Positions 1-64,000 of a stretch of 64,000 nucleotides of DNA are shown here, piece after piece. A program made the translations under genes and the position numbers. The notes under the pieces were generated by a model. It was not told the origin of the DNA, did no database searches, and saw only the letters and a program-made list of their open reading frames with translations. The stretch covers positions 32,763 to 96,762 of the forward strand of contig JAKANQ010000001.1 of the NCBI GenBank assembly GCA_021812365.1, in the 5' to 3' direction. Within the stretch, counting starts at the first letter, position 1, and every line of letters starts with the position of its first letter. The stretch is from a bacterium. GTDB lineage: Bacteria; Patescibacteriota; Minisyncoccia; UBA6257; GWB1-50-10.

Positions 1-271
1 CGACTATGAAAATACTAAAGCCCCAGATATATACCTTTTTGCGTCCTATGGTATCACCCAGTTTGCCCCAAATAGGAACAAATACCGCATTTGCAAGGAT
101 ATACGCAGTGGCAATCCATCCCGCGGACGCAACGGTAATACTGAACTCGTTTATTATCTTAGGAAGCGCAAGATTGACTATGGTCTGGTCGAGCCGACCT
201 AAAAATGTGCCCACAATGACAGTGAGCAATATCCACCATCGCAATTTTGAATCCTTTTGGCCATTTTCCAT
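1..271 (-). CDS. MFS transporter, DHA2/EmrB-like, N-terminal part (gene continues beyond window start)
   Basis: Minus-strand open frame from ATG at 271 to the window edge translates MENGQKDSKLRWWILLTVIVGTFLGRLDQTIVNLALPKIINEFSITVASAGWIATAYILANAVFVPIWGKLGDTIGRKKVYIWGF. The LDQTIVNxALP plus GxLxDxxGRK motifs are typical of DHA2 drug:H+ antiporters. The ATG lies 4 nt after the stop of the upstream HlyD-like ORF. The ORF is absent from the track because it runs off the edge. Confidence 0.6.
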   Translation of the reverse strand, partial: MENGQKDSKLRWWILLTVIVGTFLGRLDQTIVNLALPKIINEFSITVASAGWIATAYILANAVFVPIWGKLGDTIGRKKVYIWGFSIFIV

Positions 272-274
272 CTA

Positions 275-958
275 TTATTTTGTATATACCGTTATCTTTG
301 CGGACATGCCATCCTTCAACTCCGGATAATCCGCCACATTAAAGCGCACCTTCACATCAAATTTTTTCACGGGTCTTTTATCGGAAATTGAGAACGTAAC
401 TCCCGTATCGTCCGATGTTTGACTCACGCTTTCCACAACCCCGACATATGTTTTATTTCCGAATGTATCGACGGTGAATGTGGCTTGCTGGCCCGGCTTA
501 ATCATTTCCAATCCCTTAGTCTCTTCAAGAGCTCCCACCACTCTCATATCTTCGGGGTGAACCATTGAAACGATTGGATTTCCGGGAGCGAAAAATGTTC
601 CAATGTTGTTTGAAGTACTTACCACGATACCGCTTTGTTTCGAAGCGACGATTTCGGTTCCCACCAATGCGACGGGAGTATTTGCGGCAATCACATCTCC
701 CTCCTTCACATAAAGCGCATTCAATGTTCCGGCAACATTTCCGGAAAGATTGATCATCGGGACATTTATTTCCGAATTTTCAATGAATACCGTTCCCGCG
801 TTCGCCTGCCAAAAAAGGAACCCACCCAACAGCAAAAAGACGGCAACCATACCTGCAATGCTTTGTATTACGGATTTGCTGAATATACCCCCCTTTTTCT
901 CGTTTTTTTCTTCCATATAATTGATTTTATTTGTGTGACACAATTTCAATAGCAGCAA
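275..958 (-). CDS. HlyD-family membrane-fusion-like protein (short; TM anchor plus lipoyl/beta-barrel region)
   Basis: 227 aa. N-terminal TM helix (IAGMVAVFLLLGGFLFW), then a VKEGDVIAANTPVALV lipoyl-like hairpin and beta-rich segments typical of periplasmic adaptor subunits. Sits between the EmrA-like ORF and the MFS gene. Confidence 0.5.
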   Translation of the reverse strand: MLLLKLCHTNKINYMEEKNEKKGGIFSKSVIQSIAGMVAVFLLLGGFLFWQANAGTVFIENSEINVPMINLSGNVAGTLNALYVKEGDVIAANTPVALVGTEIVASKQSGIVVSTSNNIGTFFAPGNPIVSMVHPEDMRVVGALEETKGLEMIKPGQQATFTVDTFGNKTYVGVVESVSQTSDDTGVTFSISDKRPVKKFDVKVRFNVADYPELKDGMSAKITVYTK

Positions 959-2087
959 TGTTCGGTATCGCTATCTGTCCCGCCGTTATGGACACATTTG
1001 TTATTGTTCCATCAATGGGCGCGACGATGATGGTGTTGTTATATGCACTTTGCGCAATCTGTAATGCTCCTTCCATACTTTGTACTTGGGCTTTCGCTAT
1101 TTCCAGATCTTCTGATCTCGCCGGAGCTTGTTTTAATGCCAGCGCCGCTTTTGCTTGTGCTAGCGAGAATTGAGCATTCTTCACCGCTTGAGCATACAAA
1201 TTGATGGAATCATATGTCGCATCAACCGCCGATTTTTGAGAAGCTGCGGACAACTGGTATGCGTTGAGGGTGGCGCGGCTGCTTTCGCGCGTGACCTGAG
1301 TGTAATTGGTCAAAAGCGAAATGAAATCAACAAAATATGCGCGAACAATCGCGGAATAATTTAAGGAGTCATCAACGACTTTATTCACGGTATTGTCAGA
1401 AATGGATGATACCTCGTCTTGCCAAGCGGCCAAATCGGAATTGATCATCTGTCGCTCGTTGTTCACTTTATTCACGAGATCGGGGTTTGTTTGAACCGTA
1501 TCTGAGATGAAGAATTGAGGACTCAGCGATTGAGGATTGTTGAATGAATTATTCGTACCTATGAGAACCGCTGTTTTTACATTGTTATACGCACTGGTGA
1601 GTTCGTTTTGAAGATTTTGCTTTGCATTGCTCAACGCGGCGGAAGCGGAATCGACAGATGCCTGAGAGACCGCGATATCCGGAGTAAACGCGCCGTTCAT
1701 CAATTTATTGTAATTTGTTTGAGCTACCAAATATGCTGCTTTCGCTTGATTGATCGCTCCAATCGCATTTTCCGCATCAAGACTTGCGAGCACTGTTCCT
1801 GCTTTCACGGTATCACCTATCTTCACTGATACATCTTTAATTCTTCCGCCCGTAGCGAACGCAAGTGTTAGGTCTTGTGAGGCCGACTGTGCGGTCGATG
1901 ATGACAATGCGCCTATCTCCGCGGTTCTCCTTGAGAGAGCGTTTTTGTGGCTTACCACGCTTGCTATGCCGACGGAAAGGGCGATTACACTTGCAATTCC
2001 TATCGCAAGTTTTGGCGTTGAAATTATTTTTTTAAGATGTTGTTTCATGTTTATTCTATTGATTGATATATTGAAAATGCTGGCCAT
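927..2087 (-). CDS. HlyD/EmrA-like periplasmic adaptor (membrane fusion protein) with long coiled-coil
   Basis: 386 aa. N-terminal TM anchor, lipoyl half-motifs (VKIGDTVKAGTVLASLD and IVAPIDGTITNV), and about 250 aa of Ala/Gln-rich coiled-coil. The start may instead be the internal Met at 2048. Overlaps the downstream ORF by 32 nt. Confidence 0.55.
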   Translation of the reverse strand: MASIFNISINRINMKQHLKKIISTPKLAIGIASVIALSVGIASVVSHKNALSRRTAEIGALSSSTAQSASQDLTLAFATGGRIKDVSVKIGDTVKAGTVLASLDAENAIGAINQAKAAYLVAQTNYNKLMNGAFTPDIAVSQASVDSASAALSNAKQNLQNELTSAYNNVKTAVLIGTNNSFNNPQSLSPQFFISDTVQTNPDLVNKVNNERQMINSDLAAWQDEVSSISDNTVNKVVDDSLNYSAIVRAYFVDFISLLTNYTQVTRESSRATLNAYQLSAASQKSAVDATYDSINLYAQAVKNAQFSLAQAKAALALKQAPARSEDLEIAKAQVQSMEGALQIAQSAYNNTIIVAPIDGTITNVSITAGQIAIPNIAAIEIVSHK

Positions 2088-2225
2088 CTAGAGCTAGAAC
2101 CGACCAGGTTCAAGCCCTGTAAAGCGGATTTGAACTAATTTTAACCTATTTCACGACGCATCTCGAGCGCTCCATATTTTCTAGAAAGTGACAAAAGTGA
2201 CACAAGAATGGGACTTTAGTGCGTC

Positions 2226-2648
2226 CTAGTATCTTCGTAATCCAGTTTTATCCAATATTACCCGAACAGTTAAATAGCAAGCGGGATAAAGGATTACGGT
2301 ACCTGTGATGGTAAGCCAATTACTGGCGAAAACATCCGATCCCCAAATTAAACCAATAACAAAAAGGATTCCAAAATAAAGATAGTTGTATAGCACGCTA
2401 CCCAACATTCCCCAACGACCCAATACGGCTCTAACCGCTGCGATAATAAGTATCACCGCGAGTACCACGATAATTGATAACCAATGTGCCGACAGAAACG
2501 ACAACAAGGCATTCCACAACATGCGATATGCCTGCTTCGTTCCCTCATCAATAGCATTAAAAAACGCATCAAGCGTTTTCTTTGTAAACTCGGTTCCTGT
2601 CGCTGTGCTAGTAGAGTTCATTTTTGAGATTAAAACACATGACCCCAA
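2226..2648 (-). CDS. small polytopic membrane protein (3 predicted TM helices), last gene of the TIR operon
   Basis: 140 aa. Soluble N-terminus of about 50 aa, then three hydrophobic helices. Overlaps the upstream TIR-like gene by 19 nt, indicating translational coupling. Confidence 0.5.
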   Translation of the reverse strand: MGSCVLISKMNSTSTATGTEFTKKTLDAFFNAIDEGTKQAYRMLWNALLSFLSAHWLSIIVVLAVILIIAAVRAVLGRWGMLGSVLYNYLYFGILFVIGLIWGSDVFASNWLTITGTVILYPACYLTVRVILDKTGLRRY

Positions 2649-3181
2649 CTTAAATAAGTATCCTTGGAATAATAAGATAAGCCGCTTTTGGGAAGTTTAT
2701 TGAAATCAAATTGTGAAACTGCATCTGCTATTGGCTCTTTTTTGAAAGGTACATGAATAACCATAGCGGTTTTATTATTAATACGTTCAGTGAGAGCCTT
2801 TGGCCAAAGAGAAGATAAGGCGACAGGATCCATAATTCTTTCATAACCCGTGTATGCCGCAATGATTGGCATTTTACAGTTATCTACAGCGTGAGCTATT
2901 TCAAATGGAATCCAGTCTGTGTCTAGACGAGTCGTCGGACCGATAATCAATAGAAGATGTTTTGAATTATTCATCCTTTCTCTGAGCGCACGCCTCAAAG
3001 TTTCTTTGGTGCTTGAATCTCTAACATCACGTTTTTCGTGACTGTTTATAAATTTAAAATCTCCATCTTCATCTCTCACTTTCCACATTCGGAGCGTATT
3101 GTAATACTTCATGTCCGAATCTGTTGGATCTGAAGTATTGTTAGCATGAAATGCTACATATGTGCCGTTTCTATAGTTCAT
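2630..3181 (-). CDS. TIR-like domain protein (DUF1863/ThsB-type)
   Basis: 183 aa. N-terminal TYVAFHANNTSD matches the TIR betaA-type F-x-S-[FY]-x-x-D pattern. A central hydrophobic strand HLLLIIGPTT is followed by DWIPFEIAHAV, a W-x-x-FE motif with a candidate catalytic Glu. Overall layout resembles Thoeris ThsB as I recall it. Confidence 0.55.
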   Translation of the reverse strand: MNYRNGTYVAFHANNTSDPTDSDMKYYNTLRMWKVRDEDGDFKFINSHEKRDVRDSSTKETLRRALRERMNNSKHLLLIIGPTTRLDTDWIPFEIAHAVDNCKMPIIAAYTGYERIMDPVALSSLWPKALTERINNKTAMVIHVPFKKEPIADAVSQFDFNKLPKSGLSYYSKDTYLSWGHVF

Positions 3182-3183
3182 AG

Positions 3184-3786
3184 TTATTTCTCCTTTTGTT
3201 TTTTGTGGATCATTATCAGATATAAAATAATTGAGATCGAGAGAAGAATAAAAATAATTACATTAAGAAACGAACTGAGCGACAATCCGCTAATACAAGC
3301 GGCTTTAATTTCCCCGTATATTTTCGTAGCACTTATAGCAAGCAAGAGTAATGGGAAAATTATCGTATAAAGTGTCCACATCCAATCAGAAAAGATTGGG
3401 TATCGATCAAGATATGATTTTCCCTCTCGCGTAATGATGTCCTCGCCAGACTCCTTGTTTAGAGACTCCTCGATTTTATGGACGTAGGAATATTGTCTTT
3501 CAACAAAAACGGCTACTTGAAAATAGCGGATTGTGAAGATAAGCAAAAGAAACCATGCAATATTCCCTATAATAGCTAGATCTAATTTAAGATTTAAGCC
3601 AAATTTAAAATTTAAAAAATCATTAACTACAACATCGGATGTAATTGGAGAAATTATTTGAAAGGCCAAAAAACCAAGAGCGAGGACGACAAAAATCATT
3701 AAGCGATCACGCCTTTTCACACTCTCATTAATAATTGCACAAGTGTCTTTATAGTGATCGTAAATTATTGATATTTTTTCAGACAT
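3184..3786 (-). CDS. polytopic membrane protein (4 predicted TM helices), no recognisable soluble domain
   Basis: 200 aa. TM helices near LMIFVVLALGFLAFQII, LAIIGNIAWFLLLIFTI, TLYTIIFPLLLLAISA and FLNVIIFILLSISIILYLIMI. Sits between two TIR-like genes, with 2 nt and 8 nt junctions. Confidence 0.5.
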   Translation of the reverse strand: MSEKISIIYDHYKDTCAIINESVKRRDRLMIFVVLALGFLAFQIISPITSDVVVNDFLNFKFGLNLKLDLAIIGNIAWFLLLIFTIRYFQVAVFVERQYSYVHKIEESLNKESGEDIITREGKSYLDRYPIFSDWMWTLYTIIFPLLLLAISATKIYGEIKAACISGLSLSSFLNVIIFILLSISIILYLIMIHKKQKEK

Positions 3787-4234
3787 ACCTACGAATAAAC
3801 TGGTTGGGATAAGGGGCTTCGTCGAGAGCCTTTAGTATGTTTGCTTCTGTAAACGAATATACCCAAGCGGCCCTTGATCCTAAAAGTTCTTCAGGAGATT
3901 CAAACGTTCTATCTAATTTAACTGCTGCGATTCGCTTACCAAGATCAATACTTTGCCGCACTTCGAAGTTTATCCAATTTTTATATCCAATGAGGCCACG
4001 ATTTCTGTGTGGGGAGTTTGCATGTTCACCAACAATCACGAGTGTATGAGTAGCATCTTTTATCTTGGATGTAAGCGCCGCCTTTATTCTTCCGACATTT
4101 GAGCTATTAATTTCTTCTGGAGTAGCATCGTCAAATACAAATTTGAACTTTGGATTTTCATTCCAAGCTTCGAGTAGGTATTTATAATGCTTGTCGTTGT
4201 CGTAATCAAAACTGACAAATACTGAAGGTTTCAT
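3779..4234 (-). CDS. TIR-like domain protein (DUF1863/MTH538-type), second copy
   Basis: 151 aa. SVFVSFDYDNDKHYKYLLEAW is a classic TIR-like N-terminus. THTLVIVGEHANS is followed by NWINFEVRQSI, the same W-x-x-FE motif seen in the 183-aa paralog. Confidence 0.55.
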   Translation of the reverse strand: MKPSVFVSFDYDNDKHYKYLLEAWNENPKFKFVFDDATPEEINSSNVGRIKAALTSKIKDATHTLVIVGEHANSPHRNRGLIGYKNWINFEVRQSIDLGKRIAAVKLDRTFESPEELLGSRAAWVYSFTEANILKALDEAPYPNQFIRRYV

Positions 4235-4245
4235 TTTGTGTTTGT

Positions 4246-4485
4246 TTAATTTTTCCTATCTTTCGGCGGATTCGGATCCTTGCCGTAGCTATCTTTATCA
4301 CTGATTTTGCCATCCTTGTTGTGAATGACATGCTCAACTCCTGCTTTTTTAGCTTCGCGAATAGATTTTTCTTCGGCAGTTTCTTTAGTGTGAGAAGAAG
4401 AAACAGGTTTTTGCTGACCCTCTTTCTTGGTTTCCCACATACCACGGTCGGAGTTATAAACCGTATGAATGTTCTTTTTTGACAT
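4246..4485 (-). CDS. DUF2188-family small protein
   Basis: 79 aa. HTVYNSDRGMWETKKEG ... ELVIHNKDGKISDKDSYGKDPNPPKD matches the DUF2188 signature (hVvP..GWavk..G ... IHg.DG.I.d..SYG.DP.PP.D). Confidence 0.55.
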   Translation of the reverse strand: MSKKNIHTVYNSDRGMWETKKEGQQKPVSSSHTKETAEEKSIREAKKAGVEHVIHNKDGKISDKDSYGKDPNPPKDRKN

Positions 4486-4487
4486 GG

Positions 4488-5147
4488 TTAACTTGATTTT
4501 GGTTTTTTAATTACGTCTACGACCTTTCCGCTGATCTGAAAATCATCTCCTCTGTGAACGAATATAGGCATGAATGTTTCGGTGGATTCAGACTCAAGCA
4601 CAATCTGATCGTGTTCTTTATCTTCCTTGTAGCGTTTAATGGTGCCCATGCCGTCGATAACCGCCACCACGATATCTCCATTTTTAGGATTCTTGTAGGT
4701 GCTATCAACCACGACAAAATCACCATCCTCAATGGTTGGACCATCGGGACGTACCTTCGCCAAATTCATAGACAGACCATCTGCAACGAGAACAAAGAGG
4801 TCCTGCTTCTTACGGGGTAGCATTTTAGCGGAAACCTTGAGGTATCCCTCTGTTCGACTTTCCGCGAATATGGTTGCTGGCCCGCAATTTGCAGCTCCCA
4901 CGATAGGAAGGGAGTAGAACAGGCTCTTAGCGGCTGATTTAAGGTTAAAGCCCCTGCTTACGGGCTTTATAACGCCCTTATCGAGGTTAACCTGCAATAA
5001 CCCAGCTTTTCCCAGCTGGATCAGGTGGTGTTTCACGATCTGGGGCTTGTTTTCCACCCCGATGAGTTTAGCGATTTGGCGATAGCTCAAAGACTCCAAA
5101 TTTTGATGTTTTGAGAGGTTTAATATTGCGGCCTGGATTTTATGCAT
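4488..5147 (-). CDS. LexA/cI-like S24-family transcriptional repressor (HTH plus autopeptidase)
   Basis: 219 aa. N-terminal HTH (LSYRQIAKLIGV). C-terminal S24 fold with the Ser in VADGLSMN and the Lys in GTIKRYK. An internal GPA cleavage-site candidate is present. First gene of the minus-strand operon; divergent from a plus-strand promoter. Confidence 0.65.
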   Translation of the reverse strand: MHKIQAAILNLSKHQNLESLSYRQIAKLIGVENKPQIVKHHLIQLGKAGLLQVNLDKGVIKPVSRGFNLKSAAKSLFYSLPIVGAANCGPATIFAESRTEGYLKVSAKMLPRKKQDLFVLVADGLSMNLAKVRPDGPTIEDGDFVVVDSTYKNPKNGDIVVAVIDGMGTIKRYKEDKEHDQIVLESESTETFMPIFVHRGDDFQISGKVVDVIKKPKSS

Positions 5148-5153
5148 GCCTTA

Positions 5154-5182
5154 ATATTAGCATACTTTTTGGCTGTTTGCAA
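5154..5182 (-). promoter_or_regulatory. candidate sigma70-type promoter (TTGCAA, 17 nt spacer, TAATAT) about 6 nt upstream of the repressor ATG; implies a leaderless mRNA
   Basis: On the minus strand: TTGCAAacagccaaaaagtatgcTAATATtaaggcATG. Confidence 0.35.
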
Positions 5183-5209
5183 GCTCGTCCGTAAATAAGT
5201 TTTACACGG

Positions 5210-5237
5210 TTGACACTATCTCGGGTGGTTATATAAT
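5210..5237 (+). promoter_or_regulatory. sigma70-like promoter (TTGACA, 16 nt spacer, TATAAT) for the small zinc-ribbon gene, divergent from the repressor
   Basis: TTGACActatctcgggtggttaTATAATggaactATG. A nearby inverted repeat GTAAAtaagtTTTAC (5191-5205) may be an operator. Confidence 0.5.
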
Positions 5238-5243
5238 GGAACT

Positions 5244-5528
5244 ATGTCCATGCAAAAGGTCGGTGAAAATCGGTTTCTGTATCGTTGCCCTAAATGTGAT
5301 ATGCCTATGCTGGAAAAGGTGGGGTCTAAACTTCTCCTTTTGCAACACTACAAGGGGCAGCGTGTTAAAACCGAGATAGAACGGGATTTGATAGCTCCCA
5401 CCAACAAGCTCACTATTCGGTGCGGCTCATGTAAAGAAGGAGCACAAACGTTTCTTCACTTCACAGAAATAATCAGAATGGGAGAATCCACTTCGGCGAA
5501 AGTAGTTGAGGTAGGTAGCGTGGTATAA
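5244..5528 (+). CDS. small zinc-ribbon protein (CxxC ... CxxC), cro/regulator-like position
   Basis: 94 aa. Cys pairs at YRCPKCDMP and IRCGSCKEG. Lies immediately downstream of a near-consensus promoter. Confidence 0.45.
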   Translation: MSMQKVGENRFLYRCPKCDMPMLEKVGSKLLLLQHYKGQRVKTEIERDLIAPTNKLTIRCGSCKEGAQTFLHFTEIIRMGESTSAKVVEVGSVV

Positions 5529-5561
5529 TAGGAGCGTAGGTTAACAATTTAACAGAGCATC

Positions 5562-5625
5562 GTCTGGAACGCCCAGACATTCATCTATACCAAATGGTAT
5601 GGGTGCGTGTCTGGGCGTTTTTTGT
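5562..5625 (+). terminator. rho-independent terminator with an alternative upstream hairpin (attenuator-like)
   Basis: acgcccagaca (5569-5579) can pair either with upstream gtctgg (5562-5567) or with downstream tgtctgggcgt (5608-5618), which is followed by TTTTTT. Lies in the leader of the ParB-MTase gene. Confidence 0.5.
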
Positions 5626-5683
5626 TTATCGAGTAAAGGTCGACGGTAAACATTCAAACGCCTCAACAAAAATAAACAAAAAC

Positions 5684-6976
5684 ATGAAACATCTAACTTG
5701 GCACAATGAAATAAGGAAAGTTAAGGACCTCATTCCCTGTGGTTCCAACCCACGCGTTATATCAGATAAAGAGCTTCGGGATCTTAAAAAAAGTATTAAG
5801 CGTTCAGGATATGCGGAGATTATCGCAATTGATGTTGATGGGGAAATTGTTGCAGGTAATCAGAGGCATCGCGCTCTTATGGAAATGGGTATGGGTGACA
5901 CAGAGGTAGATGTCCGGGCTCCGAGCCGTAAGCTCACAAAAGAAGAGTTCGATCGCTACCTTATAGCAAGCAACGCGCTTGGTGGCACTTGGGATTTTGA
6001 GAAGCTTAAATCGTTCAATCTCGATGAATTGATCGACATTGGATTCGATAAAAAAGAACTGGAGAATATTTGGACCGAAAATCTTGAGGTTGAAGATGAT
6101 GATTTTAACGAAACCGCTGAACTTAAAAAGATAAAGATTGCCAAAACCAAGCGCGGTGATTTAATCGCGCTTGGTCCTCATAAGCTTCTTTGCGGGGATT
6201 CTACCAAGCCTGAAACGCTCAAGCGGTTATTCGGGAAAGAACGCGCTTCTGTAATTTATAGCGACCCCGTTTATAATCTCCGTGGTGGTGTTGATTACAA
6301 CAAGGGCATCGGCGGCCGCGCAAATTATGGTGGCCATGTAAACGACACCCGCACCGACGATGAATACCGGGATTTTATTCGGAAAAGTCTTGAGTGCGCC
6401 CTTTCCGTGACTAAAGAAGATGCCCATGTCTTCTATTGGAACGACGAATCGAATATTTGGTTAATCCAAACCCTTTACCGTGAGCTAGGAATAGCGAACA
6501 AGCGCGTTTGTTTGTGGCTCAAGAACGGACAGAACCCGACTCCTGGCGTTGCATTCAATAAGTGCTATGAGCCATGCATTTACGGGGTTCGCGGAAAGCC
6601 ATATATCTCAAAGAACTTGCAGAACCTGAACGAGGTGATGAATAAGGAAATCACGACTGGCAACAGTCTCCTTGAAGAAACGCTTGATCACTTGGATGTG
6701 TGGATGGTAAGGCGTCTTTCTGGCAAAAGTTATGAACACGCCACGAGTAAACCAACCAAGCTTCACGAAAAAGCAATTCGGAGATGTACCTGTCCGGGTG
6801 AAATTATCTTGGATAGCTTTCTAGGCTCTGGCAGCACGTTAATCGCGGCCGAACAATTGAAGCGTCGCGTCTATGCCATCGAACTTGAGCCTATCTTCTG
6901 TGATCTTGCAATTAAACGGTATGAACGGCTCAGCGGGAAAAAGGCAAAAGTAATCCACCACTATGAAGAAGAATAA
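5684..6976 (+). CDS. ParB-like nuclease domain fused to a beta-class N4/N6 DNA methyltransferase (phage-type)
   Basis: N-terminal ParB/Srx-like domain (EIIAIDVDGEIVAGNQRHRA). MTase motif IV variant SDPVY and motif I LDSFLGSGST in IV-then-I order. The track ORF starts at 5594, but that extension crosses the terminator, so the Met at 5684 is the likely start. Confidence 0.6.
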   Translation: MKHLTWHNEIRKVKDLIPCGSNPRVISDKELRDLKKSIKRSGYAEIIAIDVDGEIVAGNQRHRALMEMGMGDTEVDVRAPSRKLTKEEFDRYLIASNALGGTWDFEKLKSFNLDELIDIGFDKKELENIWTENLEVEDDDFNETAELKKIKIAKTKRGDLIALGPHKLLCGDSTKPETLKRLFGKERASVIYSDPVYNLRGGVDYNKGIGGRANYGGHVNDTRTDDEYRDFIRKSLECALSVTKEDAHVFYWNDESNIWLIQTLYRELGIANKRVCLWLKNGQNPTPGVAFNKCYEPCIYGVRGKPYISKNLQNLNEVMNKEITTGNSLLEETLDHLDVWMVRRLSGKSYEHATSKPTKLHEKAIRRCTCPGEIILDSFLGSGSTLIAAEQLKRRVYAIELEPIFCDLAIKRYERLSGKKAKVIHHYEEE

Positions 6977-7364
6977 AAAGCAAAGTGAATTTTTGGAGCA
7001 ACTCAAGAAGATTCCTATTGTTTCCGTAGCTGCGGAGAAAACCGGCCTCTCGCGCAACAGTATCTATCGTTGGAAGCGGGATGATAAGGAATTTGAGAAG
7101 ACCATGGAAGATGCTCTCGCAGAGGGCGAAGCCCTTATTAACGATATGAGTGAGAGCCAACTACTCTCGTTCATCAAGGATAAGAGTTGGCAAGCGGTGT
7201 CATTTTGGTTGCGTCACAGAAACCCGAAGTTCCGCGAGCGCGTGGAAGTAACGGCGAAAATTGAAAATATTGAGTCGCTCACGCCAGAACAAGAAGATAT
7301 TGTTCGGAAAGCATTAGAGCTTGAATCGCAGGAAAAAGAATTACCAAAAGAGATACAAGTATGA
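6963..7364 (+). CDS. phage terminase small subunit-like HTH protein
   Basis: 133 aa. HTH (TGLSRNSIYRWKRDD). Overlaps the upstream ParB-MTase gene by 14 nt. Its stop overlaps the start of the large-subunit gene (ATGA). Confidence 0.5.
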   Translation: MKKNKKQSEFLEQLKKIPIVSVAAEKTGLSRNSIYRWKRDDKEFEKTMEDALAEGEALINDMSESQLLSFIKDKSWQAVSFWLRHRNPKFRERVEVTAKIENIESLTPEQEDIVRKALELESQEKELPKEIQV

Positions 7365-8800
7365 ACCAAGACAAAATCCCACAAGATGTTGTGGATGCCA
7401 TGGTGAAGGATAGGAAGATACGGATCACAATAATCAAAAAAAGCTTTTGGTACTTTTTCCACTTCTACCTTCCTCACTACATAAGATACAAAACCGCGCC
7501 GTTCCACCGCGAAATGTTTTCGATTGCGGAGAATGAATCTGTGAAAACGGTAGTTATCGAGGCGTTCAGGAATTCCGCAAAAACAACCATCATGACGCTC
7601 GCATATCCAATTTGGGCTATCATTGGCTGTCAGCAAAAGAAGTTCATCGTCATTCTCGCGCAGACTCAGCAACAGGCACGCCAAATCCTCTCAAACATAA
7701 AACGTGAGATGGAATCTAATATGTTATTGCGCGCAGACTTGGGGCCATTCGAAGAGCCAGACGATGAATGGCGTGCGGTATCTTTGGTGATTCCACGATA
7801 CGGAGCGCGTATTACGGTCGCCTCCATAGACCAATCCGTGCGTGGATTGCGGCACGGCCCCTATCGGCCCGATCTCATTATTTGCGACGACTTAGAAGAC
7901 TTGGATTCCGTGAGGAGCCGCGATATGCGCGACAAGCTCTACGAATGGCTTGTGGGCGATATTATCCCCTTAGGAGATGTGAATACCAGGTTGATTGTCG
8001 TAGGTACGCGGCTCCACGAAGATTCACTCATTATGCGTCTTCGTAAGCTGATTAGTGAGAAAAGAGTAAATGGAATTGCGCGTACCTATCCGCTCATAGA
8101 CGGGCAAGGAAATATTGCGTGGCCTGGGAAATATCCCAATGAGGAAACGATTGAAAAAGAAAAGCAACGTGTGGGCGATGAACGCGCATGGCGCAGAGAG
8201 TATTGTTTGGAAATCGTGGGCGACACCGATCAGGTAATAGACCAAACATGGATTCATTACTACGACAATCTTCCGATTAAGAAGGGTGCATACATCACGC
8301 TTACCGCAATCGACCTCGCTATTTCCGAGTCAAATCGCGCTGACTATACCGCCATGGTTACTGCAAATATATACATCATAGATGGCCAGATTTACGTCTA
8401 TATTCTTGAGCCAATCGTGAACGAACGGCTCACATATCCGGATATACTGGAGCGCGCACAAATCGTCTATTCCGCTTTCCACAAAAGCGGAGGGGTCATT
8501 ATCGTTGAGGATGTAGGTTTCCAAAAGTCTCTCGTGCAAGATCTTGAAGCTATGGGATACAACGCAGTCTCGTTTAAACCGGGCGGTGCAGATAAGCGTA
8601 TGCGTCTATCCCTTACGGCGGGAATGGTAAAATCTGGCCATGTGTTATTTCCGCGAAAGGGTGCGGAACTTCTCATTGATCAGATTGTTCATTTAGGGCA
8701 AGAGAAGCACGACGATTTGGCGGACGCCTTTTCCATGTTGGTAATAAAATCGGAAACATACCGACCATATACAGCGAGTGATTTTGTCGTTCTCGTTTAA
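7361..8800 (+). CDS. phage terminase large subunit
   Basis: 479 aa. Walker A-like FRNSAKTT and Walker B LIICDDLED. C-terminal RNaseH-like nuclease region with acidic residues (TAIDLA, HDDLADAF). Confidence 0.65.
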   Translation: MNQDKIPQDVVDAMVKDRKIRITIIKKSFWYFFHFYLPHYIRYKTAPFHREMFSIAENESVKTVVIEAFRNSAKTTIMTLAYPIWAIIGCQQKKFIVILAQTQQQARQILSNIKREMESNMLLRADLGPFEEPDDEWRAVSLVIPRYGARITVASIDQSVRGLRHGPYRPDLIICDDLEDLDSVRSRDMRDKLYEWLVGDIIPLGDVNTRLIVVGTRLHEDSLIMRLRKLISEKRVNGIARTYPLIDGQGNIAWPGKYPNEETIEKEKQRVGDERAWRREYCLEIVGDTDQVIDQTWIHYYDNLPIKKGAYITLTAIDLAISESNRADYTAMVTANIYIIDGQIYVYILEPIVNERLTYPDILERAQIVYSAFHKSGGVIIVEDVGFQKSLVQDLEAMGYNAVSFKPGGADKRMRLSLTAGMVKSGHVLFPRKGAELLIDQIVHLGQEKHDDLADAFSMLVIKSETYRPYTASDFVVLV

Positions 8801-8814
8801 CTGCTGGCATTAAA

Positions 8815-8850
8815 ACAAAACCACCGATATGTTCGGTGGCTTTGTTTTGG
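8815..8850. terminator. bidirectional hairpin terminator between the terminase gene and the convergent membrane-protein gene
   Basis: acaaaaccaccga / tcggtggctttgt arms with a 5 nt loop, flanked by A-run and T-run. Confidence 0.6.
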
Positions 8851-8855
8851 TGTTT

Positions 8856-9494
8856 TTACCGATAGTCTTCAACAATCATCGTATAAGTGCCGATTGTATT
8901 GGCATCAATGTAGTATTCTCCAGCACCGTACTCAATCGTTTCATCCTTCACCGGACCCATTACATTCATAATCGCTCCGGCTAGTATTTTACCTTTGTAC
9001 AAAAATGCCTGACAAAAATCTCCGGTACAGTCATAACGAATCCGAAAACGCGAACCCGTTATAGTAAAGGGTTCAGATTTCTTCGCGCCGTTTCCGGAAA
9101 AGGTAAAGATTTGTTGGTACGATTTTCCGGGTTGAACCGCAACTGGTTGCGTACGTTCGGGGCTTGTCGGTTGCTGATTATTAACGGTCTTACTCGCCTC
9201 GGGTGACGGCGTATTGTTCTGAGAAATCTCCGCGCCACCGTTCTTCGCTATGAAGACCCCGGCCAAAATAACCAGAATTATAATCGCCAAGATTCTAACC
9301 CCACTCGACAACTCATGCTTAATCCTACCCTCAATGATTTTGTTTATCGGCGGAATCGAAATTGTCGAGGCAACAATAAAGAGAAACCCAGCAAGTGTGT
9401 TGCTTGCTATATTAGCGATTCCCGTAATGAGCAGTATCACGCCAACCAACCATCCAAGAATCAAACCAACGGTTATTTTTTTGTTTTCGTTCAT
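8856..9494 (-). CDS. membrane protein (2 TM helices, Pro/Gln-rich linker, C-terminal beta-rich domain), unknown function
   Basis: 212 aa. Two N-terminal helices, then a low-complexity linker NNTPSPEASKTVNNQQPTSPERTQP, then a Cys-containing C-terminal domain. Confidence 0.45.
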   Translation of the reverse strand: MNENKKITVGLILGWLVGVILLITGIANIASNTLAGFLFIVASTISIPPINKIIEGRIKHELSSGVRILAIIILVILAGVFIAKNGGAEISQNNTPSPEASKTVNNQQPTSPERTQPVAVQPGKSYQQIFTFSGNGAKKSEPFTITGSRFRIRYDCTGDFCQAFLYKGKILAGAIMNVMGPVKDETIEYGAGEYYIDANTIGTYTMIVEDYR

Positions 9495-9528
9495 ATGTTT
9501 TTAGTTGAGTCTTGTTCGACCTTGAAGT

Positions 9529-9700
9529 GCTGGCTAGAAACACAAAGCTGCTAGCCAGCGGTCCCTTGCGGAACCCATACTCCTTTCGGAATATGACCAT
9601 CCCTGGTGTTCTGACTAGCAGCTCTCTACCAGGGATGGATTTAGAACCGTGCCGCCGGATTACTCCGATGGGTTAGGTTCCGCCTTACAGCTAGTAAGGC
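9529..9700. other. cluster of three strong inverted repeats (hairpins) without U-tracts; candidate structured RNA or recombination/packaging site
   Basis: 9529-9537/9551-9559 (9 bp stem); 9597-9607/9628-9638 (11 bp perfect stem); 9682-9688/9694-9700 (7 bp stem). Between the first two, the minus strand shows small GNRA-looped hairpins (TTCC-GCAA-GGGA and TCC-GAAA-GGA). Confidence 0.45.
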
Positions 9701-9844
9701 TATTCAGTTGTAAATTGATTTTAACGCATTTCGACCTTTGATTCTATACCCCTATCACAAACCATTGTTTTTGCTAAGCCGGACCATCGACACGTTGTCG
9801 ACAACTTAGCTTTACTTCCCCGACCAGTCTGTCATCCATTAAAT

Positions 9845-11164
9845 ATGGATAAAGAACAAAGGACAGGACTTATCGGCAATCCAGCTGTAGTTCCTATAAT
9901 AAAGGTCAGATATTGCTTATATGCTAGAAAGTCGACCGAACAGGACGAGAAACAAGCCCTTTCGATAGACTCACAGATAAAAGAAATGCTAGCCATCGCT
10001 GAACGCGATGAATTGGAAATAGTCGATATTCGCAGAGAAGCTCATTCAGCTAAAGATTCGGGGCAGAGACTAGTGTTCAAGGAATTATTAGAGGATATAC
10101 GACGAGGGAGATATAACGGAATTCTTACCTGGGCACCCGATCGGTTAAGCAGAAACGCAGGAGATTTAGGAAGTGTGGTTGATCTAATGGATCAAAAATC
10201 GCTTATCGAAATTCGGACTTATGGTCAACAATTCAGAAATTCTCCAAATGAAAAGTTCTTACTAATGATTTTATGCAGTCAGGCAAAACTGGAGAACGAC
10301 AATAAAAGTATCAATGTAAAACGTGGATTAAAGACAAGAGTTGAAATGGGTTTATGGCCAGCCCCAGCTCCAACGGGATATTTAAAAGAAAAGCGGATGG
10401 ATAGAAAATGTGAAACTCTTATTGACCCAGCCAGAGCGCCAGTCATCAAACAGGTGTTTGAAAAAGTTGCTTATGAAAAATGGAGTGGTCGGAAAGTTTA
10501 TAACTGGCTCAAATTCGATCTTAACTTTAAGACGGCTACTGGGAACAAGAATCTCACATTAGGGAATGTGTATATGATTCTTCAAAATCATTTCTATTAT
10601 GGAACTTTTGAATATCCTAAAAATAGCGGCAATTGGTATAAAGGAAAACATGAGCCGATCATAACTAAGGAACTGTTTGATGCGGTTCAAAACCAGGTCA
10701 AAAGCCAATTCATACGATCCGAGAGTAAGGAATTTGCTTTTACTAAATTAATGACCTGCGGCCTATGTGGATCAGGCATAACGGCCGATGAGAAGTTCAA
10801 AAAGCAGAAAAATGGGAATGTTCACCGTCACGTTTACTACGGGTGTACGAAAGTACGAGATAGAGATTGTAAATGTGGGTATATCAACGAGGTTGACCTC
10901 CTAAAACAATTTGAGAAACTTATTGAAAAAATAGATATCGACGAAATCGGAATCAAGGAGAAAATCAAAACTGAGGTTGAGCGGTTTAAGAAATTTCAGC
11001 AAGTAGTTCTCGGATCTAAGAAAAAGATTGTAGTTGCCGATATAGACATAAGAAATTATGCGAAGTACATCCTTAGGGAAAGCAAGGATATAGAGAAAAG
11101 AGAACTTCTAGGATGCCTTAGAAGTAAGATTATTTTAAATAATAAGCAAATCACCATTTCTTAA
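9845..11164 (+). CDS. large serine recombinase (resolvase/invertase catalytic domain, recombinase domain, zinc ribbon)
   Basis: 439 aa. Catalytic YARKSTEQ with the Ser nucleophile, then a recombinase domain, then a C-terminal Cys cluster CGLCGS ... CKCGY. Confidence 0.7.
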   Translation: MDKEQRTGLIGNPAVVPIIKVRYCLYARKSTEQDEKQALSIDSQIKEMLAIAERDELEIVDIRREAHSAKDSGQRLVFKELLEDIRRGRYNGILTWAPDRLSRNAGDLGSVVDLMDQKSLIEIRTYGQQFRNSPNEKFLLMILCSQAKLENDNKSINVKRGLKTRVEMGLWPAPAPTGYLKEKRMDRKCETLIDPARAPVIKQVFEKVAYEKWSGRKVYNWLKFDLNFKTATGNKNLTLGNVYMILQNHFYYGTFEYPKNSGNWYKGKHEPIITKELFDAVQNQVKSQFIRSESKEFAFTKLMTCGLCGSGITADEKFKKQKNGNVHRHVYYGCTKVRDRDCKCGYINEVDLLKQFEKLIEKIDIDEIGIKEKIKTEVERFKKFQQVVLGSKKKIVVADIDIRNYAKYILRESKDIEKRELLGCLRSKIILNNKQITIS

Positions 11165-11243
11165 TGAACTACTCTCTTGCGGTATCAAAAAAATCATTGA
11201 ATTTAAGGGGTCTACTGAGCTTTCCCGGGGACGAATTGAATAG

Positions 11244-11249
11244 TATAAT
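11244..11249 (+). promoter_or_regulatory. TATAAT -10 element 8 nt upstream of the MTase ATG (leaderless-type start)
   Basis: agTATAATcaaacaaaATG. No convincing -35. Confidence 0.3.
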
Positions 11250-11257
11250 CAAACAAA

Positions 11258-14200
11258 ATGTCGGACACATTACTTAAAGTAGTTCCAAAACAGCGGAAAT
11301 ACTATCAGGATAAAGCTAATAGCCTGAGGCTACTTGCGGCAAAAGAATTGAGAGATGCCTTTTTGGCCTCCTATGATGAGGATATCTCTCGAAAAACTGT
11401 TTCCGAGTCTTGTTTGGCTGAGTATATTGATACCTTTCCCGATCAAGACTCAGTAAAAACTTTTGCCTTTAATCTTTTAATAAACAATAAAGCTATAGAC
11501 GACTTACTGAAGGGATATGATCCGATAGAAATATCATATGTTGGCTCTTATATAGGAGAGGCAACCTACAGATCCTTTATCAGTCCAACTGATATTTCTC
11601 GAGTAATGGATTTCTTGGCACCATCAAAGGCTATTGGGTATTTTTTCACACCACCGGAGGTAGCATTCTTAATGGCCGATAAAATAATATCTTCTACTGA
11701 CAAAAGTATTGATATCCTAGATCCGAGTGCTGGATACGGTTCGCTATTAGTCGCGTCCTTAATAGTAGCAAAGAATAAAGGGGCAAAATTTAGTTCTGTA
11801 ACCGCAATTGAAGTTGATTCATTTACCTCAAAGAATTTAAAAAAGATTCTTGAAAGAGTTGTCGAGCTATTAGAATTTGATACAAAGCTAAATATTATCA
11901 ATGAAAATGCCATAGGATATTTAGCCAATAGTTTAAACGGTTTATTCGGTCGCCCTGCAAGATTTCAAAAAATCATAATGAATCCACCCTATGGGAGGGT
12001 GAAGTTTTTGAAAAACTTTTTAACAAACAAAGAAACTAGAACCTCTAGCGCTTTATTATCTCACGAAGAACAAGGGATAAAAATAAAAACAAAAGTAGAA
12101 AAGCTAACAAGAGAATTAGATATCATTTCACAAAAGCTCGGTTTCGATTCCAACGTAAGAGAGTACTCGAAATTATTTGTTGCATTAAGCCTCTCAAACT
12201 TAGCTCCCGACGGCCGGATGAGCGTGATTACCCCAAGTACTTGGCTTGGTGATGTTGAGTCGTATGACTTAAGGAAATTAATCATTAACAACTCATACCT
12301 AGAGCAAATTTTACTTTTCCCTGAAGACAGCGGCTTATTCGAAACCGTGAATCAACACACGGCAGTCAGTATCTTGTCTAAACAAGAAAAGGAAATGTTC
12401 GAGATTGTATCCGATTACAATTTGAATGTAAAATTTAGCAGGTCAAACAAGGTTTACTACGCCGATATTAAAAAAAATAATCCACAGGGATTAAAAATCC
12501 CGAAGCATGGCTCGGAGCATGATGAAATCATTTCCAAAATTCAACAACATAAACCGATCCGGCTAATTGAAAACTTAAAGAACCTTAGGGGAGAAATAGA
12601 TCTCTCCTTAAACAAGGATCTAGTATCCAACAAAGACACTGGCCGTCGATTAATCAGAGGCGATCACGTGGAAAGGTACATACTGCATCCGACGACAAAA
12701 TCTAAACGAGATGGATTCATTGAAGAAAGTAGGCTTGGCGAGAAGTTTCGATCACTTCCTAAATTTAAAGATAGTTTAAATTTCAGAATTGTTGGACGCC
12801 AAGTTTCTTACTTAGATAAAAAGAGGCGCTTAGATTTTTGCCTTATTGATCCTGATAGTTTTGTGAGTAATTCTTGCAACTACCTTTACTTTAAGTCTGA
12901 CGACGGCCAAAAAAAACCGAGCAGAAAGTTACTATCTTTATTGGGGATATTAAATAGCTCTGTTCTTGAATGGTATTTCAGGCTTTACAATAGCAACAAC
13001 CATGTCGCTAACTACGAGATAGCAAATTTTCCAGTCTGCTTAGATAGTGAATTTATTCCGCTAATAGCGAAATCTACGGAATTTCTTATCGGGGCATATA
13101 AAGAAGAATCACGGGATGAATCTGTTTCTGGCATAGAAGATTTCCACGATGCCTTGGTTGGCGTGGCGTATGATCTTACGCCAATAATGATCGGTACTAT
13201 TATGGAGTCAATTGACCCCAAAAGAAAAGGTAGGGTTGTAAATTTTGCGGAACACATATGTGAAGGTAATCTACCTCTCGATTTTATGAAGAGCGATCAT
13301 TGGTTTAATCATTATGTCTCAACGCTGTCTGATTTAGACCAAGAGATAATTAAACATGTTCCCCAAGGAGGAAATTGGCAAGATATTCCCGAGGAAGTTC
13401 CTTCTCAAAGGCTACGGCAGATACGTGAAATGTCGAAAGAGCGCGGTGTTGTGCGAACTACCTATTATGGAAGACTAAGACCGGATCAACCATCATATAC
13501 CATTGCTACGTACTATAATCGTCCCGGTAATGGAACAAACATTCATCCATGGGAAGACAGGACGATTTCTTCGCGTGAAGCGGCAAGACTCCAATCTTTT
13601 CCCGATAGTTATATTTTCTTTGGATCTGAAGGCGGTATTAGAACTCAGATAGGAAATGCCGTCCCTCCGCTACTTGCTTATTCATTGGGAAAGCATATCG
13701 GAAGCCGCTATGGCTTTGGCACCTGCGTTGACGCCTTTGCCGGTGCCGGTGGTCTAAGTTGTGGATTAGAGCTTGCTGGCTGGAAAGTGATTGCGGCTAA
13801 CGACAATGATAAACACGCCTCAATAACTTACCGGGCGAATAGGCCCACGGAAAAGACGCCGACTAGTGATGACAAAAAGACTTTCTTTGTAGAGGGAGAT
13901 ATTAACAATAAGAAAATTTGGGAAGAACTTTTATCAGGAATCAAAAAGAAGCTCGGCAATAAAGAATTAGATCTGCTAGTAGGTGGCCCACCGTGCCAAG
14001 GGTTTTCCCACGCTGGATTCAGAAGAGAGGATGATATACGCAACGACCTAGCCTCTATATATTTGAAGCTAGCAATTAAGCTAAGTCCTAAGACCTTTAT
14101 TCTTGAAAATGTAGAGGGACTTCTCACATACAATTCCGGACAGGTAGTAAAGGATATCATTGAGGCTTTGACGGATATCGGCTATCACGTTGAAGCTCCA

Positions 14201-14521
14201 TGGGTACTTAACGCAGAGCAATTTGGCGTACCTCAAATGCGAAGACGAGTATTGATTGTTGCGAATAGAAAAGAAATTGTGCCAAATATGCCAAACTTAT
14301 TTCGCAAATGTGCTGGTCGACGTTCTGGAAAGGTTATTGAGCAACTACACTTAGCACCTCCCGTGACTGCGGGAGAGGCTCTTATAGATCTACCACCGCT
14401 AAAGAAAAGAAGATTTCTAAAGGGAATTAATGATATTAACAAATTGTATTCCCAATGGTTAAAAGGGCTAATTAGCGCTGAGAGATTCCTAGAATCGCGA
14501 TCTAAGATAAGGGAATCGTAG
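11258..14521 (+). CDS. fused DNA methyltransferase: N-terminal gamma-class N6-adenine MTase (Eco57I/TaqI-like) plus C-terminal circularly permuted C5-cytosine MTase
   Basis: 1087 aa. N-terminal motif I ILDPSAGYGSLL and motif IV IIMNPPYG. C-terminal region carries motif IX/X (REAARLQSFPD, GNAVPP) before motif I (FAGAGGLSCG), motif IV (GGPPCQGFS), motif VI (ENVEGLL) and motif VIII (QFGVPQMRRRVLIV). Confidence 0.7.
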   Translation: MSDTLLKVVPKQRKYYQDKANSLRLLAAKELRDAFLASYDEDISRKTVSESCLAEYIDTFPDQDSVKTFAFNLLINNKAIDDLLKGYDPIEISYVGSYIGEATYRSFISPTDISRVMDFLAPSKAIGYFFTPPEVAFLMADKIISSTDKSIDILDPSAGYGSLLVASLIVAKNKGAKFSSVTAIEVDSFTSKNLKKILERVVELLEFDTKLNIINENAIGYLANSLNGLFGRPARFQKIIMNPPYGRVKFLKNFLTNKETRTSSALLSHEEQGIKIKTKVEKLTRELDIISQKLGFDSNVREYSKLFVALSLSNLAPDGRMSVITPSTWLGDVESYDLRKLIINNSYLEQILLFPEDSGLFETVNQHTAVSILSKQEKEMFEIVSDYNLNVKFSRSNKVYYADIKKNNPQGLKIPKHGSEHDEIISKIQQHKPIRLIENLKNLRGEIDLSLNKDLVSNKDTGRRLIRGDHVERYILHPTTKSKRDGFIEESRLGEKFRSLPKFKDSLNFRIVGRQVSYLDKKRRLDFCLIDPDSFVSNSCNYLYFKSDDGQKKPSRKLLSLLGILNSSVLEWYFRLYNSNNHVANYEIANFPVCLDSEFIPLIAKSTEFLIGAYKEESRDESVSGIEDFHDALVGVAYDLTPIMIGTIMESIDPKRKGRVVNFAEHICEGNLPLDFMKSDHWFNHYVSTLSDLDQEIIKHVPQGGNWQDIPEEVPSQRLRQIREMSKERGVVRTTYYGRLRPDQPSYTIATYYNRPGNGTNIHPWEDRTISSREAARLQSFPDSYIFFGSEGGIRTQIGNAVPPLLAYSLGKHIGSRYGFGTCVDAFAGAGGLSCGLELAGWKVIAANDNDKHASITYRANRPTEKTPTSDDKKTFFVEGDINNKKIWEELLSGIKKKLGNKELDLLVGGPPCQGFSHAGFRREDDIRNDLASIYLKLAIKLSPKTFILENVEGLLTYNSGQVVKDIIEALTDIGYHVEAPWVLNAEQFGVPQMRRRVLIVANRKEIVPNMPNLFRKCAGRRSGKVIEQLHLAPPVTAGEALIDLPPLKKRRFLKGINDINKLYSQWLKGLISAERFLESRSKIRES

Positions 14522-16082
14522 TAGAATCGCTGAGGATAGAAAAAACTTGGCGTAACTTTTTGCTTAGAGCAGAGTACTTCTTAGAATCAATTTTCTTTGA
14601 TCGCAAGCCTGAGATATTGCTTTCTCTTTTTGTGCTAGAAACATTTGTTTTCATAGCCCTGTCCCAATTCTTCATATCTGGTGACAGAGGTATTTTCTTT
14701 GCTTCGGCAACAACCGCATCAATTTCGCCACTAAAGTTATCTACGTAGATCTTACGCACCTTCCTATCAACAATGGACTTATCTTGATAAAGCATAAGTT
14801 CTTCGAACGCTATGCGAATTATTCTGTTCGAAAGACTATTGCGAAGCTTAGTATTGATTGGCGTTTTACTAAAGCTTGCAAAGGTTAGGTCACTAGAATT
14901 AAGTTTGTCGAACTTAACTCTGAACAGCGCATATTCTGGATGGAGTATCGTCGTTAGATATTCTGAATAACCGTTCTCGAAAAGAGAGTAAAGCGTTCTA
15001 AGATAGAAGTCTTGCATCGCCCTCATGTAGTCACTCAACTCTTTGGCATCCCTATCGTTTTTGACCAAAAACTTGTACTTATCCCACAATGGTTGCACTT
15101 GCCAACTAGCCACAGATTCATTTGTGCGTTTTTCATAGTCAATTAATATCTTTATATCGCTTAAAAACATTCTGCGATTCTTACTACTATTACAAGGTCC
15201 GCAAGTTGGGAGAAATAAAGGAAGCTGTTTAAATCCACAAGCTAAAGGACCAACATGATCTGGACTTATTTTCTTAAGCTTTTTGCCGCATATGTAACAC
15301 CTTCCGGCGCCAGCGGAATTATATAGCGCGTCAGCGATCAGCCAATCGCCGTCAGACCATAATTCAAAAACCCTTCTATCGTGAAGATAAGATTTAAGGT
15401 TTTCGGGCGATCTTCCGGGGTCTTTTGTAGCTCTGCATAAGTGGCAATAGTCATGGAAACCATCTAAGCGATCTGGTGGATTGCACATGAAACCGGGACT
15501 CAGATAGACTGAACGAATATAATTACTTTTCTCAAAAGCTTCTTTGGAAAAACCAAATTTATTAAAGAAATCAGCTCTTTCGGGAAAAATCTTTTCTAGG
15601 CGCTCTTCAATCTGCTTTTTATTTTCGATTCCGCCAAGAATTTTGATCGCCTCGTCAATAGGCATCTTTTTTGAGAATAGAGAAGTTTTTGTTTCTCTGT
15701 TTAGATATTCTGTAAATACGTGATTGAGATAGAAATAGCCGACGTTTTGCGATTTCCCGCATAGACGACAAGGTCTATAGCCTGTGGGGCTAATCAACCT
15801 CGCCGTTATACTAAAACGATCATCAGAATTTCCTTTTCCCGGAACTTTAAGACTGTTCGCCTTTTTAACCCACCACTCAAAGCGCTCTACGTAATATTTG
15901 TAAAAAGAGGTTGATTTGCCAGAGCTGACTTGCCAATTTATTTTCCCATTTTCAGATATGGCGTTAGGCATTCCTTTGAAGTTGGGGTGTTTAACAATAA
16001 GGCCCATGTAATCAATGTAATTTTGATGGGCCTGATATTTCCCTCTGCCGTAAACTGGTTTTGCCATTTCCTTCACTTCCAT
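14502..16082 (-). CDS. putative HNH-type restriction endonuclease (Type IIS-like partner of the fused MTase)
   Basis: 526 aa. HNH/His-Me finger CYICGKKL ... SPDHVGPL ... CGPCNSSKNRR. Convergent with the MTase and overlapping it by 20 nt. AT-rich. Confidence 0.5.
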   Translation of the reverse strand: MEVKEMAKPVYGRGKYQAHQNYIDYMGLIVKHPNFKGMPNAISENGKINWQVSSGKSTSFYKYYVERFEWWVKKANSLKVPGKGNSDDRFSITARLISPTGYRPCRLCGKSQNVGYFYLNHVFTEYLNRETKTSLFSKKMPIDEAIKILGGIENKKQIEERLEKIFPERADFFNKFGFSKEAFEKSNYIRSVYLSPGFMCNPPDRLDGFHDYCHLCRATKDPGRSPENLKSYLHDRRVFELWSDGDWLIADALYNSAGAGRCYICGKKLKKISPDHVGPLACGFKQLPLFLPTCGPCNSSKNRRMFLSDIKILIDYEKRTNESVASWQVQPLWDKYKFLVKNDRDAKELSDYMRAMQDFYLRTLYSLFENGYSEYLTTILHPEYALFRVKFDKLNSSDLTFASFSKTPINTKLRNSLSNRIIRIAFEELMLYQDKSIVDRKVRKIYVDNFSGEIDAVVAEAKKIPLSPDMKNWDRAMKTNVSSTKRESNISGLRSKKIDSKKYSALSKKLRQVFSILSDSTTIPLS

Positions 16083-16150
16083 AACCGAAATATGCCACTT
16101 TTTAGGTGTTTTTACAATGTTGTTTTTGTTTTATCAAGAACACCAAAAAG

Positions 16151-16180
16151 AAAAACCACTGAAATTTATCAGTGGTTTTT
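16151..16180. terminator. bidirectional rho-independent terminator
   Basis: aaaaaccactga / tcagtggttttt arms around a 6 nt loop, with A-run and T-run flanks. Confidence 0.6.
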
Positions 16181-16285
16181 CTTTCTTGAATACGGCACTC
16201 AGCCGGTATGCTATGGACTGTATGGAGTGCTCTCGCTCTTCGGCTTGATCCACGCTTCTCGAGCGGGATAACCTATCACGAGTTG

Positions 16286-16338
16286 GCTGGGGGACTAGGA
16301 ATCGGACCTAGATTCACGGCTTCAAAGGCCGCTGTCCT
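16286..16338 (-). repeat. 53 bp exact direct repeat of the 3' part of tRNA-Gln (tRNA positions about 20 to 3' end), 100 bp from the gene
   Basis: gctgggggactaggaatcggacctagattcacggcttcaaaggccgctgtcct is identical at 16286-16338 and 16386-16438. Confidence 0.8.
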
Positions 16339-16386
16339 GTCGCTCGCGCAGTGAGGAAATAAATACATGAACATTTCTATGCATTG

Positions 16387-16457
16387 CTGGGGGACTAGGA
16401 ATCGGACCTAGATTCACGGCTTCAAAGGCCGCTGTCCTACCATTAGACGATCCCCCA
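16387..16457 (-). tRNA. tRNA-Gln (anticodon UUG); CCA not encoded
   Basis: Minus strand TGGGGGATCGTCTAATGGTAGGACAGCGGCCTTTGAAGCCGTGAATCTAGGTCCGATTCCTAGTCCCCCAG. Acceptor TGGGGGA/TCCCCCA, 3 bp D-stem, anticodon stem GCGGC/GCCGT, loop CUUUGAA, T-stem CTAGG/CCTAG. The T-loop is noncanonical (UCCGAUU). Confidence 0.65.
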
Positions 16458-16523
16458 GCAATACACACAAAAACATGTGCATGTATTATATTTCCGAACG
16501 AAACGTAGTGACAAGCGTAGCGC

Positions 16524-16543
16524 TACCATTAGACGATCCCCCA
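16524..16543 (-). repeat. 20 bp exact copy of the tRNA-Gln 5' end (positions 1-20), about 80 bp upstream of the gene
   Basis: taccattagacgatccccca occurs at 16438-16457 (inside the tRNA) and again at 16524-16543. The breakpoint is the same D-loop position where the 3' repeat begins. Confidence 0.7.
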
Positions 16544-16689
16544 ATGAAGATAACTTTATACAATAAACGCAAAAGTGTAAATGAAAAGTACGTTCATAGA
16601 GGAACGTCGTTTTATAAGGTTTCAACGGCATAAACCATGCGTTATTCGGGGAATATGATATAATCGAATTAATCATTTCGAACTATCCT

Positions 16690-17076
16690 ATGGCAAAAAT
16701 ATTCATCATCGATGACGAGCATCCGATACTTAAGATGTATGAGCGCACATTCACGCTCAACGGGTTTGAGACTGAAACGGCATCCGGCGGCGTTGAGGCA
16801 CTCGCATTGCTGAACAGCAAAAAAGAGAAGCCCGACCTTATCCTATTGGACGTAATGATGCCTGAGATGAACGGTATTGAGTTTCTTGAACGAATAAAGA
16901 AAGAAAACGAGTTGAAACATATACCCGTGGTCATACTTACGAACGTTGGCGGAAATGAAGGAGTAAATAAGAGAGCGATGGAACTGGGCGCCGACCTCTA
17001 TTTGGAGAAGGTCGCGCATGCTCCCGCGGAAATAGTTGAAGAAGTAAGAAGGCTTCTTGAAAGCAGGAAGATCTAA
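16690..17076 (+). CDS. stand-alone response-regulator receiver domain (CheY-like)
   Basis: 128 aa. IIDDE ... LILLDVMMPEMNG ... phospho-acceptor Asp context. No output domain. Confidence 0.7.
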   Translation: MAKIFIIDDEHPILKMYERTFTLNGFETETASGGVEALALLNSKKEKPDLILLDVMMPEMNGIEFLERIKKENELKHIPVVILTNVGGNEGVNKRAMELGADLYLEKVAHAPAEIVEEVRRLLESRKI

Positions 17077-17078
17077 GG

Positions 17079-19385
17079 TTAATTTGCGAGTGGTAAGGTG
17101 AAGCCGAAGGTCGTTCCTCCGTCAGGAATGCTCTTTTCGAGTTTAATCGTTCCTCCCATCGCTTCCACCATCAATTTTGAGATATAGAGACCAAGCCCCG
17201 TACCTTGAGCGACGCTTCGTGTCAGAATATTTGGAGCCGCTTGCTGGAACTTATGGAAAAGAAGGGATTGATATTCAAGCGGTATACCTACTCCAGTATC
17301 TGAGACGAGCACCTTTATAAAGTGTTCTTCTTTTTCTATCCTTACCTTTATTCCTCCTTGTGTGGTGTAATTGATGGCGTTGCCGATGAGATTCAATAAA
17401 ATTTCTTTTACGCGATCCCTGTCCGCTTTGACTGGCGGCAATGAAACAGATGGCTTTTCAAATTCAAGAATGAGTTTCTTTTCCGATGCCAATTCTTTCA
17501 CTCCCTTTATCGTTTCTTCTATGATATCGGGCAGTGAAAGCACCTCTGTCTTCATTGTGATTCTACCCTGTTCGAAACGCGATACGTTAAGGAAGTCATT
17601 CACTATCTTAATGAGCCGAACGCTTCCATTCTCGATGTCATCAAGCATTTGAAGCACCTCGGGGTCGTGAATCGTCTTTGTATAATAGCTTCGTATGAGA
17701 GAGATATTTCCCCGTATCGCAGTGAGCGGAGTCTTCAATTCATGAGACGCAATGGAGAAGAATTCCTCCCTGCTTCGTTCAAGAATCTTCGCTTCGGTGA
17801 TATCCTCCACCAAAATAACAGTACCAATTATCTCCTCATGATCTCTTATCATGGTGATGGGAGAGAAGAGCATACGCAAGAACTTGCCCTTGAACGCAAT
17901 CTCCTCCATTTCGATTATTTTTTTCTCCTTCTTCGCTTTTACCGCCTGCTCCGAAAGGTTGACGCTGTTCTGTAGCGCCTTCTGTATGTCATTCAACGCC
18001 CAGCCCGAGTGTGGCAAGCTAAATATTGTTTCAATCGCGGGATTCGCGATAAGTACATTATTTTTCGTATCCGTAAGAAGAAATCCGAGTGATAAGCTAT
18101 TTATTGAAGCAGTGAGGCGCGCCTGTTCCTCCCTTAATTCTCTTGTGCGGTCAGTGACCTTTTGTTCGGTGTTTGCTTTTTCCGCCTTCAATTTCTTATC
18201 CAGTTCCTCAAGTGTCGCGTTATTTCTTGCCAGTTCGGTAAGCTTTTTCGCGAGTTCGGCGGTTCTCTCCCTTACCTTCTCTTCCAAGGCGTGATACGAT
18301 TCAGCCAATTTTTTAGTCATCTGATTGAACGTTCCCGCTAAAAGGCCGATTTCATCGGAAGAGGAAACATGAATTTGCTGGTTCAGATCGCCGTCGATTA
18401 TCTTTTGGGTTATCTTCGTGAGTGCTACGATGGGCGCCGTGAACACTTCGGAAAAATAGAATGCAATAAGGGCTACCAGGAAGGAGGAAATGAGAAATAC
18501 GATAATAAGGTCATTTCTCAGAAAGTCGATGGACGCTAATGCCTCTGCCCTATCAATCTTTACCGCCATCCCCCATCCCGTAAGGTCGATATATCTTGTT
18601 GCGGCCAATACGTTCTGTCCGCGATAATCAACGGCGTCGGTATATACCGACTCTATCTTTGAAAACGATAGAATAATGGGGCTGTGAATCTCACTCGCGT
18701 TTACGGTGCGTTTGAACGCGGCCTCAGAATCAAATCTGAGCGGAGTCAAGAAGACTGCGTTGCCATTCGAATCAAGTTTCGCCAGCTCAGTCTCCCCCGT
18801 TTTTCCGAGGCCCGTATAGTCTTGAATGACATAAAAAAGCTCATCTGCCGGAAATGACATGATGAGAAGTCCGAGCGGTCTTCCCTCGAACATTATTTTA
18901 TTGGTTATGAAGAGTTTTATAGTTTGTTCCTTCTTGTCTTTGGCAAGCGTATACACATTGTCATTCTCATTTTGTAAGAAATCCTCATCGCTAGAGAATG
19001 AGTCTCCGATGATACTTGTATCAGCCGAGGCAAGTATGGTTCCCGTGGCATTCGTGATATATATCGACACATCGGCAAGATTCGAGCTTTCCGTTGCTAA
19101 GATTTTATTGACTGCTTTTCCATCCGCACTATTCTTCAGTCGCAGATATTTTTCGAGTGAGACGCGGAGTTCATACATATTCGACAAGTTAATGACGCGC
19201 TCCCTATCTTGCTGAAGTATCGTGTTTAATCGCTGTTCTTGTTTCGCCGCGGTGGCCGTTAGCTGGTCAATGGTCTTATTCGTTATCTCCGTTTTGAATG
19301 AATTGTATGAAAGAAAATTGACCACCAAGAGCGGAATGAGAGATATGAGAAGGAATAAGATGACGAGTTTCGGTTTAATTTTCAT
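17079..19385 (-). CDS. sensor histidine kinase (extracytoplasmic sensor, HAMP, PAS, HisKA, HATPase)
   Basis: 768 aa. N-terminal TM, a large periplasmic domain, a second TM, HAMP, coiled-coil, PAS-like region, H-box (ASHELKTPL), and N/G1/G2 boxes (NLIGNAINYT, DTGVGIP, GTGLGL). Confidence 0.7.
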   Translation of the reverse strand: MKIKPKLVILFLLISLIPLLVVNFLSYNSFKTEITNKTIDQLTATAAKQEQRLNTILQQDRERVINLSNMYELRVSLEKYLRLKNSADGKAVNKILATESSNLADVSIYITNATGTILASADTSIIGDSFSSDEDFLQNENDNVYTLAKDKKEQTIKLFITNKIMFEGRPLGLLIMSFPADELFYVIQDYTGLGKTGETELAKLDSNGNAVFLTPLRFDSEAAFKRTVNASEIHSPIILSFSKIESVYTDAVDYRGQNVLAATRYIDLTGWGMAVKIDRAEALASIDFLRNDLIIVFLISSFLVALIAFYFSEVFTAPIVALTKITQKIIDGDLNQQIHVSSSDEIGLLAGTFNQMTKKLAESYHALEEKVRERTAELAKKLTELARNNATLEELDKKLKAEKANTEQKVTDRTRELREEQARLTASINSLSLGFLLTDTKNNVLIANPAIETIFSLPHSGWALNDIQKALQNSVNLSEQAVKAKKEKKIIEMEEIAFKGKFLRMLFSPITMIRDHEEIIGTVILVEDITEAKILERSREEFFSIASHELKTPLTAIRGNISLIRSYYTKTIHDPEVLQMLDDIENGSVRLIKIVNDFLNVSRFEQGRITMKTEVLSLPDIIEETIKGVKELASEKKLILEFEKPSVSLPPVKADRDRVKEILLNLIGNAINYTTQGGIKVRIEKEEHFIKVLVSDTGVGIPLEYQSLLFHKFQQAAPNILTRSVAQGTGLGLYISKLMVEAMGGTIKLEKSIPDGGTTFGFTLPLAN

Positions 19386-19412
19386 TTCCTTAATAAAGGC
19401 TCGGAGCGGCGT

Positions 19413-20507
19413 TTATTTAAGTGGTTCTGCTTTCTGATTCCTTACTATCAACGCCTCGTAGTTTCCCGCCACCTCTCCATTCGCGTCAAACTTTATATAG
19501 CCGGACTTTCCTTCAAATTCAATGTTTTGAAGAATTGTTTTTATCTCCTCACCCGTCTTGGCGCCTTTTTGCAGCGCTAAATAGATTGCCTGAAACGCAT
19601 CATATGCTTGGGGAGCGTAGAGTCCCGCATCAACGCCGAATTCGGCCCTGTGCATTTGTTTGAATGAATTACTGCCGGAAGAGACGGCGGTGATGATAAG
19701 TCCTTCACTTGCGCCGTTGGCATCGCTTAAAAGTGATCTATCGTTCATTGCCTCTGAACCAAATAGTGCCGCTTTTATCTTGAATTCTTGTATTGTCTTC
19801 AGTGCCGCGACGCTTGAAACGGTTGAATTTGAGACTATATAGATCACATCGGGATGGCTCTCTTGAATCTTCGTGATTTCGGTTTTCAGATCGATGGTGT
19901 TCACTTCAAACGGAACATCCGCGACAACACTTCCTCTTAAGCCCTCGAAGTTCTCTTTAAGAACATTTTGAAATGCTACGCCATAATCTTCATTAGAATA
20001 AAGAATTGCCAGTTTACGGTAATTCCTTTCATACATGAGATTCGCTGCGTATCTTCCCTGTAGACTATCCGGCGGCACGGTTCTGAAAAAATAATCATTT
20101 TGGATGCTCAATTCCGGACTCGTGGAACCGGGACTTATGAGCGGTATCTTATATTGGTTCGCGAGCGGTAGGGCTGCAAGAGATGCGCCTGAACAAATTT
20201 CTCCAATGACCGCGACAACGCCTTGGTCGATGAGCTTTTTCATCACCTCTGGAGCCTTTCCCTTATCGCATTGCGAATCTCCTAAAATTATTTCAATGTT
20301 ATCTGCCGCAAGTTCTTTTTTGGCGAGTTGAACACCCTTAAGAACGCTGTAGCCGAACGCGCTGTTTTCCCCGCTCAAGGGCGCCATAAGACCTATTTTG
20401 ATGGTCTTTTCCGAGGTTGAATATTGCTGCGGCAAATAGAGGTAATATACGATACCTCCGACGATGAGTCCGATGAGTGTAAATATGATAACAACTTTTT
20501 TATTCAT
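19413..20507 (-). CDS. periplasmic substrate-binding protein (LivJ/Peripla_BP_6-like)
   Basis: 364 aa. Signal anchor, then IKIGLMAPLSGENSAFG. Type I periplasmic-binding-protein pattern. Confidence 0.6.
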   Translation of the reverse strand: MNKKVVIIFTLIGLIVGGIVYYLYLPQQYSTSEKTIKIGLMAPLSGENSAFGYSVLKGVQLAKKELAADNIEIILGDSQCDKGKAPEVMKKLIDQGVVAVIGEICSGASLAALPLANQYKIPLISPGSTSPELSIQNDYFFRTVPPDSLQGRYAANLMYERNYRKLAILYSNEDYGVAFQNVLKENFEGLRGSVVADVPFEVNTIDLKTEITKIQESHPDVIYIVSNSTVSSVAALKTIQEFKIKAALFGSEAMNDRSLLSDANGASEGLIITAVSSGSNSFKQMHRAEFGVDAGLYAPQAYDAFQAIYLALQKGAKTGEEIKTILQNIEFEGKSGYIKFDANGEVAGNYEALIVRNQKAEPLK

Positions 20508-20573
20508 GAATACAATAGTATTCTCATTATACTCTTTTTATAGAACGAAATTTCATCTGATATGTGAGAATGG

Positions 20574-21794
20574 ATGATTCTGGTATCATTAGAACGTATG
20601 AATCTGGAATCAAAGGTTCCTAAGAATAAAAATGTGTTCTATGTGGGGCTTTTGAGTTTTTTCGGGGGCATCAGCCAGGATGTCTTTTCCCCCATTCTTC
20701 CCATTTATCTCACCTCTGTTCTTGGATTTGATAAGACATTCATAGGAATTGCCGACGGGTTGGTGACCGCAAGCGTTAATATATTTCAAGTTATCGCCGG
20801 ATTTTTTTCGGACAAGTTCAAGAAGCAGAAGCCTATCATTTTTGCGGGATATTTCTTTTCGATGGTCGGTAGAGCACTCCTTGCATTCTTCACCTCAGGT
20901 ACGATGATTCTTGGATTACGTTTTTTGGATGGTGTGGGAAAGGGCGTAAAGGACCCGCCGAAAGACGTCCTTATCGCGGGTTCCTCGGAGAGGAGTGTGC
21001 GCGGTAAGAGTTTTGGAATTGCCCGAATGCTCGATACCTTGGGCTCTGTTGCAGGCCCCTTGATTCTTTTTGTCCTTCTTTATCTGGTGCAAGGCACCGC
21101 AACCCCCTACCACCTCATCCTTCTTTTTAGCGCGGTTCCTTTGCTTATCACACTTTTGGTGCTTGTGATAAAGATACAAGAGATTCCGCGCGTGGAGACT
21201 GGTATAATCGCTGAAAAGAATTCCTCCATTCAGTTGCCGAAAGCGTTCTATTTTTTTCTCGCTATTGTCATTATCTTTACCATCGGCAATTCTTCCGATG
21301 CGTTTCTTATATTGCGCGCGAAGAATCTAGGCGTAACGCTTCTTGAGATTCCTCTCATAATTGCGCTTTTTAATTTTGTATATGCTTTGCTTGCGGTTCC
21401 CTTCGGTTCTCTTTCCGACAAAATAGGACGCGTTCCGACCATACTTATAAGTTGGTTCGCGTATGTTTTGGTGTATTTGGGGTTTGCCATTTCGACGCAC
21501 TCACTCTCGGTTTGGTTTCTTTACGGATTGTATGGAATCTATTATGCGGCGAATTTGGGCGTGGCAAAGGCATTTCTTGCGGATATGGTAGGCGCCGACC
21601 ATCGTGGAAAAGCGTTCGGTATCTATGGAACTACAGTGGGACTTGCAACTCTTCCCGCTAGTTTTTTCGCGGGATTTCTTTGGGATAAGTTCGGACCTCA
21701 GGCGCCTTTTTATTTTGGTGCGGGTATGGCCGGTCTCGCCACTTTCCTTCTTTTCATATTTTCCAAAAGGCTTTCGGTGGTAAAGCGGGATTAG
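20574..21794 (+). CDS. MFS transporter
   Basis: 406 aa. About 12 TM helices and MFS signature loops (GxLSDKxGR). The start may be the Met at 20598. Confidence 0.6.
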   Translation: MILVSLERMNLESKVPKNKNVFYVGLLSFFGGISQDVFSPILPIYLTSVLGFDKTFIGIADGLVTASVNIFQVIAGFFSDKFKKQKPIIFAGYFFSMVGRALLAFFTSGTMILGLRFLDGVGKGVKDPPKDVLIAGSSERSVRGKSFGIARMLDTLGSVAGPLILFVLLYLVQGTATPYHLILLFSAVPLLITLLVLVIKIQEIPRVETGIIAEKNSSIQLPKAFYFFLAIVIIFTIGNSSDAFLILRAKNLGVTLLEIPLIIALFNFVYALLAVPFGSLSDKIGRVPTILISWFAYVLVYLGFAISTHSLSVWFLYGLYGIYYAANLGVAKAFLADMVGADHRGKAFGIYGTTVGLATLPASFFAGFLWDKFGPQAPFYFGAGMAGLATFLLFIFSKRLSVVKRD

Positions 21795-21902
21795 TGTTAT
21801 TTATTGACCTTCGCCGATCTTTCGATATGTCCCCTTCTTAAGGGTGACCACAACCGATTGGTCGATGCGGCCGATGAGCATTCCGCCAACAGATAGAACA
21901 TG

Positions 21903-21926
21903 GCACCCCGCATGGGGTGCTTTTTT
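21903..21926 (+). terminator. rho-independent terminator
   Basis: gcacccc-gcat-ggggtgc followed by TTTTTT. Confidence 0.6.
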
Positions 21927-21955
21927 GTTTCACAGCTATCTTGTATAATGGGCAT

Positions 21956-22255
21956 ATGCTAAAAATTGTCGGTAATGAAATATTCAGAAACAACCAAAAG
22001 GTTGGATGGATCTATGAGGAGCATCATATCCGTTCGCATGATAATAAGCAGCTCGGATATTTTACGAATGATTTCATATTCAGCAATGATGGGCATAGGC
22101 TTGCATATATCAAAGGAGATTACCTCTATCAGTATGGAGTAGATCCCAATGCAACGGGTGCAAAGATTCCGCTTGAAAAAGTGAATCAAAGTATGCCGGG
22201 AAGTATACTTCCCCAGATGGCAAAGTGCGCCATCTTCATGTTCATTGGATCCTAG
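21956..22255 (+). CDS. hypothetical protein
   Basis: Track ORF 21917..22255, trimmed to the Met at 21956. That Met sits directly after a TATAAT (21944-21949), suggesting a leaderless start. Confidence 0.35.
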   Translation: MLKIVGNEIFRNNQKVGWIYEEHHIRSHDNKQLGYFTNDFIFSNDGHRLAYIKGDYLYQYGVDPNATGAKIPLEKVNQSMPGSILPQMAKCAIFMFIGS

Positions 22256-22283
22256 AATCAATCGCTTTTAAAAGCTTAGCCTT

Positions 22284-22850
22284 ATGGGAGAAGCTTTTTT
22301 ATTTTGCTACAATCCTTATATGGATCAAATAAATTTGGAGTATAGACATGTAGGAAACAAAACACTCGCGTTTTTCATTATACGGGAACTCGGGCTGTTC
22401 TTTCTTACTCTGTTAGTAGTCATTACGTTGGCCATCTCTTCGAAATTTGTGGCATTGCAATATGCACACATACTCACCTTATTGATTCCCTATCTTCTCT
22501 TGTTGCTCCTCCTTTTCCTTATTTTGGGAAGCATTAAGGGATGGTTCAAATATTCTCATTATTCGATGATTTTGTCCGATGAGGATATGACAATAACGCA
22601 AGGATTTGTGAGCCAAGAAGAGATAGGGATTCCCTATCGCAGAGTCAAAGAAATTCAAATCGAGCGCGATGTCATCGATGAGTTAGCTGGGCTAAGCGAT
22701 GTGGTAATTATCATTCAAGGGGCGGAAGAAAGCGGCGCTATGACGGAGCGGAGGGTTATTCTTCCTTCGTTACCCAAAGATGTTGCCATTCGGATTCAAA
22801 ATAAAATTTTAGGGAAAGCGGAGGTTCAAGAGATGACATTGGATAAATAG
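22284..22850 (+). CDS. membrane protein with bacterial PH domain (bPH_2 / YdbS-YdbT-like)
   Basis: 188 aa. Two TM helices, then ITQGFVSQEEIGIPYRRVKEIQIERDVIDELAGLSDVVI, typical of DUF304/bPH_2. Confidence 0.5.
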   Translation: MGEAFLFCYNPYMDQINLEYRHVGNKTLAFFIIRELGLFFLTLLVVITLAISSKFVALQYAHILTLLIPYLLLLLLLFLILGSIKGWFKYSHYSMILSDEDMTITQGFVSQEEIGIPYRRVKEIQIERDVIDELAGLSDVVIIIQGAEESGAMTERRVILPSLPKDVAIRIQNKILGKAEVQEMTLDK

Positions 22851-22851
22851 A

Positions 22852-22880
22852 AAAAGACCGCGCTTATGCGCGGTCTTTTG
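22852..22880. terminator. bidirectional hairpin terminator
   Basis: aaaagaccgcgc-ttat-gcgcggtctttt. Confidence 0.6.
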
Positions 22881-23391
22881 GCACTATTTGATAGTACACT
22901 TCTTTTAAGCGGCTCAAATCCAACGTGAGCCATCGAACCCAATTCATCGTTACCTTATATAAAGTAAAATTGATGCCGACAATTTCAAGGAAGGGGCCGT
23001 AATAGAGTGCTCCTAATGTTGTGTCTTGGGAAAGTTTCTCGATAAAGTTTTTCTGTTCATCGCGCGAAACGATTTCTGCGGTTCCGCTCATTTGTAACGT
23101 TGCGGGGCCAAGATCGGTGCCGATTACGACAGCGATATTTTTATTGGTCGCAAGATTTCTCATCTTTCTTGAGTCGCCGCGGGTAATAAAAAATAAGTTG
23201 AATTTTTCATCCATATAGTAAAGTACCATCGCCGATTCGGGAATACCTTCCGGCGAGACTGTGGAAACAACCGCGAGTTTTCTTGCCTTTGCAAATTTTA
23301 TTGCTCCCTGCTCAATCTTTTCCGTTGCTTGTTCTATTTCCATATATTCGATTATAGCAAATGCAGTCATATCAAAAGTTACTCCGCGCAA
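22864..23391 (-). CDS. pyridoxamine 5'-phosphate oxidase-like FMN-binding split-barrel protein
   Basis: 175 aa. LAVVSTVSPEGIPESAMVLYY ... FFITRGDSRKMRNL pattern of the PNPOx-like family. Confidence 0.5.
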   Translation of the reverse strand: MRGVTFDMTAFAIIEYMEIEQATEKIEQGAIKFAKARKLAVVSTVSPEGIPESAMVLYYMDEKFNLFFITRGDSRKMRNLATNKNIAVVIGTDLGPATLQMSGTAEIVSRDEQKNFIEKLSQDTTLGALYYGPFLEIVGINFTLYKVTMNWVRWLTLDLSRLKEVYYQIVPKDRA

Positions 23392-23437
23392 TAAATTGCC
23401 ATATGGTATTGTATTATATGTACCTTACTTGCGAGGC

Positions 23438-24028
23438 ATGGTGCTTTCTAATATGACATTCAAACAAATTAAAAAAGGCACATTATCGTCATTAGTGATC
23501 GTTTCCTTCGGGATATATGTGTTCTTGAATCGCTCGCGAACTGCGGTGGGCATTCCCCCGTTTTCGGTTGCGGACGGCGAAAAACAGAATATTCCATCAA
23601 TATTACGTACGGACACGGGTATTCAGAATCCGATAACCGCCATCAGTCGTTCTTTTAATGAAGAGGGTGATAACGAAGATGTTTCAGTTGTTGCCAAACC
23701 GTCCGCGACGACTAAGCCGCCGTCTCAATCAATATCACTGGGAACGTATAAGAATGGCACGTGGAATGGCGCAGCCTCATATGCGTATACCGGAACCATT
23801 CAAGTGAATCTTACCATCGCTTCGGGAAAGATTGCCGATGTGCAGGCCATTGACGCATCGCGAAGCGGAACCTCAAAACAAATCAATGCAAATGCGTTGC
23901 CCATTCTGAAGAGTGAAACGATTCAGGCTCAGAGCGATAGCATCGATGCGGTTTCAGGCGCAACATATACGAGTGCCGCATATTTGGAATCGTTGAAGTC
24001 TGCGCTCTTGCAAGCCAAACCTATTTAA
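23438..24028 (+). CDS. FMN-binding domain protein (extracytoplasmic; flavinylation substrate)
   Basis: Track ORF 23261.. overlaps the upstream gene, so the Met at 23438 or 23453 is the likely start. Signal anchor, then an FMN_bind domain with the flavin-attachment motif DAVSGATYTS. Confidence 0.6.
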   Translation: MVLSNMTFKQIKKGTLSSLVIVSFGIYVFLNRSRTAVGIPPFSVADGEKQNIPSILRTDTGIQNPITAISRSFNEEGDNEDVSVVAKPSATTKPPSQSISLGTYKNGTWNGAASYAYTGTIQVNLTIASGKIADVQAIDASRSGTSKQINANALPILKSETIQAQSDSIDAVSGATYTSAAYLESLKSALLQAKPI

Positions 24029-24777
24029 TGAGACAAGTTAATTTGATAATGGGAATGCCTATTACCGTGGAAATAGCCGACTCCGCGGTTACCGAGAAGG
24101 ATTTTGAAGCTGTCTTTTCGTATTTTCGTTCCGTAGATGAACAATTCAGTCCATATAAAGCGACGAGCGAGGTTTCAAAGCTCAATAGCGGAGAACTTAA
24201 AGAAAAAGATTACAGCAGCGAAATGAAGGAAGTGCTGTCTCTTGCGGAGAAAACCAAGAAAGATACAAATGGATATTTTGACGTATGGCATAAGGGGGCA
24301 TTTGATCCCTCTGGTATCGTAAAGGGCTGGTCAATCTATAATGCCGCGAAAATCCTTGACGCGAGAGGTTTCTCCAACTTCTATGTTGATGCGGGGGGCG
24401 ATATCGAGGTGAGGGGAAAAAATATGGAAGGAGTGTTATGGCGCGTTGGTATCCGCAATCCTTTTGAAACAAGCTCCATCATTAAGACTCTTCAGCTTAC
24501 CGATTGCGGAGTCGCGACTTCGGGAACATACATACGCGGGCAGCATATCTATAATCCTCACGACCAAGACTCCGAAATAAAGGACATTGTGAGTCTTACG
24601 GTCATCGGGCCCAACATATATGAAGCTGATAGATTTGCCACTGCGGCATTTGCAATGGGTGGAGATGGCATTATCTTTCTCGCTTCAATTCCCCATCTTG
24701 CCGCATATGTCATTGATGCAAAAGGTATTGCCACCATGACACCCAACTTTGAAAAATTCGTATATAACCCCAATTAA
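24028..24777 (+). CDS. apbE: ApbE-family FAD:protein FMN transferase
   Basis: 249 aa. GYFDVWHKGAFDPSGIVKGWS ... YVDAGGDIEV ... GVATSGTYIRGQHIYNP are ApbE motifs. Confidence 0.65.
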   Translation: MRQVNLIMGMPITVEIADSAVTEKDFEAVFSYFRSVDEQFSPYKATSEVSKLNSGELKEKDYSSEMKEVLSLAEKTKKDTNGYFDVWHKGAFDPSGIVKGWSIYNAAKILDARGFSNFYVDAGGDIEVRGKNMEGVLWRVGIRNPFETSSIIKTLQLTDCGVATSGTYIRGQHIYNPHDQDSEIKDIVSLTVIGPNIYEADRFATAAFAMGGDGIIFLASIPHLAAYVIDAKGIATMTPNFEKFVYNPN

Positions 24778-24784
24778 TCCAATT

Positions 24785-26311
24785 ATGCTCACATTCATAG
24801 ATTCATTTCTTAATAAGACGACGATGTATCGCGTAGTACTTTATTATCTTGCATCCCTTCTTGGTATCGCGTTCGTTCTCAGTTTTTTCGGGGTTCTTCC
24901 ATTTACTCCGCTCCCGCTTTTACTATCCATTGCCGTTCTTGTGATGGTATCGTGGGCGGTAAATACCGCATTCGCATTCATATTCGAGGCTCCGACGAAT
25001 ATTGAATCGACATTCATTACCGCGTTCATTCTGGCGCTCATCATCACTCCCGCTTCTCTTAGCCATTTTTCATCATTCCTCGCTTTTATTCTATGGGCAT
25101 CAATTTGGGCTATGGCATCAAAGTTCATTTTTGCCATTGGAAATAAGCATATATTCAATCCCGCGGCGTTCGCAGTCGCGCTTACCGCAGTCACTCTCAA
25201 TCAATCGGCGAGCTGGTGGATCGGCAATTCATGGATGGCATTATTCGTATTGTTGGGAGGAATATTGCTTGTGAGAAAATTGAAACGCTTCGACCTCGCT
25301 TTTTCCTTCTTTGTTGTGGCATTCGTAACCATCATTGGATTTGGCATCGCCATGGGTGGCGAGCTTGTGCAACTTATGCAGCGAATGCTTTTCAATTCTC
25401 CTCTTCTTTTCTTTTCATTCGTAATGATCACCGAACCTCTTACTACGCCTCCCACGCGATTGCTTAGAATGCTCTATGGGGCGTTTGTAGGATTCTTATT
25501 TGCCCCAGGAGTCCATGTGGGGTCTCTTTATTCAACACCCGAATTGGCGCTGCTTGTAGGGAATCTTTATTCATATGCCGTAAGTCCCAAGAAGAAACAT
25601 ATTTTGAAACTTGAAGAAAGAGTCAAGGTCACGCCAACTATCTTTGATTTTGTGTTCAATACCGATGAGCAGTTTGAATTCAAACCAGGCCAGTATTTGG
25701 AATGGACATTAGGACATTATAGGCCCGATGACCGCGGCAATAGGCGCTATTTTACGATTGCGTCGTCGCCCACCGAACCGGGAATACGGCTTGGTGTTAA
25801 GTTCTACGAACCTCCAAGCACATTCAAGAAAACACTTGCATTCATGCGTCCCGGAGATGAGCTTGTTGCTTCGCAGCTTTCCGGAGATTTCGTACTTCCT
25901 ACCGACATTAGAAAAAAATTAGTATTCATCGCGGGGGGCGTGGGGATCACTCCGTTTCGAAGCATGATAAAGTATCTCTCCGATAAGGATGAGAAGAGGG
26001 ATGTGATACTCCTCTACTCCAACAGGACCGCAGATGAGATTGCATATAAGAATGTATTCGATGAAGCGGCCCAAAAGATAGGACTTAAAGCTCTCTATGC
26101 GGTCACCGATGCGAAAGCGAATATTCCCGATTGGTGCCACGGAGGTGTCATCGATGGAAGGATGATTGCGGCGAACATTCCCGATTACAAAGAACGCGTC
26201 TTCTATATTTCGGGACCGAGGGTCATGGTTGACGCGTTTCAAAGTACGTTAAAAGGATTGGGCGTGAAACGGAAACAGATAAAAATCGATTTTTTCCCAG
26301 GATTCGCATAA
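24785..26311 (+). CDS. membrane oxidoreductase: RnfD/NqrB-like polytopic N-terminus fused to an FNR-type FAD/NAD(P)-binding domain
   Basis: N-terminal multi-TM region with HIFNPAAF (NPA motif of RnfD/NqrB-like proteins). C-terminal RYFTIASSP (FAD-binding RxYS/T), GGVGITPF (NAD-binding). Start trimmed to the Met at 24785 to avoid overlap with apbE. Confidence 0.55.
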   Translation: MLTFIDSFLNKTTMYRVVLYYLASLLGIAFVLSFFGVLPFTPLPLLLSIAVLVMVSWAVNTAFAFIFEAPTNIESTFITAFILALIITPASLSHFSSFLAFILWASIWAMASKFIFAIGNKHIFNPAAFAVALTAVTLNQSASWWIGNSWMALFVLLGGILLVRKLKRFDLAFSFFVVAFVTIIGFGIAMGGELVQLMQRMLFNSPLLFFSFVMITEPLTTPPTRLLRMLYGAFVGFLFAPGVHVGSLYSTPELALLVGNLYSYAVSPKKKHILKLEERVKVTPTIFDFVFNTDEQFEFKPGQYLEWTLGHYRPDDRGNRRYFTIASSPTEPGIRLGVKFYEPPSTFKKTLAFMRPGDELVASQLSGDFVLPTDIRKKLVFIAGGVGITPFRSMIKYLSDKDEKRDVILLYSNRTADEIAYKNVFDEAAQKIGLKALYAVTDAKANIPDWCHGGVIDGRMIAANIPDYKERVFYISGPRVMVDAFQSTLKGLGVKRKQIKIDFFPGFA

Positions 26312-26315
26312 TAAG

Positions 26316-26344
26316 AAAATACCGCCATGAAGACGGTATTTTTA
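26316..26344. terminator. hairpin terminator (bidirectional)
   Basis: aaaataccg-(9 nt loop)-cggtattttt. Confidence 0.5.
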
Positions 26345-26353
26345 TCGGTATTA

Positions 26354-26791
26354 CTATTGCTGCGGAATAGGAGTCTGAGGAATAGGCCTTATCTGAATCA
26401 TTTGAGCGGACATACTTCCGTCGGAATTCAATGTTCCATTCGCATTTATTTCCTTGCCGATCTGAAGGTCATTCAGCGTTCCGCTAGTTGATTTTGAGAT
26501 TTGCGTTGTCCCTGAGAAGAAGACGAATCGCGAGCTTCCATCCCTTGATTTCACGGTAATACTCTTATCGTCTTTATTCGTTATCTCGCCCATGATGAAA
26601 TTCGCGTTCGAGACGCCGCCCCTCCTCCCCTGTATTCCGTAGATTCCCCTTTGGACCCCCCCGTTTTGCAGAACATTGGCCGCGCTGTTTTTGCCGTATT
26701 GAATACCTCCCCAAAAACCAAGCAAGACCGCCATTACCATCCCTATTGCGAACATCATTGTTTTATTTTTTTTCATATTTAATTTATTCAT
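26354..26791 (-). CDS. small secreted/periplasmic protein, paralog of the ORF at 30318..30812
   Basis: 145 aa. Signal anchor, Gly-rich segment, shared motifs (ITVKSRDGSS ... LQIGKEINANG ... IQIRP) and a C-terminal PQTPIPQQ tail. Sits at the distal end of the MacAB operon. Confidence 0.45.
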   Translation of the reverse strand: MNKLNMKKNKTMMFAIGMVMAVLLGFWGGIQYGKNSAANVLQNGGVQRGIYGIQGRRGGVSNANFIMGEITNKDDKSITVKSRDGSSRFVFFSGTTQISKSTSGTLNDLQIGKEINANGTLNSDGSMSAQMIQIRPIPQTPIPQQ

Positions 26792-28040
26792 ATCTTAGTG
26801 CTTCAATCGGATTCAATTTTGCCGCTCGGCGCGCGGGATAATATCCGAAGATGATTCCAATTGCAGCCGAAACTCCGAAGGCAAGCATCACTGACGTTGT
26901 TGAGACTGTAGTTGTAATGCTTGCAAACGTTGAAATGAGCCACGCGAAGAACCAGCCGAATAGCACACCGATCAATCCACCAAGGAATGTAAGCATTATT
27001 GATTCCGCAAGGAATTGCGTGCTTATATCCTTTTTCTTCGCACCAATCGCCTTTCTAAGGCCTATTTCGCGTGTTCGCTCGGTTACGGTGGTCAACATCA
27101 TATTCATGATGCCAATGCCGCCCACGAGAAGAGATATGCCCGCGATTGCGCCAAGAAGTATCGTGAATATTCCTGTCACCGAGGATGCGGTTGCAACGAT
27201 GTCCGCTTGGTTTATAACACTGAAATCGGCTTTGGTGGGATCTTTGATATTGTGCCGCTCAAGTAAAATATCTGTTATTTGCTGTTGAATGGCGGACATT
27301 GAGTTCGCGTCTTCTGCGGCGATACTGATGGATGTGACATAAGTATCTCCCGCAAGGTATCGCTGCGCGGTTGAAAGCGGAACGAATACCATATCATCTT
27401 GACTTCCAAATCCACTGCCACCCTTTGCTTTTGTAACTCCTATTATCTTGAAGTCAACCTTATTGATTCGTATCGTCTGCCCTATGGGGTCGCTATCGGT
27501 TCCAAAAAGGTCATCTCGCGTAGTGGGTCCGATGACCGCAACGCGGGAAAGACTTTTCACATTTTGATCACTGATGAATGTACCACTATCAACTTCGACA
27601 TTACGTACGGTCGGATACGAAGCGACGGTTCCCACCACCTGGGTATTTGTGTTCGTTCCTTTTGCGGTAACTTGATATCTGCGTGATATTTCAGGAGCGA
27701 CTGCTTTTGCGAGGTCAACTTCCTTTATGATGGCGTCCGCATCTTCCTGTGTCAGTGTTTGCGCGGTTCCGCGCCCCTCGCTTATTTGTACGCCAGGGCC
27801 GCGTTGTGCCCCCGGAGTGACGATGAGAAGGTTTGAACCGATTGATTGTATCTTTGATTCAATTGAGCTCTGCGCGCCCTGACCGATTGATACCATGGCA
27901 ATGACGGATCCGATACCTATTACGATACCAAGCATGGTAAGTCCGGTTCTCACCTTATTGACCGTAAGCGATGAATATGTTTCCGACAAAAGATCAGGTA
28001 GTTTCATGGGTATGATGAAGAGTTGCGACTCTTTTTGCAC
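26784..28040 (-). CDS. ABC transporter permease, MacB/FtsX family
   Basis: 418 aa. N-terminal TM, a large periplasmic domain, and a C-terminal FtsX-like 3-TM bundle. The start is probably the Met at 28007. Confidence 0.65.
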   Translation of the reverse strand: MQKESQLFIIPMKLPDLLSETYSSLTVNKVRTGLTMLGIVIGIGSVIAMVSIGQGAQSSIESKIQSIGSNLLIVTPGAQRGPGVQISEGRGTAQTLTQEDADAIIKEVDLAKAVAPEISRRYQVTAKGTNTNTQVVGTVASYPTVRNVEVDSGTFISDQNVKSLSRVAVIGPTTRDDLFGTDSDPIGQTIRINKVDFKIIGVTKAKGGSGFGSQDDMVFVPLSTAQRYLAGDTYVTSISIAAEDANSMSAIQQQITDILLERHNIKDPTKADFSVINQADIVATASSVTGIFTILLGAIAGISLLVGGIGIMNMMLTTVTERTREIGLRKAIGAKKKDISTQFLAESIMLTFLGGLIGVLFGWFFAWLISTFASITTTVSTTSVMLAFGVSAAIGIIFGYYPARRAAKLNPIEALRYE

Positions 28041-28719
28041 TATTTTCCTTATCTTCGATGATAAGTCCGTCCTGAATGTGTATTATCCTATCAGCGTGTT
28101 CTGCTACGTACCGTTCATGGGTGATTAATACTATGGTATGCGCATGATGTTCATTTAACTTTTGAAATGTATCAAGAACGATCTCTCCGGTTTTAGAATC
28201 AAGATTTCCCGTAGGCTCATCGGCAAAGATTATGCTCGGATTATTCACGAGTGCGCGCGCAATAGCCACGCGCTGCATCTGTCCTCCCGAAAGCTGATTT
28301 GAAAGATGATTCCAGCGCCCTTCTTCAAGGCCCGCCGAAGTGAGCGCGTCTTTTGCGAGCATTTCACGTTTTTGTTTCGGAACTTCCGAATAAAGGAGCG
28401 GGAGCGTCACATTTCTCATGACAGTAGCTCGTGAAAGGAGGTTAAACGATTGGAATACGAATCCAATCTTATTTTTTCTTACGTCCGCCAATTCATCATC
28501 TGAGAGTTTTGACACATCTCGCCCATCCAGAAAATAGGTTCCCGATGTTGGACTGTCGAGAGCGCCTAAAATATGCATAAGTGTTGATTTGCCCGAACCA
28601 GAGGGGCCCATTATTGCCACATATTCCCCGTCATTGATGGTGAATGAGATTCCCTTGAGAACATCGGTCTCGGTTTCGCCGTTTTTATAGGTCTTTGTGA
28701 TATTTTTACACTCGATCAT
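27994..28719 (-). CDS. ABC transporter ATP-binding protein (MacB/LolD-like)
   Basis: Walker [10 protein letters not shown], signature [15 protein letters not shown], Walker B IIFADEPT. Confidence 0.75.
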
Positions 28720-28727
28720 GATGGTGG

Positions 28728-30314
28728 TTATCTGCCAAATCCGGGAATTCTCAATCCCGAACCTTGAGTTTGCGTGGTCGTCTTTGCGGTGGGAGCTATG
28801 CTCCGCGTCACCACCTCATCGCCTTCCTGAAGTCCGCTTACTATTTCGGTCATCGTGTCATTTGAAGCGCCTATCGTCACTGTTTGTTCCTTTGGCACTG
28901 CCTCAGTCGTTGTCGTATTTTGCGCAGTGTCAATTATTTCAACATAATGCTCATTTCCTTGGTTCTTTACCGCCGCGTTGGGAACAAGCAAAACATCCTG
29001 CTTGATGTTGGTTATTATCGCGGCAGTTACGCTCATGCCCGGTTTAATTCCGCTGTCTTTGCCATCAAATCCAACTTTTACATTGTATGTAACGACTCCT
29101 TGAGAAATGGTTCCTATCGTATCGATTTCAATTACTTTTCCGGTCAAACTCAAGCCATCGAGAGCGTCGAATGTGAGCGTTGCTTTTTGCCCTATTTTCA
29201 CCTTTGATACGTCAACTTCGTTGAGCGCTATTTCGGCGTAGAAATTTGAAGAAATGAGCGTCGCAAAGACAGATGAAGGTGATGCGGTATCCCCAACCTC
29301 CGGAGTCACTGTTGCAATTACGCCGCTAAACGGTGCGCGTATCGTGTAATACTGAAGCGCAGCTTGTGCGTCAGCAAGCGCGTTTTCTCGCTGTCGTATC
29401 GTAAGTTCTTGAGATGCTACATCATATGGCGCATTCGTGATCGAAGAGAGGACGGAGGAAAGATTCGCAATATGCGGATTTATTTCAGAGGTGTATGTGG
29501 TAAGATCCGTCTTATGTTTGAGGATAAGAGATGAATAGATAGTCGGAATCGTTCTGCCTCGCTGCGTATAATAATCGTTCACATAGTCGAGAACGTTGGT
29601 GGTGTTTTTTATCGCGTCGGCAGTCTTTGTCGCGACATCGGCTGTCTCATTTGCAAATGCCACGATTGTATCTTGCGAATCGTTTCTGTTCAATGTGTGA
29701 TAATTTGCGAACGTCGTATCATAGGCGTTACGAGCGGTCTGATAGCTTGATTCAGCGCTATTCACAAGCGGCGTGATGGCATCTCTGTCCTGCGGATCTA
29801 TGAGGTTAAGATATGAGACGATTGTTTTATCGTGAAGCGCGTCATTCAAGCCCGTCATGATGGTCGGCAGATCAAGGAATGTATTTGAAATCTCGTTATA
29901 TGTATCCGAAACGAGCTGATCGGTGTTTGCGCCAGATTCCTTTAGAATGGTGAGCTGGAGTTTGCTTGAATCAAGATTCACTTCGGCATCGCGCACCGCC
30001 TTTTCTGCATCCGTAGTATCCAGACGGCCTATTACCTCCCCCTCCGAAACATATTGTCCGTTATGAACAAGAATCGAGGTGATTCTTCCCGATGTTTCCG
30101 GTTTTATGTCGATTTGGTTCAATACCGAGACCTGACCGCTTCCCGATACTGAAGTAACAAGGGTGCCTTTTTCCGCAGCCGAGGAGACATATTGCGTGGA
30201 GGGTGTCGCGGCGGTAAGTTTCGCATAACCATAGTATGCCGTTGTGGCCATCACTATTGCGAGAACGACTGATGTAATTCTATGTCCGGAGATCCAATGC
30301 GTAATTTTTTTCAT
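28728..30314 (-). CDS. HlyD/MacA-like periplasmic adaptor (membrane fusion protein)
   Basis: 528 aa. TM anchor, lipoyl halves, long coiled-coil, beta-barrel and C-terminal domains. Confidence 0.6.
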   Translation of the reverse strand: MKKITHWISGHRITSVVLAIVMATTAYYGYAKLTAATPSTQYVSSAAEKGTLVTSVSGSGQVSVLNQIDIKPETSGRITSILVHNGQYVSEGEVIGRLDTTDAEKAVRDAEVNLDSSKLQLTILKESGANTDQLVSDTYNEISNTFLDLPTIMTGLNDALHDKTIVSYLNLIDPQDRDAITPLVNSAESSYQTARNAYDTTFANYHTLNRNDSQDTIVAFANETADVATKTADAIKNTTNVLDYVNDYYTQRGRTIPTIYSSLILKHKTDLTTYTSEINPHIANLSSVLSSITNAPYDVASQELTIRQRENALADAQAALQYYTIRAPFSGVIATVTPEVGDTASPSSVFATLISSNFYAEIALNEVDVSKVKIGQKATLTFDALDGLSLTGKVIEIDTIGTISQGVVTYNVKVGFDGKDSGIKPGMSVTAAIITNIKQDVLLVPNAAVKNQGNEHYVEIIDTAQNTTTTEAVPKEQTVTIGASNDTMTEIVSGLQEGDEVVTRSIAPTAKTTTQTQGSGLRIPGFGR

Positions 30315-30317
30315 AGA

Positions 30318-30812
30318 TTATTGTGGGTTTGTTGAGGAAGGGGTTTGTGGAGGAGGCGGTAAAACTCTTACCAATTTTGCCTCTATCTGTCCTTCTTCGT
30401 TCGGATTACCCAAGACCGCCACCCATTCTCCGGGTTTCAAATCACTCGCAAGCACGTCGTCTCTAAATCGTTTGATGAGCGTGGAACTTGAAAGAAGGAC
30501 CGCCTTCTCCGCGCCGTCACGATCTTGAATGATGAGCGTGGAACTTGAATTCTTCAGTATCGGACCTCCTACGCCATGTCCCATCAAAAATTCCCCACCA
30601 CGAAACCCTTCATTGATACCCATCCTTTCGCGCCCCATGAAATTACGATAGTAATTATTTCCCCAGTTATATGAGAAAGAGGCCTTTCTTATTCCCACAT
30701 ACTCACCCGCTTTAAAGGCGAGCAATAAGACGAAAAGCGCGCCCACGATGCGAATCACATATTTTGCGGCTTTCGAATTTATTATTTCCTGCAGTTTTGT
30801 TTTTGTATTCAT
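30318..30812 (-). CDS. small periplasmic protein, paralog of the ORF at 26354..26791
   Basis: 164 aa. TM anchor and a C-terminal PPPPQTPSSTNPQ tail. Motifs shared with the 145-aa protein. Confidence 0.45.
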   Translation of the reverse strand: MNTKTKLQEIINSKAAKYVIRIVGALFVLLLAFKAGEYVGIRKASFSYNWGNNYYRNFMGRERMGINEGFRGGEFLMGHGVGGPILKNSSSTLIIQDRDGAEKAVLLSSSTLIKRFRDDVLASDLKPGEWVAVLGNPNEEGQIEAKLVRVLPPPPQTPSSTNPQ

Positions 30813-30818
30813 ATGTTT

Positions 30819-31235
30819 TTAAATAGTTACGAACGTCGACTTCATTGTTGCTCTTATATTGAGTAGCAGCTGCCGCATTGAGAATAGGAAGAGAAACACG
30901 CTTCCGAATATTCCCACAGTGGCGAATATGGGTAAGGATTCCGCAAGTGACATAAGGAAGTCCTGCCAGTATGTGGCTACAATCTTTGCGTCGGAAAAAA
31001 GAAGAGATACGAATTGCAAAAAGCCCGATTGCGCGAATTCGCTGTAGAATTCCTTTGATACCGAAATAAGCGCAATGAGAGCGACAAATGTCATTGCGCC
31101 AAATAAAACAATGCGCGTATATACCGTGCCCCTTTTCTTCTTCGCCTCAATTTGGAGCATCGCTCCGCGTATAAGCCATTCGGGGGCTCCCTTTTCGGGC
31201 AGATACGAGAATAATTTTTTGTAATCGTTTTGCAT
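30819..31235 (-). CDS. membrane protein, putative anti-sigma factor (by position)
   Basis: 138 aa. Short cytoplasmic N-terminus plus TM helices. Immediately downstream of the ECF sigma gene. Confidence 0.35.
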   Translation of the reverse strand: MQNDYKKLFSYLPEKGAPEWLIRGAMLQIEAKKKRGTVYTRIVLFGAMTFVALIALISVSKEFYSEFAQSGFLQFVSLLFSDAKIVATYWQDFLMSLAESLPIFATVGIFGSVFLFLFSMRQLLLNIRATMKSTFVTI

Positions 31236-31286
31236 GGTCCGACTCCTACTCTAGTACAACGATAACGTCATTTCGGGTGCAATCCT

Positions 31287-31847
31287 TTAATAATCGAAGT
31301 TTTTCTTTAATTGCATAAGTGCTCGACGGTGCTTGCTTTTTATAGTATTAATCGACTCATTTTCCAGCTCGGCTATCTCTTGAAGGGACAGCTCCTCTTT
31401 ATAATGGAGTAAAAGAATCGAGCGATATATGGGATTCAGCGCATCAATTGCCTTTGAAAGCTGAAGACCGAGATCGGCGCGCGTGAAGAGTTCTTCGGGT
31501 AGAGGTGAATCATCCGCAATCGTTTCTATGAAATTTTCCGGCTCATCGCGTTCATTACTAACGGGGACATCGGAAAAAAGCTTAGGTTTTTTCTTTTTAA
31601 GCCAATTAAACGAAGCATTTTTTGCAATGGCAAAGATCCATGTTTTGAATTTTTTTGTTCGGTCGAATCTTTCAATGTTCTTCCATGCGCTTACGAATAC
31701 ATCCTGCGTGATATCTTCGGCATCTCCCGCATTCCCCACAAGGTAATAGATGTAATTATAAATAGGCCCCATATACTCTTTTATAAGAGTTTCGAGCGCA
31801 TACTGATCGCCACGCAAGAACGCATATATAAGTTCCTCATCTTTCAT
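31287..31847 (-). CDS. RNA polymerase ECF-type sigma-70 factor
   Basis: 186 aa. Region 2 (DITQDVFVSAWKNIERFD ... TWIFAIAKN) and region 4 HTH (LSLQEIAELENESINTIKSKHRRAL). Confidence 0.7.
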   Translation of the reverse strand: MKDEELIYAFLRGDQYALETLIKEYMGPIYNYIYYLVGNAGDAEDITQDVFVSAWKNIERFDRTKKFKTWIFAIAKNASFNWLKKKKPKLFSDVPVSNERDEPENFIETIADDSPLPEELFTRADLGLQLSKAIDALNPIYRSILLLHYKEELSLQEIAELENESINTIKSKHRRALMQLKKNFDY

Positions 31848-32015
31848 GTTTGTATCACTTTAAATAGTATTCTCAATTTATGCGAATGAAAACCTCGCCT
31901 CCCTATTACGCAAAATGGATTATTTTTTATTTGGTTTCTCGAATGCGGGCTTTTCCTTCGCTCATTATAGCAATCTAATTCTCAAAAATCGTGAGTTTTG
32001 TGATATGCTAAAGAG

Positions 32016-32615
32016 ATGACGGGGCTTAGCACCACAGCGATAATCGCGCTTCTTATCAAATATAGGTATTTCCTTATTTTCCCCATTGCTGTTCTTGAGG
32101 GTCCAATCATATCAATGGTTGTGGGGTTTCTTATTTATGCCGGATATCTGAACGGCATTGTCGCATTCGGCCTGCTGATTCTTGCCGATCTCGTGGGAGA
32201 TTCATTTTATTATTTCTTGGGCAGATTCGGACGAAAACGATTTCTTACAAAATATGGGCGTTATATAGGTATGAATGAAGCAAGGATTCTCGTTCTTGAG
32301 AAGCAATTTGAAAAAAACCATTGGAAGATACTTGCGGTGGGAAAGACGCAGGCAATAGGTTCGCTCATTCTTGTGGCGGCAGGGGTCGCAAAGGCGCCTT
32401 TCAATAAATTTTTATGGTATAACCTGCTTGGCTCATTTCCCAAAACACTCCTCTTCATCCTTATTGGATATTTCTTCGGTCATGGCTATCTGGAAATCAA
32501 TAAATTCTCGGGATATACCGGCTGGGTTTCCATCTCGTTGTCGATTTTGCTTGTATTCTCGTATATCATGGTAAGACTTTATTTAAAGAAAAAGAACAGA
32601 CTTAATGGCCAATAG
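32016..32615 (+). CDS. DedA/SNARE-associated family membrane protein
   Basis: 199 aa. DedA pattern (FPIAVLEGPIISMVVGFL ... GKTQAIGSLI). Confidence 0.55.
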   Translation: MTGLSTTAIIALLIKYRYFLIFPIAVLEGPIISMVVGFLIYAGYLNGIVAFGLLILADLVGDSFYYFLGRFGRKRFLTKYGRYIGMNEARILVLEKQFEKNHWKILAVGKTQAIGSLILVAAGVAKAPFNKFLWYNLLGSFPKTLLFILIGYFFGHGYLEINKFSGYTGWVSISLSILLVFSYIMVRLYLKKKNRLNGQ

Positions 32616-33642
32616 AGAAAAGGTGCTTATTGTTACGGATGCATGGCGGCCTCAAAAGAATGGCGTGGTCATCGCATTGGAAAAAATGAAAGAGCTTCTT
32701 GAGAAAAAAGGGTATGACGTGTCAATCGCCCATCCTTATCTTTCTTCATTCAGGCTTCCGCTCTTTTTCTATCCCGAAATAGAATTTTCCATTTTTCCCT
32801 CTCGAATCATTCGCGCCATGGTTGCGCAAGAAATGCCCGATTATATCCACATCGCTACCGAAGGGCCGCTTGGTCTTGCGGCACGCAATCATTGCGTAAG
32901 AAATAAGATACGCTTTACCACCTCGTACCATACTCACTACCCCATCTACTTGAAGCTAAGGTTCGGTTTTCTATTTGATGCGGCATACCGGTATATTCGA
33001 TGGCTTCATCGTGATGCAGTACGGACGATGGTGGCCACTGAAACCATGAAGGATGAACTTCAGAAGAGGAAATTTGAGCACCTTGTAATTTGGCCGCTCG
33101 GCGTTGATATAGATTTTTTCAAGAAAAACGAGCACGCAGTACCTCCTGATTATTTGAAAAATGCCAAGAAACCAATTTTCATATATTTTGGAAGGGTTGC
33201 AATCGAAAAAAACGTGGAAGCGTTCCTGAGATGCGATTTACCGGGAACAAAACTCGTTGTGGGCGGAGGGCCACAATGTGCGGAGCTTAAAAGGAAATAC
33301 GGCGATAATGCGTTATTTACGCATATGGAGGGCTATAAAAAAGATGAGGAATTAATCGATCTTTTGTCGCTCGCCGATGTATTCGTATTTCCATCCAAGA
33401 CGGAAACCTTTGGCCTTGTCGCACTCGAGGCTCTTGCCTGTGAGCTTCCCGTCGCCGCATATAATGTCATGGGACCAAAAGATATCGTAAGAAATGACAT
33501 CGATGGCATATTGGATGATGACCTCAAAAAAGCTGCACTCCGGTGCCTTGCGCTTCCTCGGAAGCGGCTTAGGGAACGAGCTCTCACATTTTCATGGAAT
33601 AACTCAGCGGAAACGTTCGTAAATAATCTCGCTAAGAATTAG
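32605..33642 (+). CDS. glycosyltransferase family 4 (GT-B)
   Basis: 345 aa. C-terminal EGYKKDEELIDLLSLADVFVFPSKTETFGLVALEALACELPV, the GT4 E-x7-E region. Confidence 0.65.
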   Translation: MANREKVLIVTDAWRPQKNGVVIALEKMKELLEKKGYDVSIAHPYLSSFRLPLFFYPEIEFSIFPSRIIRAMVAQEMPDYIHIATEGPLGLAARNHCVRNKIRFTTSYHTHYPIYLKLRFGFLFDAAYRYIRWLHRDAVRTMVATETMKDELQKRKFEHLVIWPLGVDIDFFKKNEHAVPPDYLKNAKKPIFIYFGRVAIEKNVEAFLRCDLPGTKLVVGGGPQCAELKRKYGDNALFTHMEGYKKDEELIDLLSLADVFVFPSKTETFGLVALEALACELPVAAYNVMGPKDIVRNDIDGILDDDLKKAALRCLALPRKRLRERALTFSWNNSAETFVNNLAKN

Positions 33643-34331
33643 TGGGATTTTCTGTCCACTTTCAGCTTGTGCATCCTATAATTTTGCTTAATTATACCCT
33701 TTACGCTTACGAGTTGAATGATTTCGCGTATCATTTTGATATCGCCCCAAATGCCTTTCCAGAATCCTGCTTTCGCGGATTTTCTTGGAGTTATCACATT
33801 CTTCCATTTCACTATCTTGATACGATGTGAATTATCTATGAGCACCTGATTAAAAAATGATTCGATTGCAAAACTTGGCAATTTCTCAATATCATCTAAA
33901 TGCGGCGCTATAATGGCCTTTTTAAATACTCTTTCCCCCGAGATATAATCCATGCCGATAAGATGCATTATTGGAAGACTGTTCTTTCTCAAGCTTATCG
34001 ATATATCAGCTTCACCATTCAAAACCGGCTCAATGAGCCTTGTCACATCTTCTTTGCATATGCCGACAAGGTCCGCATCAAGCATGCATAGATAATCGAA
34101 TTTTGCGTTGCGAATTCCCGTCACTACCGCAAAACTCTTCCCCCTATTTTTGGGAAGGTTGATGAGAGTGACCCCAGGCCATCGTTCCACTACCTCCTTG
34201 GTAGTGTCCGAGGAACCGTCATTAACGACAATAACCTCATCTATCAATGGATGGTTTTCAACCGCACTCAATACGTTGTGTATTCGTTTCCCCTCATTGT
34301 ATGCCGCAATTACGCAAGAAACCCCCTTCAT
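33639..34331 (-). CDS. glycosyltransferase family 2
   Basis: GT2 N-terminus MKGVSCVIAAYNEGKRI ... VIVVNDGSSDTTKEV and DxD (LDADLV). The track ORF extends to 34445, but the Met at 34331, just after the PAP2 gene stop, is the likely start. Confidence 0.6.
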   Translation of the reverse strand: MKGVSCVIAAYNEGKRIHNVLSAVENHPLIDEVIVVNDGSSDTTKEVVERWPGVTLINLPKNRGKSFAVVTGIRNAKFDYLCMLDADLVGICKEDVTRLIEPVLNGEADISISLRKNSLPIMHLIGMDYISGERVFKKAIIAPHLDDIEKLPSFAIESFFNQVLIDNSHRIKIVKWKNVITPRKSAKAGFWKGIWGDIKMIREIIQLVSVKGIIKQNYRMHKLKVDRKSH

Positions 34332-34332
34332 A

Positions 34333-34968
34333 TTATGCGGCGAAAAGCGCATAATCCTTCGAGAAGATCTTACGTGCGATATTGTATATTCCAAATGCAA
34401 TGAAGAACGCGGAAAATACATCAATCGAATAGTGAAGGTGTCCAAGAAGCACGCTTACCGCGCCCGCAATGGTCGAAATAAGGAAGAAATATTTCCAAAT
34501 ATCCCTCTTCCAATAAATGAGAGCGAGCATGAATGGAAGCCCCGTATGCGCTGAGAAGAAAAGATCGTCACCGGAACTTATTACATCCAATCCTTTTATG
34601 CCGTACCCTTGAGCTCCCGCGATTGGCGGGGCCAAGTGAGTGAGTACCATGAAAAACGACCGTATCACCACAAAAAGCGCGATGCTTTTCAATACGAAAG
34701 GGAGATCCCTCGGCTCATAGAGGAGCAGCATCACTAAGATAATCAAGAAGAGAAGCGCTCCATAGATGAACATAAAACTCATATCGATGATGGGGAGCCT
34801 ATCAAGGATGAGGTCCGTTACCACGTTGCTGGCGCTTATTGAGGTATAAATATTGGCAAAATAGTTTACAAAAAGGCTTGCCACAAGGAATAAGAGGCCC
34901 ATAAGCCCGCTCATAAGCGAGGGGCGTTTAAACCAGAATGACCTATGCTTTTGTAGTACTTCTTTCAT
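34333..34968 (-). CDS. PAP2-family membrane phosphatase
   Basis: 211 aa. PAP2 motifs (FSAHTG, GHLHYSIDV) in a polytopic protein. Confidence 0.55.
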   Translation of the reverse strand: MKEVLQKHRSFWFKRPSLMSGLMGLLFLVASLFVNYFANIYTSISASNVVTDLILDRLPIIDMSFMFIYGALLFLIILVMLLLYEPRDLPFVLKSIALFVVIRSFFMVLTHLAPPIAGAQGYGIKGLDVISSGDDLFFSAHTGLPFMLALIYWKRDIWKYFFLISTIAGAVSVLLGHLHYSIDVFSAFFIAFGIYNIARKIFSKDYALFAA

Positions 34969-35074
34969 AATAAAAGGCTTCTTCCTATTATAGCAGAGAT
35001 CCGTTTTTCAAAGCTTTCACGCATCCTTATTTTTTAGTATACTGTTACTGTAACGCATACACAAACATAAAACA

Positions 35075-35638
35075 ATGATTATTATAAATTCAGCGGTGCC
35101 TGATTTCGAGGTAGATATGTTTCAAGGGGACGAGATAAAGAAGATAAAACTTTCTGAATATAAAGGGAAATGGGTCGCACTCATCTTCTATCCTGCGGAT
35201 TTTACATTCGTATGTCCGACCGAGCTCGAAGATGCGCAGTCGCATTATGAGGAAATAAAGAAGTTAGGTGGAGAAATTTTAAGTGTGAGTACCGATACCG
35301 CATTCGTGCACAAGGCGTGGCATGACAGTTCGCCCGCCATTGGAAAGATCCGGTATCCGATGGTGGCTGACCCCACGGGAAATCTTTCAAGGATGTTTGG
35401 AACATATATTGAAAGCGAGGGTGTTTCATTGAGAGGTACATTCATAATCGATCCTGATGGAGTGCTAAAGACAATAGAGATTCACGACAACAGTATCGGA
35501 AGGAGTGCAAAGGAATTAGTGAGAAAACTTGAGGCCGCCAAATTCGTTCGAGAACACAAAGGAAATGTATGTCCCGCAAGTTGGGAGCCTGGAAAAGAAG
35601 TTCTTACGCCAGGAATCGATCTTATCGGAAAGATCTAA
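35075..35638 (+). CDS. peroxiredoxin (2-Cys Prx, AhpC/TSA family)
   Basis: 187 aa. FTFVCPTEL peroxidatic-Cys motif; resolving Cys at GNVCPASW. Confidence 0.8.
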   Translation: MIIINSAVPDFEVDMFQGDEIKKIKLSEYKGKWVALIFYPADFTFVCPTELEDAQSHYEEIKKLGGEILSVSTDTAFVHKAWHDSSPAIGKIRYPMVADPTGNLSRMFGTYIESEGVSLRGTFIIDPDGVLKTIEIHDNSIGRSAKELVRKLEAAKFVREHKGNVCPASWEPGKEVLTPGIDLIGKI

Positions 35639-35652
35639 AGACAGAAGAGAAT

Positions 35653-35680
35653 CCCGCTCGTAAAAAAGCGGGGTTTTTGT
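35653..35680 (+). terminator. rho-independent terminator after the peroxiredoxin gene
   Basis: cccgc-tcgtaaaaaa-gcggg followed by TTTTT. Confidence 0.5.
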
Positions 35681-35740
35681 TTGACTTTAGTAAATATGCG
35701 GAACATTATGAGATTAGAACTTCGTCAAATGGAGGCTTCC

Positions 35741-36361
35741 ATGATCATTGAAGTTGAGGGATTGAGCTGTGCCGGCAAGACCACGCAAGCGAAAATACTA
35801 GAAACTTTTTTTAATAGTATGGGATATAGCGTGACGATTGCGAATGAGCCTGGAATGACTGTTTTTGGGACTCACCTTGGCAAAGTCATTCATTCCGACA
35901 TGCCGCGCGACAGTCTCGCGGAAGCGCTCGCCCTTCTTTCAATGGAAGCGCAGCTCTATTCGGAAATCATCATGCCGGAACTTGTACTTCCCAATCACAT
36001 TATTCTTCGTGATGGTGGGCGAGGTACGCTCTTAAGTTACCTTTATACCAATACATCGCTTAGTATCGAATCGCTTACACGACTTATCAATAGTGCAACG
36101 CGAAATACGCGAATGACCATCTCTATTTTTATCGATGTTCCTCCTGAGATCGCACTGAGACGGCTTGCCGAAAGCAGTCCCAAAAGATCGCGTTCAAAAT
36201 TTGATGAACGGCCAAAGGAACTCCTTAAACGCCAGCGTGATGTACTTCGCATGCTTTCGGAGAATCATACGGATTGGATCGTGGTAAACGGAGTCTGTTC
36301 TCCAAACGATGTGTTCAGACAGATACAGCACAAGATTAAGACCGTAACATTGGTTTCCTGA
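35741..36361 (+). CDS. tmk: thymidylate kinase
   Basis: MIIEVEGLSCAGKTTQ P-loop start. GGAGG at 35731-35735, 5 nt upstream. The track ORF begins at 35681; the start was trimmed to fit the RBS. Confidence 0.6.
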   Translation: MIIEVEGLSCAGKTTQAKILETFFNSMGYSVTIANEPGMTVFGTHLGKVIHSDMPRDSLAEALALLSMEAQLYSEIIMPELVLPNHIILRDGGRGTLLSYLYTNTSLSIESLTRLINSATRNTRMTISIFIDVPPEIALRRLAESSPKRSRSKFDERPKELLKRQRDVLRMLSENHTDWIVVNGVCSPNDVFRQIQHKIKTVTLVS

Positions 36362-36368
36362 TTGTTTT

Positions 36369-36393
36369 AACCCCGCTTACGCGGGGCTTTTTC
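36369..36393 (+). terminator. rho-independent terminator
   Basis: ccccgc-ttac-gcgggg followed by cttttt. Confidence 0.65.
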
Positions 36394-36455
36394 TTAGTGC
36401 CGCTTTTGATTGTAATAAAAGCCCCCGATTATTTTCGGGGGAAAAGGTGTCCTAT

Positions 36456-36773
36456 CTATTTGAGGCGGGCAGTGACCGAAGTCATGATCTTCAGCTTTCC
36501 GGCGATGAGTCGGGCGATATCCGTTGCCCTTGAAAAGCTTTCATTCCTCGCCACCTCGAGAACGAGGGAGTCGTGTGCGGCCCCAAGTTTCTTGTTGTGA
36601 AAATGAAGGGTTCCGATTCTTTCCTCATTCATCACGATACCGAAACGTTCTCGCGGACGATGCAGGAGGATGACATCTCCTTCGTCATTCGTCAGTATAT
36701 ATCCCCGCTCCTCCAAAAATTGGCCCACTGCGAGGGATACCTCCATCGGCCCTGCTCCGCTCTTCCTGTTCAT
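36456..36773 (-). CDS. hypothetical protein
   Basis: 105-aa ORF with no recognisable motif. Located in a gap between plus-strand genes. Confidence 0.3.
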   Translation of the reverse strand: MNRKSGAGPMEVSLAVGQFLEERGYILTNDEGDVILLHRPRERFGIVMNEERIGTLHFHNKKLGAAHDSLVLEVARNESFSRATDIARLIAGKLKIMTSVTARLK

Positions 36774-36916
36774 CTCGCGTCCTCCTTGTAAATGTGCGTA
36801 AGCGAACTGTTACAATATCTCATTTTTTATCTCATTTGTCAACTCATACTTTTTATTAATTGACAAAATCATCATTATCTATCAAAATTAGAACTCAGGT
36901 TTATTTCTACTTACCT

Positions 36917-38368
36917 ATGGCACGCAACGAAGTTATATTACGCTTTGATAATGTTTCCTTTGAATTTGGACATCACTCACCTATTTTAAATGAGGTCAGT
37001 TTTTCCGTACGTGACGGATGGAAAGTCACACTTATGGGTCAGAATGGGGCGGGAAAGAGTACCATATTCCAGCTTATCACGGAAGCTCTAAGTCCTGAGG
37101 AGGGAAATATTCATATCGCGGACGGTCTTTCCATCGCCATTGCTCGCCAGGTCATTCCTCGCGATCAGATGGTGCTCTCGGTGCGTGAATTTTTTGAAAG
37201 ATGCTTTGACACTAAAATATACGATATTGACCCTCGCATTGATGAGGTACTTGAAGTTGTGAATTTACACGCACCTCACGATCGCATCGTCGGTTCGTTT
37301 TCGGGGGGACAGCAGGCTCGTCTGCTTCTTGCATCGGCACTTATTCAAAAGCCCGATCTTCTATTGCTTGATGAGCCGACAAACAATTTGGATAAAGACG
37401 GCATCGCACATCTCACAAAATTTCTCATTGATTATAAGAAGACGTGTATCGTCATCTCACACGACGCGGATTTCTTGAACGCATTTACTCAAGGAGTTCT
37501 CTACCTCGACATTTTTACACAAAAAGTTGAACAATATGTAGGTAACTATAAGGATGTGGTTGCCGAGATTTCAGCAAGAATCGAGAAAGAGAACAGGAAG
37601 AACGCATTGCTGGAAAAGGAGATTCAAGCAAACAAAGACAAGGCGAACTTCTTCGCGCATAAAGGCGGCCAGATGAGACTTGTTGCAAAGAAAATGAGAG
37701 AGAAGGTTGAAGAAATGGAGGAGGCAAAGGTGGATGTCCGAAAGGAAGATAAGACGATACGTCAGTTCGTCATTCCCTCACAGCCTGAACTCATCGGTGA
37801 AATATTGCATATCTCGTCATTTTCAATATTCAAAGAACACAAACCTACAGTCAAAAAAGCAAATATCTCATTGAAGAAGAATCAACATCTTTTGCTTGTG
37901 GGAAGGAACGGTATTGGGAAGAGCACTCTTTTGGAAGCGCTGGCGAGCGGCAAGAATAAGGGCGCCACGATCGCGGAAGATGTGCGCGTAGGATACTATC
38001 GACAGGATTTCTCGACGCTGAACTTTGAGGATTCCGTATATACAGCCCTTTCTTCTGTTTCTGAAAATATCGGTGAGGAGCAGCTTCGTTCCATCGCGGC
38101 GGGTTTTCTCATCGATGAAGAAATGATGAGGAAAAGGGTTGGTTCCCTTTCTGAGGGGCAAAAAGGACTTGTTGCAATGGCGCAGCTTGTGCTTCTGCGT
38201 CCCGGACTTCTCATTCTTGATGAGCCGACCAATCATATCAATTTCCGCCACCTTCCCATCATTGCTTCGGCTCTCAATAAGTATGATGGTGCTATGATAC
38301 TTGTAAGCCACGTTCCCGAATTCGTATCACAAATTCGAATTGATGAGGTGTTTGACCTCGAAAAATAA
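36917..38368 (+). CDS. ABC-F family ATPase (two tandem ABC domains, no TM)
   Basis: Two Walker A motifs (GQNGAGKST, GRNGIGKST) and two signatures (FSGGQQARL, LSEGQKGLV). Start trimmed to MARNEVILRFDNVSF at 36917. Confidence 0.7.
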   Translation: MARNEVILRFDNVSFEFGHHSPILNEVSFSVRDGWKVTLMGQNGAGKSTIFQLITEALSPEEGNIHIADGLSIAIARQVIPRDQMVLSVREFFERCFDTKIYDIDPRIDEVLEVVNLHAPHDRIVGSFSGGQQARLLLASALIQKPDLLLLDEPTNNLDKDGIAHLTKFLIDYKKTCIVISHDADFLNAFTQGVLYLDIFTQKVEQYVGNYKDVVAEISARIEKENRKNALLEKEIQANKDKANFFAHKGGQMRLVAKKMREKVEEMEEAKVDVRKEDKTIRQFVIPSQPELIGEILHISSFSIFKEHKPTVKKANISLKKNQHLLLVGRNGIGKSTLLEALASGKNKGATIAEDVRVGYYRQDFSTLNFEDSVYTALSSVSENIGEEQLRSIAAGFLIDEEMMRKRVGSLSEGQKGLVAMAQLVLLRPGLLILDEPTNHINFRHLPIIASALNKYDGAMILVSHVPEFVSQIRIDEVFDLEK

Positions 38369-38392
38369 GACAGAACTCTCTATACTGTACGT

Positions 38393-38740
38393 ATGGATAC
38401 CGAAACGATCATCTGTCCGAAGTGCGGTTCAATAGTTCCCGCATCGGCCTATTTTTGTCCTCAGTGCGGAAAACCGCTTAAAGCAAAGCCGATATCAACC
38501 TCCTTTTCAAAGCAAGTCCTCGTATACTTGGTAAGTTTCTTTCTTCCTCCTTTTGGACTCACCTACGCATGGCAGTACTATAAACAGAATGATGAAAAAT
38601 CAAAGGAAATCGCGCTCTTTTCCCTCATTCTTACCGTAGTTTCAGTGATACTCACGCTTTGGGCCGCAAACTCAATGATGAACTCGCTAACGCAATCCTT
38701 GGGCATTGGAGGCGGTTTAGGAAATCTTAACGGCTTGTGA
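38393..38740 (+). CDS. zinc-ribbon membrane protein
   Basis: 115 aa. ICPKCGS ... CPQCG zinc ribbon, then 2 TM helices. Confidence 0.4.
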   Translation: MDTETIICPKCGSIVPASAYFCPQCGKPLKAKPISTSFSKQVLVYLVSFFLPPFGLTYAWQYYKQNDEKSKEIALFSLILTVVSVILTLWAANSMMNSLTQSLGIGGGLGNLNGL

Positions 38741-38748
38741 ACAAAAAA

Positions 38749-38778
38749 ATCACACTCAATAATGAGTGTGATTTTTTA
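38749..38778. terminator. bidirectional hairpin terminator between convergent genes
   Basis: cacactca-ataa-tgagtgtg with A-run and T-run flanks. Confidence 0.6.
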
Positions 38779-40140
38779 TTATTTTCCAAATGACCTGCTT
38801 GGTCGTGAGCCGCGACTTCTGAATCTCGGTTTTTTCTTGAATGAACCTTCTGTCTTGAAAGGTGAACTCTGCCCAGATTCTCTGCGCGCCGCGTATCCCG
38901 CGACGTTATGCCGTTTTGCGTGACCTCTTCCCACAGGATTGAATCTTCGAGGTGAGAAACGACGCTCTTCACGTTCAGGTCGTTCCGGAGGAATTCCCAT
39001 CTTTGCCGCAGGAAGCGGATTGGGTAATTCAGGTAACTTTGAAACCGGTAGCGTTTCGCGAATCAGTCTTTCAATCGCGCGAATATCGTCTCTTTGATTT
39101 CCACGTGCAAATGAGATTGCGTGGCCGCTTACTCCCGCGCGTCCCGTACGCCCGATTCGATGTACGTAATCATCCGCATTTTCAGGAAGGTCATAGTTTA
39201 TGACCACTTCAATATTACTCACATCAATACCGCGCGCCGCAATATCAGTCGCAACAAGTACTCGATACTTTCCGTTTTTGAATCCCTCAAGCGCTTCGCG
39301 GCGCTGGCCAAGCGAACGATTTGAGTGAATCTCGGTTGCGGAATGCCCCAAAAATCTCACCAATGCCGCTATTCGTTTCGCATTATGCTTTGTGCGAGAA
39401 AAGACGAGTACGGAACCCTTGTATTCCTGCAATAGTTTTTCTAAAAGTCTCGATTTATCCTCTTGCGACACAATGAACAATTCCTGCGTCACGTCCTTTG
39501 CGGTACTGCCTGGACGCGCAATCTCGATTCTGATCGGCAGTTTCATATAGGCGCGAGCGATGGAGACGATCTCCTCGGGCATCGTTGCCGAAAAAAGCAT
39601 CGTTTGTCGCTCCTCGGGAATTGCCGCGATGATCTGCTTCAATTGAGGGGCAAATCCCATGTCCAACATTCTGTCCGCCTCATCCAATACAAGCATGGTG
39701 ACCTTGCTCAAGTTGATGGTTTTTTGGTCCACGTGGTCGATAAGACGTCCGGGGGTGCCTATGACTATGTCCGGCCTTCGTGCGAGCGCGCGAAGTTGGC
39801 GCGGCATCGGTTCGCCTCCTATGATAACAGCTGTTTTCACTCCAAGCTGCATTCCTATCTTATTCAATGATTCCGCTACCTGAACTGCGAGTTCACGCGT
39901 AGGAACCACCACAAGGCCAAGGCTTTGCTCTTTTAGCACGCGCTGAATCATCGGAATACCGAATGCGAGTGTTTTTCCCGTTCCGGTCTGCGCGACGCCC
40001 ATCACATCCTTTCCCTCCATTGCGATCGGAATAGCCTGTTCCTGAATAGGCGTAGGTTTTGTAAAATTGATTTTTTGTAAGATTCCGAGAATTGCGGGCG
40101 CTATGCCAAGTCCTTCAAATCCCTTTTCGTTGTTTGTCAT
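38779..40140 (-). CDS. DEAD-box ATP-dependent RNA helicase
   Basis: 453 aa. Motifs AQTGTGKT, DEAD, SAT, HRIGRTGR. Basic RG-rich C-terminal tail. Confidence 0.8.
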   Translation of the reverse strand: MTNNEKGFEGLGIAPAILGILQKINFTKPTPIQEQAIPIAMEGKDVMGVAQTGTGKTLAFGIPMIQRVLKEQSLGLVVVPTRELAVQVAESLNKIGMQLGVKTAVIIGGEPMPRQLRALARRPDIVIGTPGRLIDHVDQKTINLSKVTMLVLDEADRMLDMGFAPQLKQIIAAIPEERQTMLFSATMPEEIVSIARAYMKLPIRIEIARPGSTAKDVTQELFIVSQEDKSRLLEKLLQEYKGSVLVFSRTKHNAKRIAALVRFLGHSATEIHSNRSLGQRREALEGFKNGKYRVLVATDIAARGIDVSNIEVVINYDLPENADDYVHRIGRTGRAGVSGHAISFARGNQRDDIRAIERLIRETLPVSKLPELPNPLPAAKMGIPPERPEREERRFSPRRFNPVGRGHAKRHNVAGYAARRESGQSSPFKTEGSFKKKPRFRSRGSRPSRSFGK

Positions 40141-40241
40141 TCGTCGACCATCATATCACATTGACAAAATAAAGCAAATATTTCTTTTTGATGTTACAGT
40201 TCAAATAAAATCCCCTCCAAATATGATTGGAGGGGATGGTC

Positions 40242-40787
40242 TCATCCATCAACCCTGAATTGTTCCGGATTGGCAATTAAATCTGCAAGACCAAGTTTGA
40301 CCGCCTTTTCTGAAGTAATTGATACCTCATTATTCATCAATTCACTGATTTTTCTTAATGAGAGTGACCCGCCAGATCTTTCTACGAGGATATTTCGATA
40401 TCTTTCGATCGCATGATCTATTTCCCATGCCACCGTACGCATCAAATTCGTACTAAGCTTTGAATTTCTATGCAAATCATCAATACCAACATTGTGGAAA
40501 AATAAGGTCGTATTTTTTGTCAAAATGCGAGTTTTTCCCGCAGCTAAGATTATCGGCGCCGTTGAACTCACTTCCCCCGTACCGACGGTGATGAGCGTCG
40601 GTTTTAGAAGCTGTATTGCATCGTAAAAAGCCAGACCTACGTCCATCTCCCCGCCACCGCTGAAAAGCCACAATGTAATGGGCTCCTCCTTGCTTTTCAA
40701 AAGGAGCTTTTCAATTTTGCTCATTACGCGAGCATACCCCTGGCGATCGATGTAACCAACCCACTTCACCAAACGGTTGAGATTCAT
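40242..40787 (-). CDS. ClpP-like (S14 family) serine protease homolog, divergent
   Basis: 181 aa. FSGGGEMDVGLAFYDAIQ and GEVSSTAPIILAAGKTRI ... FFHNV resemble the ClpP core. No ClpX or ClpA gene nearby. Confidence 0.4.
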   Translation of the reverse strand: MNLNRLVKWVGYIDRQGYARVMSKIEKLLLKSKEEPITLWLFSGGGEMDVGLAFYDAIQLLKPTLITVGTGEVSSTAPIILAAGKTRILTKNTTLFFHNVGIDDLHRNSKLSTNLMRTVAWEIDHAIERYRNILVERSGGSLSLRKISELMNNEVSITSEKAVKLGLADLIANPEQFRVDG

Positions 40788-40865
40788 ATGCCCCCCCTAT
40801 AGCAATGTTCTTATTACAAAATACGCCACTCACGGTGGAAGTCAATTTCCCTTTTGCCTACCGCC

Positions 40866-42071
40866 TTACTCGTATCGTAGGGCTTCCGCCGGCTCCATTT
40901 TTGCAGCCCTCCTTGCAGGCAAAAAGCCGGCTATCATTCCCGTAATGAAGGCGATTATAAGAATGACGAAGATACCAAGAAAATCGAGAGATTCGAAGGA
41001 GAAAAATCCTTTTATGCCGAATCCATCGGCAATAAGTCCTATCGCATATGCAAGCACTATGCCCAATATCGCCCCTATCGCACCTCCTATAAATCCGATG
41101 ACTCCTGACTCAATGAGGAACATGAGCAGTATGTTTCCCGAAGATGCGCCTACCGCCTTCAATATGCCAATGTGCTTGGTACGTTCAAGGACGGAAGTGT
41201 ACATTGTGTTCATGATTCCCACCGCACCCACGATAAGTGATACCAACGCAATGACGATCAATACGAACTCTACGATTGAAAGCACGCTTCCTATGAGGAC
41301 ATTCGCTTTCTCCGGTGTAAGCACTGAAAAATCAGGGACCACCTCTTGCTTTGAAAGTTTGAATTTTATTTGCTGGGCAATGAGATCTATATCAACGCCT
41401 GGATTCGTCTTTACGAGTGCGGTCATCGCGCCCTGTCTTCCGGTAAGATGACGGAATATCGGGATGGAAAGAAAAGCGGAATTATCATCGTCCGTTCCAG
41501 TCTTTGCAAGAATTCCCGCAACGACGATCTTCCTTGATTTGATGATTATCTCATCGCCGGTCTTTATTGGAGTCTTAAATAACTTCGTTGCGGCCAAATA
41601 TCCGAATACAATCTCATTTTTGTCATTATTTTCAGGCCATACCCCCTCTTCAAGCCTCAATCCTTGCGATTCTTGAAACACAATTTGTATTTCTTTCCAT
41701 TCAACCGCGTGCACAAGCAGCCCCTTTTTTTCACCGTGCGATTCGATGTTAAGTGAGGCCACGTCGACGGGTGTTGCGAATTTAACCCCCTCTATGGTTT
41801 CAAGGGCATCTATATCCTTGTCTCTGAATCGTTCGCCTGAGACGAGCCCCACCATCGGATTCGTTTCCTTTCCGGGGTACACCATAATAAGATCGGAACC
41901 GAACATTTGAAGCGCCTTTGCAATCACGTTCTGAACGCCGGAACTTATCGAGAAAATAGTGACCACGAGCATGATGCCTATCACTATTCCGAGAACAGTA
42001 AGCCAACTTCTTATTGGTCTGAACCTGATGCTTTTGAAAATAAGGGTAAGAAATTGTATTCCCATGATCAT
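40866..42071 (-). CDS. ABC transporter permease (FtsX/MacB-like)
   Basis: 401 aa. N-terminal TM, periplasmic domain, C-terminal 3-TM FtsX bundle. Confidence 0.6.
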   Translation of the reverse strand: MIMGIQFLTLIFKSIRFRPIRSWLTVLGIVIGIMLVVTIFSISSGVQNVIAKALQMFGSDLIMVYPGKETNPMVGLVSGERFRDKDIDALETIEGVKFATPVDVASLNIESHGEKKGLLVHAVEWKEIQIVFQESQGLRLEEGVWPENNDKNEIVFGYLAATKLFKTPIKTGDEIIIKSRKIVVAGILAKTGTDDDNSAFLSIPIFRHLTGRQGAMTALVKTNPGVDIDLIAQQIKFKLSKQEVVPDFSVLTPEKANVLIGSVLSIVEFVLIVIALVSLIVGAVGIMNTMYTSVLERTKHIGILKAVGASSGNILLMFLIESGVIGFIGGAIGAILGIVLAYAIGLIADGFGIKGFFSFESLDFLGIFVILIIAFITGMIAGFLPARRAAKMEPAEALRYE

Positions 42072-42934
42072 TCTGTGTACATTGCTTTGTGGACATGGTG
42101 GTCGGGAACCAGTGCCCCATCTTTTAAGGTGATTATCTCATCGGCTTTCTCCGCGATATCTTTGTCATGCGTCACAATGACCAATGTTTTCTTTTGAACG
42201 CGATTGAACTCAATGAGCATTTCAAGTAACTTGTTTCCCGTGTTCGAATCCAAATTGCCCGTTGGCTCGTCACAAAGGAGAATTGCGGGATCATTTGAAA
42301 GAGCTCGTAAAATAGCGACCCTCTGCTGTTCCCCTCCTGATAATTGCGAAGGTCTGTGATTCATTCGTTCTTCCAGCCCCATTGCCTTAAATTGTTCCCT
42401 CACTTTTTCTGCATCGGTTTTTCGCGCCGCAAATATGCGCGGTACGGTGACATTTTCATGCGCGGTGAGCCATGGAATGAGGTTATACTGCTGGAATACG
42501 AATCCGAATGTCTCTGACCTGAGAAGAGCGCTCTCATCATCCCCTAGTGCTGAAATATCGGAACCGCGCAGATAGACCTTTCCCGATGTAGGCTTATCCA
42601 AAAGTCCCATCATATTCAACAAAGTGCTTTTTCCGGAGCCGCTTGCGCCGATGATAGAGACGAAATCTCCTTCCCAAATATGAACATCCAATTCTTTTAG
42701 CACTTGTGTCTCGACTTCGTCGCTCTTAAAAATCTTCCATACGCCATCGAGATGAATAAGAGGCACTCCCATGAATTTTTTAGGATTTTTCTTAAATCGC
42801 TCAAAGCATCCTTCCCCACAAAAATAAAATTGACGGCCTTCGTAGGAGTGCGTGATCACCCCCGGAAAGGATGCGAGGTGCATTCCGCATACAAGGTCAA
42901 TCTTCTTTTCTTCAATCTCTTCGTTCGTGTGCAT
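42068..42934 (-). CDS. ABC transporter ATP-binding protein with N-terminal YHS/TRASH-like metal-binding zinc-ribbon domain
   Basis: 288 aa. N-terminal DLVCGMHL ... YEGRQFYFCGEGCFERFKKNP (YHS-like). Then Walker A GASGSGKST, signature LSGGEQQRVAILRAL, Walker B LLCDEPT. Confidence 0.65.
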   Translation of the reverse strand: MHTNEEIEEKKIDLVCGMHLASFPGVITHSYEGRQFYFCGEGCFERFKKNPKKFMGVPLIHLDGVWKIFKSDEVETQVLKELDVHIWEGDFVSIIGASGSGKSTLLNMMGLLDKPTSGKVYLRGSDISALGDDESALLRSETFGFVFQQYNLIPWLTAHENVTVPRIFAARKTDAEKVREQFKAMGLEERMNHRPSQLSGGEQQRVAILRALSNDPAILLCDEPTGNLDSNTGNKLLEMLIEFNRVQKKTLVIVTHDKDIAEKADEIITLKDGALVPDHHVHKAMYTE

Positions 42935-42940
42935 GAGCGA

Positions 42941-44491
42941 TTAACTTCCTGAGACGAGCACCAGTTGACCCTCATTTAATCCACGCGTCACCTCAATGGT
43001 GTCATCATCTGAAATGCCGGTTTCTATCTCAACTTCTTGTATGGCGCCATTTTCCAGAATTTTGACATAGCGTCTGTTTCCACTTTTATATACGGCAATT
43101 TCGGGAATAGCGAGGACATTCTTCTTTGTTATTCCATATATCACAAGATCCGCACTCATTCCGGCTCGAATTTGGCGACTTGTATCAGTTCCTGCGTCAA
43201 ACACTATATTCACTCGAAAATATTTATCTCCTTCCTCAACTATTTCCTTTGAATCAATTGAGAAGACCTTGCCGGAATATTTAACTCCCGGAAAAGAATC
43301 AAATTCTATTGAAACGACTCCGGCGTCTTCTTCCCGTATCCTTCCGATATCAAGCTCTGAAATATCAGATTGTATCTTAAGTTCCGGAATCGAAAGTGAG
43401 ACCGCAATTTTACCAGGTCCCGAAAGTTCGTTTCTTTCAACCCATATCTTGGTCACCTTTGCGTCAGCGGGTGCTCTCAATGTCGCCTTAGCGATTCTTT
43501 CGTTCACTGTCGCAATCTCATCATTTATCTCATCAATTTGCGCGTGCGCGATGGCAATCTCCTCGGATCTTGTTCCCGCCTGTTTCAATGCAAGCTGATT
43601 TTCCGCGATTATCACATTTGATCTTGCAACTTCAAGTTTCTCTTGTGCGACAGTGAGGTTTGTCATCGCGAGCCCCATTGCCGTTCTGCCTGCGGATATA
43701 TTTACTCGCCACGCATCTATCGTTGTTTGCGTCAACGCGCCACTTGGCGCGAGATTGCTCAAAATGAGCGCCGCCTTGCTCGAAACGGTCTGCGCGAGTA
43801 AAAGATTATCTTTGGATATCTCGCTTATTGCACCAAGATCGCTTGAAGTTGAGAGTGAAGCAATGAGTGAGCTCCAATCAGAAAACTTACGTTCCATCAA
43901 AAGTCTCGCGGCCTCTATATCTGTCTTAAGCTGATTATCGGTTGGTTGAAAAGAAAGCTTCGGATCTGATCTCGGATTGAGAAAGAGCGGATCTATTTTA
44001 TTGCGTATTGCATCATCCGCCTTTATTTGAGCATCGATGATCGCATCAGTGAGGCCATTCTTTGCGTTATAGAGTGCTACTTTTGCGTTCTCGACTTGAG
44101 AGGCCGAAATGGTCATATCCTCGAGTGTTACACCCGCTTGAAGCTTTTGAAGTGTCGCCTTGCTTTGAAGTAGAATCGAATTCAATCGGTCTTTTTCAAG
44201 CGAAAGGTCTGTTGTCTCAAGCCGCATAAGCGAATCTCCTTTCTTTACGGTTTGCCCCTCGGAAACAAAGATCTTTTCGAGATTTCCTGAGAACGGGAAT
44301 TCAAGGTCAAACTCCTTTTGTGATACCACATCGCCGCGCTCATGCACCATTTCTTGAATATCCTTTCGCACGACCGAGGCTGTTATCACGTCATCGATCT
44401 TCACGCGAAAATATTTATTCCAAAGCCAAAAGGAGGTTATTGCAATTCCAAAGATGACAATTGCAGCTAAGTAATAGGTTATCTTCTTCAT
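42941..44491 (-). CDS. HlyD-family periplasmic adaptor (membrane fusion protein)
   Basis: 516 aa. TM anchor, lipoyl motifs, extended coiled-coil, beta-barrel. Confidence 0.6.
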   Translation of the reverse strand: MKKITYYLAAIVIFGIAITSFWLWNKYFRVKIDDVITASVVRKDIQEMVHERGDVVSQKEFDLEFPFSGNLEKIFVSEGQTVKKGDSLMRLETTDLSLEKDRLNSILLQSKATLQKLQAGVTLEDMTISASQVENAKVALYNAKNGLTDAIIDAQIKADDAIRNKIDPLFLNPRSDPKLSFQPTDNQLKTDIEAARLLMERKFSDWSSLIASLSTSSDLGAISEISKDNLLLAQTVSSKAALILSNLAPSGALTQTTIDAWRVNISAGRTAMGLAMTNLTVAQEKLEVARSNVIIAENQLALKQAGTRSEEIAIAHAQIDEINDEIATVNERIAKATLRAPADAKVTKIWVERNELSGPGKIAVSLSIPELKIQSDISELDIGRIREEDAGVVSIEFDSFPGVKYSGKVFSIDSKEIVEEGDKYFRVNIVFDAGTDTSRQIRAGMSADLVIYGITKKNVLAIPEIAVYKSGNRRYVKILENGAIQEVEIETGISDDDTIEVTRGLNEGQLVLVSGS

Positions 44492-44579
44492 TTACCTTAT
44501 TATATCATTATGCGAATGTATGAAATTGATATAATAAAAAGGTAAGCCTAAAGGTCGTAAACAAATTTACCAATCTAAC

Positions 44580-44786
44580 ATGTGGCATAAATTAACATTC
44601 ATTCTTCTTATCATCGGAGGATTGAACTGGCTGCTTGTCGGTCTTGCGGGATGGGATATTGGCGCATTGTTTGGTGGCCAAGGGGCAGCTGTTTCGAGAA
44701 TAATCTATATTCTCGTTGGTCTCTCCGCGCTTGCTCAGGCCTTTACGCATAAAGGCACCTGCAAAGTGTGTGAAGCAAAGATGTAA
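44580..44786 (+). CDS. DUF378 small membrane protein
   Basis: 68 aa. ILLIIGGLNWLLVGLAGWDIGALFGG signature. Confidence 0.5.
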   Translation: MWHKLTFILLIIGGLNWLLVGLAGWDIGALFGGQGAAVSRIIYILVGLSALAQAFTHKGTCKVCEAKM

Positions 44787-44800
44787 CAATTGTTGCAATC

Positions 44801-44829
44801 AAAAAACACGACGTAATGTCGTGTTTTTT
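44801..44829. terminator. bidirectional rho-independent terminator
   Basis: aaaaaacacgac-gtaat-gtcgtgtttttt. Confidence 0.65.
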
Positions 44830-44838
44830 GATTCTCTA

Positions 44839-45675
44839 CTATTTGAAAAGACTAAGATTTTCTTCTAACGCATAGAATACGGAATCGCGGGCGCCGGAAT
44901 CTTTCATCGTTGCCCCTTTCTTCTTTCTAATATCTCGTATGCTTCTCATGGCTTTTTCATACATCGCGGCAATATCAGGTCGATGTACCGTTTCAGCGTA
45001 TGCTTTATACACTTTCAGCTGATCTGCGATTTCCTCAAGAATCTGGAATTGAATGGGGTGGTTTCCGAGTTCTCTCTTTCTCCCCTCAAGCCACATTGCC
45101 GACAACTCTCGAATCGTTTTTTCATCCGCACCTATGACCACGCGAGGAACATTGGGTAAGCGTTCACGGACGCCCATATACTCGGAATGGAAATATTTCA
45201 CCTCTGCAAGCGTTCCATTTTCAATCTCTTGTTTTATGCGCTTGAACTTCTTTTCGGCATCATGACTGAATGTCACATCAATGCCCATTGCAAGATGCGT
45301 CACGGACTTGCCACCCTCTTTTAATTCGGCGATCGTATCAACGCCATTCTTTATGTCGTCGTATCGCGAAGGCTTGATGGTTTCCGCATCCGGTCCGAAC
45401 CATTCACTTAATTCCGCATGCTCATGCACGATTGCTTCAAAAACAGTCGCTAATTTCTTATGTTTTTTCTGTTCTAACGTTTCCCGGTCCTCAAACTCTC
45501 TTTCCATCCTTTCAACATATTGAACATCATTCCTTATTTCATCAGTGCCATACACATCACTGAAATCTTCCGGTTTTATCTCAGCTTCCTCAATGATGGA
45601 CTTTGCCTTCTCGAACGCTTTATCAAGCGTCAATTGTTCGAAATTATTCTTTGAATCTATCCGTTCAAAATTCAT
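44839..45675 (-). CDS. hypothetical protein (acidic, helical)
   Basis: 278-aa ORF with no recognised motif. Confidence 0.35.
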   Translation of the reverse strand: MNFERIDSKNNFEQLTLDKAFEKAKSIIEEAEIKPEDFSDVYGTDEIRNDVQYVERMEREFEDRETLEQKKHKKLATVFEAIVHEHAELSEWFGPDAETIKPSRYDDIKNGVDTIAELKEGGKSVTHLAMGIDVTFSHDAEKKFKRIKQEIENGTLAEVKYFHSEYMGVRERLPNVPRVVIGADEKTIRELSAMWLEGRKRELGNHPIQFQILEEIADQLKVYKAYAETVHRPDIAAMYEKAMRSIRDIRKKKGATMKDSGARDSVFYALEENLSLFK

Positions 45676-45692
45676 AGATAATGAATATAGTG

Positions 45693-46385
45693 CTATGCGA
45701 CCCGCTTCAGTGAAGTTATTTCTTCATCGGTGAGCTGTCGCCACTTTCCCGGTTTTATGTCCTTTAGTGTTATTTTCCCGATCCTTAGCCGTTTTAATTC
45801 CTGTATGGTGAGATAGACCGCCGCGCACATTCTGCGTATCTGATGTTTTTTTCCTTCTTTTAAGATTATCTTGAATGTATAGGGGCCCACAAGTTTTGTC
45901 TTTGCGGGGAGCGTTATCCCCTCTGCGAGCATTATTCCTTCCTCCATCTTCCTCAGTTTTCCCGGCGTGAGCGGTTCCCTAACCGTGACTTCATACTCCT
46001 TTTCAATGAGATGGTCTGTGCCCGTGACGGTCGAGGTGATTGCGCCGTCATTGGAAAGGAGAAGTAGTCCTTCGCTTTCCTTATCCAATCTCCCTACTGT
46101 ATTCAGATATTTGAATTCGGGAAGCAGATCAAAGACCGTCGGCCCCTCCTCTTTGATTTTTGAAGAAACGATGCCGCGCGGCTTATTAAGTGCAATCGTT
46201 ATCTTCTTTCCGAGCGAAGGACGCGCTGACGGCAATATCTCAATTGTATCCTTTTCGGGATCTATTTGAGTGCCAAGCTCCTTCACCACCTTTCCATTCA
46301 CGGTGATGAATCCCTTCAATATAAAATCTTCCGTCTCTCTTCGAGAAAGTATCTTACGCTCCGACATGTATTTCTGAATGCGCAT
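45693..46385 (-). CDS. rRNA pseudouridine synthase, RsuA/RluB family (S4 domain plus catalytic domain)
   Basis: 230 aa. S4-like N-terminus; catalytic GRLDKESEGLLLLSNDG. Confidence 0.7.
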   Translation of the reverse strand: MRIQKYMSERKILSRRETEDFILKGFITVNGKVVKELGTQIDPEKDTIEILPSARPSLGKKITIALNKPRGIVSSKIKEEGPTVFDLLPEFKYLNTVGRLDKESEGLLLLSNDGAITSTVTGTDHLIEKEYEVTVREPLTPGKLRKMEEGIMLAEGITLPAKTKLVGPYTFKIILKEGKKHQIRRMCAAVYLTIQELKRLRIGKITLKDIKPGKWRQLTDEEITSLKRVA

Positions 46386-46409
46386 TTCCCTTATAGTAGC
46401 CCCGCGCGT

Positions 46410-47405
46410 CTATTTGCGCAATAAAAATGCTTTTATGATGCGTTGAACTTCCTTTCCATCTTTCGCGCCCATCAACTCTATTCGCAATTCTTTCGCATCA
46501 TCAAATCCCGAAACATATGCTTTATAGTGTTTTTTCATGACATCAAAACGCTTGATTCCTTTGAATTTCTTCTCAAAAAGATTCGTGTGTTCAACCATGA
46601 CCTTCAATCTCTCCTTCATAGGAATTTCCTTTCCTTCATATTTTCCACTGAAGAGCCATGGATTGCCGAATATCGCTCGTCCGAGCATAACGCCATCAAC
46701 TCCGTATTCATCCGCTTTTGCCTTCGCGTCTCTCATATCGCGTACGTCGCCATTTCCTAATATAAGCGTCCTCGTGGGCGATGAATCATATCTTCGCGCA
46801 ATACGTACAGCCTCGCCGAGTACCTCCCAGTGAGCGGCCACCTTTGACATCTCCTTGCGGGTGCGGGCATGAATCGTGATTGCCGCGGGTTCCGCCTCCA
46901 AAAGGACGGGCAGCCATGTTTTTAAATTGTTTTCGTTATAGCCAATTCTCGTTTTGACCGAAACGGGCATATCACCCGCACCACGTTTTGCAGCCGCGAT
47001 GATCTCAGCCGCCAACTTAGGATTTTTCATAAGCGCGGCGCCCGCTCCTTGTTTTTCTATCGCCCTGTCGGGACAACCCATATTGATATCCAATCCATCA
47101 AACTTAAGTTTCTTTATGAGGCGGGCGCATTCTTCCATGTGATTCGGACGAGAACCAAAAAGCTGTGCAACGATAGGGCGCTCGTTTTTGTCGTACCGAA
47201 GGTCAACAAGAAGCCTCTCCCTGCCCTTTTCCGAACATAGTCCGTCACATGCCACGAACTCCGTCCAAGTCACGTCCGGAGCGCCATATTTTGCGATTAT
47301 CGCGCGAAAGGCCGCATCCGTGACATCAGCCATCGGCGCAAGTGCAAATATCGGTTTTTTCAGTTTTTTCCAGAATCCTTGTACCATGGTCACTAAATGC
47401 CCCAT
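46410..47405 (-). CDS. dus: tRNA-dihydrouridine synthase
   Basis: 331 aa. ALAPMADVTDAAFR N-terminus and TIM-barrel Dus motifs (DINMGCP, catalytic Cys). Confidence 0.7.
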   Translation of the reverse strand: MGHLVTMVQGFWKKLKKPIFALAPMADVTDAAFRAIIAKYGAPDVTWTEFVACDGLCSEKGRERLLVDLRYDKNERPIVAQLFGSRPNHMEECARLIKKLKFDGLDINMGCPDRAIEKQGAGAALMKNPKLAAEIIAAAKRGAGDMPVSVKTRIGYNENNLKTWLPVLLEAEPAAITIHARTRKEMSKVAAHWEVLGEAVRIARRYDSSPTRTLILGNGDVRDMRDAKAKADEYGVDGVMLGRAIFGNPWLFSGKYEGKEIPMKERLKVMVEHTNLFEKKFKGIKRFDVMKKHYKAYVSGFDDAKELRIELMGAKDGKEVQRIIKAFLLRK

Positions 47406-47425
47406 CGAACGATGGGGCGGAGCAC

Positions 47426-48766
47426 CTACTTTTTCAATATCTCCTTCACCCTTGAAGGCAGGTCTTTTTGTTTCACCTCCTCCTGAGTGCGCGCATTCAT
47501 ATCCTTGATAAGTGCGGTCCCCTTACTTGATTCGGTTGCCCCGATTATCACAACGACTGGGATCTCCATGGCCACCGCATAGGCGAGTTGTCCTTTTAGG
47601 TTTTCTTCTCCTCCCGCATAAAATTCCGCATTGAGACCCTCGGCGCGAAGGGCCACGGAGTTCTTTATCACGTCCTTTTCACCCGCCTCATCGAAATTGA
47701 GGAAAAGCGCCTCGGTGACAGACCTCTCTTTTTTTACAAGATTCAACTGTTCCATCGCGGCAAAGAGCCTGTCGATTCCAACAGATGTTCCCACCGCAGG
47801 AATAGCCGCGCTTCCAAATCGTTCAATGAGATTGTCATACCTCCCTCCTGAAAACACGCTTCCTATCTGCGGAAGTTCCGTAAGTATTGTTTCGAAAATC
47901 GTTCCCGTATAATATCCCAATCCTCTTGCGACGGAAAAATCTATTGCCCAAACATCGTCCGGCACTTCAAGCATCTTTAAGTAGTCTGTAATCGATTCAA
48001 GTTCTTTTATTCCTTCATTTGCACCATTATTCTCTCCCATAAGTTTCTCCGCCTTTTCAAGCATGCTTTTCGCGGTACTCCCTTTCAATTCTACGAATTT
48101 GCGAATTGCTTCTATCTGTTCGGCTGATAGATAGGCCCCCTTCTTATCAGCCAATTCAACGGCAACATCGTTCCATGACTGCTTATCGAGTTTATCTAAG
48201 GCGCGTAACACCGGCTCTGTTTTCCAGGCTTCAAACCCCGCATATTCAGCTAATGCGTTCAATATCTTTCTGTTATTGATGCGTATGACAAATTTTAAAA
48301 ATCCCAGTGCGCGCATCGTTTCCGTCATAAGCGCGATTATCTCCGCATCTGAGGAGAGTTTGTCAGACCCTACAATGTCCGCATCGCATTGCATGAATTC
48401 CCGATAACGGCCTGCTTGCTGGCGTTCACCTCGCCACACCCTTCCCATTTCATATCGCTTGAAAGGCTTTTTCAGAGTACCGGCGCTCGCTGCCATCACG
48501 CGCGCAAGAGGGACCGTGAGGTCAAAACGCAGAGATAACTCATTCTCATCTCCGCCTTGCGACACAATGCCATATATCTGCTTTTTAAAATTTTGATCGC
48601 CTCCCGTCAACACGTCGGTCTTTTCGACGGCTGATGTGGAAAGCGGCGAAAAGCCAAAACGCTCGAATACGTTTCGAATCGTATCGAGCATTTTTTGCCT
48701 AGGAATCATATCTTCGGGAAGATAGTCCTTAAATCCGCCAGGAAGCTTCGGTTCTATTGCTTGCAT
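47426..48766 (-). CDS. hisS: histidine--tRNA ligase
   Basis: 446 aa. Class II motif 2 FRYEMGRVWRGERQQAGRYREFMQCD and a C-terminal anticodon-binding domain. Confidence 0.8.
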   Translation of the reverse strand: MQAIEPKLPGGFKDYLPEDMIPRQKMLDTIRNVFERFGFSPLSTSAVEKTDVLTGGDQNFKKQIYGIVSQGGDENELSLRFDLTVPLARVMAASAGTLKKPFKRYEMGRVWRGERQQAGRYREFMQCDADIVGSDKLSSDAEIIALMTETMRALGFLKFVIRINNRKILNALAEYAGFEAWKTEPVLRALDKLDKQSWNDVAVELADKKGAYLSAEQIEAIRKFVELKGSTAKSMLEKAEKLMGENNGANEGIKELESITDYLKMLEVPDDVWAIDFSVARGLGYYTGTIFETILTELPQIGSVFSGGRYDNLIERFGSAAIPAVGTSVGIDRLFAAMEQLNLVKKERSVTEALFLNFDEAGEKDVIKNSVALRAEGLNAEFYAGGEENLKGQLAYAVAMEIPVVVIIGATESSKGTALIKDMNARTQEEVKQKDLPSRVKEILKK

Positions 48767-48836
48767 TGTCTATAGTATGCATTATTAGGCGCAGTTTTTG
48801 AAGTGGCTGCGAAAAAATGAATACTCAATACGCTCC

Positions 48837-49007
48837 TTATTTCCTTTTGCCGCAATGCTCGCACTTCTTGCCCATTTCATATTTTTTTCCGCACGAAACG
48901 CAGATTTTCCCCGGCTTTCCTTTATGCGTATGCACCGTGTGCACTTCACAAGGACATTCACACGCCAGACAAACCTCTGAATTTTCGCTTTCTTTTTGTT
49001 TTTCCAT
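48837..49007 (-). CDS. small Cys-rich zinc-ribbon protein (56 aa), not in the ORF track
   Basis: Minus-strand ORF MEKQKESENSEVCLACECPCEVHTVHTHKGKPGKICVSCGKKYEMGKKCEHCGKRK with eight Cys and four His in regular CxxC spacing. Fills the gap between hisS and doxX. Confidence 0.4.
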   Translation of the reverse strand: MEKQKESENSEVCLACECPCEVHTVHTHKGKPGKICVSCGKKYEMGKKCEHCGKRK

Positions 49008-49015
49008 GGCCGCTT

Positions 49016-49405
49016 TTATTGGATTCCTATCGTTCCGCCTCCCACGAGTAGAATCGTGATGCTTGCCGCAAGCAAGATAAGATCAAACTCCCATCCAGTT
49101 CCCGTTTTCGACGAAAATGGAACATTCCATTTTGCTATTTTCATGGTGATGGCTCCGATCATGACACAGATGAGAAGCAATGCGCCCAACTGCGTATAAA
49201 AACCGAATATGAGATACAATGCTGAGATAACCTCCACAAAACCCAACAGAATGACCATAAAACTCAATCCTGCCATTCCCATTCCTTCCGCCATGGCTTT
49301 GGGATGTTTGAATTTCGGCATTGCGTGCACTAAAAAAATGATTCCGATGATGAAGCGAAGAAAAAATAAACCGATATTACTGTACTGCAGTGATTCGATG
49401 AACAT
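49016..49405 (-). CDS. DoxX-family membrane protein
   Basis: 129 aa. Four TM helices with a DoxX pattern. Confidence 0.5.
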   Translation of the reverse strand: MFIESLQYSNIGLFFLRFIIGIIFLVHAMPKFKHPKAMAEGMGMAGLSFMVILLGFVEVISALYLIFGFYTQLGALLLICVMIGAITMKIAKWNVPFSSKTGTGWEFDLILLAASITILLVGGGTIGIQ

Positions 49406-49446
49406 TTTATTTATATCGTTGTTTTATCATTTCGACCTTGAATTTG

Positions 49447-49929
49447 CTATTCGACGACAATAACGGTTCCTGTATCGGCTGGATTTAAATGATTGTGATA
49501 CTTCCAAGTACCGACGATATCAAACTCGAATGACCAGTATCCGCCCGGTTTTATAATCCTGCACGCATCAAATGTGCTGCCTACGCATCCCCCCGTGGTC
49601 GGATAATCCGTGTGGGTGGGGTGAGGATCGGATGCGGGTCTCATATCATGCGTACTTTGATTTTGAAACGTAATTGTTGCCCCCTTTCTTATGGTCAAGG
49701 GATTCGGAGAAAAACCTTTGTCGGTATATATGACGGTATTCTGCATAGGAAGCGAGGCATTAGGACTCCTCTCAGTCGTCACGGGAGGAGGCGGTAATCG
49801 GACGCCCGTGATCGGGTCTCTGCTTTGAGAAGAGGAGAACAAGGTTGGATTTGTCGCCCAGTAGTATCCTCCAAGCGCAACTACAAAAATAAAAACAACG
49901 ATGAAAATAATCTTATTCTTATCCAACAT
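49447..49929 (-). CDS. secreted cupredoxin-like / Pro-rich beta-domain protein (uncertain)
   Basis: 160 aa. Signal anchor, Pro-rich linker, His- and Cys-containing beta-rich C-terminus (HDMRPASDPHPTH ... GTWKYHNHLNP). Confidence 0.35.
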   Translation of the reverse strand: MLDKNKIIFIVVFIFVVALGGYYWATNPTLFSSSQSRDPITGVRLPPPPVTTERSPNASLPMQNTVIYTDKGFSPNPLTIRKGATITFQNQSTHDMRPASDPHPTHTDYPTTGGCVGSTFDACRIIKPGGYWSFEFDIVGTWKYHNHLNPADTGTVIVVE

Positions 49930-49964
49930 ATGTATTCATTGTAGCAAACCCGCTCTTCAGAGGA

Positions 49965-49996
49965 AACAAAAAACGACTCATCAAGTCGTTTTTTAT
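49965..49996. terminator. bidirectional terminator next to the 3' end of tRNA-Gly
   Basis: aaaaaacgact-catca-agtcgtttttt. Confidence 0.6.
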
Positions 49997-49999
49997 ATT

Positions 50000-50073
50000 T
50001 GGTGCGGGATACGGGAATCGAACCCGTGTCTCAACCTTGGGAAGGTCGCATTCTGCCACTAAACCAATCCCGC
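50000..50073 (-). tRNA. tRNA-Gly (anticodon CCC), CCA encoded
   Basis: Minus strand GCGGGATTGGTTTAGTGGCAGAATGCGACCTTCCCAAGGTTGAGACACGGGTTCGATTCCCGTATCCCGCACCA. Acceptor GCGGGAT/ATCCCGC, T-loop TTCGATT, anticodon loop UUCCCAA. Confidence 0.8.
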
Positions 50074-50078
50074 ATTAT

Positions 50079-50375
50079 CTATTGTATGGCACTTGAGGAA
50101 GCAGTACTCGACGTTTCCGGAACGACGATTATCATTTGTTCTCCATTATTCTTATAATTGAATCGCGCTTTCGATTCTTTTATAAGATTTTCAGGAAGTT
50201 CAAAATATTTTATTGAATTCTGAAGCGAAGCATTTTCGCTATTGAGTTTTTTAGTCGCTTCTGAAAGATTTAGAATCTCCTCGTGTATCTTATTTTTTTG
50301 CTGTACTAAAGAATATCCCACCCATGTAAGTATTGCAACAAGCGCTGCAATGAATGATAGTTTTAGAAACCGCAT
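50079..50375 (-). CDS. FtsB/DivIC-like septum-formation coiled-coil membrane protein
   Basis: 98 aa. N-terminal TM, then a coiled coil (EEILNLSEATKKLNSENASLQNSI). Confidence 0.4.
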   Translation of the reverse strand: MRFLKLSFIAALVAILTWVGYSLVQQKNKIHEEILNLSEATKKLNSENASLQNSIKYFELPENLIKESKARFNYKNNGEQMIIVVPETSSTASSSAIQ

Positions 50376-50388
50376 TGTGCCTATTATA

Positions 50389-52209
50389 CTATCGTTTTAA
50401 CAATTCTTTAAATACTTCAGGGGCAATCTGCACCTGCGCTCTCGCCTCAAGATTTTTCTTCCCTCGCTGCTGTTTTTTCCATAATTTCATCTTACGAGAC
50501 CTATCTCCTCCATACAGATATCCGGTGACATCTTTTCTCAATGCGGGAATGTCTTCGCGTGCAACTATCTTTCCTTCAGCCTGCGCCTGAATCGGCTGGG
50601 TCCACTGCTGACGAGGAAGATGTTCTTTAAGCCTATCGACCATCTTTCTCGCTTCTCTTGTCGCCACTTCACGCGGCAAGAATCTGCTAAGTCCCGGAAT
50701 GACCTCATGGGACACGAGAATATCCACGCGCACCACATCGGCCTTTTCATATTCCAACACTTCATAACTGAAGGATGCCATTCCCTTCGTCGATGATTTA
50801 AGCTGATCATCAAAATCACTCACAAGTTCCGCGAGTGGCATTTGCGTTATAAGATGCACCCTATCGCCCAATGTTTCCGTATGTAGGTCCGAAAAGCGAA
50901 ACGCTCGCTGAAGCGCAATTACATTCGAAAGATATTCATTCGGTAAGATGATATCCAATTTGATGATGGGTTCCCATATCTCATCAAAATCTTGCGGAAG
51001 CTCTTCCGGTTTTACGATAGTAAGCCAATCATTTCCCCGTTTTACGCGATATAACACGGAGGGAAATGTATTCACCGTCTCAACCTTGAATTCACGCCGC
51101 AATCGTTCTGCGGTTATTTCAAAGTGAAGGCGCCCCAAAAACCCGACCTTAAATCCCCTCCCTAATACTTCGTTCTGATCAGGTTCAATATGAAGTGCCG
51201 AATCATTCAATTTAAGTTTTTGCAGCCCTCTCGTGAGCGCCTCATAGTTATCGCTCTCTTCCGGATAGAATGACACGAAGACAACAGGCATTGCCTCTTT
51301 ATAGCCGTGAAGCGCAAATCGTTCCGCATCTCTTATATTTTTTGAAACAAGGACCGTATCTCCTATCTTTATCTTTTCGGGATCGCGGATACCCGTTGCC
51401 ACATAGCCGATTTCTCCCGCGGTGAGTTTTTCAGAAACAGGCAGCGCGATGAGCTGCGGCATAAAATAGCCGATCTCTTTGATACGCGAATGAGTATTGG
51501 TGGCAACCATCACAATCTCATCTTCTCCCGTGATCTCTCCATCAAACATTCGTATGGATGCGACCACGCCCTTATGGTCATCAAAGAACGAGTCAAAAAT
51601 AAGCGCGCGACCGAAAGCTTCAACGCTCTTTTGCGGGGGTGGGACTTTTTCGATAACGTCATCAAGGAGTTCTCTCACCCCATCGCCCGTCTTACCGGAA
51701 ATATGATGTATCTCCTTTTCATCCACTCCGATAAGCTCCGCGAGGCTTTTCCGAAGCGTAAAGAGCCGCTCATCGTCAAGATTGATGTTTCCTGCGGAAT
51801 CTTTGAAAAAATCCACCTTGTTGAGCGCTCCCACCACGGTAAGTCCCGCCGCTTTTGCGAGCCGATGATTTGCCAATGTTTGTGCCTGAATGCCCTGAGT
51901 CGCATCCACCAAAAGCACCGCGCCCTCTACCGCATTTAATGAGCGCGAGACCTCATATGAAAAATCGGAGTGTCCCGGCGTATCGATAAGATTCAATATA
52001 TAGTTTGTTCCCTTGTGTTCATATCTCATGCGCACGGGAGCCATTTTAATGGTGATGCCCCTCTCACGCTCAAGCTCAAGTTGGTCAAGATATTGAGCCT
52101 TCATCTTGCGCATTTCCACCGTTTTTGTGACTTCCAAAAAACGATCGGCAAGAGTACTCTTGCCGTGATCAACGTGCGCTATTATTACAAAATTTCTTAT
52201 ATTCTTCAT
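50389..52209 (-). CDS. lepA: translation elongation factor 4 (LepA)
   Basis: MKNIRNFVIIAHVDHGKSTLADR G-domain and a LepA-specific C-terminus (GYLYGGDRSRKMKLWKKQ). The track ORF extends to 52296, but the Met at 52209 abuts the upstream gene's stop and matches the canonical LepA start. Confidence 0.8.
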   Translation of the reverse strand: MKNIRNFVIIAHVDHGKSTLADRFLEVTKTVEMRKMKAQYLDQLELERERGITIKMAPVRMRYEHKGTNYILNLIDTPGHSDFSYEVSRSLNAVEGAVLLVDATQGIQAQTLANHRLAKAAGLTVVGALNKVDFFKDSAGNINLDDERLFTLRKSLAELIGVDEKEIHHISGKTGDGVRELLDDVIEKVPPPQKSVEAFGRALIFDSFFDDHKGVVASIRMFDGEITGEDEIVMVATNTHSRIKEIGYFMPQLIALPVSEKLTAGEIGYVATGIRDPEKIKIGDTVLVSKNIRDAERFALHGYKEAMPVVFVSFYPEESDNYEALTRGLQKLKLNDSALHIEPDQNEVLGRGFKVGFLGRLHFEITAERLRREFKVETVNTFPSVLYRVKRGNDWLTIVKPEELPQDFDEIWEPIIKLDIILPNEYLSNVIALQRAFRFSDLHTETLGDRVHLITQMPLAELVSDFDDQLKSSTKGMASFSYEVLEYEKADVVRVDILVSHEVIPGLSRFLPREVATREARKMVDRLKEHLPRQQWTQPIQAQAEGKIVAREDIPALRKDVTGYLYGGDRSRKMKLWKKQQRGKKNLEARAQVQIAPEVFKELLKR

Positions 52210-54302
52210 TGTTTTGCGAGCTTCAGCGTAAGAATCACTCTTCCGTCCGGATCGTCGTTCGAATACGTGTATGTGGGCGTTCCTGTTTCTTCCCACACAA
52301 ATCCAATAGGCGCCGCTATGGTCGCACTAAGTTTCGTTGAGACCCCTGACTGCTTTTCATAGACAAATGTATATGTGGAACCCGTCGTGGGAGGGGTGAG
52401 AGAAGTATTATCGTTATGGTATCTCAGCGTCAAGACTCCCGTTTTTCTTGGTTCTACGTTGAACCAAGTACCGAATGCTGTTTTATTAAATTCATTCATA
52501 ACCCACGCGTTGAATTCCGGTATTGCGGTTGTTGAATTATCGATTGCTTGAAGATCGGCATTTTCGTCATAGCCGTTCGAGTCATAGTTGAACTTCGGCT
52601 TTTCAAGCTTAATTGAATTACCTTTCATCGAAATGAGAGCGGAGCCAGGATCCGTGAGTATCTGGATGAAATCCTGATTCTTTGAGTTCCACCATGGATC
52701 TTTCTTATCTCCTCCATTATGAACACGGGTTACCGTCAGATCGGTAAGAACGGCGCCACTTGTATCAATATTGATGTTCGCGTCGACGGACTGATTGATA
52801 AGTGCATCGGTCTTGCCGCCCGCGACATTCGCATCAACTACCGCAAGATATGAACCGAGAAAATTCGAAGGAATATCAAACACGGACCCATCCACGTCGG
52901 ATTGCTTAAGAAATGATGCAAGTGAATCATCCTTTGCGTAGAACATTATATCCTTTTTTGCCACGTGTTCCCCAAGTTTCTTCAAAAATATGTTCTGACT
53001 ATTTGAATCAAGTGCCTTCATCTTTTCTAAAAGAAGGGGGGCAAGCACCTTCAGTATCTTTTTAGGCTGTCCTGCTTTTTTATCCTTTCCCGCTTCCACC
53101 TCTCGCTGCACTTCAGTGAGAAAATTATTCTGGTCGATGGTTAGATCATAGTCTGGCAGATAGATTGGACCGGTTGCTTCAAGCATTGATTGAATGACCG
53201 GAATATTGACGGCAATGGCGCCGTCAAACGTCACCCCATTTTCGCTATACATTTTGGAAAGTTCGAGAAAATTAATGACGGTCTTTGCCGATGTAGGAAA
53301 ATCAAAGAACCAGTTCGCATCGCGCGCCCCCCAATTTTGAGTTATTGTCTGTAATTGATACGGAGGAACTATCTTTTCAAAGAACTGGCCATCAGGATCG
53401 TAGATATCCCTCACGTCGATATTTTGCATCTGTCCATTCCGTATCGATATGTCGGCATAACTTCCGATAAAACCGCCCCCGGGACGTATTTCCGACGGGT
53501 TTTGGAACAATACCAGAAAGTGACGCGTGTTATCCGAATTAAGTATGGTAATAAGGCTTCCAAGAAATGAATTCGCTTTATAGAGCGAGGCGCTATTCTC
53601 CAAATACCTTTTCCCAATCGCATCATCGATGGTATCGAACGAAGAAGAAAGTTTTCTTAGATTGGAGGTTGCGTTTTTAACCGCTTGAGCTTCGCTATTT
53701 ATATTTGCAATCGATGTTTGCATGCCGCGAAGCTCAGACAAGAACGCGGGCCCATCGGATTGGAAATTATGAAATCCATTCTTTTTTAAGTCCTCGGTGG
53801 CATTTGAGAGATTCAAGAAATTAAGATTCAACGATGCCACATGCTGAATAAGCGAGCCGCTTTCCTTGAATGCGGGGATAATATCTCCTAACAAATTCAA
53901 AAAACCGATGGCGTGATTATTTTTCAATAATTGATCGAGCTGTGCGATATTTTTCCCATTTTGTTCAAGCGTCGCACTTGCTTTCTCAGGTTCAAGATTC
54001 TGCAATGAATGAACCGAATTCGAGAAATTCTCTCCAATCTGCTCACCTGATTTCTTAAGCGCGTCCTTCACACTGAAAAGTCTCACCCCCTCAAACGCGA
54101 TGAGGACCAATAATAGCGATACGAATGCGAGTGCCGTTTTTTTGAAGATGGAATGTATTCTTTTTGCATGGTCATATTCTCCGATAGGAGTCCTTCGTAG
54201 ATCTATCGAAGGGTGATGTGATGACCATGAATAGTTGGCGGCCGGATTCTTCACATCGACCACCACGGGAACCACATTATTGCGGGAAACCTTTTTTTTC
54301 AT
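52206..54302 (-). CDS. large membrane-anchored extracytoplasmic protein (possibly DUF4012-like), envelope or polysaccharide associated
   Basis: 698 aa. N-terminal TM, then a long secreted region (VLFQNPSEIRPGGGFIGSYADI ...). First gene of a glycosyltransferase operon. Confidence 0.4.
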   Translation of the reverse strand: MKKKVSRNNVVPVVVDVKNPAANYSWSSHHPSIDLRRTPIGEYDHAKRIHSIFKKTALAFVSLLLVLIAFEGVRLFSVKDALKKSGEQIGENFSNSVHSLQNLEPEKASATLEQNGKNIAQLDQLLKNNHAIGFLNLLGDIIPAFKESGSLIQHVASLNLNFLNLSNATEDLKKNGFHNFQSDGPAFLSELRGMQTSIANINSEAQAVKNATSNLRKLSSSFDTIDDAIGKRYLENSASLYKANSFLGSLITILNSDNTRHFLVLFQNPSEIRPGGGFIGSYADISIRNGQMQNIDVRDIYDPDGQFFEKIVPPYQLQTITQNWGARDANWFFDFPTSAKTVINFLELSKMYSENGVTFDGAIAVNIPVIQSMLEATGPIYLPDYDLTIDQNNFLTEVQREVEAGKDKKAGQPKKILKVLAPLLLEKMKALDSNSQNIFLKKLGEHVAKKDIMFYAKDDSLASFLKQSDVDGSVFDIPSNFLGSYLAVVDANVAGGKTDALINQSVDANINIDTSGAVLTDLTVTRVHNGGDKKDPWWNSKNQDFIQILTDPGSALISMKGNSIKLEKPKFNYDSNGYDENADLQAIDNSTTAIPEFNAWVMNEFNKTAFGTWFNVEPRKTGVLTLRYHNDNTSLTPPTTGSTYTFVYEKQSGVSTKLSATIAAPIGFVWEETGTPTYTYSNDDPDGRVILTLKLAKQ

Positions 54303-55441
54303 TGTTGGAATGTATCAAAAATTGAGATAAGTTCATCTGCGGCATTTTCCCATGTAAACCTTTTTACATTTTCAAATCCTCGTACCCGAAGCTCTTCTTT
54401 CATTGTATCGTTTTTGAGCAGAAGCGAAATTGCATAAATAAGTTCCTCGATTTTCCACGGATCAACAAGAAGCGCCGAATCACCCATTATTTCCGGAAGC
54501 GAGGACCTATTCGATGTGATCACCGGCGCACCGCATGCCGCAGCTTCCAACGGAGGAAATCCAAAACCCTCAAAGAACGATGGATATATAAACGCTTCCG
54601 TGAGATTGTAGAGCATCCTTAAATCTTCATACGAAGCCTCTCCCCAGAATATGATATCTTTTGACCACGTCGCATTCTTCGCATCCTTAAAAATTGTATC
54701 ACAGAGCCATCCCCTTTTCCCCACGATTATAAGCTGCAGCTCTCTGTTGAAGGGGTCTTCTTTCACCACATCAAACGCTTTAATGATTCCTGAAATATTC
54801 TTTCGCGGTTCAAGCGTTCCCACGAATAATATGAATGGCTTTACCATGCCGTGTTTCTTTATGAATTCGGCCTTCATCTTATCAGTTTCAGACAGGCGTT
54901 TATACCATGGATTTATTCCGGAATGCACCACGCGAATCTTTTGAGGGTCGACTCCAAGCGTCTTTATGAGGTCCTGCTTTGTAAATTCGGAAACCACGAT
55001 AAGCATATCGGCATTCATTGCCTGTTTCTTATAACCCTGCTGCCAATGCCATACTCGTTTGCGAAACGGATAAAATTCCGGAAAATGGATGAACGAGAGA
55101 TCGTGAAATGTAATGACTCTTTTCGTCCCTTTCGAGGTCGGAAAAAAATTGAAATGGGGACTGAATACGATATTTGAATGCAATGTTTCCGTGATGCGCG
55201 GCACTCCGAATAATCGCATAGATACTTCAAGCACCCTATTCGGCACATTCAATTCGAACACGTTCGTATTGCCTCGCTTCCAATTATCGGGGAGGGGTGC
55301 TTTTTTAATGCCACTGTAAAAGAACTGATATGTATTCTTCCTGTCCCTTTCGAGCAAATTTTCAATGATAAATCTGGCATATTCCTCAATTCCGGAAATG
55401 CGCCCCTTGCTCAATAGTCGTGTATCAATAAGAATATTCAT
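54299..55441 (-). CDS. glycosyltransferase family 4
   Basis: 380 aa. GT4 C-terminal motif EGFGFPPLEAAACGAPVI. Confidence 0.65.
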   Translation of the reverse strand: MNILIDTRLLSKGRISGIEEYARFIIENLLERDRKNTYQFFYSGIKKAPLPDNWKRGNTNVFELNVPNRVLEVSMRLFGVPRITETLHSNIVFSPHFNFFPTSKGTKRVITFHDLSFIHFPEFYPFRKRVWHWQQGYKKQAMNADMLIVVSEFTKQDLIKTLGVDPQKIRVVHSGINPWYKRLSETDKMKAEFIKKHGMVKPFILFVGTLEPRKNISGIIKAFDVVKEDPFNRELQLIIVGKRGWLCDTIFKDAKNATWSKDIIFWGEASYEDLRMLYNLTEAFIYPSFFEGFGFPPLEAAACGAPVITSNRSSLPEIMGDSALLVDPWKIEELIYAISLLLKNDTMKEELRVRGFENVKRFTWENAADELISIFDTFQQ

Positions 55442-55466
55442 CTCGCGTAATGCATATGTTCCGCGC

Positions 55467-56567
55467 TTATTCTGAAAAACCTGATGCTCGAATCACTCTC
55501 GTCATTTCTTGTACAAAATTGCTCTTTGAAAAGCGCTGGGCCTTTTGGGCTATTATTCTTCTATCGAATTTCATAGTCTCGAATTCTTTTACCGCATTCT
55601 CTATGGCTTCCGGAGATTGTTCGCTAAAAAGCAACCCAGTCTGCTTATTGATGACTATCTCTCCGCCGCCGCCCACTTTGTATGCAATGACAGGAAGCCC
55701 GCACGCTTGTGCTTCGGCGGCTACAAGGCCAAAATCCTCTATTTGCGGGAATATAAGCGCTTTTGCATTCGAATATAATTTACGAAGCTCATCATCCGAG
55801 ATGCCGGTAAGAAATTCTATATGAGGCGAACGGACAAGTGCTCTCAATTTTTCCGCCTCCGGTCCCGCCCCCACGATCTTCAAAGGTTTTTTAAGACGAT
55901 TGAACGCGCGAATGGTAATATCGAATCCTTTGTAGTACAAAAGTCTTCCGACCATCAAATAGTATTCCTTATGCTCGCTATTCGGTTCCGGATAAAAAAT
56001 ATCCGTCGACACCGGCGGATAGATGACATCCGCTTCCCTTAGATAATATGAATTGATCTTGTTTGAAATGAATTGAGAATTTGCTAAAAAAAGATTCACG
56101 TGGGTAGCCGCATGGACATCCCAGCTTCGCAACGACTTCGCGATAGGATATACAAAAAAATCCTTCAGTGGCCATGGCGCAAACGAGAGGTTCTTCAAAT
56201 ATTCAACTTCCCACGCGTAGCGCAACGGGCTGTGGCAATAACTTATATGATACTTTCCCTTCACATGGAATCCTTTTGCGTACCCCGCCGTCGAAGAAAG
56301 AACAAGGTCATATGGTTTATCGCTCTTCATCAGATTGGCAGCGAACGGCATGAAAGGAATGAACATTCGATGATGTTTGCGGACAAAGGGAATATCCAAC
56401 ACGCTTGTTTTTTTTATATTATGTTCGAAAATCCCGAATGTTCGTTCGGGATCATAAAGTAATGTATAAAGGTCCGCATCCGGATACATTTCAAGCATTA
56501 CCTGAAGCACTCGCTCAGCACCCCCAAACTGATTCAAGTAATCATGCAGAATCGCAACACGCATCAC
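55467..56567 (-). CDS. glycosyltransferase family 4
   Basis: 366 aa. EDFGLVAAEAQACGLPVIAYKVGGGGEIV. Confidence 0.65.
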   Translation of the reverse strand: MMRVAILHDYLNQFGGAERVLQVMLEMYPDADLYTLLYDPERTFGIFEHNIKKTSVLDIPFVRKHHRMFIPFMPFAANLMKSDKPYDLVLSSTAGYAKGFHVKGKYHISYCHSPLRYAWEVEYLKNLSFAPWPLKDFFVYPIAKSLRSWDVHAATHVNLFLANSQFISNKINSYYLREADVIYPPVSTDIFYPEPNSEHKEYYLMVGRLLYYKGFDITIRAFNRLKKPLKIVGAGPEAEKLRALVRSPHIEFLTGISDDELRKLYSNAKALIFPQIEDFGLVAAEAQACGLPVIAYKVGGGGEIVINKQTGLLFSEQSPEAIENAVKEFETMKFDRRIIAQKAQRFSKSNFVQEMTRVIRASGFSE

Positions 56568-56605
56568 TTCATCATAACGGAGAATGGAATTTCATGCCAC
56601 AAATC

Positions 56606-57214
56606 TCACACGCCCGTTGGATCCGAAAAAAGTATCCAAATGGTCCGTCCGAGTATTTGCATATCCAATATGAATGATTGATGCTCCAAATAATATTTAT
56701 CGAGTTCAAGCTCCTTTAAAAACGGGAGGGCCGAAGCACCGCTTACCTGTGAAAGTCCGGTAAGTCCTGCTTTTGCGGCTGACAGGCCTTTAAATTCTTC
56801 CGGATAGGCTGCAATTTCTCCCGGCTCATGAGGACGCGGTCCCACAAGAGAAAGGTCGCCCAAAAGAACATTGAAAAACTGCGGAAACTCATCAAGACGC
56901 AGTTTTCTCAATACTTTCCCCACCTTGGTCAATCTCGGATCATTCTTTATTTTAAAAAGAGGCCCGTCTCTCCTCTCATTCAGATGAATAAGATCCTTCT
57001 TCATCGCGTGAGCATTTCTCACCATTGAACGAAATTTACATATGAACACTCGACGACCGCCGCTTATCCGTTCAAGCGATACGAATACGGGCCAACCATC
57101 TTCCAAAAGAATTGCAAACGCTATTATCGGCGTAATAAAAATAAAGATGATTATCCCCAGGAGTGAGCCTATAACGTCGAATATTCGTTTGAACACAGTT
57201 GTATAATAATACAA
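56606..57214 (-). CDS. polyprenyl-phosphate sugar phosphotransferase (Bac_transf; WbaP/CpsE-like priming enzyme)
   Basis: 202 aa. TM helix, then KFRSM ... DGPLFKIKNDPRLTKVG ... DEFPQFFNVLLGDLSLVGPRP. Confidence 0.7.
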   Translation of the reverse strand: MYYYTTVFKRIFDVIGSLLGIIIFIFITPIIAFAILLEDGWPVFVSLERISGGRRVFICKFRSMVRNAHAMKKDLIHLNERRDGPLFKIKNDPRLTKVGKVLRKLRLDEFPQFFNVLLGDLSLVGPRPHEPGEIAAYPEEFKGLSAAKAGLTGLSQVSGASALPFLKELELDKYYLEHQSFILDMQILGRTIWILFSDPTGV

Positions 57215-57486
57215 TGAACTCGAAAAGCCTACTTATGTTCTATGGCAAAGAGTGTCCTCATTGTGAAAAAATGATGCCACTTGTTGAACAGCTTGAACGC
57301 GAATTGGACACATCCGTGCAACGGTTCGAGGTGTGGCATGACCCCGAGAATCAGGAGATGATGCAAAAATACGACCTTACGAGCTGCGGGGGCGTTCCTT
57401 TTTTCTTCAACACGAAAACGGAAAAATTCATCTGTGGAGAGGCTGATTATAATGACCTACTCGTGTGGGCCAAAGCGGATGGTTAA
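57199..57486 (+). CDS. thioredoxin-fold protein (glutaredoxin/thioredoxin-like, CPHC)
   Basis: 95 aa. FYGKECPHCEKMMP active-site motif. Confidence 0.5.
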   Translation: MYNNTMNSKSLLMFYGKECPHCEKMMPLVEQLERELDTSVQRFEVWHDPENQEMMQKYDLTSCGGVPFFFNTKTEKFICGEADYNDLLVWAKADG

Positions 57487-58181
57487 TCTCTTGAGATAGC
57501 GACCGCAAACTCACCTTTTTGTTTTTCAAGATTCCCAATGTGCGAGAGAGCATCTTTTGCCGTACCCCTGAAGATGTCTTCGTGAAGTTTCGTCAGTTCT
57601 CTCCCCACCACGATCCTTCGATCATTTCCCAGAACCTCAACGATGCTTGAGAGAGCTTTCTCAATTCTATGGGGGGACTCATAAAACACGACAGGCCATG
57701 TCTCTAACTTTTGCAGACTCTCAAAAAAGGTCTTCCTCCCTTTTTTGTGAGGCGGATAACCTAAAAATGTGAATTGCTCAGTGTTAAATCCGGAAATTGA
57801 GAGCAAAGAAATCACTGCGGAAGCGCCGGGAATAGGAATTATCGGAACCTGAGGAAGTTCCTTTGAAACAATCTCAATAAGTCTGCTGCCCGGGTCGGCA
57901 ATTCCCGGCGTGCCCGCATCGGTCACCAAAGCGATATCCTTTCCATCTTTCAACATTTCCATCAGTTTTGCCGCCGCGCGATTGTGCGAATGTTCGTCAT
58001 AATGGAAAACGGGTTTTTGTATCTTGTAGTGAAAGAGTAGTTTTGAACTCACGCGCGTATCTTCCGCAAATATCGCATCAACACTCTTCAATGTTTCCAA
58101 TGCCCGCATTGTGATATCGCCCAAATTGCCAATGGGTGTTGCGACCATGAACAATGTTCCGTATTTCACATTTTCCATCAT
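57483..58181 (-). CDS. rsmI: 16S rRNA (cytidine1402-2'-O)-methyltransferase
   Basis: 232 aa. TLFMVATPIGNLGDITMRALETLKSVDAIFAEDTR; tetrapyrrole-methylase fold matching RsmI. Confidence 0.75.
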   Translation of the reverse strand: MMENVKYGTLFMVATPIGNLGDITMRALETLKSVDAIFAEDTRVSSKLLFHYKIQKPVFHYDEHSHNRAAAKLMEMLKDGKDIALVTDAGTPGIADPGSRLIEIVSKELPQVPIIPIPGASAVISLLSISGFNTEQFTFLGYPPHKKGRKTFFESLQKLETWPVVFYESPHRIEKALSSIVEVLGNDRRIVVGRELTKLHEDIFRGTAKDALSHIGNLEKQKGEFAVAISRD

Positions 58182-58197
58182 ATGCTAATAGTATAGA

Positions 58198-58231
58198 TTA
58201 AAAAAATTAACCCCGCTTGTTGCAGGGTTAA
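58198..58231 (-). terminator. hairpin terminator downstream of rplS
   Basis: On the minus strand: ttaaccc-(11 nt loop)-gggttaa followed by TTTTTTT. Confidence 0.45.
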
Positions 58232-58235
58232 TCGA

Positions 58236-58562
58236 TTACTTCGTCTTCAAGCGTTCGCGGATCTTCTTACTTGAATAAGTGCGAACATGATAGAGCTTTG
58301 AAGTGTGCACCTTTTTCGGTGTTGAAAGTATCTCAACTTTCGCGATTGACGGAGAGTGCGCTTGGAATACCTTCTCAACGCCAACTTCCGAAATCACTGA
58401 ACGAACGGTAAATGACGCTCCCGCCTCAGAACCGTGTTTATGTGCAATAACGAGACCTTCAAATGCACTCTGGCGCTCCTTATCGCCTTCCTTGATGCGT
58501 TCCCATACGCGAACTTTCGCGCCTGAACGGATTTTCGAGAGAATGTCTTTTTCCATAACCAA
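58236..58562 (-). CDS. rplS: 50S ribosomal protein L19
   Basis: 108 aa. KVRVWERIKEGDKERQSAFEGLVIAHKHGS ... is a typical L19. The start may be the Met 2 codons in. Confidence 0.8.
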   Translation of the reverse strand: MVMEKDILSKIRSGAKVRVWERIKEGDKERQSAFEGLVIAHKHGSEAGASFTVRSVISEVGVEKVFQAHSPSIAKVEILSTPKKVHTSKLYHVRTYSSKKIRERLKTK

Positions 58563-58603
58563 TACAGTGTAAAAGAAACAGTAAAAAAAATCAACCCCCG
58601 ACC

Positions 58604-59380
58604 TTAAAAGGCCTGATGAGATTCCAATATGTTGAGGGCTTTTTGGAGCTCTGTTGGAAGTTCCGCCTCAAGTTTCAACCTGTTTCCGTCCGGCGTACTG
58701 AACTCAATTGATTCGGCATGCAGAAAATGACGCTCGAGTCCAAGATTATTCGCTTTAGGTCCGTAAAGCGTATCACCCACTATCGGATGCCCTATTGAGG
58801 CGAGATGGACCCTTATCTGGTGAGTTCTTCCCGTATGAGGCGTTACATGAAGCAAAGAATAGTAGACCGCTCCTCTGCCGCCCAGCACACTCTGCTGATA
58901 GACCTTTGCCACCTTATAGTCGGTAACCGCATCCTTCACCATCTTCATATTTCTTGCCACCGTACTTCGTTTTATGGTTCCGGGTTTCAATCCAATCGGG
59001 GTATCTATCGTACCGCTCCCCAGGAGCCTGCCGTTTACCAGAGCAACGTATGTTTTTTTCACCTGATGATTCTGGAAAAGATCCTTCATAAAGCTGAAAA
59101 ATCTCTGATTTCTGGCTATCACAATGACGCCGGATGTATTTTTATCAAGCCTATGCATGATTCCGGGGCGGTTCTCGGGGTCATCTCCCACCTTCCTGAT
59201 CTCGGGGAACTCCTTTGAGGCGATATCCGCGAGCGTTCGCTCGCCTTCACGGCCCTCAAACCCCTTCACAGCATGCACAAGCATCCCGGCGGGCTTATTG
59301 TAGGCAACAAAGTCCTTTGTCTTATAAATGATGCTTTCCATGGTTCTGTTCATAGTATCACCAATATCCAAAAAACTCAA
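58604..59380 (-). CDS. pseudouridine synthase, RluA family
   Basis: 258 aa. Catalytic HRLDKNTSGVIVIARN. The start may be an internal Met. Confidence 0.7.
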   Translation of the reverse strand: MSFLDIGDTMNRTMESIIYKTKDFVAYNKPAGMLVHAVKGFEGREGERTLADIASKEFPEIRKVGDDPENRPGIMHRLDKNTSGVIVIARNQRFFSFMKDLFQNHQVKKTYVALVNGRLLGSGTIDTPIGLKPGTIKRSTVARNMKMVKDAVTDYKVAKVYQQSVLGGRGAVYYSLLHVTPHTGRTHQIRVHLASIGHPIVGDTLYGPKANNLGLERHFLHAESIEFSTPDGNRLKLEAELPTELQKALNILESHQAF

Positions 59381-59546
59381 TAAAATAAGGGGTTTTTACA
59401 TATGTTAGCCCCTAAAATGCCTTGCGAAGCTTGCAAAATTCGGGAAGACGTGCTAGGGTATGTATATAAAACCCCGTAGGGGGTTTTTCATTTGGGGCAT
59501 TAGTTAATACCCGTCGGCTCCAAGAATACAAAGACAAAAAAGACAA

Positions 59547-59993
59547 ATGACCGCAAAACTCGTATCAGCACTTATAAGCCTTTCAGTCTTCGCATTTCCG
59601 ACACCCTCGGATATACCCGCAACTGGAAGCCATGAGGCTATCACCAACGCCATCGTGCATGTCGCAAAGGCGGCTACAGGAAGCAGCGAAAACGAACCAA
59701 AGAACAAAATAATGAAACTTTGGGTTACCGCATACGCAAGCACTCCGGAAGAGACCGATTCGACTCCGTTCGAAACGGCAATGGGCACCTTCGTTCATGA
59801 TGGCATCGTTGCAACGAATATGCTTCCTTTCGGCACCAAAGTCTCATTTCCAAAACTTTTTGGCAATAAGATATTCGTAGTTGAGGATAGAATGAATGTT
59901 CGAAAGAAGAATTTCATTGATATTTGGATGCCTAAAAAGAGCGAAGCGGTGAAATTCGGGATTTCATACTCAGATGTTGTTGTGTGGGAATAG
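59547..59993 (+). CDS. 3D (MltA-like) domain protein, secreted
   Basis: 148 aa. Signal peptide, then a 3D domain with a conserved Asp pattern (TAYASTPEETDSTP ... VVEDRMN). Confidence 0.55.
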   Translation: MTAKLVSALISLSVFAFPTPSDIPATGSHEAITNAIVHVAKAATGSSENEPKNKIMKLWVTAYASTPEETDSTPFETAMGTFVHDGIVATNMLPFGTKVSFPKLFGNKIFVVEDRMNVRKKNFIDIWMPKKSEAVKFGISYSDVVVWE

Positions 59994-60065
59994 TTCTGTA
60001 TATACCACCGCAAAAGCGCCACCAATGAAGGTGGCGCTTTTTATTTGAAATGATAAAATTACGCT

Positions 60066-61361
60066 ATGAATTTTCAAATTGAGGGTGGAAAGCCCTTATC
60101 AGGAACCATTTCAGTGAACTCCTCCAAAAATTCCGCGGTTGGTCTTTTATGCGCCTCCCTTCTCAATAAGAGCACGACGACCATCACCAATATGCCGAAG
60201 ATTGAGGAGGTATACCGAATAATCGAGGTTTTGGAAAGCATAGGCGTGAAAACCGAATGGAATGGCCCTTCGCTCACCATCACTCCCCCCAAAAAACTTT
60301 CCATACATTCGCTGAATGAGGAATCCGCAAAGAAAACTCGAAGCATTGTCATGTTCATGGGTCCGCTTGTGCATCTTTTTAAGACATTTAAGATTCCACA
60401 AACCGGTGGATGCAAACTTGGCTCACGAACCGTGCAGCCACACCTCTTTGCGCTTGAGAAGCTTGGCGTGTCTATTGCCACAAAAACGGACGCATATGAG
60501 GTAAGTGTCAACAAACTCCATGCTAGTGAGATAGTTCTCTATGAGTCCGGCGATACCGTCACTGAAAATGTGCTGATGGCGGCATCAAAGATTCAGGGCA
60601 AGACTCATGTGAAACTCGCTTCCGCAAACTATATGGTGCAGGACCTCTGCCACTTCCTTCAGCTTTTCGGAGTTCAAATTGATGGAATAGGCACCACCAC
60701 ACTCACCATACAGGGAGTGAAAGACATCAATATGCCCGTATCATATACCTTAAGCGAAGATCCTATTGAGGCGATGCTTTTTCTCTCTATCGCTGCGACC
60801 ACCAATTCACATATCACTATCACAAAATGCCCCATTGAATTCCTTGAACTTGAGCTTTTGAAGTTGGAAAAAATGGGGTTCAAATTCAAACTCTCGAAGA
60901 AGTATCTATCCGCAAACGGCTTTACCGAACTCGTCGACATTGAGACATTCCCTTCAAAATTGACCGCGGTTCACGAAAAGATATATGCGCGCCCATTTCC
61001 AGGACTTAACATCGACAATCTGCCATTCTTTGTTCCTATTGCCGCCCGCGCAAAAGGACAGACTTTGATTCATGACTGGGTATATGAAAATCGTGCGCTC
61101 TACTATTTGGAACTTTCAAAACTTGGCGTAAATCTTCTCCTTGCCGACCCGCATCGCGTCTTCATAACCGGACCTACAAAATTTAAGGCTGCCGAAGTGA
61201 TCTGTCCTCCCGCCTTGCGACCCGCCGCAATAATCATGATAACGATGCTTGCGGCACCGGGAACCTCACTTCTTCGAAATGTCTATTCTATCAATCGAGG
61301 ATATGAGGATATCGCGACAAGACTTAAGAAGATAGGAGCGCGCATTGAGATAGTGAAATAA
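60066..61361 (+). CDS. murA: UDP-N-acetylglucosamine 1-carboxyvinyltransferase
   Basis: 431 aa. EPSP-synthase fold; KLGSRTV with the catalytic Cys context (GGCKLGSR); length typical of MurA. Confidence 0.7.
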   Translation: MNFQIEGGKPLSGTISVNSSKNSAVGLLCASLLNKSTTTITNMPKIEEVYRIIEVLESIGVKTEWNGPSLTITPPKKLSIHSLNEESAKKTRSIVMFMGPLVHLFKTFKIPQTGGCKLGSRTVQPHLFALEKLGVSIATKTDAYEVSVNKLHASEIVLYESGDTVTENVLMAASKIQGKTHVKLASANYMVQDLCHFLQLFGVQIDGIGTTTLTIQGVKDINMPVSYTLSEDPIEAMLFLSIAATTNSHITITKCPIEFLELELLKLEKMGFKFKLSKKYLSANGFTELVDIETFPSKLTAVHEKIYARPFPGLNIDNLPFFVPIAARAKGQTLIHDWVYENRALYYLELSKLGVNLLLADPHRVFITGPTKFKAAEVICPPALRPAAIIMITMLAAPGTSLLRNVYSINRGYEDIATRLKKIGARIEIVK

Positions 61362-61368
61362 TAAAAAA

Positions 61369-61400
61369 CCGCCCTTTCCGGCAAGGGCGGTATTTCTATT
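61369..61400. terminator. bidirectional hairpin terminator
   Basis: ccgccctt-tccggc-aagggcgg followed by T-rich sequence. Confidence 0.55.
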
Positions 61401-61692
61401 TTGATTCCGCGGCCTCTTTTTTAGTGTCCGCTTCCTCTCCCGGATGCTTGAAGCGGGTGAGAAAATAACTCACCACGACCACGATAAGGGTGAGAAATAG
61501 AGCATACGTTATTTTTGCCGTGAGTCCATTTCCCGTAGGAAAAAGAACCTCAATAGCAGATTTTACCGCTTCATTCCACGCAAGACCAGCCACAAAACTG
61601 AAACTGGTGACAATGAGCGTGATCGTTTGATTTCTCGCTTCTCTGCGAAATCGCAGTTGTTCTCGCGTGAGTTTTTCCTTTATTTTACGCAT
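61396..61692 (-). CDS. small membrane protein, unknown function
   Basis: 98 aa. Two TM helices and a charged C-terminal tail. Confidence 0.35.
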   Translation of the reverse strand: MRKIKEKLTREQLRFRREARNQTITLIVTSFSFVAGLAWNEAVKSAIEVLFPTGNGLTAKITYALFLTLIVVVVSYFLTRFKHPGEEADTKKEAAESK

Positions 61693-62299
61693 TCCTTAGT
61701 TGCTTGTAATTCTCCTCGATACTGTCCCAGTCAACGACGTTCCACCACTCGGTGATATATTCCGCGCGGCGGTTCTGAAACTTCAAATAATACGCGTGTT
61801 CCCACACGTCAAGGCACATGATAGGTTTCATACCCACCGAGAGCGGATTGTCCTGATTTGAACTCATCATTGTTTTCAATAAGCCATGCTCATCGATGAC
61901 GAGCCATGCCCAACCACTCCCGAATACGCCCGCGCCAAGCTTTGAAAAATCTTCCTTGAATTTCGCAAATCCTCCGAGGTCTTTTTCGATGAGTTCGCCA
62001 ACTTTCCCGGTCGGCATTCCGCCCTTATTCGGTCCCATACTTTTCCAAAAGAGCGTGTGTGCCACATGACCTCCGCCGTGATTTCTTACCGCTGTGCGTA
62101 TCGCTTCCGGAATTGCGCTCAGGTCGCGCAATAACTCTTCGGGACTTTTTGCCTGCAATTCAGGATTGTTCTCAACCGCCTCATTTAATTTCGCGACATA
62201 TGTTGCGTGATGCTTTGAATGATGAACCTCCATCGTTCGCGCATCTATGAATGGTTCTAACGCATCATATGCGTATGGTAATTTTGGTAATTCGTACAT
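61685..62299 (-). CDS. Fe/Mn superoxide dismutase
   Basis: 204 aa. LPKLPYAYDALEPFIDARTMEVHHSKHH and DVWEHAYY metal-ligand motifs. Confidence 0.85.
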   Translation of the reverse strand: MYELPKLPYAYDALEPFIDARTMEVHHSKHHATYVAKLNEAVENNPELQAKSPEELLRDLSAIPEAIRTAVRNHGGGHVAHTLFWKSMGPNKGGMPTGKVGELIEKDLGGFAKFKEDFSKLGAGVFGSGWAWLVIDEHGLLKTMMSSNQDNPLSVGMKPIMCLDVWEHAYYLKFQNRRAEYITEWWNVVDWDSIEENYKQLRNA

Positions 62300-62311
62300 A
62301 CGTACATTATA

Positions 62312-62980
62312 TCACGCCCTCGTGCGAGGGGTATGAAATCCTATAGGAATGATAAGTGCGTCTTTTTGCGTAAAACTACCCACGCGCGTGCGCATGAGCG
62401 CGGAAAGATACCCCCCTACACTCAGCTTTCTTCCGATGTCTCTTGCGAGCGAACGAATATAGACGCCGGGTCCCGTTACCACCTTTATCTTCAGGTAAGG
62501 CCACTTGAATGAAACGAGCTCTATCTTCTTTACTATCACCTTTCGCGCCTCAAGTTCAAGCTTCTCACCCGCACGCGTGCGCTCATATGCCCGTTCACCG
62601 CTCACTTTTATGGCGCTATATACCGGCGGCACCTGCATTATCTCACCCTCGAATTCCTTTAAAACATCATAAATCTGTTTGAGAGACGGCCGTCGTATCG
62701 GATGCACTTCCGTCTTAATGCCCTCGCTGTCATCCGTCGAACTTTCCTTACCCAAACGGATAGTTGCTTCGTACTCCTTCTCTTTGGCAACTTCCTCGCT
62801 TATTTTCTTTGTCGCCTCACGCCCTACCGCAATCACAAGCACGCCCGATGCTTTTGGATCCAGCGTTCCCGCATGTCCTATCTTCTTTTCGGTTATCCGC
62901 TTCTTTATCTCGCGAATGACATCATAAGAACTTGGACCTTTGGGCTTCCATACACCGAATATGCCTTTTAGCTCATCCAT
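62312..62980 (-). CDS. truB: tRNA pseudouridine(55) synthase
   Basis: 222 aa. GHAGTLDPKASGVLVIAVG catalytic Asp motif. Confidence 0.75.
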   Translation of the reverse strand: MDELKGIFGVWKPKGPSSYDVIREIKKRITEKKIGHAGTLDPKASGVLVIAVGREATKKISEEVAKEKEYEATIRLGKESSTDDSEGIKTEVHPIRRPSLKQIYDVLKEFEGEIMQVPPVYSAIKVSGERAYERTRAGEKLELEARKVIVKKIELVSFKWPYLKIKVVTGPGVYIRSLARDIGRKLSVGGYLSALMRTRVGSFTQKDALIIPIGFHTPRTRA

Positions 62981-63683
62981 TGATCAAATTAGACGCAAGA
63001 TATGAGGCGATAGTTGCCGCAGTTTCGGCACGAAGCGTAAGAGCGCCCAATCCTGCGATGAGGAATCCGTTCTCTTTTGCTTCTACGAGCTCCTTATTGC
63101 CCCATCCGCCCTCGGGTCCGATAAAAATGCCGATGTTCTCTTTTCCCTCAAGCATGGCACCTGAAAATTGTTTCCCCGTTCCATCAAAAAAGATATTGAT
63201 GTCGTTCTTTGCCGCATCAGGAAGAACCTTTTCAAATGAGACGACGCCCGCTATCGCAGGCACAATTCCGCGGCCTGATTGCTCGGCTGCTTCCTTCACT
63301 ATCTTCTCAACTCGCTCCGTGCTGATATTCAACTTTACCGTACGCGATGAGATGATGGGTACGATACTCCGCACTCCGGCCTCAGTCGCCTTTTGCGCCG
63401 CAAGCTCAAAATTCTCCCTCTTCAGCGTTGAGAGATACAAGGTCACTTTTCGCTTTGGTTCATTTGTATTCATCATCCGCTCTACTACGTGAACCTCAAC
63501 GAAATTCTTTCCGCATTCCTCAATTCTGCAACGAGCCTCTTCCAAACTTCCCGTTGAAAGAATAAGCTCTTCTCCTTTCACAAGCTTAAGAACATTCTTT
63601 ATTTGATTTACCAAATCATCTTCGGTTATGCGAAGGTGCTCTTCTCGGATATTAAAATCGCCAATGAAGCGATGTATTTTCAT
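62973..63683 (-). CDS. rsmE: 16S rRNA (uracil1498-N3)-methyltransferase
   Basis: 236 aa. Collinear with RsmE, including the C-terminal GPEGGW motif. Confidence 0.7.
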   Translation of the reverse strand: MKIHRFIGDFNIREEHLRITEDDLVNQIKNVLKLVKGEELILSTGSLEEARCRIEECGKNFVEVHVVERMMNTNEPKRKVTLYLSTLKRENFELAAQKATEAGVRSIVPIISSRTVKLNISTERVEKIVKEAAEQSGRGIVPAIAGVVSFEKVLPDAAKNDINIFFDGTGKQFSGAMLEGKENIGIFIGPEGGWGNKELVEAKENGFLIAGLGALTLRAETAATIASYLASNLING

Positions 63684-63700
63684 ATCTCTAGACTACTACA

Positions 63701-63736
63701 AATGAATCCGCTCCTCAATTGAGGAGCGGATTCATT
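63701..63736. terminator. 16 bp perfect-stem hairpin between rsmE and the glutaredoxin-like gene
   Basis: aatgaatccgctcctc-aatt-gaggagcggattcatt. Confidence 0.5.
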
Positions 63737-63741
63737 GATTT

Positions 63742-63978
63742 CTATTTGATTCCTGCCGCTTCGTTTATCGCGCTCTTATCAAATCCTATGATTATCTTTC
63801 CATTGATATCAAGGACCGGCACGCCAAGCTGGCCTGATTTTTTTATCATTTCCTCACGAGCAACGAGGTCGGACATCACATCCTTATCCTCATAGTTGAC
63901 TCCTTTTTGGTCAAAATATGTCTTTGCCATCTTGCAATAGACACACGACGGGGTTGAATAGATTATCACTGGTTTCAT
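63742..63978 (-). CDS. glutaredoxin-like protein (NrdH/Grx family)
   Basis: 78 aa. YSTPSCVYCKMAK CxxC active site. Confidence 0.65.
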   Translation of the reverse strand: MKPVIIYSTPSCVYCKMAKTYFDQKGVNYEDKDVMSDLVAREEMIKKSGQLGVPVLDINGKIIIGFDKSAINEAAGIK

Positions 63979-64000
63979 ATTGTTATGATACCATATATGT

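What the first reader, a model, noticed from the sequence alone, without database searches (positions are those of the whole stretch)
5684..8800. Phage packaging and antirestriction genes without any structural genes: satellite-like or decayed prophage
The ParB-nuclease/MTase fusion is a common phage anti-restriction or partition-type protein. Terminase small and large subunits are translationally coupled to it. The window contains no portal, capsid, tail or lysis genes. The block is flanked by a cI-like repressor and a large serine recombinase. This architecture fits a phage satellite that hijacks helper capsids, or a heavily eroded prophage whose remaining genes are under selection.
Basis: partly seen in the sequence, partly recalled or inferred. 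Interest (0 to 1): 0.5.

Follow-up and report, generated by a model that had tools for sequence, protein, structure and literature searches.

The report
Terminase-only mobile island in Patescibacteria
The flagged genes belong to a 17.6-kb mobile island, one of at least 170 related islands mostly in tiny "candidate phyla" bacteria, that keeps a phage's DNA-packaging enzyme and integration genes but no capsid or tail genes, so it most likely spreads by borrowing another phage's capsids while carrying anti-phage defence genes.

Summary
Window 5684-8800 encodes a ParB-like/N6-N4 methyltransferase fusion, a small terminase and a large terminase with overlapping reading frames. A LexA-type repressor and a large serine recombinase (LSR) flank them. 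No portal, capsid, tail or lysis gene occurs in the 64 kb.

It is not a randomly eroded prophage. The same core (ParB-MTase, TerS, TerL, variable cargo, LSR) recurs in 170 non-redundant loci, mostly Patescibacteria MAGs. Their TerLs form one clade. More distant TerLs sit in ordinary phages next to a portal gene.

The islands end at a tRNA gene; three have clean 15-21-nt tRNA-end direct repeats. A close relative of the host (LepA 99% identical) lacks the island. This bounds it at 17.6 kb, with the left end 1.27 kb before the window.

Also found: a conserved long hairpin terminator gating the packaging operon, an Rfam LOOT RNA heading the cargo slot, and defence cargo (ThsB, type II R-M, Sie-like).

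The best reading is a previously undescribed terminase-carrying, phage-satellite-like island family. Helper dependence and packaging are inferred, not shown. I found no description in the searchable literature.

The parts
1..16329 (.). Part of the island that lies inside the window. The whole island is 17.6 kb, and its left end lies about 1,265 nt before window base 1.
   Evidence: Island-free relative L258. Homology L258 8901-9472 = L094 771-1344 and L258 9641-10098 = L094 18940-19397, where L094 coordinate = window + 2610.
275..2087 (-). Left-end cargo: two adjacent HlyD/YknX-type membrane-fusion genes (plus an MFS pump gene running off the window start).
   Evidence: Pfam HlyD_3, HlyD_D23, Biotin_lipoyl_2. 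Gene calls in L094. Absent from the empty site.
2226..4234 (-). Defence-like cargo: unknown 131/140-aa gene, ThsB-TIR (2630-3181), unknown 171/200-aa gene, ThsB-TIR (3779-4234).
   Evidence: PF08937 7e-16 and 7e-11. PADLOC ThsB 1.3e-62 and 2.3e-14. Homologues of the two ThsB genes and the 200-aa gene recur upstream of ParB-MTase in L181, and the latter two in L243.
4246..4485 (-). DUF2188 small protein, co-oriented with and adjacent to the repressor.
   Evidence: PF09954 9e-14. PADLOC PDC-S16 4e-23. The DUF2188 + S24 pair recurs in L027, L089, L189.
4488..5147 (-). LexA/cI-type self-cleaving repressor (S24 peptidase domain).
   Evidence: PF00717 9.5e-22; phrog_4. Ser (DGLSM) and Lys (TIKRY) are present. 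Homologues lie upstream of the core in 27 of 134 loci.
5210..5237 (+). Perfect sigma-70 consensus promoter (TTGACA-16-TATAAT), divergent from the repressor gene.
   Evidence: Only 12/12 match in 2000-16700.
5244..5528 (+). orf94, a small zinc-ribbon-like protein (CPKC...CGSC), first gene after the promoter; function unknown.
   Evidence: No significant Pfam or PHROG hit: only a sub-threshold zinc-ribbon match, E 0.007, below the Pfam cut-off. Sequence read. Homologues in L071, L098, L214.
5567..5628 (+). Very long hairpin followed by a T-run: intrinsic terminator between orf94 and the packaging operon.
   Evidence: -43.9 kcal/mol, z = -7.3. Equivalent hairpin + T-run (dG <= -18) in 66 of 136 family loci versus 12 of 136 controls. 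Compensatory changes in basal pairs.
5684..6976 (+). ParB_N-like domain fused to a beta-class N6/N4 DNA methyltransferase.
   Evidence: PF01555 3.4e-26; phrog_498 9e-84; phrog_620 5.5e-25. Motifs GNQRHRA, DPVY, FLGSGS. Present upstream of TerL in 133 of 134 family loci.
6963..7364 (+). Small terminase subunit (HTH type).
   Evidence: phrog_4044 5.4e-12 and three other TerS PHROGs. Overlaps both neighbours.
7361..8800 (+). Large terminase subunit (ATPase + RNase H-like nuclease).
   Evidence: phrog_38 7e-81. AF2 pLDDT 82.5; Foldseek top hits are PhiV-1, T4 gp17, D6E, HK97 and Sf6 terminases. Walker A/B and nuclease acidic residues are conserved in at least 97% of 89 family sequences.
8856..9494 (-). 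212-aa membrane-anchored protein, first gene of the TerL-to-LSR cargo slot; candidate superinfection-exclusion protein.
   Evidence: No Pfam hit itself. phmmer and cluster links to a 28-member family whose representative matches tRNA_anti-like OB fold plus zinc ribbon and phrog_8545 'Sie-like'.
9560..9679 (-). LOOT RNA (Rfam RF03000), 66 nt upstream of the 212-aa gene.
   Evidence: 87.8 bits versus gathering 46.4, full length. Own model R1: 62 hits in 59 of 172 family loci and 0 in 40 phage-type loci.
9845..11164 (+). Large serine recombinase (integrase).
   Evidence: Resolvase + Recombinase + Zn_ribbon_recom. phrog_95 1.4e-61. YARKST motif. Same-strand LSR downstream of TerL in 69 of 85 loci with at least 9 kb of flank.
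11258..16082 (.). Type II (Alw26I/BsmAI-like) restriction-modification cargo between the LSR and the tRNA: fused N6A + C5 methyltransferase (11258-14521, +) and REase (14502-16082, -).
   Evidence: PF00145 3e-62, PF02384, PF09665 3e-92. PADLOC MTase_II 1e-296, REase_II 2e-174.
16252..16338 (-). Right end of the island: conserved ~34-nt flank 'F' abutting a 53-nt copy of the 3' part of tRNA-Gln. Homology with the island-free genome resumes at 16330.
   Evidence: The same flank abuts the intact tRNA-Gln in L181, L016, L015, L189, L218.
16386..16457 (-). tRNA-Gln(UUG), with its 3' end pointing toward the island. It sits in a 184-nt segment (16339-16522) with its own promoter, followed by a 21-nt 5' tRNA fragment (16523-16543).
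   Evidence: ARAGORN. Rfam tRNA 61.3 bits. Repeats. Promoter at 16514-16485. The same structure is present in the island-free relative.

Best explanation
The flagged genes are the core of a tRNA-integrating island mobilised by a large serine recombinase. The island belongs to a large, apparently undescribed family found mainly in Patescibacteria (candidate phyla radiation bacteria). The family looks like a temperate phage that has kept only three things. The first is its lysogeny switch: a LexA-type repressor, a divergent strong promoter and the LSR. The second is its DNA-packaging initiation and motor module: ParB-MTase, TerS and TerL. The third is a set of cargo slots filled mostly with defence genes. 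Replication, capsid, tail and lysis genes are absent.

The most likely mechanism is phage-satellite-like. The repressor silences the element. On induction or helper infection, transcription must read through a conserved long terminator to express ParB-MTase, TerS and TerL. The LSR excises the element, or packaging starts in situ. The element's own terminase then recognises its DNA and pumps it into procapsids supplied by a co-infecting or co-resident tailed phage.

Shown here: the gene identities; family-wide conservation and absence of structural genes; intact TerL, LSR and repressor catalytic motifs; the tRNA-end location; presence/absence polymorphism between close relatives; the conserved terminator; and the LOOT RNA.

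Inferred: induction, read-through, excision, use of helper capsids, and transfer.
For: Gene identities. TerL fold.

Conserved synteny: in 170 non-redundant loci with TerL at least 42% identical to the window's, ParB-MTase lies upstream in 133 of 134. An LSR lies downstream in 69 of 85 loci with at least 9 kb of flank. In 42 phage-type loci the LSR count is 1 of 32.

Phage-type relatives (TerL at most 41% identical) have PF04860 portal genes right after TerL.

No structural homologues in the family: 272 post-TerL phage proteins were searched against all six-frame ORFs of 2.48 Mb of family loci. They found only LSR, HsdR and five non-structural hits.

Genes that follow TerL on the same strand in family loci are R-M, Gabija-like, efflux or metal-ATPase cargo, not structural genes.

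Island TerLs form one clade. TerL, LSR and ParB-MTase distances co-vary (Mantel r = 0.44 and 0.34, p = 0.001). ATPase and nuclease residues are conserved in at least 97% of sequences.

The first tRNA downstream of the LSR is on the opposite strand in 37 of 37 loci. Ten lie 82-241 nt from the LSR stop, and about 0.7 would be expected within 300 nt. Flanking 15-21-nt tRNA-end direct repeats bound islands of 15-18 kb in L189, L247 and L056.

An island-free close relative exists (LepA 99% identical).

A perfect promoter is followed by a -43.9 kcal/mol terminator ahead of the operon. The hairpin is conserved across the family.

Tandem copies occur (L118/L119, L056, L066).
Against: No helper phage, capsid association, circular form or attP junction was observed. 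No contig has terminal repeats.

No replication gene is recognisable, which is unusual for known satellites.

In this particular genome the left junction has no tRNA-derived repeat, and 168 nt of the empty site are missing. This copy may therefore be unable to excise precisely.

Known satellites that carry TerL (cfPICI) also carry capsid genes, so a TerL-only satellite has no experimentally validated precedent that I could find.

Structural genes elsewhere in the same genomes could not be excluded, because only 10-kb flanks could be fetched.
Confidence: 0.6

Rival explanations
1. Defective prophage remnant: an ordinary temperate phage integrated here and lost its replication, structural and lysis genes by deletion. 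The terminase genes are leftovers, decaying or retained by chance.
For: The gene order corresponds to a temperate phage map with two modules missing. This copy lacks a recognisable left att repeat.
Against: The same reduced architecture recurs in 170 non-redundant loci across many Patescibacteria lineages. TerLs are monophyletic, full-length ORFs have conserved catalytic residues, and the LSR co-varies. Independent decay would not repeatedly stop at the same gene set. Some copies have only about 5.6 kb between the first operon gene and the tRNA (L045).
Confidence: 0.05
2. Mobile defence island whose terminase module is itself a weapon or a housekeeping function of the element. ParB-MTase, TerS and TerL would interfere with, or cleave, the DNA of infecting phages, or would process the element's own DNA. 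The island would spread by other routes such as natural transformation or generalised transduction, not by self-directed packaging.
For: All three cargo slots are rich in defence genes: ThsB, PDC-S16, type I/II/III R-M, Gabija-like, Sie-like. No helper was identified. Patescibacteria are thought to rely on DNA uptake (my background knowledge, not tested).
Against: A complete, catalytically intact TerS + TerL pair behind a phage-style repressor, promoter and terminator switch is what a packaging-competent element needs. I found no precedent for a terminase holoenzyme acting as a defence effector.
Confidence: 0.15
3. In-situ packaging (lateral-transduction-like) device. The island seldom excises. 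Its terminase starts headful packaging at a pac site inside the integrated island and drives the downstream cargo slot and adjacent host DNA into helper capsids.
For: There is no replication module. The closest deposited phage TerLs are Mu-like; those phages package by the headful mechanism, which is background knowledge and was not tested here. The cargo slot lies immediately downstream of TerL in the direction of transcription. This copy lacks a left att repeat yet keeps intact genes. Lateral transduction by phages and PICIs is reported to mobilise defence genes (abstract of PMC12829572).
Against: The conserved LSR and clean att repeats in other members argue that excision and integration are the normal lifestyle. 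The packaging direction and pac site are unknown.
Confidence: 0.12
4. A complete but unrecognisable virus: the capsid and tail proteins are among the unannotated ORFs.
For: Several ORFs have no family hit: the 131/140-aa, 171/200-aa, orf94 and 212-aa genes, and the variable first gene of the operon in other loci.
Against: Too few and too small unknown genes. The most compact loci have only one unannotated gene plus ParB-MTase, TerS, TerL and the LSR ahead of the tRNA (L045). The unknown genes are variable between members, not core.
Confidence: 0.03

Closest known systems
PICI / SaPI-type phage-inducible chromosomal islands
   Same: Integrated island with an integrase, a repressor-controlled divergent switch, its own small terminase, accessory and defence cargo, and no tail or lysis genes. 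The core definition is in PMC10085698.
   Different: It uses a large serine rather than a tyrosine integrase. No primase-replicase or capsid-morphogenesis gene was detected. It carries its own large terminase and a ParB-MTase. Its hosts are Patescibacteria.
Capsid-forming PICIs (cfPICI)
   Same: The satellite carries both TerS and TerL (PMC10085698).
   Different: cfPICIs are defined by capsid, portal, protease and head-tail adaptor/connector genes. None of these is present in the window or in 2.48 Mb of family loci.
PLE of Vibrio cholerae
   Same: A satellite that uses a large serine recombinase and depends on helper virion parts (abstracts of PMC9638900 and PMC11417361).
   Different: From my own knowledge, not tested here: PLEs have their own replication genes and rely on the helper's terminase rather than encoding TerL. 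No sequence relation was seen.
Temperate tailed phages with a ParB-like gene followed by TerL, portal and Mu-F-type head genes (IMG/VR contigs L126, L127; Mu-like Pseudomonas phages LPB1/JBD30)
   Same: TerL of the same broad family: 36-39% identity for L126/L127 and 27% for deposited Mu-like phages. A ParB-like gene lies upstream of the terminase.
   Different: These carry portal, Mu-F, protease and further structural genes directly after TerL. The island has cargo and an LSR there instead.
tRNA-targeting genomic islands and tycheposon-like elements
   Same: Insertion next to the 3' end of a tRNA gene, short tRNA-end direct repeats, cargo hotspots and tandem accretion. The tycheposon comparison is from memory and was not checked.
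   Different: The recombinase here is a large serine recombinase, not the usual tyrosine integrase. A terminase module is the conserved core.

Membership tests
Large terminase subunit (TerL) of tailed phages | N-terminal ASCE ATPase with Walker A/B plus C-terminal RNase H-like nuclease with acidic catalytic residues | tested here: met
   phrog_38 7e-81, Terminase_6C. AF2 model matches T4 gp17, D6E, HK97, Sf6 and PhiV-1 terminases in both domains. R70/S72/K74/T76, D176/D177/E179/D180, D318, D411 and D451/D452/D455 are conserved in at least 97% of 89 sequences.
Large serine recombinase (phage-type serine integrase) | Resolvase catalytic domain with nucleophilic Ser, plus Recombinase domain and zinc-ribbon domain | tested here: met
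   PF00239 1.4e-19, PF07508 2.6e-14, PF13408 5.6e-08. YARKST motif.
Large serine recombinase (phage-type serine integrase) | Recombination at defined attP/attB sites with a 2-bp crossover | tested here: inconclusive
   The islands end at tRNA genes, with 15-21-nt tRNA-end repeats in L189, L247 and L056. In the window, two tRNA-Gln fragments overlap by exactly 2 nt, but they flank a 184-nt segment that predates the island. The crossover was not mapped.
Intact temperate tailed prophage | Portal, major capsid, tail and lysis genes in the same element | tested here: not met
   None in the window, on the contig to the left, or in 170 family loci.
PICI | Integrase + regulator + small terminase, and no tail or holin genes | tested here: met
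   LSR, S24 repressor and TerS are present; there are no structural or lysis genes. The integrase is serine-type rather than the usual tyrosine-type.
PICI | Primase-replicase module | tested here: not met
   No primase, helicase-primase or Rep domain in any island gene by Pfam or PHROGs. The variable first operon gene remains unannotated.
PICI | Induction and packaging by a helper phage | not testable with these tools
   Requires experiments or virion-fraction sequencing.
cfPICI | Own TerL | tested here: met
cfPICI | Own capsid, portal, protease and head-tail adaptor/connector genes | tested here: not met
Gene transfer agent | Host-regulated head-tail structural gene cluster that packages random host DNA | tested here: not met
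   There is no structural cluster in the window or in the loci. The element is an insertion polymorphism with its own integrase. Remote structural loci in the same genomes were not searchable.
LOOT RNA (Rfam RF03000) | Score above the family's gathering threshold with the full consensus structure | tested here: met
   87.8 bits versus 46.4, model positions 1-121 of 121. Compensatory changes are visible in the alignment of 11 family copies.
Thoeris defence system | ThsB (TIR) together with a ThsA effector | tested here: inconclusive
   Two ThsB genes (PADLOC 1.3e-62 and 2.3e-14). No ThsA model matched the neighbouring 140-aa and 200-aa proteins.

The most novel reading that the evidence does not exclude
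These islands would be a new class of phage satellite, and the first proposed for Patescibacteria. They carry a complete terminase (TerS + TerL, with a ParB-MTase) but no capsid or replication genes, and they integrate at tRNA genes with a serine recombinase. They keep the packaging operon locked behind a conserved long terminator that a helper phage's late-gene antiterminator, or the small first-gene product, opens. The orphan LOOT RNA would be the conserved leader of their cargo slot for defence and exclusion genes. Packaging could start in situ and move neighbouring defence genes between these ultra-small bacteria.
Probability: 0.35. Interest if true: 0.8.

Novelty: new variant of a known kind. 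Interest (0 to 1): 0.68.

Why it matters
Patescibacteria are a large part of bacterial diversity, but very little is known about their mobile elements or how they exchange genes.

If the reading holds, it adds a widespread, easily recognisable island family that moves restriction-modification, Thoeris-like, Gabija-like and exclusion genes.

It would extend the satellite concept to an element that brings its own packaging motor but no shell.

It gives a serine-recombinase/tRNA att system with predictable sites.

It places an orphan Rfam RNA (LOOT) and a conserved regulatory hairpin in a defined genetic context, where their function can be tested.

It also warns that TerL-based virus detection will mislabel these islands as (pro)viruses: 28 IMG/VR 'viral' contigs in this sample are islands of this type.

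Tried and rejected
- **Circular or excised forms.** No terminal direct repeats in any of 257 fetched loci.
- **Left att site in the window's island.** No second copy of the tRNA-Gln 3' end, even with 3 mismatches. No second copy of the conserved flank F.
- **Exact-protein look-up of the response regulator.** It returned only island-bearing contigs. The empty site was found only through a 90%-cluster member.
- **History of the tRNA-Gln fragments.** I tried to explain the 53-nt and 21-nt fragments as the island's own attL/attR. I rejected this because the island-free relative has the same 184-nt tRNA cassette and 5' fragment. The history of that cassette stays unexplained.
- **Same-strand gene runs after TerL in L024, L053, L063, L064, L072 and L109.** I suspected structural modules. 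They are R-M, Gabija-like, efflux and metal-ATPase genes.
- **Marginal phmmer hits to phage post-TerL proteins.** They are UDP-glucose dehydrogenase, glycosyltransferase, formyltransferase and HNH proteins.
- **PDB sequence search with TerL.** No hit; only the fold search worked.
- **Pattern scan of IMG/VR for further LOOT copies.** One hit inside an ORF, a false positive.
- **Literature.** Nine full-text searches found no description of this architecture or of LOOT biology. The Weinberg 2017 supplement is not held.
- **MAFFT-based consensus folding of the upstream hairpins.** It recovered only the five basal pairs, because the three sequence subfamilies do not align.


Full report
**1. The observation**

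Window 5684-8800 encodes three co-oriented genes.
- A ParB_N-like domain fused to an N6/N4 DNA methyltransferase: PF01555 3.4e-26, phrog_498 9e-84, ParB PHROGs down to 5.5e-25.
- A 133-aa small terminase: phrog_4044 5.4e-12 plus three other TerS PHROGs.
- A 479-aa large terminase: phrog_38 7e-81, Terminase_6C.

The reading frames overlap by 14 nt and by ATGA. An AlphaFold model of TerL (pLDDT 82.5) matches only phage large terminases at the top of a PDB fold search. The hits are PhiV-1, T4 gp17, D6E, HK97 and Sf6, and they cover both the ATPase and the nuclease domain.

A LexA-type S24 repressor lies upstream on the other strand (4488-5147). A large serine recombinase with all three hallmark domains lies downstream (9845-11164). 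Both have their catalytic motifs.

The rest of the window (16.7-64 kb) is housekeeping. It holds two-component genes, transporters, HisRS, LepA, ribosomal protein L19, thymidylate kinase, ClpP, SOD and glycosyltransferases.

**2. The host and the limits of the island**

LepA from the window is 87% identical to a Candidatus Jorgensenbacteria MAG protein, and all named relatives are Patescibacteria. The window lies on a 102-kb contig whose left continuation carries an MFS pump gene, a 159-aa gene and dnaX.

A member of the 90% cluster of the neighbouring response regulator led to three contigs from a very close relative (L258-L260; LepA 99% identical). In these, the 159-aa gene is followed directly by a 536-nt spacer with tRNA-Gln and then the response regulator.

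Flank homology breaks right after the stop codon of the 159-aa gene. It resumes inside a tRNA-Gln fragment at window 16330. The island is therefore 17.6 kb, running from about 1,265 nt before window base 1 to 16329.

The MFS/HlyD-type efflux genes at the left edge and the type II restriction-modification system between the recombinase and the tRNA are both island cargo.

**3. A conserved family, not a wreck**

The closest TerL homologues (58-66% identity) lie in the same arrangement. Variable minus-strand cargo comes first, then ParB-MTase, TerS and TerL, then more variable cargo, then a large serine recombinase, then host genes.

Scans of GTDB genomes, IMG/VR and JGI metagenomes with a TerL alignment gave 240 loci. 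Together with 17 loci from exact-protein look-ups, 257 were analysed. After removing duplicates, 170 loci have a TerL at least 42% identical to the window's.
- 133 of the 134 with enough upstream sequence have ParB-MTase directly upstream, often followed by a second ~258-aa methyltransferase.
- 69 of the 85 with at least 9 kb downstream have a same-strand LSR. The median TerL-to-LSR gap is 925 nt, and 43 of 110 gaps are 200 nt or less.
- 27 have an S24 repressor upstream.

The GTDB record titles are overwhelmingly Patescibacteria: Paceibacteria, Saccharibacteria, Peregrinibacteria, Moranbacteria, Roizmanbacteria, Woesebacteria, Berkelbacteria and others. A few MAGs carry other automatic labels, which I did not verify.

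In contrast, the 42 loci with TerL at most 41% identical look like ordinary phages. TerL is followed by a same-strand run of genes starting with a 450-740-aa protein. Two of these were checked and are PF04860 portal proteins, one fused to Mu-F, and one locus also has an S78 prohead protease. Only 1 of 32 such loci has an LSR downstream.

In a neighbour-joining tree, the common ancestor of all 154 island-type TerLs contains 154 island-type sequences, 17 unclassified sequences and 2 crudely labelled phage-type sequences. The other 31 of 33 phage-type sequences lie outside it.

**4. Absence of structural genes across the family**

I searched 272 proteins encoded after TerL in the phage-type loci against every six-frame ORF of at least 60 aa in the 170 island loci (2.48 Mb). 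The only matches were:
- LSR and HsdR, both from two misclassified island loci;
- five weak hits that turned out to be UDP-glucose dehydrogenase, glycosyltransferase, formyltransferase and HNH proteins.

Clusters of portal-sized and capsid-sized proteins from the phage-type loci have no member in island loci.

Where island loci do have same-strand genes after TerL, they are cargo:
- an EcoRI-type methylase;
- GmrSD/HNH;
- AAA_15/OLD-TOPRIM plus a UvrD helicase (Gabija-like);
- DUF2779;
- type I HsdM/S/R;
- MFS/HlyD/MacB pumps;
- metal P-type ATPases.

A PADLOC scan of 133 cargo proteins from the TerL-to-LSR interval found type I, II, IIG and III R-M components, mad2 and PglX-like proteins.

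**5. Signs that the core is functional and inherited as a unit**

In 89 family TerLs, three groups of residues are at least 97% conserved:
- the Walker A-like residues R70, S72, K74 and T76;
- the Walker B block D176, D177, E179 and D180;
- the nuclease acidic residues D318, D411, D451, D452 and D455.

Pairwise distances of TerL, LSR and ParB-MTase are correlated (Mantel r = 0.44 and 0.34, p = 0.001). Mean pairwise identity is about 51%, 52% and 44% respectively, so this is an old, diversified lineage rather than recent copies.

**6. Integration at tRNA genes**

In all 37 loci where a tRNA is found downstream of the LSR, it is on the opposite strand, with its 3' end toward the island. The tRNAs are Gln (15), Ser (10), Glu (6) and others. 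In ten loci the tRNA lies only 82-241 nt from the LSR stop codon. At the local tRNA density, about 0.7 would be expected within 300 nt.

Three loci show clean direct repeats of the tRNA's 3'-terminal 15-21 nt, 15-18 kb apart, enclosing the whole island (L189, L247, L056).

In the tRNA-Gln subgroup, a conserved ~33-nt flank with an internal dyad abuts the tRNA 3' end. In the window, this flank abuts a 53-nt partial tRNA-Gln copy at 16286-16338, which marks the island's right end.

Just to the right lies a 184-nt segment. It holds an intact tRNA-Gln with its own promoter, followed by a 21-nt 5' fragment. The partial copies overlap by exactly 2 nt. This structure is also present in the island-free relative, so it predates the island and remains unexplained.

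The window's island has no recognisable left repeat, and 168 nt of the empty site are missing. This copy may not be able to excise cleanly. Tandem islands occur elsewhere (L118/L119 on one contig, L056, L066).

**7. Regulatory anatomy**

Divergent from the repressor gene is the only perfect sigma-70 consensus promoter in the island (5210-5237). It is followed by a 94-aa zinc-ribbon-like ORF of unknown function.

Next comes a 24-bp-stem hairpin with a T-run (-43.9 kcal/mol, z = -7.3). ParB-MTase starts at 5684.

A comparable long hairpin plus T-run lies just upstream of ParB-MTase in 66 of 136 family loci at dG <= -18. Only 12 of 136 control windows inside TerL score as well. Forty-seven distinct versions reach -25 kcal/mol or better and fall into at least three sequence subfamilies. 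Four of the five basal pairs that could be aligned show compensatory changes.

I read this as a conserved terminator that gates the packaging operon. Read-through by an antiterminator, whether the element's own or a helper's, is inference. A DNA-level role (pac, cos or ParB site) cannot be excluded.

**8. An orphan RNA finds a home**

Rfam's LOOT RNA (RF03000) matches window 9560-9679 on the minus strand at 87.8 bits, against a gathering score of 46.4, over its full length.

A covariance model built from 11 family copies finds 62 hits in 59 of 172 island loci and none in 40 phage-type loci. Nearly all hits are on the strand opposite to TerL, typically 0.4-1.7 kb after its stop codon.

In 56 of 63 cases, a same-strand ORF starts shortly downstream of the RNA, usually 50-90 nt from it. 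Twenty-nine of these ORFs form one family of small membrane-anchored proteins to which the window's 212-aa gene belongs. A representative of that family matches an OB-fold (tRNA_anti-like) domain, a zinc ribbon and a 'Sie-like' PHROG.

LOOT thus looks like the leader of the first gene of the cargo slot. I found no published account of its biology.

**9. Interpretation**

The circular map implied by the integrated order runs as follows: LSR, cargo, att, cargo, repressor, divergent promoter, ParB-MTase, TerS, TerL, cargo, and back to the LSR.

This is the map of a temperate phage in which the replication module is missing and the structural and lysis module has been replaced by a cargo slot. Five features together point to a phage-satellite-like lifestyle in which the island supplies the terminase and a helper supplies procapsids and tails:
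- an intact terminase holoenzyme;
- a phage-type switch;
- an integrase with defined tRNA targets;
- presence/absence polymorphism between near-identical hosts;
- heavy defence cargo.

None of the transfer steps was observed. The lack of a replication gene, and the Mu-like affinity of TerL (27% identity to deposited Mu-like phages; such phages package by the headful mechanism, from background knowledge), leave room for in-situ, lateral-transduction-like packaging. A purely defensive role of the module is less likely but not excluded.

**10. Relation to known systems and novelty**

By the published core definitions (PMC10085698):
- the island shares integrase, regulator and TerS with PICIs but lacks the primase-replicase;
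- it shares TerL with cfPICIs but lacks all their capsid and connector genes;
- it shares a serine integrase with PLEs but nothing else.

It is not an intact prophage or a GTA cluster. Nine full-text literature searches found no description of this architecture. The library is incomplete, so an existing description cannot be ruled out.

I rate it a new variant of a known kind (phage satellites and tRNA-integrating islands), of fairly high interest.

**Caveats**
- ORFs in the loci were called by a simple longest-ORF rule with genetic code 11, which fragments genes in code-25 lineages.
- Family loci were collected with TerL peptide patterns, which biases the sample toward this clade.
- Only 10-kb flanks were available.

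Noticed in passing
window 9560-9679 (-): Full-length LOOT RNA (Rfam RF03000, an orphan sRNA family), 66 nt upstream of the 212-aa membrane protein gene. An own covariance model finds it in 59 of 172 island loci and in none of 40 phage-type loci, usually 50-90 nt upstream of a small membrane-anchored (Sie-like) gene. It looks like a leader of the cargo slot.
   Followed up: partly
window 5567-5628 (+): Exceptionally long hairpin (24-bp stem, -43.9 kcal/mol) plus a T-run between a perfect consensus promoter with a small ORF and the ParB-MTase/terminase operon. Equivalent hairpins are conserved across the family in at least three sequence subfamilies, with compensatory base changes. There is no Rfam match.
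   Followed up: partly
window 16286-16543: tRNA-Gln(UUG) is accompanied by a 100%-identical 53-nt copy of its 3' part (100 nt to the left) and a 21-nt copy of its 5' part (65 nt to the right). The two fragments overlap by exactly 2 nt. It is as if a 184-nt cassette (trailer + intact tRNA + its own promoter) had been inserted into an older tRNA-Gln gene by a serine-recombinase-like 2-bp crossover. The island-free relative has the same structure, and similar 5'-fragment copies occur in L089 and L254.
   Followed up: partly
window 275-958 and 927-2087 (-), compared with 28728-30314 (-): The island's membrane-fusion protein is split into two adjacent ORFs: an N-terminal lipoyl/HlyD part and a C-terminal beta-barrel part. 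A chromosomal paralogue is a single 528-aa protein. This is either a frameshift or a genuine two-gene arrangement. Efflux pumps also occur as cargo after TerL in L053/L063.
   Followed up: no
window 2226-4485 (-): Two ThsB-type TIR genes are interleaved with two unknown small genes and have no recognisable ThsA effector. A DUF2188 gene (PADLOC candidate PDC-S16) is glued to the repressor gene. The ThsB block recurs in L181/L243, and the DUF2188-repressor pair recurs in L027, L089 and L189. This may be an unusual Thoeris-like system.
   Followed up: no
L022, L025, L039, L044, L049, L062, L069, L070, L078, L223, L245 (about 8.4-11.5 kb in each locus): Mainly Peregrinibacteria/Peribacteria versions of the island have two TerL-like ORFs in tandem (about 520-615 aa followed by about 500 aa) before the recombinase.
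   Followed up: no
L097-L124, L128, L129 (IMG/VR contigs): Twenty-eight contigs catalogued as viral in IMG/VR are islands of this type with no structural genes in the sequence available. Marker-based virus calling seems to pick them up through TerL.
   Followed up: partly
window 11258-16082: A type IIS-like R-M system with an unusual 1087-aa methyltransferase fusing an N6-adenine (Eco57I/TaqI-like) and a C5-cytosine module, convergent with an Alw26I/BsmAI-family endonuclease. The genes overlap by 20 nt.
   Followed up: no
L216 (1888-3530) and L099, L024: Rearranged family members in which the recombinase and LOOT lie upstream of ParB-MTase on the opposite strand. In L216 the repressor follows TerL. 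These could be inversions or neighbouring tandem elements.
   Followed up: no

What the first reader, a model, noticed from the sequence alone, without database searches (positions are those of the whole stretch)
11258..16082. Type IIS-like R-M system: fused N6A plus circularly permuted m5C methyltransferase with a convergent HNH endonuclease
The 1087-aa methyltransferase has an N-terminal gamma-class N6A domain (DPSAGYG, NPPY). Its C-terminal C5 domain has motif order IX-X-I-IV-VI-VIII, a circular permutation as reported for M.BssHII-type enzymes. The convergent, overlapping 526-aa ORF carries an HNH/His-Me finger (CxxC ... DHVxP ... CxxCN). As I recall, a dual-methyltransferase fusion with a separate HNH endonuclease is the arrangement of the Esp3I/BsmBI/Eco31I family, which cut outside asymmetric sites, with one methyltransferase domain for each strand. 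The block is AT-rich and lies on a mobile island.
Basis: partly seen in the sequence, partly recalled or inferred. Interest (0 to 1): 0.55.

Follow-up and report, generated by a model that had tools for sequence, protein, structure and literature searches.

The report
Esp3I/BsmBI-family type IIS restriction-modification system
This is an intact but ordinary member of the well-known Alw26I/Eco31I/Esp3I (BsaI/BsmBI) family of type IIS restriction-modification systems, carried as cargo on an integrated mobile element in an uncultured candidate-division WS5 bacterium.

Summary
Observation and interpretation both hold. M (11258-14521, +, 1087 aa) and R (14502-16082, -, 526 aa) are convergent and overlap by 20 nt.

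R passes the curated NCBIfam model for Alw26I/Eco31I/Esp3I endonucleases (503 bits, cut-off 444). It is 51% identical to BsmBI and to the Hafnia alvei (probably Esp3I) enzyme, and keeps the HNH residues.

M is a gamma-class N6-adenine domain fused to a circularly permuted C5-cytosine domain. It aligns end to end (40% identity) with the fused 1061-aa methyltransferase next to the Hafnia endonuclease, which has the same tail-to-tail layout. The permutation is already published for this family (M.Alw26I, M2.Eco31I, M.Esp3I, M.BsmBI, M2.BsaI).

Likely mechanism, by homology: m5C on GTCTC and m6A on GAGAC, with a monomeric single-site HNH enzyme nicking both strands at N1/N5. A GTCTC core is likely. 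The sixth base is unresolved, with a lean towards CGTCTC.

The cassette sits beside a large serine recombinase in a prophage-like island abutting tRNA-Gln, as in its four independent closest relatives. NCBI already names a 94%-identical WS5 protein with this family.

Verdict: new member of a known kind, low interest. Side observations: GTCTC depletion confined to the island, and an unexplained tRNA-Gln flanked by its own fragments.

The parts
11258..14521 (+). Fused bifunctional DNA methyltransferase gene (1087 aa): N6-adenine domain followed by a circularly permuted C5-cytosine domain
   Evidence: ORF. Pfam N6_Mtase, Eco57I, TaqI_C and DNA_methylase. TIGR02987 met_A_Alw26 scores 333.8 bits, just under the 353.5 cut-off, and TIGR00675 dcm scores 166 bits. 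PADLOC MTase_II PDLC03237 matches full length at 1e-296. 40% identity over 1030 aa to the fused M of the Hafnia Esp3I-like locus.
11624..12457 (+). N6-adenine methyltransferase catalytic region (aa 123-400), with motif I DPSAGYG (nt 11720-11740) and motif IV NPPY (nt 11981-11992)
   Evidence: Pfam N6_Mtase covers aa 123-397. Motif positions.
12821..13036 (+). TaqI_C-like target-recognition region of the N6A domain (aa 522-593). It lies after the catalytic motifs, which is the gamma-class order.
   Evidence: Pfam TaqI_C scores 24.5 bits, just below the 26.5 cut-off. TIGR02987 spans aa 124-641.
13304..13573 (+). Target-recognition region of the C5 domain (aa 683-772), placed before motifs IX-X because of the permutation
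   Evidence: 76% identical to the Esp3I-like M and 55% to the M2.Eco31I-like protein. Aligns to the variable region and motif IX of DNMT1.
13574..13669 (+). C5 motifs IX (REAARLQSFPD) and X (GNAVPP), aa 773-804
   Evidence: Positions. Aligns to HaeIII residues 273-322 of 324.
13721..14287 (+). C5 motifs I to VIII (aa 822-1010): FAGAGG, catalytic PPCQGFS, ENV and QxRxR
   Evidence: Pfam DNA_methylase aa 822-1010 matches profile positions 2-168. HaeIII residues 4-168. Motif positions.
14502..14521 (.). 20-nt tail-to-tail overlap of the M and R coding regions
   Evidence: Overlapping convergent 3' ends also occur in relatives L004 (4 nt), L007, L008 and L010 (about 23 nt).
14502..16082 (-). Type IIS restriction endonuclease gene of the Alw26I/Eco31I/Esp3I family (526 aa). 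Gene callers in other assemblies start at Met6, nt 16067, giving 521 aa.
   Evidence: TIGR02986 scores 503.2 bits, above the 443.85 cut-off. PF09665 at 3e-92. PADLOC REase_II at 2e-174. 51% identity to BsmBI and to the Hafnia enzyme.
15171..15299 (-). HNH (beta-beta-alpha-metal) nuclease motif, aa 262-304: C262, C265, D275-H276, C294, C297, N298, R303-R304
   Evidence: Pfam HNH_5 covers aa 262-305. The residues are invariant in 45 homologues, except C297, which is His in the Hafnia enzyme. The AlphaFold model has strand 273-276, strand 290-293 and helix 295-299. The HNH site was shown by mutagenesis in Eco31I.
16145..16186 (-). Strong hairpin followed by a T-run (terminator-like), between the tRNA-Gln region and the R start. 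It would insulate R from tRNA read-through.
   Evidence: (I10). A hairpin at the equivalent position, different in sequence in L010, is seen in L007 and L010. The function is inferred.
9845..11164 (+). Large serine recombinase (439 aa) immediately upstream of M, the likely integrase of the element that carries the system
   Evidence: Pfam Resolvase, Recombinase and Zn_ribbon_recom. A homologous recombinase (62-89% identity) is adjacent to M in L007, L008/L009 and L010.
16286..16543 (-). tRNA-Gln(UUG) 16386-16457, flanked by an exact copy of its 3' 53 nt (16286-16338) and of its 5' 21 nt (16523-16543). This is the attachment-site region at the right edge of the island.

Best explanation
This is a complete, apparently functional type IIS restriction-modification system of the Alw26I/Eco31I/Esp3I (BsmAI/BsaI/BsmBI) family, of the fused-methyltransferase (Esp3I/BsmBI/Alw26I) type.

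Shown here: family membership of both proteins, intact catalytic motifs, the permuted C5 domain, the convergent overlapping gene layout, and carriage on a recombinase-bearing island.

Inferred by homology:
- The C5 domain methylates the inner cytosine of the top strand, 5'-GTCTC (GTm5CTC).
- The gamma-class N6A domain methylates the adenine of the bottom strand, 5'-GAGAC (GAGm6AC). Each strand of the asymmetric site is thus protected by its own domain of one polypeptide.
- The endonuclease binds the same site as a monomer. It uses its single HNH (beta-beta-alpha-metal) active site to nick the two strands one after the other, 1 nt and 5 nt downstream, leaving 4-nt 5' overhangs on unmethylated (foreign) DNA.

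The recognition sequence most likely contains the GTCTC core. Whether a sixth base is read is not settled. R is as close to BsmBI and to the Esp3I-like enzyme as they are to each other, and the C5 target-recognition region is much closer to the Esp3I-like M than to M2.Eco31I. Both points give a modest lean towards CGTCTC.

The cassette is cargo at the tRNA-Gln-proximal edge of a prophage-like integrative element driven by a large serine recombinase.
For: Family membership of R:
- TIGR02986 scores 503 bits, above the 443.85 cut-off.
- PF09665 matches profile positions 1-503 of 507.
- PADLOC REase_II matches at 2e-174.
- 312 homologues were found, including BsmBI and the Hafnia alvei enzyme at 51% identity.

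Catalytic integrity of R:
- C262, C265, D275, H276, C294, N298, R303 and R304 are invariant in 45 homologues.
- R237 and R440 correspond to BsmBI R233 and R438, whose mutation gives strand-specific nickases.
- The AlphaFold model is confident (pLDDT 91) and has strand-strand-helix around the motif.

M:
- It aligns end to end with the fused M of the Hafnia locus, and a full-length PADLOC profile matches.
- All N6A and C5 motifs are present.
- The permutation is shown and is published for the family (PMC5944983).

Mechanism from the literature:
- Eco31I has a single HNH site, does not dimerise and nicks sequentially (PMC3664794; PMC3061085).
- m6A goes on GAGACC and m5C on GGTCTC (PMC4659465).

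Specificity lean:
- R is 51% identical to BsmBI and to the Esp3I-like enzyme, which are 49% identical to each other, against about 35% to the Eco31I-like R.
- The C5 target-recognition region is 76% identical to the Esp3I-like M against 55% to the M2.Eco31I-like protein.
- GTCTC/GAGAC is depleted in the island: 6 observed against 16.9 expected, P = 0.002, rank 3 of 512 pentamers. There are no CGTCTC or GGTCTC sites there.
- The rest of the window shows no depletion (62 against 63.5). Related elements L007 and L010 rank 7 and 19 of 512.

Architecture: a convergent fused M is the commonest layout in relatives.
Against: - No biochemical or methylome data exist for this system. Activity and specificity are inferred.
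- The N6A half scores just under the NCBIfam cut-off for met_A_Alw26 (333.8 against 353.5 bits). It is only 30-36% identical to the Esp3I-like N6A half, so its exact target could differ.
- No Alw26I, BsmAI or BsaI endonuclease sequence was available. A 5-bp and a 6-bp site therefore cannot be told apart.
- The host part of the window shows no GTCTC avoidance. Related element L008 and the Hafnia locus show no depletion either, so the depletion signal is weak.
- Whole-chain fold searches did not recover an HNH structure above noise. The family has no solved structure detectable by sequence.
- No promoter could be assigned.
Confidence: 0.9

Rival explanations
1. It is the same family but with a recognition sequence that is new for the family: a different sixth base, a degenerate base, or an altered core. 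In that case the GTCTC or CGTCTC prediction is wrong.
For: - R is only about 50% identical to any characterised enzyme.
- The N6A half is only 30-36% identical to the Esp3I-like M and falls under the NCBIfam cut-off.
- The lineage (candidate division WS5) is far from all characterised sources.
Against: - Every characterised member reads GTCTC with or without one extra 5' base.
- BsmBI and the Esp3I-like enzyme share, on the inference that the Hafnia enzyme is Esp3I, one specificity at 49% identity.
- The C5 target-recognition region is 76% identical to the Esp3I-like one.
- GTCTC is among the most depleted pentamers in the island.
Confidence: 0.2
2. It is a decayed or silent system. The methyltransferase is active but the endonuclease is inactive or not expressed, so the locus acts as an orphan methyltransferase or epigenetic module and not as a defence.
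For: - Decay occurs in this family. The E. coli Eco31I-like locus L011 has a truncated R and a broken M1, and the Bacteriovoracaceae locus L016 has a frameshifted R.
- No promoter could be assigned for R.
Against: - R is full length with every invariant residue of 45 homologues.
- R stays intact and under conservation in relatives that have diverged to 79-94% identity.
- The same M plus R pair was recovered identically in several independent samples.
Confidence: 0.08
3. The HNH protein is a phage packaging or homing HNH endonuclease that works with the nearby terminase, and is not a restriction enzyme.
For: A terminase large subunit lies 6 kb upstream. HNH endonucleases next to terminase genes are common in phages (PMC3592412, listed).
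Against: - R matches the restriction-enzyme family model over its whole 500-aa length and above the curated cut-off.
- In every relative it is paired with the dual methyltransferase, including loci with no phage genes.
- It is separated from the terminase by three genes on the other strand.
Confidence: 0.01

Closest known systems
Esp3I R-M system (CGTCTC 1/5), taken here to be the Hafnia alvei endonuclease Q8RNY4 and its neighbouring fused methyltransferase (loci L004-L006)
   Same: - The endonuclease is about 530 aa with the same HNH motif, 51% identical.
- A single fused N6A plus permuted-C5 methyltransferase is about 1060-1090 aa, 40% identical end to end, with 76% identity in the C5 target-recognition region.
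- The genes are convergent with overlapping 3' ends, and the locus lies on an integrase-bearing island.
   Different: - The host is a gammaproteobacterium, against candidate division WS5 here.
- The mobile element there has a tyrosine integrase, against a serine recombinase here.
- The N6A half is only 30-36% identical.
- The fourth Zn ligand is His in the Hafnia enzyme and Cys here.
- That Q8RNY4 is Esp3I itself is my inference from the organism and the 2002 deposit. It was not checked against REBASE.
BsmBI (Geobacillus stearothermophilus, CGTCTC 1/5; Q69B20)
   Same: 51% identity over the whole endonuclease. The HNH residues are conserved, as are the two arginines (BsmBI R233 and R438, here R237 and R440) whose mutation gives nicking enzymes. 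Its methyltransferase is also listed among the permuted C5 enzymes.
   Different: BsmBI comes from a thermophile, while this host is uncultured.
Eco31I / BsaI / EcoMI (GGTCTC 1/5)
   Same: Same endonuclease family, with a single HNH site and a permuted C5 methyltransferase. m6A goes on one strand and m5C on the other, and R is encoded on the strand opposite to M.
   Different: There are two separate methyltransferase genes (M1 for m6A, M2 for m5C) rather than one fusion. R is only about 35% identical, and the C5 target-recognition region 55%.
Alw26I / BsmAI / BcoDI (GTCTC 1/5)
   Same: Same family by name of the curated models (TIGR02986, PF09665). M.Alw26I and M.BsmAI carry the permuted C5 domain. 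From my own memory of Bitinaite et al. 1992, M.Alw26I is a fused bifunctional enzyme like this one.
   Different: The recognition site is 5 bp. No sequence was available here, so relative closeness was not measured.
M.BssHII (circularly permuted C5 methyltransferase)
   Same: The same type of permutation, with the new N-terminus in the variable region so that motifs IX-X precede I-VIII.
   Different: From my own knowledge, not checked here, M.BssHII is a stand-alone C5 enzyme of a palindromic type IIP system (GCGCGC). It is not fused to an N6A domain and not paired with an HNH type IIS enzyme. No sequence comparison was made.

Membership tests
Alw26I/Eco31I/Esp3I type IIS restriction endonucleases (TIGR02986, PF09665) | Full-length match to the curated family model above its trusted cut-off | tested here: met
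   TIGR02986 scores 503.2 bits against a 443.85 cut-off, covering aa 19-437 and model positions 1-423 of 425. PF09665 scores 310.9 bits against 23.1, covering model positions 1-503 of 507.
Alw26I/Eco31I/Esp3I type IIS restriction endonucleases (TIGR02986, PF09665) | A single HNH / beta-beta-alpha-metal active site with Zn-binding cysteines, as mapped by mutagenesis in Eco31I | tested here: met
   C262, C265, D275-H276, C294 and N298 are invariant in 45 homologues and align with BsmBI and the Esp3I-like enzyme. Pfam HNH_5 covers aa 262-305 at 27.2 bits. The model has strand-strand-helix at 273-299. Whole-chain structural searches were uninformative.
Alw26I/Eco31I/Esp3I type IIS restriction endonucleases (TIGR02986, PF09665) | Conservation of the arginines whose mutation turns BsaI, BsmBI and BsmAI into strand-specific nickases | tested here: met
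   BsmBI R233 and R438 (PMC3017599) map to window R237 and R440. Both are invariant.
Alw26I/Eco31I/Esp3I type IIS restriction endonucleases (TIGR02986, PF09665) | Recognition of a GTCTC-core asymmetric site and cleavage at N1/N5 | not testable with these tools
   Only indirect hints are available: GTCTC depletion in the island and target-recognition-region similarity to the Esp3I-like M.
Alw26I/Eco31I/Esp3I companion methyltransferases | An N6-adenine methyltransferase of the met_A_Alw26 type (TIGR02987) | tested here: inconclusive
   It scores 333.8 bits over aa 124-641, just under the curated 353.5 cut-off. It does align colinearly with the N6A half of the Esp3I-like M at 30-36% identity, and it matches a full-length fused PADLOC profile at 1e-296.
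Alw26I/Eco31I/Esp3I companion methyltransferases | A C5-cytosine methyltransferase with circularly permuted motif order (TRD-IX-X-I...VIII) | tested here: met
   Motif positions. M 824-1010 aligns to HaeIII 4-168, and M 768-816 to HaeIII 273-322. The trait is published for the family (PMC5944983).
Alw26I/Eco31I/Esp3I companion methyltransferases | m5C on the GTCTC strand and m6A on the GAGAC strand | not testable with these tools
   Known for Eco31I/EcoMI (PMC4659465). It needs a methylome for this host.
Fused (Esp3I/BsmBI/Alw26I-type) sub-architecture | Both methyltransferase domains in one polypeptide, encoded convergently with R | tested here: met
   One 1087-aa ORF. The same layout is seen in the Hafnia locus, in Halobacillus, Castellaniella and Iodobacter, and in the close relatives L007, L008 and L010.

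The most novel reading that the evidence does not exclude
Two readings are not excluded.

(a) The enzyme reads a site not yet available among commercial GTCTC-family enzymes, for example a different or degenerate flanking base. It would then be a new Golden Gate-type tool from a candidate-phylum bacterium.

(b) The conserved recombinase plus M plus R block is a self-contained mobile unit that large serine recombinases move into tRNA-Gln genes. The odd 'tRNA flanked by its own 3' and 5' fragments' structure, also seen next to an unrelated serine recombinase in L020, would be the footprint of a so far undescribed integration mode that splits the tRNA gene and supplies a replacement.
Probability: 0.15. 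Interest if true: 0.4.

Novelty: new member of a known kind. Interest (0 to 1): 0.15.

Why it matters
It matters little for biology in general. It extends a thoroughly characterised and commercially important enzyme family (BsaI, BsmBI, Esp3I) to candidate division WS5. It also shows the system travelling as cargo of a serine-recombinase element. NCBI's pipeline already names a 94%-identical relative with this family. The practical value would be a possible new type IIS isoschizomer or specificity variant. The family still lacks a solved structure, so any well-behaved member is a candidate for structural work.

Tried and rejected
- **PDB sequence search with R:** no hit.
- **GTCTC avoidance in the whole window:** absent (70 observed against about 80 expected). 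Only the island is depleted. Related element L008 and the Hafnia locus show none, so I treat this as a hint only.
- **Promoter scan:** no more sites than in shuffles (11 against 12.3).
- **Original papers not held:** Bitinaite 1992, Bitinaite 2002 and Jakubauskas 2007. Their content is cited second-hand through papers that are held.
- **Plasmid and phage collections:** only distant relatives, at 31-39% identity.
- **Genome scan:** only 7 loci, because the peptide patterns were strict.
- **Alw26I, BsmAI and BsaI endonuclease sequences:** not obtained, so no tree anchored on all three specificities could be made.
- **Island left border:** a search for a tRNA-derived repeat there found none.
- **Rfam on the R to tRNA spacer:** only the tRNA and hairpin noise.
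- **Phage-packaging HNH idea:** rejected. See the rival explanations.

Full report
**1. Observation**

The two ORFs exist exactly as described. M is 11258..14521 (+, 1087 aa) and R is 14502..16082 (-, 526 aa). They converge and share 20 nt, with both stop codons read directly.

- N6A motif I DPSAGYG at aa 155-161 and motif IV NPPY at aa 242-245.
- C5 motifs in the order IX (773-783), X (799-804), I (827-832), IV PPCQGFS (911-917), VI ENV (950-954), VIII QxRxR (993-997).
- In R: C262xxC265, D275-H276-V-G-P and C294xxC297-N298.

The cassette is mildly AT-rich, at 39.4% GC against 44.7% for the DNA to its right.

**2. What the proteins are**

R matches the curated NCBIfam model 'Alw26I/Eco31I/Esp3I family type II restriction endonuclease' at 503 bits, above the 444-bit cut-off. 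It also matches Pfam RE_Alw26IDE over the whole profile at 3e-92, plus HNH_5, and a PADLOC type II REase profile at 2e-174.

M matches several models:
- N6_Mtase, Eco57I and TaqI_C, followed by DNA_methylase.
- The family-specific adenine-methylase model TIGR02987 at 333.8 bits, just under its 353.5 cut-off.
- A 1036-position PADLOC profile of fused type II methyltransferases, end to end, at 1e-296.

The fused architecture is therefore itself already represented in a profile.

**3. The circular permutation is real and is a family trait**

M 824-1010 aligns with residues 4-168 of M.HaeIII, which are motifs I to VIII. The preceding segment M 736-814 aligns with the C-terminal motif IX/X region of DNMT1, and M 768-816 with HaeIII 273-322 of 324.

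[quoted passage not shown] The permutation is thus expected for this family. It is not an additional novelty.

**4. Comparison with characterised systems**

A homologue search found 312 relatives of R. Named ones are BsmBI (Q69B20) and a Hafnia alvei endonuclease (Q8RNY4). I take the latter to be Esp3I. That is an inference from the organism and the 2002 deposit.

R is 51% identical to each. They are 49% identical to each other. All three are about 33-35% identical to the Eco31I-like R of an E. coli locus.

The contigs carrying the Hafnia enzyme show R (533 aa) converging on, and overlapping by 4 nt, a 1061-aa N6A+C5 fusion. That protein aligns with the window's M over 1030 residues at 40% identity. 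Identity by segment:

| Segment of M | Identity to the Esp3I-like M |
|---|---|
| N6A half | 30-36% |
| C5 target-recognition region | 76% |
| Motifs IX-X | 69% |
| Motifs I-VIII | 53% |

Against an M2.Eco31I-like protein the C5 target-recognition region is only 55% identical. That protein is L011 6667..7857. Its N- and C-termini match the M2.Eco31I sequence in the supplement of PMC10810934, and it has the same 396-aa length.

Across genomes, the convergent fused layout recurs in Halobacillus, Castellaniella and Iodobacter. Split C5 and N6A genes occur in Ca. Woykebacteria and Ekhidna, as in Eco31I.

**5. Integrity of the nuclease**

In an alignment of 45 homologues at 43-83% identity, the following are invariant: C105, C108, H210-D211, C216, C262, C265, D275-H276, C282, C294, N298 and R303-R304.

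BsmBI R233 and R438 give top- and bottom-strand nickases when mutated (PMC3017599). They correspond to R237 and R440 here, and both are invariant.

An AlphaFold model built on that alignment is confident (pLDDT 91.2). It places D275-H276 at the end of a strand (273-276), followed by a second strand (290-293) and a helix (295-299) carrying N298. That is the beta-beta-alpha-metal order.

**6. Mechanism (inferred by homology)**

For Eco31I/EcoMI, the adenine enzyme makes GAGm6ACC on the bottom strand and the cytosine enzyme makes GGTm5CTC on the top strand (PMC4659465). Eco31I is a two-domain protein with one HNH site. It does not dimerise, and it nicks the two strands sequentially at similar rates (PMC3664794; PMC3061085).

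I therefore expect the following:
- The window's fused M protects both strands of a GTCTC-core site, with one domain per strand.
- R cuts unmodified DNA at N1/N5.

**7. Specificity hints**

The host part of the window shows no GTCTC avoidance, with 62 sites against 63.5 expected.

The island (2200-16285) has only 6 GTCTC/GAGAC sites against 16.9 expected. This gives P = 0.002 and rank 3 of 512 pentamers. It has no CGTCTC or GGTCTC at all. All six surviving sites are preceded by A or T.

Related elements L007 and L010 rank GTCTC 7th and 19th of 512. L008 and the Hafnia locus show no depletion.

This fits an element that has long travelled with a (C/G)GTCTC-specific system inside a recently colonised host. 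The numbers are small, however. I give about 0.75 to a GTCTC core and about 0.35-0.4 to CGTCTC specifically.

**8. Genomic context**

The host is a candidate division WS5 bacterium. The exact M sequence is in NCBI, ENA and Logan assemblies on contigs up to 116 kb. A 94%-identical R from a WS5 MAG (RJO61195.1) is already annotated with the family name.

Upstream of M lie these genes:
- a large serine recombinase (9845..11164)
- a terminase large subunit (7361..8800)
- an AlpA/HTH-like small protein
- a ParB-like N6/N4 methyltransferase (5594..6976)
- an S24 LexA-like repressor (4488..5147)
- two ThsB-type TIR proteins (2630..3181 and 3779..4234)

A homologous serine recombinase is adjacent to M in all four independent close relatives. 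These have R 79-100% and M 69-100% identical to the window.
- In L007 and L010 the recombinase is co-directional with M, and the element again abuts a tRNA-Gln.
- In L008/L009 it is inverted, and the genomic context is different.

More distant family members lack the recombinase. The R-M pair is therefore cargo of one lineage of serine-recombinase elements. 'Lies on a mobile island' is supported, although the left border was not defined by any repeat.

**9. Side observation, not explained**

tRNA-Gln(UUG) at 16386-16457 is flanked by an exact copy of its 3' 53 nt (16286-16338) and by an exact copy of its 5' 21 nt (16523-16543). The two fragments overlap by the dinucleotide CT in the intact gene.

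L007 and L010 have one complete tRNA-Gln exactly where the window has the 53-nt fragment. The window therefore looks as if a 185-bp piece (spacer, whole tRNA, spacer) had been inserted into that tRNA.

An unrelated metagenome contig (L020) shows the same arrangement directly beside a different 516-aa large serine recombinase.

**10. Verdict**

Observation confirmed and interpretation supported. This is a new, uncharacterised member of a very well-known kind of system. Interest is low at 0.15. The only open points are the exact recognition sequence and the integration chemistry of the carrier element.

Noticed in passing
window 16286-16543; also L020 1440-1660, L007 28-101, L010 14256-14327: tRNA-Gln(UUG) (16386-16457, minus strand) is flanked by exact copies of its own 3' 53 nt (16286-16338) and 5' 21 nt (16523-16543). 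The two fragments overlap by CT in the intact gene. Close relatives have a single intact tRNA-Gln at the position of the 53-nt fragment. An unrelated contig (L020) shows the same layout next to another large serine recombinase. The structure formally looks like attL, then a 185-bp insert carrying a whole tRNA, then attR. The mechanism is unexplained.
   Followed up: partly
window 2200-16285 compared with 16500-64000: GTCTC/GAGAC is depleted about 2.8-fold in the island (6 against 16.9 expected, rank 3 of 512 pentamers; no CGTCTC or GGTCTC) but not in the host DNA (62 against 63.5). Related elements L007 and L010 show weaker depletion, and L008 shows none.
   Followed up: yes
window 16500-64000: The host part of the window is strongly depleted in pentamers containing GATC and CATG: GATCA 63 against 135 expected, GATCC 49 against 105, ACATG 35 against 79, CATGA 96 against 155. 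This suggests long-term exposure of this lineage to GATC- and CATG-specific restriction systems.
   Followed up: no
window 2630-3181 (-), 3184-3786 (-), 3779-4234 (-): Two ThsB-type TIR-domain proteins (183 and 151 aa) bracket a 200-aa predicted membrane protein at the left end of the island. No ThsA-like gene was seen nearby. This may be a second, Thoeris-like or TIR-based, defence module on the same element.
   Followed up: partly
window 4488-8800: Prophage-like module: an S24 LexA-like repressor (4488-5147, -), a ParB-like N6/N4 DNA methyltransferase (5594-6976, +), a small AlpA/HTH protein (6963-7364, +) and a terminase large subunit (7361-8800, +). No capsid or tail genes lie between it and the recombinase, so it looks like a satellite or remnant and not a full prophage. 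The ParB-methyltransferase plus terminase plus recombinase plus R-M order recurs in L007 and L010.
   Followed up: partly
window 16190-16285 (minus-strand sense: between the tRNA fragment and the hairpin at 16145-16186): An approximately 100-nt non-coding stretch between the tRNA-Gln fragment and the terminator-like hairpin is conserved in L007 and partly in L010 (TTGAATACGGCxCTCAGCxGGTATG...). It has no Rfam match. It could be part of the element's attachment site or a small RNA.
   Followed up: partly
L011 (E. coli CP054241.1 468960-480072): An Eco31I/EcoMI-type locus next to McrBC in an E. coli record is decayed. R is truncated at 401 aa and unannotated, M1 is broken to a 214-aa ORF, and the 396-aa M2 (C5) is intact.
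   Followed up: partly
window 11164-11277 (+): Gene callers in other assemblies call a 37-aa ORF that bridges the recombinase stop and the M start. It has no family hit, and it is probably spurious and not a controller protein. No C-protein gene accompanies this system.
   Followed up: no

What the first reader, a model, noticed from the sequence alone, without database searches (positions are those of the whole stretch)
16286..16543. tRNA-Gln flanked on both sides by partial copies of itself, all broken at the same D-loop position
The intact tRNA-Gln (minus strand, 16387-16457) is followed 47 bp downstream by an exact 53 bp copy of its 3' portion (position 20 to the end). It is preceded 66 bp upstream by an exact 20 bp copy of its 5' portion (positions 1-20). 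Both fragments end or begin at the same nucleotide. This points to repeated site-specific recombination at a single core in the D-loop, that is, scars of successive integration and excision events. It marks the right boundary of the accessory island. A conserved breakpoint on both sides is unusual, since most tRNA-targeting integrases duplicate only the 3' portion.
Basis: seen in the sequence. Interest (0 to 1): 0.6.

Follow-up and report, generated by a model that had tools for sequence, protein, structure and literature searches.

The report
Live tRNA-Gln nested in dead copy
A working glutamine tRNA gene with its own promoter sits inside the broken halves of an older copy of the same gene; this is an inherited scar of mobile-DNA traffic at a tRNA hotspot, older than the defence island beside it and not made by it.

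Summary
tRNA-Gln(UUG) lies at 16386-16457 (minus strand). An exact 53-nt copy of its positions 20-72 lies 47 nt downstream. An exact 21-nt copy (not 20) of positions 1-21 lies 65 nt upstream. The two copies overlap by 2 nt.

Read together, the two fragments are one older tRNA-Gln gene split in its D-loop. The split holds a 184-bp cassette: promoter TTGTCA-18-TATAAT, leader, intact tRNA, trailer.

The same arrangement occurs in two sister lineages (about 88% and 78% nucleotide identity) that lack the island, each with its own substitutions and indels. So it is inherited. It is neither an assembly artefact nor a product of the neighbouring island.

The island is 14.2 kb (window 2084-16285). It carries a serine integrase, a restriction-modification system, ThsB-like genes and terminase. 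It arrived later and starts right after the 3' fragment, with GCTGG repeated at both ends. Its integrase family commonly sits beside tRNA 3' ends.

The cassette arms pair into a roughly 50-bp hairpin closed by the old acceptor stem. Five compensatory changes occur across three lineages, which a pure scar does not predict.

Origin: most likely one small insertion with a 2-bp junction. Two separate D-loop integrations are not excluded. No donor element was found.

Interest is moderate to low: a variant of a known phenomenon.

The parts
16523..16543 (-). Outer 5' fragment: exact copy of tRNA-Gln positions 1-21 (5' acceptor strand, D-stem, D-loop). This is the displaced 5' end of an older gene copy.
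   Evidence: Orthologous copies are TGGGGGATCGTCTAATGGTGG in L037 and TGGGAGACCATCTAATGGTGG in L040.
16544..16585 (-). Conserved promoter-like block upstream of the outer 5' fragment (TTTACA-17-TAAAGT, or TGTATAAAG as an extended -10). Probably the orphaned promoter of the older gene. Read on the + strand it could instead serve the divergent response-regulator gene.
   Evidence: The promoter scan gives 16581..16553. The block is nearly invariant in three lineages while sequence further upstream is not. A similar TTATTGTTAAAT lies upstream of the plain tRNA-Gln of L107.
16458..16522 (-). Spacer X (65 nt): left arm of the cassette. It carries the promoter of the intact tRNA (TTGTCA-18-TATAAT, 16514..16485) and a 29-nt leader.
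   Evidence: Promoter scan matches 11 of 12 positions. TTCGTTCGGAAATATAATACA is invariant in three lineages.
16386..16457 (-). Intact tRNA-Gln(UUG), the live gene. It is 72/72 identical in all three lineages. Its T-loop is the unusual TCCGATT (C at position 55).
16339..16385 (-). Spacer Y (47 nt): right arm of the cassette (trailer). It is complementary to X over most of its length. ATTTCCTCACTGCG is invariant in three lineages.
16286..16338 (-). Outer 3' fragment: exact copy of tRNA positions 20-72, here followed by CA, so a CCA end is encoded. It forms the tRNA-proximal edge of the island insertion site.
   Evidence: L037 has the same fragment interrupted by a 45-47-nt insert after position 28. 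L040 has a degenerate, shortened version.
2084..16285 (.). 14.2-kb accessory island, a later arrival. It carries two ThsB/TIR-like genes, a CI-like S24 repressor, an N6/N4 methylase, small and large terminase, a large serine integrase, and a fused N6/C5 methylase with an Alw26I-type endonuclease. GCTGG is repeated at both edges (2079-2083 and 16286-16290).
   Evidence: Blast of L040/L041 against the window joins 16338 to 2083.
9845..11164 (+). Large serine integrase of the island (Resolvase + Recombinase + Zn_ribbon_recom). It is the only recombinase in the island.
   Evidence: 42 relatives were found in IMG/VR, many 100-2000 nt from the 3' end of a tRNA on the opposite strand.
2084..2150 (-). 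Distal island end: weakly tRNA-Gln-like degenerate sequence ending in CCAGC, directly followed by host DNA that matches the empty site of L040.
   Evidence: (32 of 1000 shuffles reach the score). Weak evidence.
16145..16186 (.). Perfect 16-18-bp hairpin with T runs on both sides: a bidirectional terminator at the end of the island's endonuclease gene.
   Evidence: (I6).

Best explanation
The three pieces are one structure. An older tRNA-Gln gene was split in its D-loop, between positions 19 and 22. A 184-bp self-sufficient cassette (own sigma-70 promoter, 29-nt leader, complete tRNA-Gln, 47-nt trailer) now sits in the gap and is the live gene.

The older gene's promoter plus its first 19-21 nt remain upstream. 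Its last 53 nt remain downstream. Both are dead.

I read the cassette as what is left of mobile DNA that entered the tRNA gene and brought its own replacement copy. It most likely arrived in one insertion with a 2-bp junction, the signature of a serine recombinase or of a transposase making a 2-bp staggered cut. This is inferred.

The event predates the split of three lineages and has been inherited vertically. This is shown.

In this genome and in L037 the 3' fragment has been kept identical to the live gene, probably by gene conversion. This is inferred.

The 14.2-kb island is a separate, later arrival. Its large serine integrase placed it at the very 3' end of the dead 3' fragment, which now acts as a landing pad that spares the live gene. 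The boundaries are shown; the mechanism is inferred.

The cassette arms and the old acceptor strands pair into one long hairpin that has been maintained by compensatory changes. Its role is open.
For: 1. Exact repeats and their coordinates.

2. The minimum-free-energy fold pairs the outer 5' strand with the outer 3' strand, and X with Y. The inner tRNA sits at the tip. z = -4.4.

3. The same nested layout occurs in the island-free relatives L037/L038 (about 88% nt identity) and L039-L041 (about 78%). Each has its own substitutions and indels.

4. The inner tRNA is 72/72 identical in all lineages, and X carries an 11/12 promoter match.

5. More distant relatives of the same clade (L101, L107) have a plain, un-nested tRNA-Gln with a different T-arm. 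This fits the inner copy being a replacement.

6. The outer 3' fragment shows 0 differences in 53 nt between the window and L037. X and Y show 10 differences in 112 nt.

7. A second small insert in L037's 3' fragment also shows a 2-nt junction overlap: CG, positions 27-28.

8. The island is absent from L040/L041 with contiguous flanks. Its only recombinase is a large serine integrase. Relatives of that integrase sit next to tRNA 3' ends and share a GCGACC/GTGACC motif 13-25 nt beyond the tRNA.

9. 5' fragments of this same tRNA-Gln type, broken at positions 21-22, occur in viral contigs. One lies directly after a tyrosine-integrase C-terminus in L006. A tRNA-Ser in L082 beside a related serine integrase has the same double-flank layout.
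Against: No donor element was found. No joined Y|X junction (attP) was found either. Exact scans of IMG/VR and blastn against phages gave only chance hits or hits to the tRNA body.

No relative shows the un-split older gene at this position next to the response regulator. The insertion is therefore inferred from anatomy only.

L040's 3' remnant shares derived features (TTCGATTACCCTGTC) with a degenerate fragment downstream of the un-nested tRNA of L101. This suggests the 3' fragment may be older than the 5' fragment, which would mean two events.

Position 20 of the 5' fragment is G in both sister lineages. The neat 2-nt overlap may therefore be secondary.

The terminal inverted repeat of the insert is only 7-8 bp.

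A pure scar does not predict the long X-Y complementarity or its compensatory changes.

Only three lineages are available.
Confidence: 0.6

Rival explanations
1. Two independent older integrations at the D-loop of tRNA-Gln. One element entered upstream and supplied a promoter plus the 5' part, displacing the native positions 1-21. Another entered downstream and supplied or duplicated the 3' part from position 20. Both elements later decayed to 65 and 47 bp.
For: Islands that integrate upstream with a repeat covering the 5' acceptor strand, D-stem and D-loop are described, as are downstream D-loop integrations.

Viral contig L006 has an integrase C-terminus followed by exactly tRNA-Gln positions 1-21.

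L082's tRNA-Ser has a 5' copy broken in the D-loop and a 3' copy broken in the T-loop, so the breakpoints differ.

L040's 3' remnant is homologous to the old fragment of L101, where there is no 5' fragment.
Against: It needs two elements whose junctions happen to fall within 2 nt of each other.

Tyrosine-type events should leave a shared overlap region of 6-8 nt in both fragments, not 2 nt.

It does not explain why X and Y are complementary over about 45 bp.

No integrase remnant is left in either spacer.
Confidence: 0.25
2. The nested layout is now a selected RNA architecture. Transcripts from the old promoter fold into a roughly 60-bp processing stalk (old acceptor strands plus X/Y). This stalk presents the live tRNA for maturation or controls its expression, much as leader-trailer stems flank rRNAs.
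For: The hairpin has 51 pairs and 94.6% of cells are paired across three lineages. Five pairs change on both sides, one in each of four helices; only 2 of 500 shuffles reach this, and shifted registers give 0-1.

The X-Y duplex gives z = -4.1, -5.5 and -2.7.

The old promoter block and the Y segment ATTTCCTCACTGCG are invariant.

The outer acceptor stem keeps pairing in L040 through G:C to A:U, even though the rest of the 3' fragment has decayed.

The other tRNA of the window (Gly) has no such flanks.
Against: Only three lineages are available.

Eight cells are unpaired, and a 5-nt deletion in L040 removes part of the central helix.

A:C mismatches are about as frequent as G:U pairs, so the strand is not identified.

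Templated repair within quasi-palindromes can create paired changes without selection.

There is no expression data.
Confidence: 0.2
3. One reading: both fragments are scars of repeated integration and excision of the neighbouring island at one D-loop core.
For: The island abuts the 3' fragment. The island encodes a site-specific recombinase.
Against: Island-free relatives have the same fragments.

The island's junction repeat GCTGG lies at the tRNA 3' end, not in the D-loop.

Relatives of the integrase sit at tRNA 3' ends.

The window holds no further copy of either fragment that could bound the island.
Confidence: 0.04
4. The 184-bp insert is a non-autonomous hairpin element (MITE-like) that carries a tRNA gene and transposes with a 2-bp target duplication.
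For: The insert is a long imperfect palindrome with 7-8-bp terminal inverted repeats, CGCT(A)CGC and GCG(-)AGCG, and a 2-nt flanking repeat.

A second short, Y-related insert with a 2-nt overlap lies in L037.
Against: There is no second copy of X, Y or the junctions in the 64-kb window, in about 1.2 Mb of fetched loci, or in the IMG/VR or JGI scans.

The insert sits at the same place in all three lineages.

The L037 insert lacks terminal inverted repeats.
Confidence: 0.07
5. Assembly or local duplication artefact in a repeat.
For: The start-to-start spacing of the 53-mers is exactly 100 nt.
Against: k = 141 exceeds the repeat lengths. Independent assemblies with two assemblers, and diverged orthologous copies, show the same order.
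Confidence: 0.01

Closest known systems
Partial tRNA copies (attL/attR remnants) and decayed elements at tRNA integration hotspots: tandem arrays of integrative elements and cis-mobilizable remnants
   Same: Direct repeats made of pieces of the target tRNA. A live tRNA is kept. An island with an integrase lies next to a fragment. Older degenerate fragments lie nearby. Such arrays and scattered partial tRNAs are described for integrative elements (PMC7192596) and for tycheposons (bioRxiv 10.1101/2020.12.28.424599).
   Different: The DNA between the repeats here is only 65 and 47 bp, with no element genes. Fragments lie on both sides of the live gene and meet at the same D-loop position. The live gene has its own promoter inside the gap. 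The spacers are mutually complementary.
Genomic islands using the D-loop sublocation and integrating upstream of the tRNA (K. pneumoniae arg2 islands; bioRxiv 10.1101/2020.11.02.365908)
   Same: The repeat consists of the 5' acceptor strand, D-stem and D-loop. The displaced 5' fragment lies upstream of the restored gene.
   Different: Those islands carry tyrosine integrases and are complete. Here no integrase remains upstream, and the junction overlap is 2 nt.
Large-serine-recombinase elements at tRNA genes (a minority of tycheposons; S-Ints generally 'not known for targeting tRNA genes', PMC7192596)
   Same: The island's only recombinase is a large serine integrase. Its relatives sit beside tRNA 3' ends (Asp, Ser, Gln, Glu, Asn).
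   Different: Here the target is the 3' end of a dead tRNA fragment, not the live gene. The host is a Patescibacteria (CPR) genome.
Archaeal split or intron-containing tRNA genes with non-canonical intron positions
   Same: The look is similar: tRNA halves separated by an intervening sequence whose ends pair in a helix.
   Different: This is a bacterial genome. The outer 3' half is interrupted in L037 and decayed in L040, so the outer tRNA cannot be the functional product. The intervening sequence holds a promoter and a whole tRNA. No bulge-helix-bulge motif was identified.
Leader-trailer processing stems of rRNA operons
   Same: Long pairing between sequences 5' and 3' of a mature structured RNA, kept by compensatory change.
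   Different: Not described for a tRNA gene to my knowledge. Here the stem is built from a dead gene copy and insertion arms. Processing is untested.

Membership tests
tRNA attachment-site scar (remnant of an integrative element) | Direct repeats that are partial copies of the target tRNA flank the inserted DNA | tested here: met
   21-nt 5' copy and 53-nt 3' copy, both in the tRNA's orientation.
tRNA attachment-site scar (remnant of an integrative element) | Element genes (integrase) or recognisable element DNA between the repeats | tested here: not met
   Only 65 and 47 bp remain, with no coding capacity. The only similarity to element DNA is a short motif: the Y end GAGCGAC|AGG against L097's CACTAAGCGACCGG.
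tRNA attachment-site scar (remnant of an integrative element) | Relatives with the uninterrupted site | tested here: inconclusive
   All three syntenic lineages keep the nested layout. Un-nested tRNA-Gln genes exist in more distant relatives (L101, L107), but their upstream flanks are not syntenic.
Island integrated by a large serine recombinase (the 14.2-kb island) | Resolvase-Recombinase-Zn-ribbon integrase encoded in the island | tested here: met
   Window 9845-11164: Pfam PF00239, PF07508 and PF13408; phrog_95.
Island integrated by a large serine recombinase (the 14.2-kb island) | Precise presence/absence against a relative | tested here: met
   L040/L041 join window 16338 to 2083.
Island integrated by a large serine recombinase (the 14.2-kb island) | Short crossover (2 bp) at the centre of imperfectly symmetric att sites | tested here: inconclusive
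   A 5-bp GCTGG repeat lies at both edges. The dyad symmetry of the reconstructed attP is unclear.
D-loop sublocation, upstream-integrating islands (tyrosine integrase) | Repeat consists of the 5' acceptor strand, D-stem and D-loop upstream of the restored tRNA | tested here: met
   Positions 1-21 are repeated 65 nt upstream.
D-loop sublocation, upstream-integrating islands (tyrosine integrase) | Tyrosine integrase next to the repeat, and an identity block that includes a 6-8-bp overlap region shared by both att sites | tested here: not met
   There is no integrase upstream, and the overlap with the 3' fragment is 2 nt. A tyrosine integrase next to a 1-21 fragment is seen only in viral contig L006.
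Spliced or split tRNA (archaeal type) | Both exons intact and conserved, so that a functional outer tRNA can be made | tested here: not met
   The outer 3' half is interrupted in L037 and decayed in L040.
Spliced or split tRNA (archaeal type) | Bulge-helix-bulge motif and a splicing endonuclease in the host | not tested
   The genome is bacterial (LepA, DnaX, MurA). No endonuclease search is possible on a partial genome.
MITE-like hairpin element | Several copies in the genome with different flanks | tested here: not met
   No further copy in the window, in the fetched loci or in the collection scans. Only about 100 kb of this genome is available.
MITE-like hairpin element | Terminal inverted repeats and a target-site duplication | tested here: inconclusive
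   7-8-bp imperfect terminal repeat. The 2-nt overlap is exact only in this genome.

The most novel reading that the evidence does not exclude
The dead outer tRNA halves and the insertion arms have been taken over as a functional element. One possibility is a long processing or control stalk for the genome's tRNA-Gln(UUG), a 'tRNA inside a tRNA-like scaffold'. Another is that the dead 3' fragment is kept identical to the live gene because it serves as a decoy attachment site, drawing serine-integrase elements away from the live gene. Either would be a new way for a small-genome bacterium to live with tRNA-targeting mobile DNA.
Probability: 0.15. Interest if true: 0.6.

Novelty: new variant of a known kind. 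Interest (0 to 1): 0.35.

Why it matters
The locus shows that partial tRNA copies beside an island need not belong to that island. Here they are older than three lineages, so island-boundary callers that rely on tRNA fragments would misplace boundaries.

It gives a clean example of a complete replacement tRNA gene, with its own promoter, lodged in the D-loop of its predecessor. The host is a Patescibacteria genome. Such genomes are small and usually carry few redundant tRNA genes (general knowledge; not checked for this genome), so disruption of the gene would probably be costly.

Two side results are testable. First, a family of large serine integrases is tied to tRNA 3' ends. Second, a tRNA flanked by a conserved long stem shows compensatory changes.

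If the stem or the decoy fragment proves functional, the locus would show mobile-DNA scars being recruited for RNA processing or for protecting an essential gene.

Tried and rejected
1. Chance or artefact. Rejected and by independent, diverged assemblies.

2. Further copies that could bound the island. None in the window at up to 3 mismatches or by blastn-short.

3. Relatives in GTDB species genomes, searched through the histidine kinase.

4. JGI metagenome scans with the invariant X 20-mer and with the old-promoter 19-mer. The first gave zero hits and the second only chance hits.

5. Donor element or attP.
   - The exact Y|X 16-mer in IMG/VR gave 18 chance hits with about 25% flank identity.
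   - The X 17-mer and Y 18-mer gave unrelated coding hits.
   - blastn against 50,697 phages matched only the tRNA body.

6. Rfam. Nothing but the tRNA; the other hits are the terminator hairpin.

7. The distal island end as a displaced copy of the 3' fragment. Similarity is only marginal (32 of 1000 shuffles) and it is not orthologous to L040's remnant.

8. Tandem-duplication and inverted-duplication models of origin. Considered and dropped, because the outer pieces are neither tandem units nor reverse complements of each other.

9. A general leader-trailer habit of this genome. The tRNA-Gly at 50000-50073 has a plain promoter and terminator.

10. Full reconstruction of the order of events among L101, L040, L037 and the window. 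Not resolvable with the lineages at hand.

Full report
OBSERVATION

ARAGORN finds two tRNAs in the window. One is tRNA-Gln(UUG) at 16386-16457 on the minus strand. Rfam's tRNA model matches 16387-16457 at 61.3 bits.

The 53 bases 16286-16338 are identical to 16386-16438, which is tRNA positions 20-72. The 21 bases 16523-16543 are identical to 16437-16457, which is positions 1-21. Neither has any other match in the window at up to three mismatches, and none is expected by chance.

- the upstream copy is 21 nt, not 20;
- its spacer is 65 nt, not 66;
- the two copies overlap by two bases (AG, positions 20-21).

ANATOMY

Read in the tRNA's direction, the order is:
1. a conserved promoter-like block;
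2. the 5' fragment (positions 1-21);
3. X (65 nt);
4. the intact tRNA;
5. Y (47 nt);
6. the 3' fragment (positions 20-72);
7. the island.

The two fragments add up to one complete tRNA-Gln, interrupted in the D-loop by X-tRNA-Y (184 bp).

X carries a near-consensus promoter, TTGTCA-18-TATAAT, 29 nt upstream of the intact tRNA. A second promoter-like site, TTTACA-17-TAAAGT, lies just upstream of the 5' fragment.

Folding the whole stretch pairs the outer 5' strand with the outer 3' strand. It also pairs X with Y over almost their full length, leaving the intact tRNA at the tip (z = -4.4). The X-Y duplex is far more stable than with shuffled Y, in all three lineages (z = -4.1, -5.5 and -2.7). 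The window's other tRNA (Gly) has an ordinary promoter and terminator and no such flanks.

SOURCE AND RELATIVES

The window comes from a 102-kb MEGAHIT contig of an ENA metagenome. DnaX relatives name the group as Patescibacteria: Jorgensenbacteria, Minisyncoccia or Parcubacteria.

Searching with the neighbouring histidine kinase gave only two close lineages:
- L037/L038: 94% protein identity, about 88% DNA identity;
- L039-L041: 85% protein identity, about 78% DNA identity.

Both lack the island at this position, and both keep the nested layout.

In L037:
- the 5' fragment has one change (G at position 20);
- the 3' fragment is otherwise perfect but is interrupted after position 28 by a 45-47-nt insert;
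- that insert is an inverted, diverged copy of Y (1 of 500 shuffles reach its score);
- its junctions again overlap by 2 nt (CG, positions 27-28).

In L040:
- the 5' fragment has five changes from the live gene's positions 1-21, including that same G at position 20;
- the 3' fragment is shortened and degenerate;
- the outer acceptor pairing survives through a G:C to A:U double change.

The intact tRNA is identical in all three lineages.

The inference of an artefact is not. The copies have diverged as orthologous DNA does, in independent assemblies.

THE ISLAND

L040 and L041 align to the window down to 16338 and resume at 2083. The accessory segment is therefore 2084-16285, with GCTGG repeated at 2079-2083 and 16286-16290.

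It encodes:
- two ThsB/TIR-like proteins;
- a CI-like S24 repressor;
- a DNA methylase;
- small and large terminase;
- a large serine integrase;
- a fused N6/C5 methylase with an Alw26I-type endonuclease.

It has no tyrosine integrase.

Forty-two relatives of the integrase (43-79% identity) occur in IMG/VR. At least eleven lie about 100 to 2,900 nt from the 3' end of a tRNA on the opposite strand, the same geometry as here. The tRNAs differ: Asp, Ser, Gln, Glu, Asn, Trp. A short motif (GCGACC or GTGACC) recurs 13-25 nt beyond the tRNA end. The island end next to the 3' fragment is homologous to the corresponding stretch of L077.

The island therefore entered at the 3' end of the dead 3' fragment. 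It did not enter in the D-loop, and it did not create the fragments. Serine integrases were described as not known for targeting tRNA genes (PMC7192596). A minority of tycheposons at tRNA genes do carry them.

AGE AND ORIGIN OF THE NESTED LAYOUT

More distant relatives found through DnaX have a plain tRNA-Gln.

In L101 it lies directly after a DinB-family (Y-family DNA polymerase) gene. A degenerate 3' fragment (anticodon loop to CCA) lies about 128 nt downstream. L107 has a plain gene with CCA.

Their T-arm (CGGGGTTCGAATCCCTG) differs from that of the window clade (CTAGGTCCGATTCCTAG, with C at position 55). The first 47 nt are identical in L101. This fits the live copy, or its 3' part, having been brought in from outside.

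L040's 3' remnant shares the derived TTCGATTACCCTGTC with L101's fragment. A 3' fragment may therefore have existed before the 5' fragment did.

Between the window and L037, X and Y differ at 10 of 112 positions while the 3' fragment differs at 0 of 53. That points to gene conversion from the live gene, or to selection.

Elsewhere:
- viral contig L006 has a tyrosine-integrase C-terminus followed by exactly positions 1-21 of this tRNA type;
- L016 breaks at position 22;
- L082 has a tRNA-Ser beside a related serine integrase, with a 17-nt 5' copy 98 nt upstream and a 17-nt 3' copy 148 nt downstream.

Islands integrating upstream of a tRNA, with a D-loop repeat, are described in K. pneumoniae. 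tRNA 5' fragments broken in the D-loop are thus a recurrent product of mobile elements.

WHICH MECHANISM

I favour one insertion of a small promoter-tRNA cassette, the remnant of an element that carried its own replacement tRNA. Three points support it:
- the two fragments meet at one point;
- the insert is a single palindromic unit;
- both this insert and the second one in L037 show 2-nt junction overlaps, as expected from a serine recombinase or a 2-bp staggered cut.

The main rival is two separate D-loop integrations, one upstream-type and one downstream-type, both since decayed. It is supported by the L101/L040 fragment homology and by L082's unequal breakpoints.

Neither model is proven. 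No donor or joined Y|X junction was found. No un-split older gene was found at this site.

THE HAIRPIN

The analysis covered 51 pairs: the outer acceptor stem plus three X/Y helices.
- 94.6% of cells are paired across the three lineages.
- Five pairs change on both sides, one or more in every helix.
- Only 2 of 500 shuffles reach this, and shifted registers give 0-1.

Against a strict requirement for pairing, eight cells are unpaired and L040 has lost 5 nt of the central helix. Templated repair in quasi-palindromes could also mimic selection.

I therefore treat a functional stalk, or a decoy attachment site, as the most novel reading not excluded. It is not the main conclusion.

VERDICT

It is wrong on cause and timing.

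The thing is a live tRNA-Gln gene nested in its dead predecessor. It is inherited, and it now serves as the attachment point of a serine-integrase defence island. It is a variant of a known phenomenon. The one unexplained feature is the maintained long stem.

Noticed in passing
window 9845-11164; loci L059-L100: The island's large serine integrase belongs to a family (42 IMG/VR relatives, 43-79% identity). Members repeatedly sit 100-2900 nt from the 3' end of a tRNA on the opposite strand (Asp, Ser, Gln, Glu, Asn, Trp). A GCGACC/GTGACC motif lies 13-25 nt past the tRNA. A serine-integrase clade that systematically targets tRNA 3' ends is uncommon in the literature.
   Followed up: partly
L082 16040-16425 (minus strand): tRNA-Ser(GCU) beside a related serine integrase has the same double-flank layout. 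An exact 17-nt copy of its 5' end lies 98 nt upstream (broken in the D-loop). An exact 17-nt copy of its 3' end lies 148 nt downstream (broken in the T-loop). An inverted copy of the 3' end lies in between.
   Followed up: partly
L037 13057-13103: A 45-47-nt insert sits in the outer 3' fragment after tRNA position 28. It is an inverted, diverged copy of spacer Y, giving Y - 9 nt - inverted Y, with a 2-nt (CG) junction overlap. Its origin is unexplained.
   Followed up: partly
L006 (IMGVR_UViG_3300025924_000324), L016, L018: These viral contigs carry 5' fragments of the same tRNA-Gln type. They break at position 21 (L006, right after a tyrosine-integrase C-terminus), at position 22 (L016) and in the anticodon loop (L018, also after an integrase-like C-terminus). 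These are elements that carry the 5' part of the tRNA rather than the 3' part.
   Followed up: partly
window 16401-16417 (T-arm of the tRNA): The live tRNA-Gln has the T-loop TCCGATT, with C at the near-universal U55 position. Related genomes (L101, L107) have the canonical TTCGAAT. The unusual sequence is conserved in all three nested lineages.
   Followed up: no
L101 8720-8770 (minus strand): The un-nested tRNA-Gln of GCA_027349205.1 is followed, about 128 nt downstream, by a degenerate 3' fragment (anticodon loop to CCA). That fragment shares derived changes with L040's remnant. The tRNA-Gln locus was therefore already a used attachment site in the common ancestor.
   Followed up: partly
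window 2630-3181 and 3779-4234 (minus strand): Two ThsB/TIR-like genes without an obvious ThsA partner lie in the island, beside a CI-like repressor and a type IIS-like restriction-modification pair. The island looks like a defence island built on a decayed prophage or satellite: terminase genes are present but no capsid genes.
   Followed up: no
window 12326-12353 (+): A 28-nt stretch inside the island's methylase gene resembles tRNA-Gln positions 22-47 (82% identity, E = 0.056), in the opposite orientation. Probably chance.
   Followed up: no
L013 3560-4060: A phage contig holds a truncated tRNA-Gln 5' piece amid repeated GATGAGCCCA motifs, plus a sub-threshold Rfam match to YrlA (Y RNA-like, 34.6 bits). 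ARAGORN calls no tRNA there.
   Followed up: partly
L048 (Ga0307946_1000114), tRNA-Met: An unrelated metagenome contig, fetched by a chance pattern match, has a tRNA-Met with an exact 16-nt copy of its 5' end 257 nt upstream. This is another upstream 5' fragment.
   Followed up: no
window 16350-16412 (+): On the strand opposite to the tRNA, the conserved part of Y reads GAGGAAATAAATACATG, a Shine-Dalgarno-like site followed by ATG. It opens a 14-codon frame running antisense into the tRNA. The spacing is altered in L040, so it is probably meaningless.
   Followed up: no
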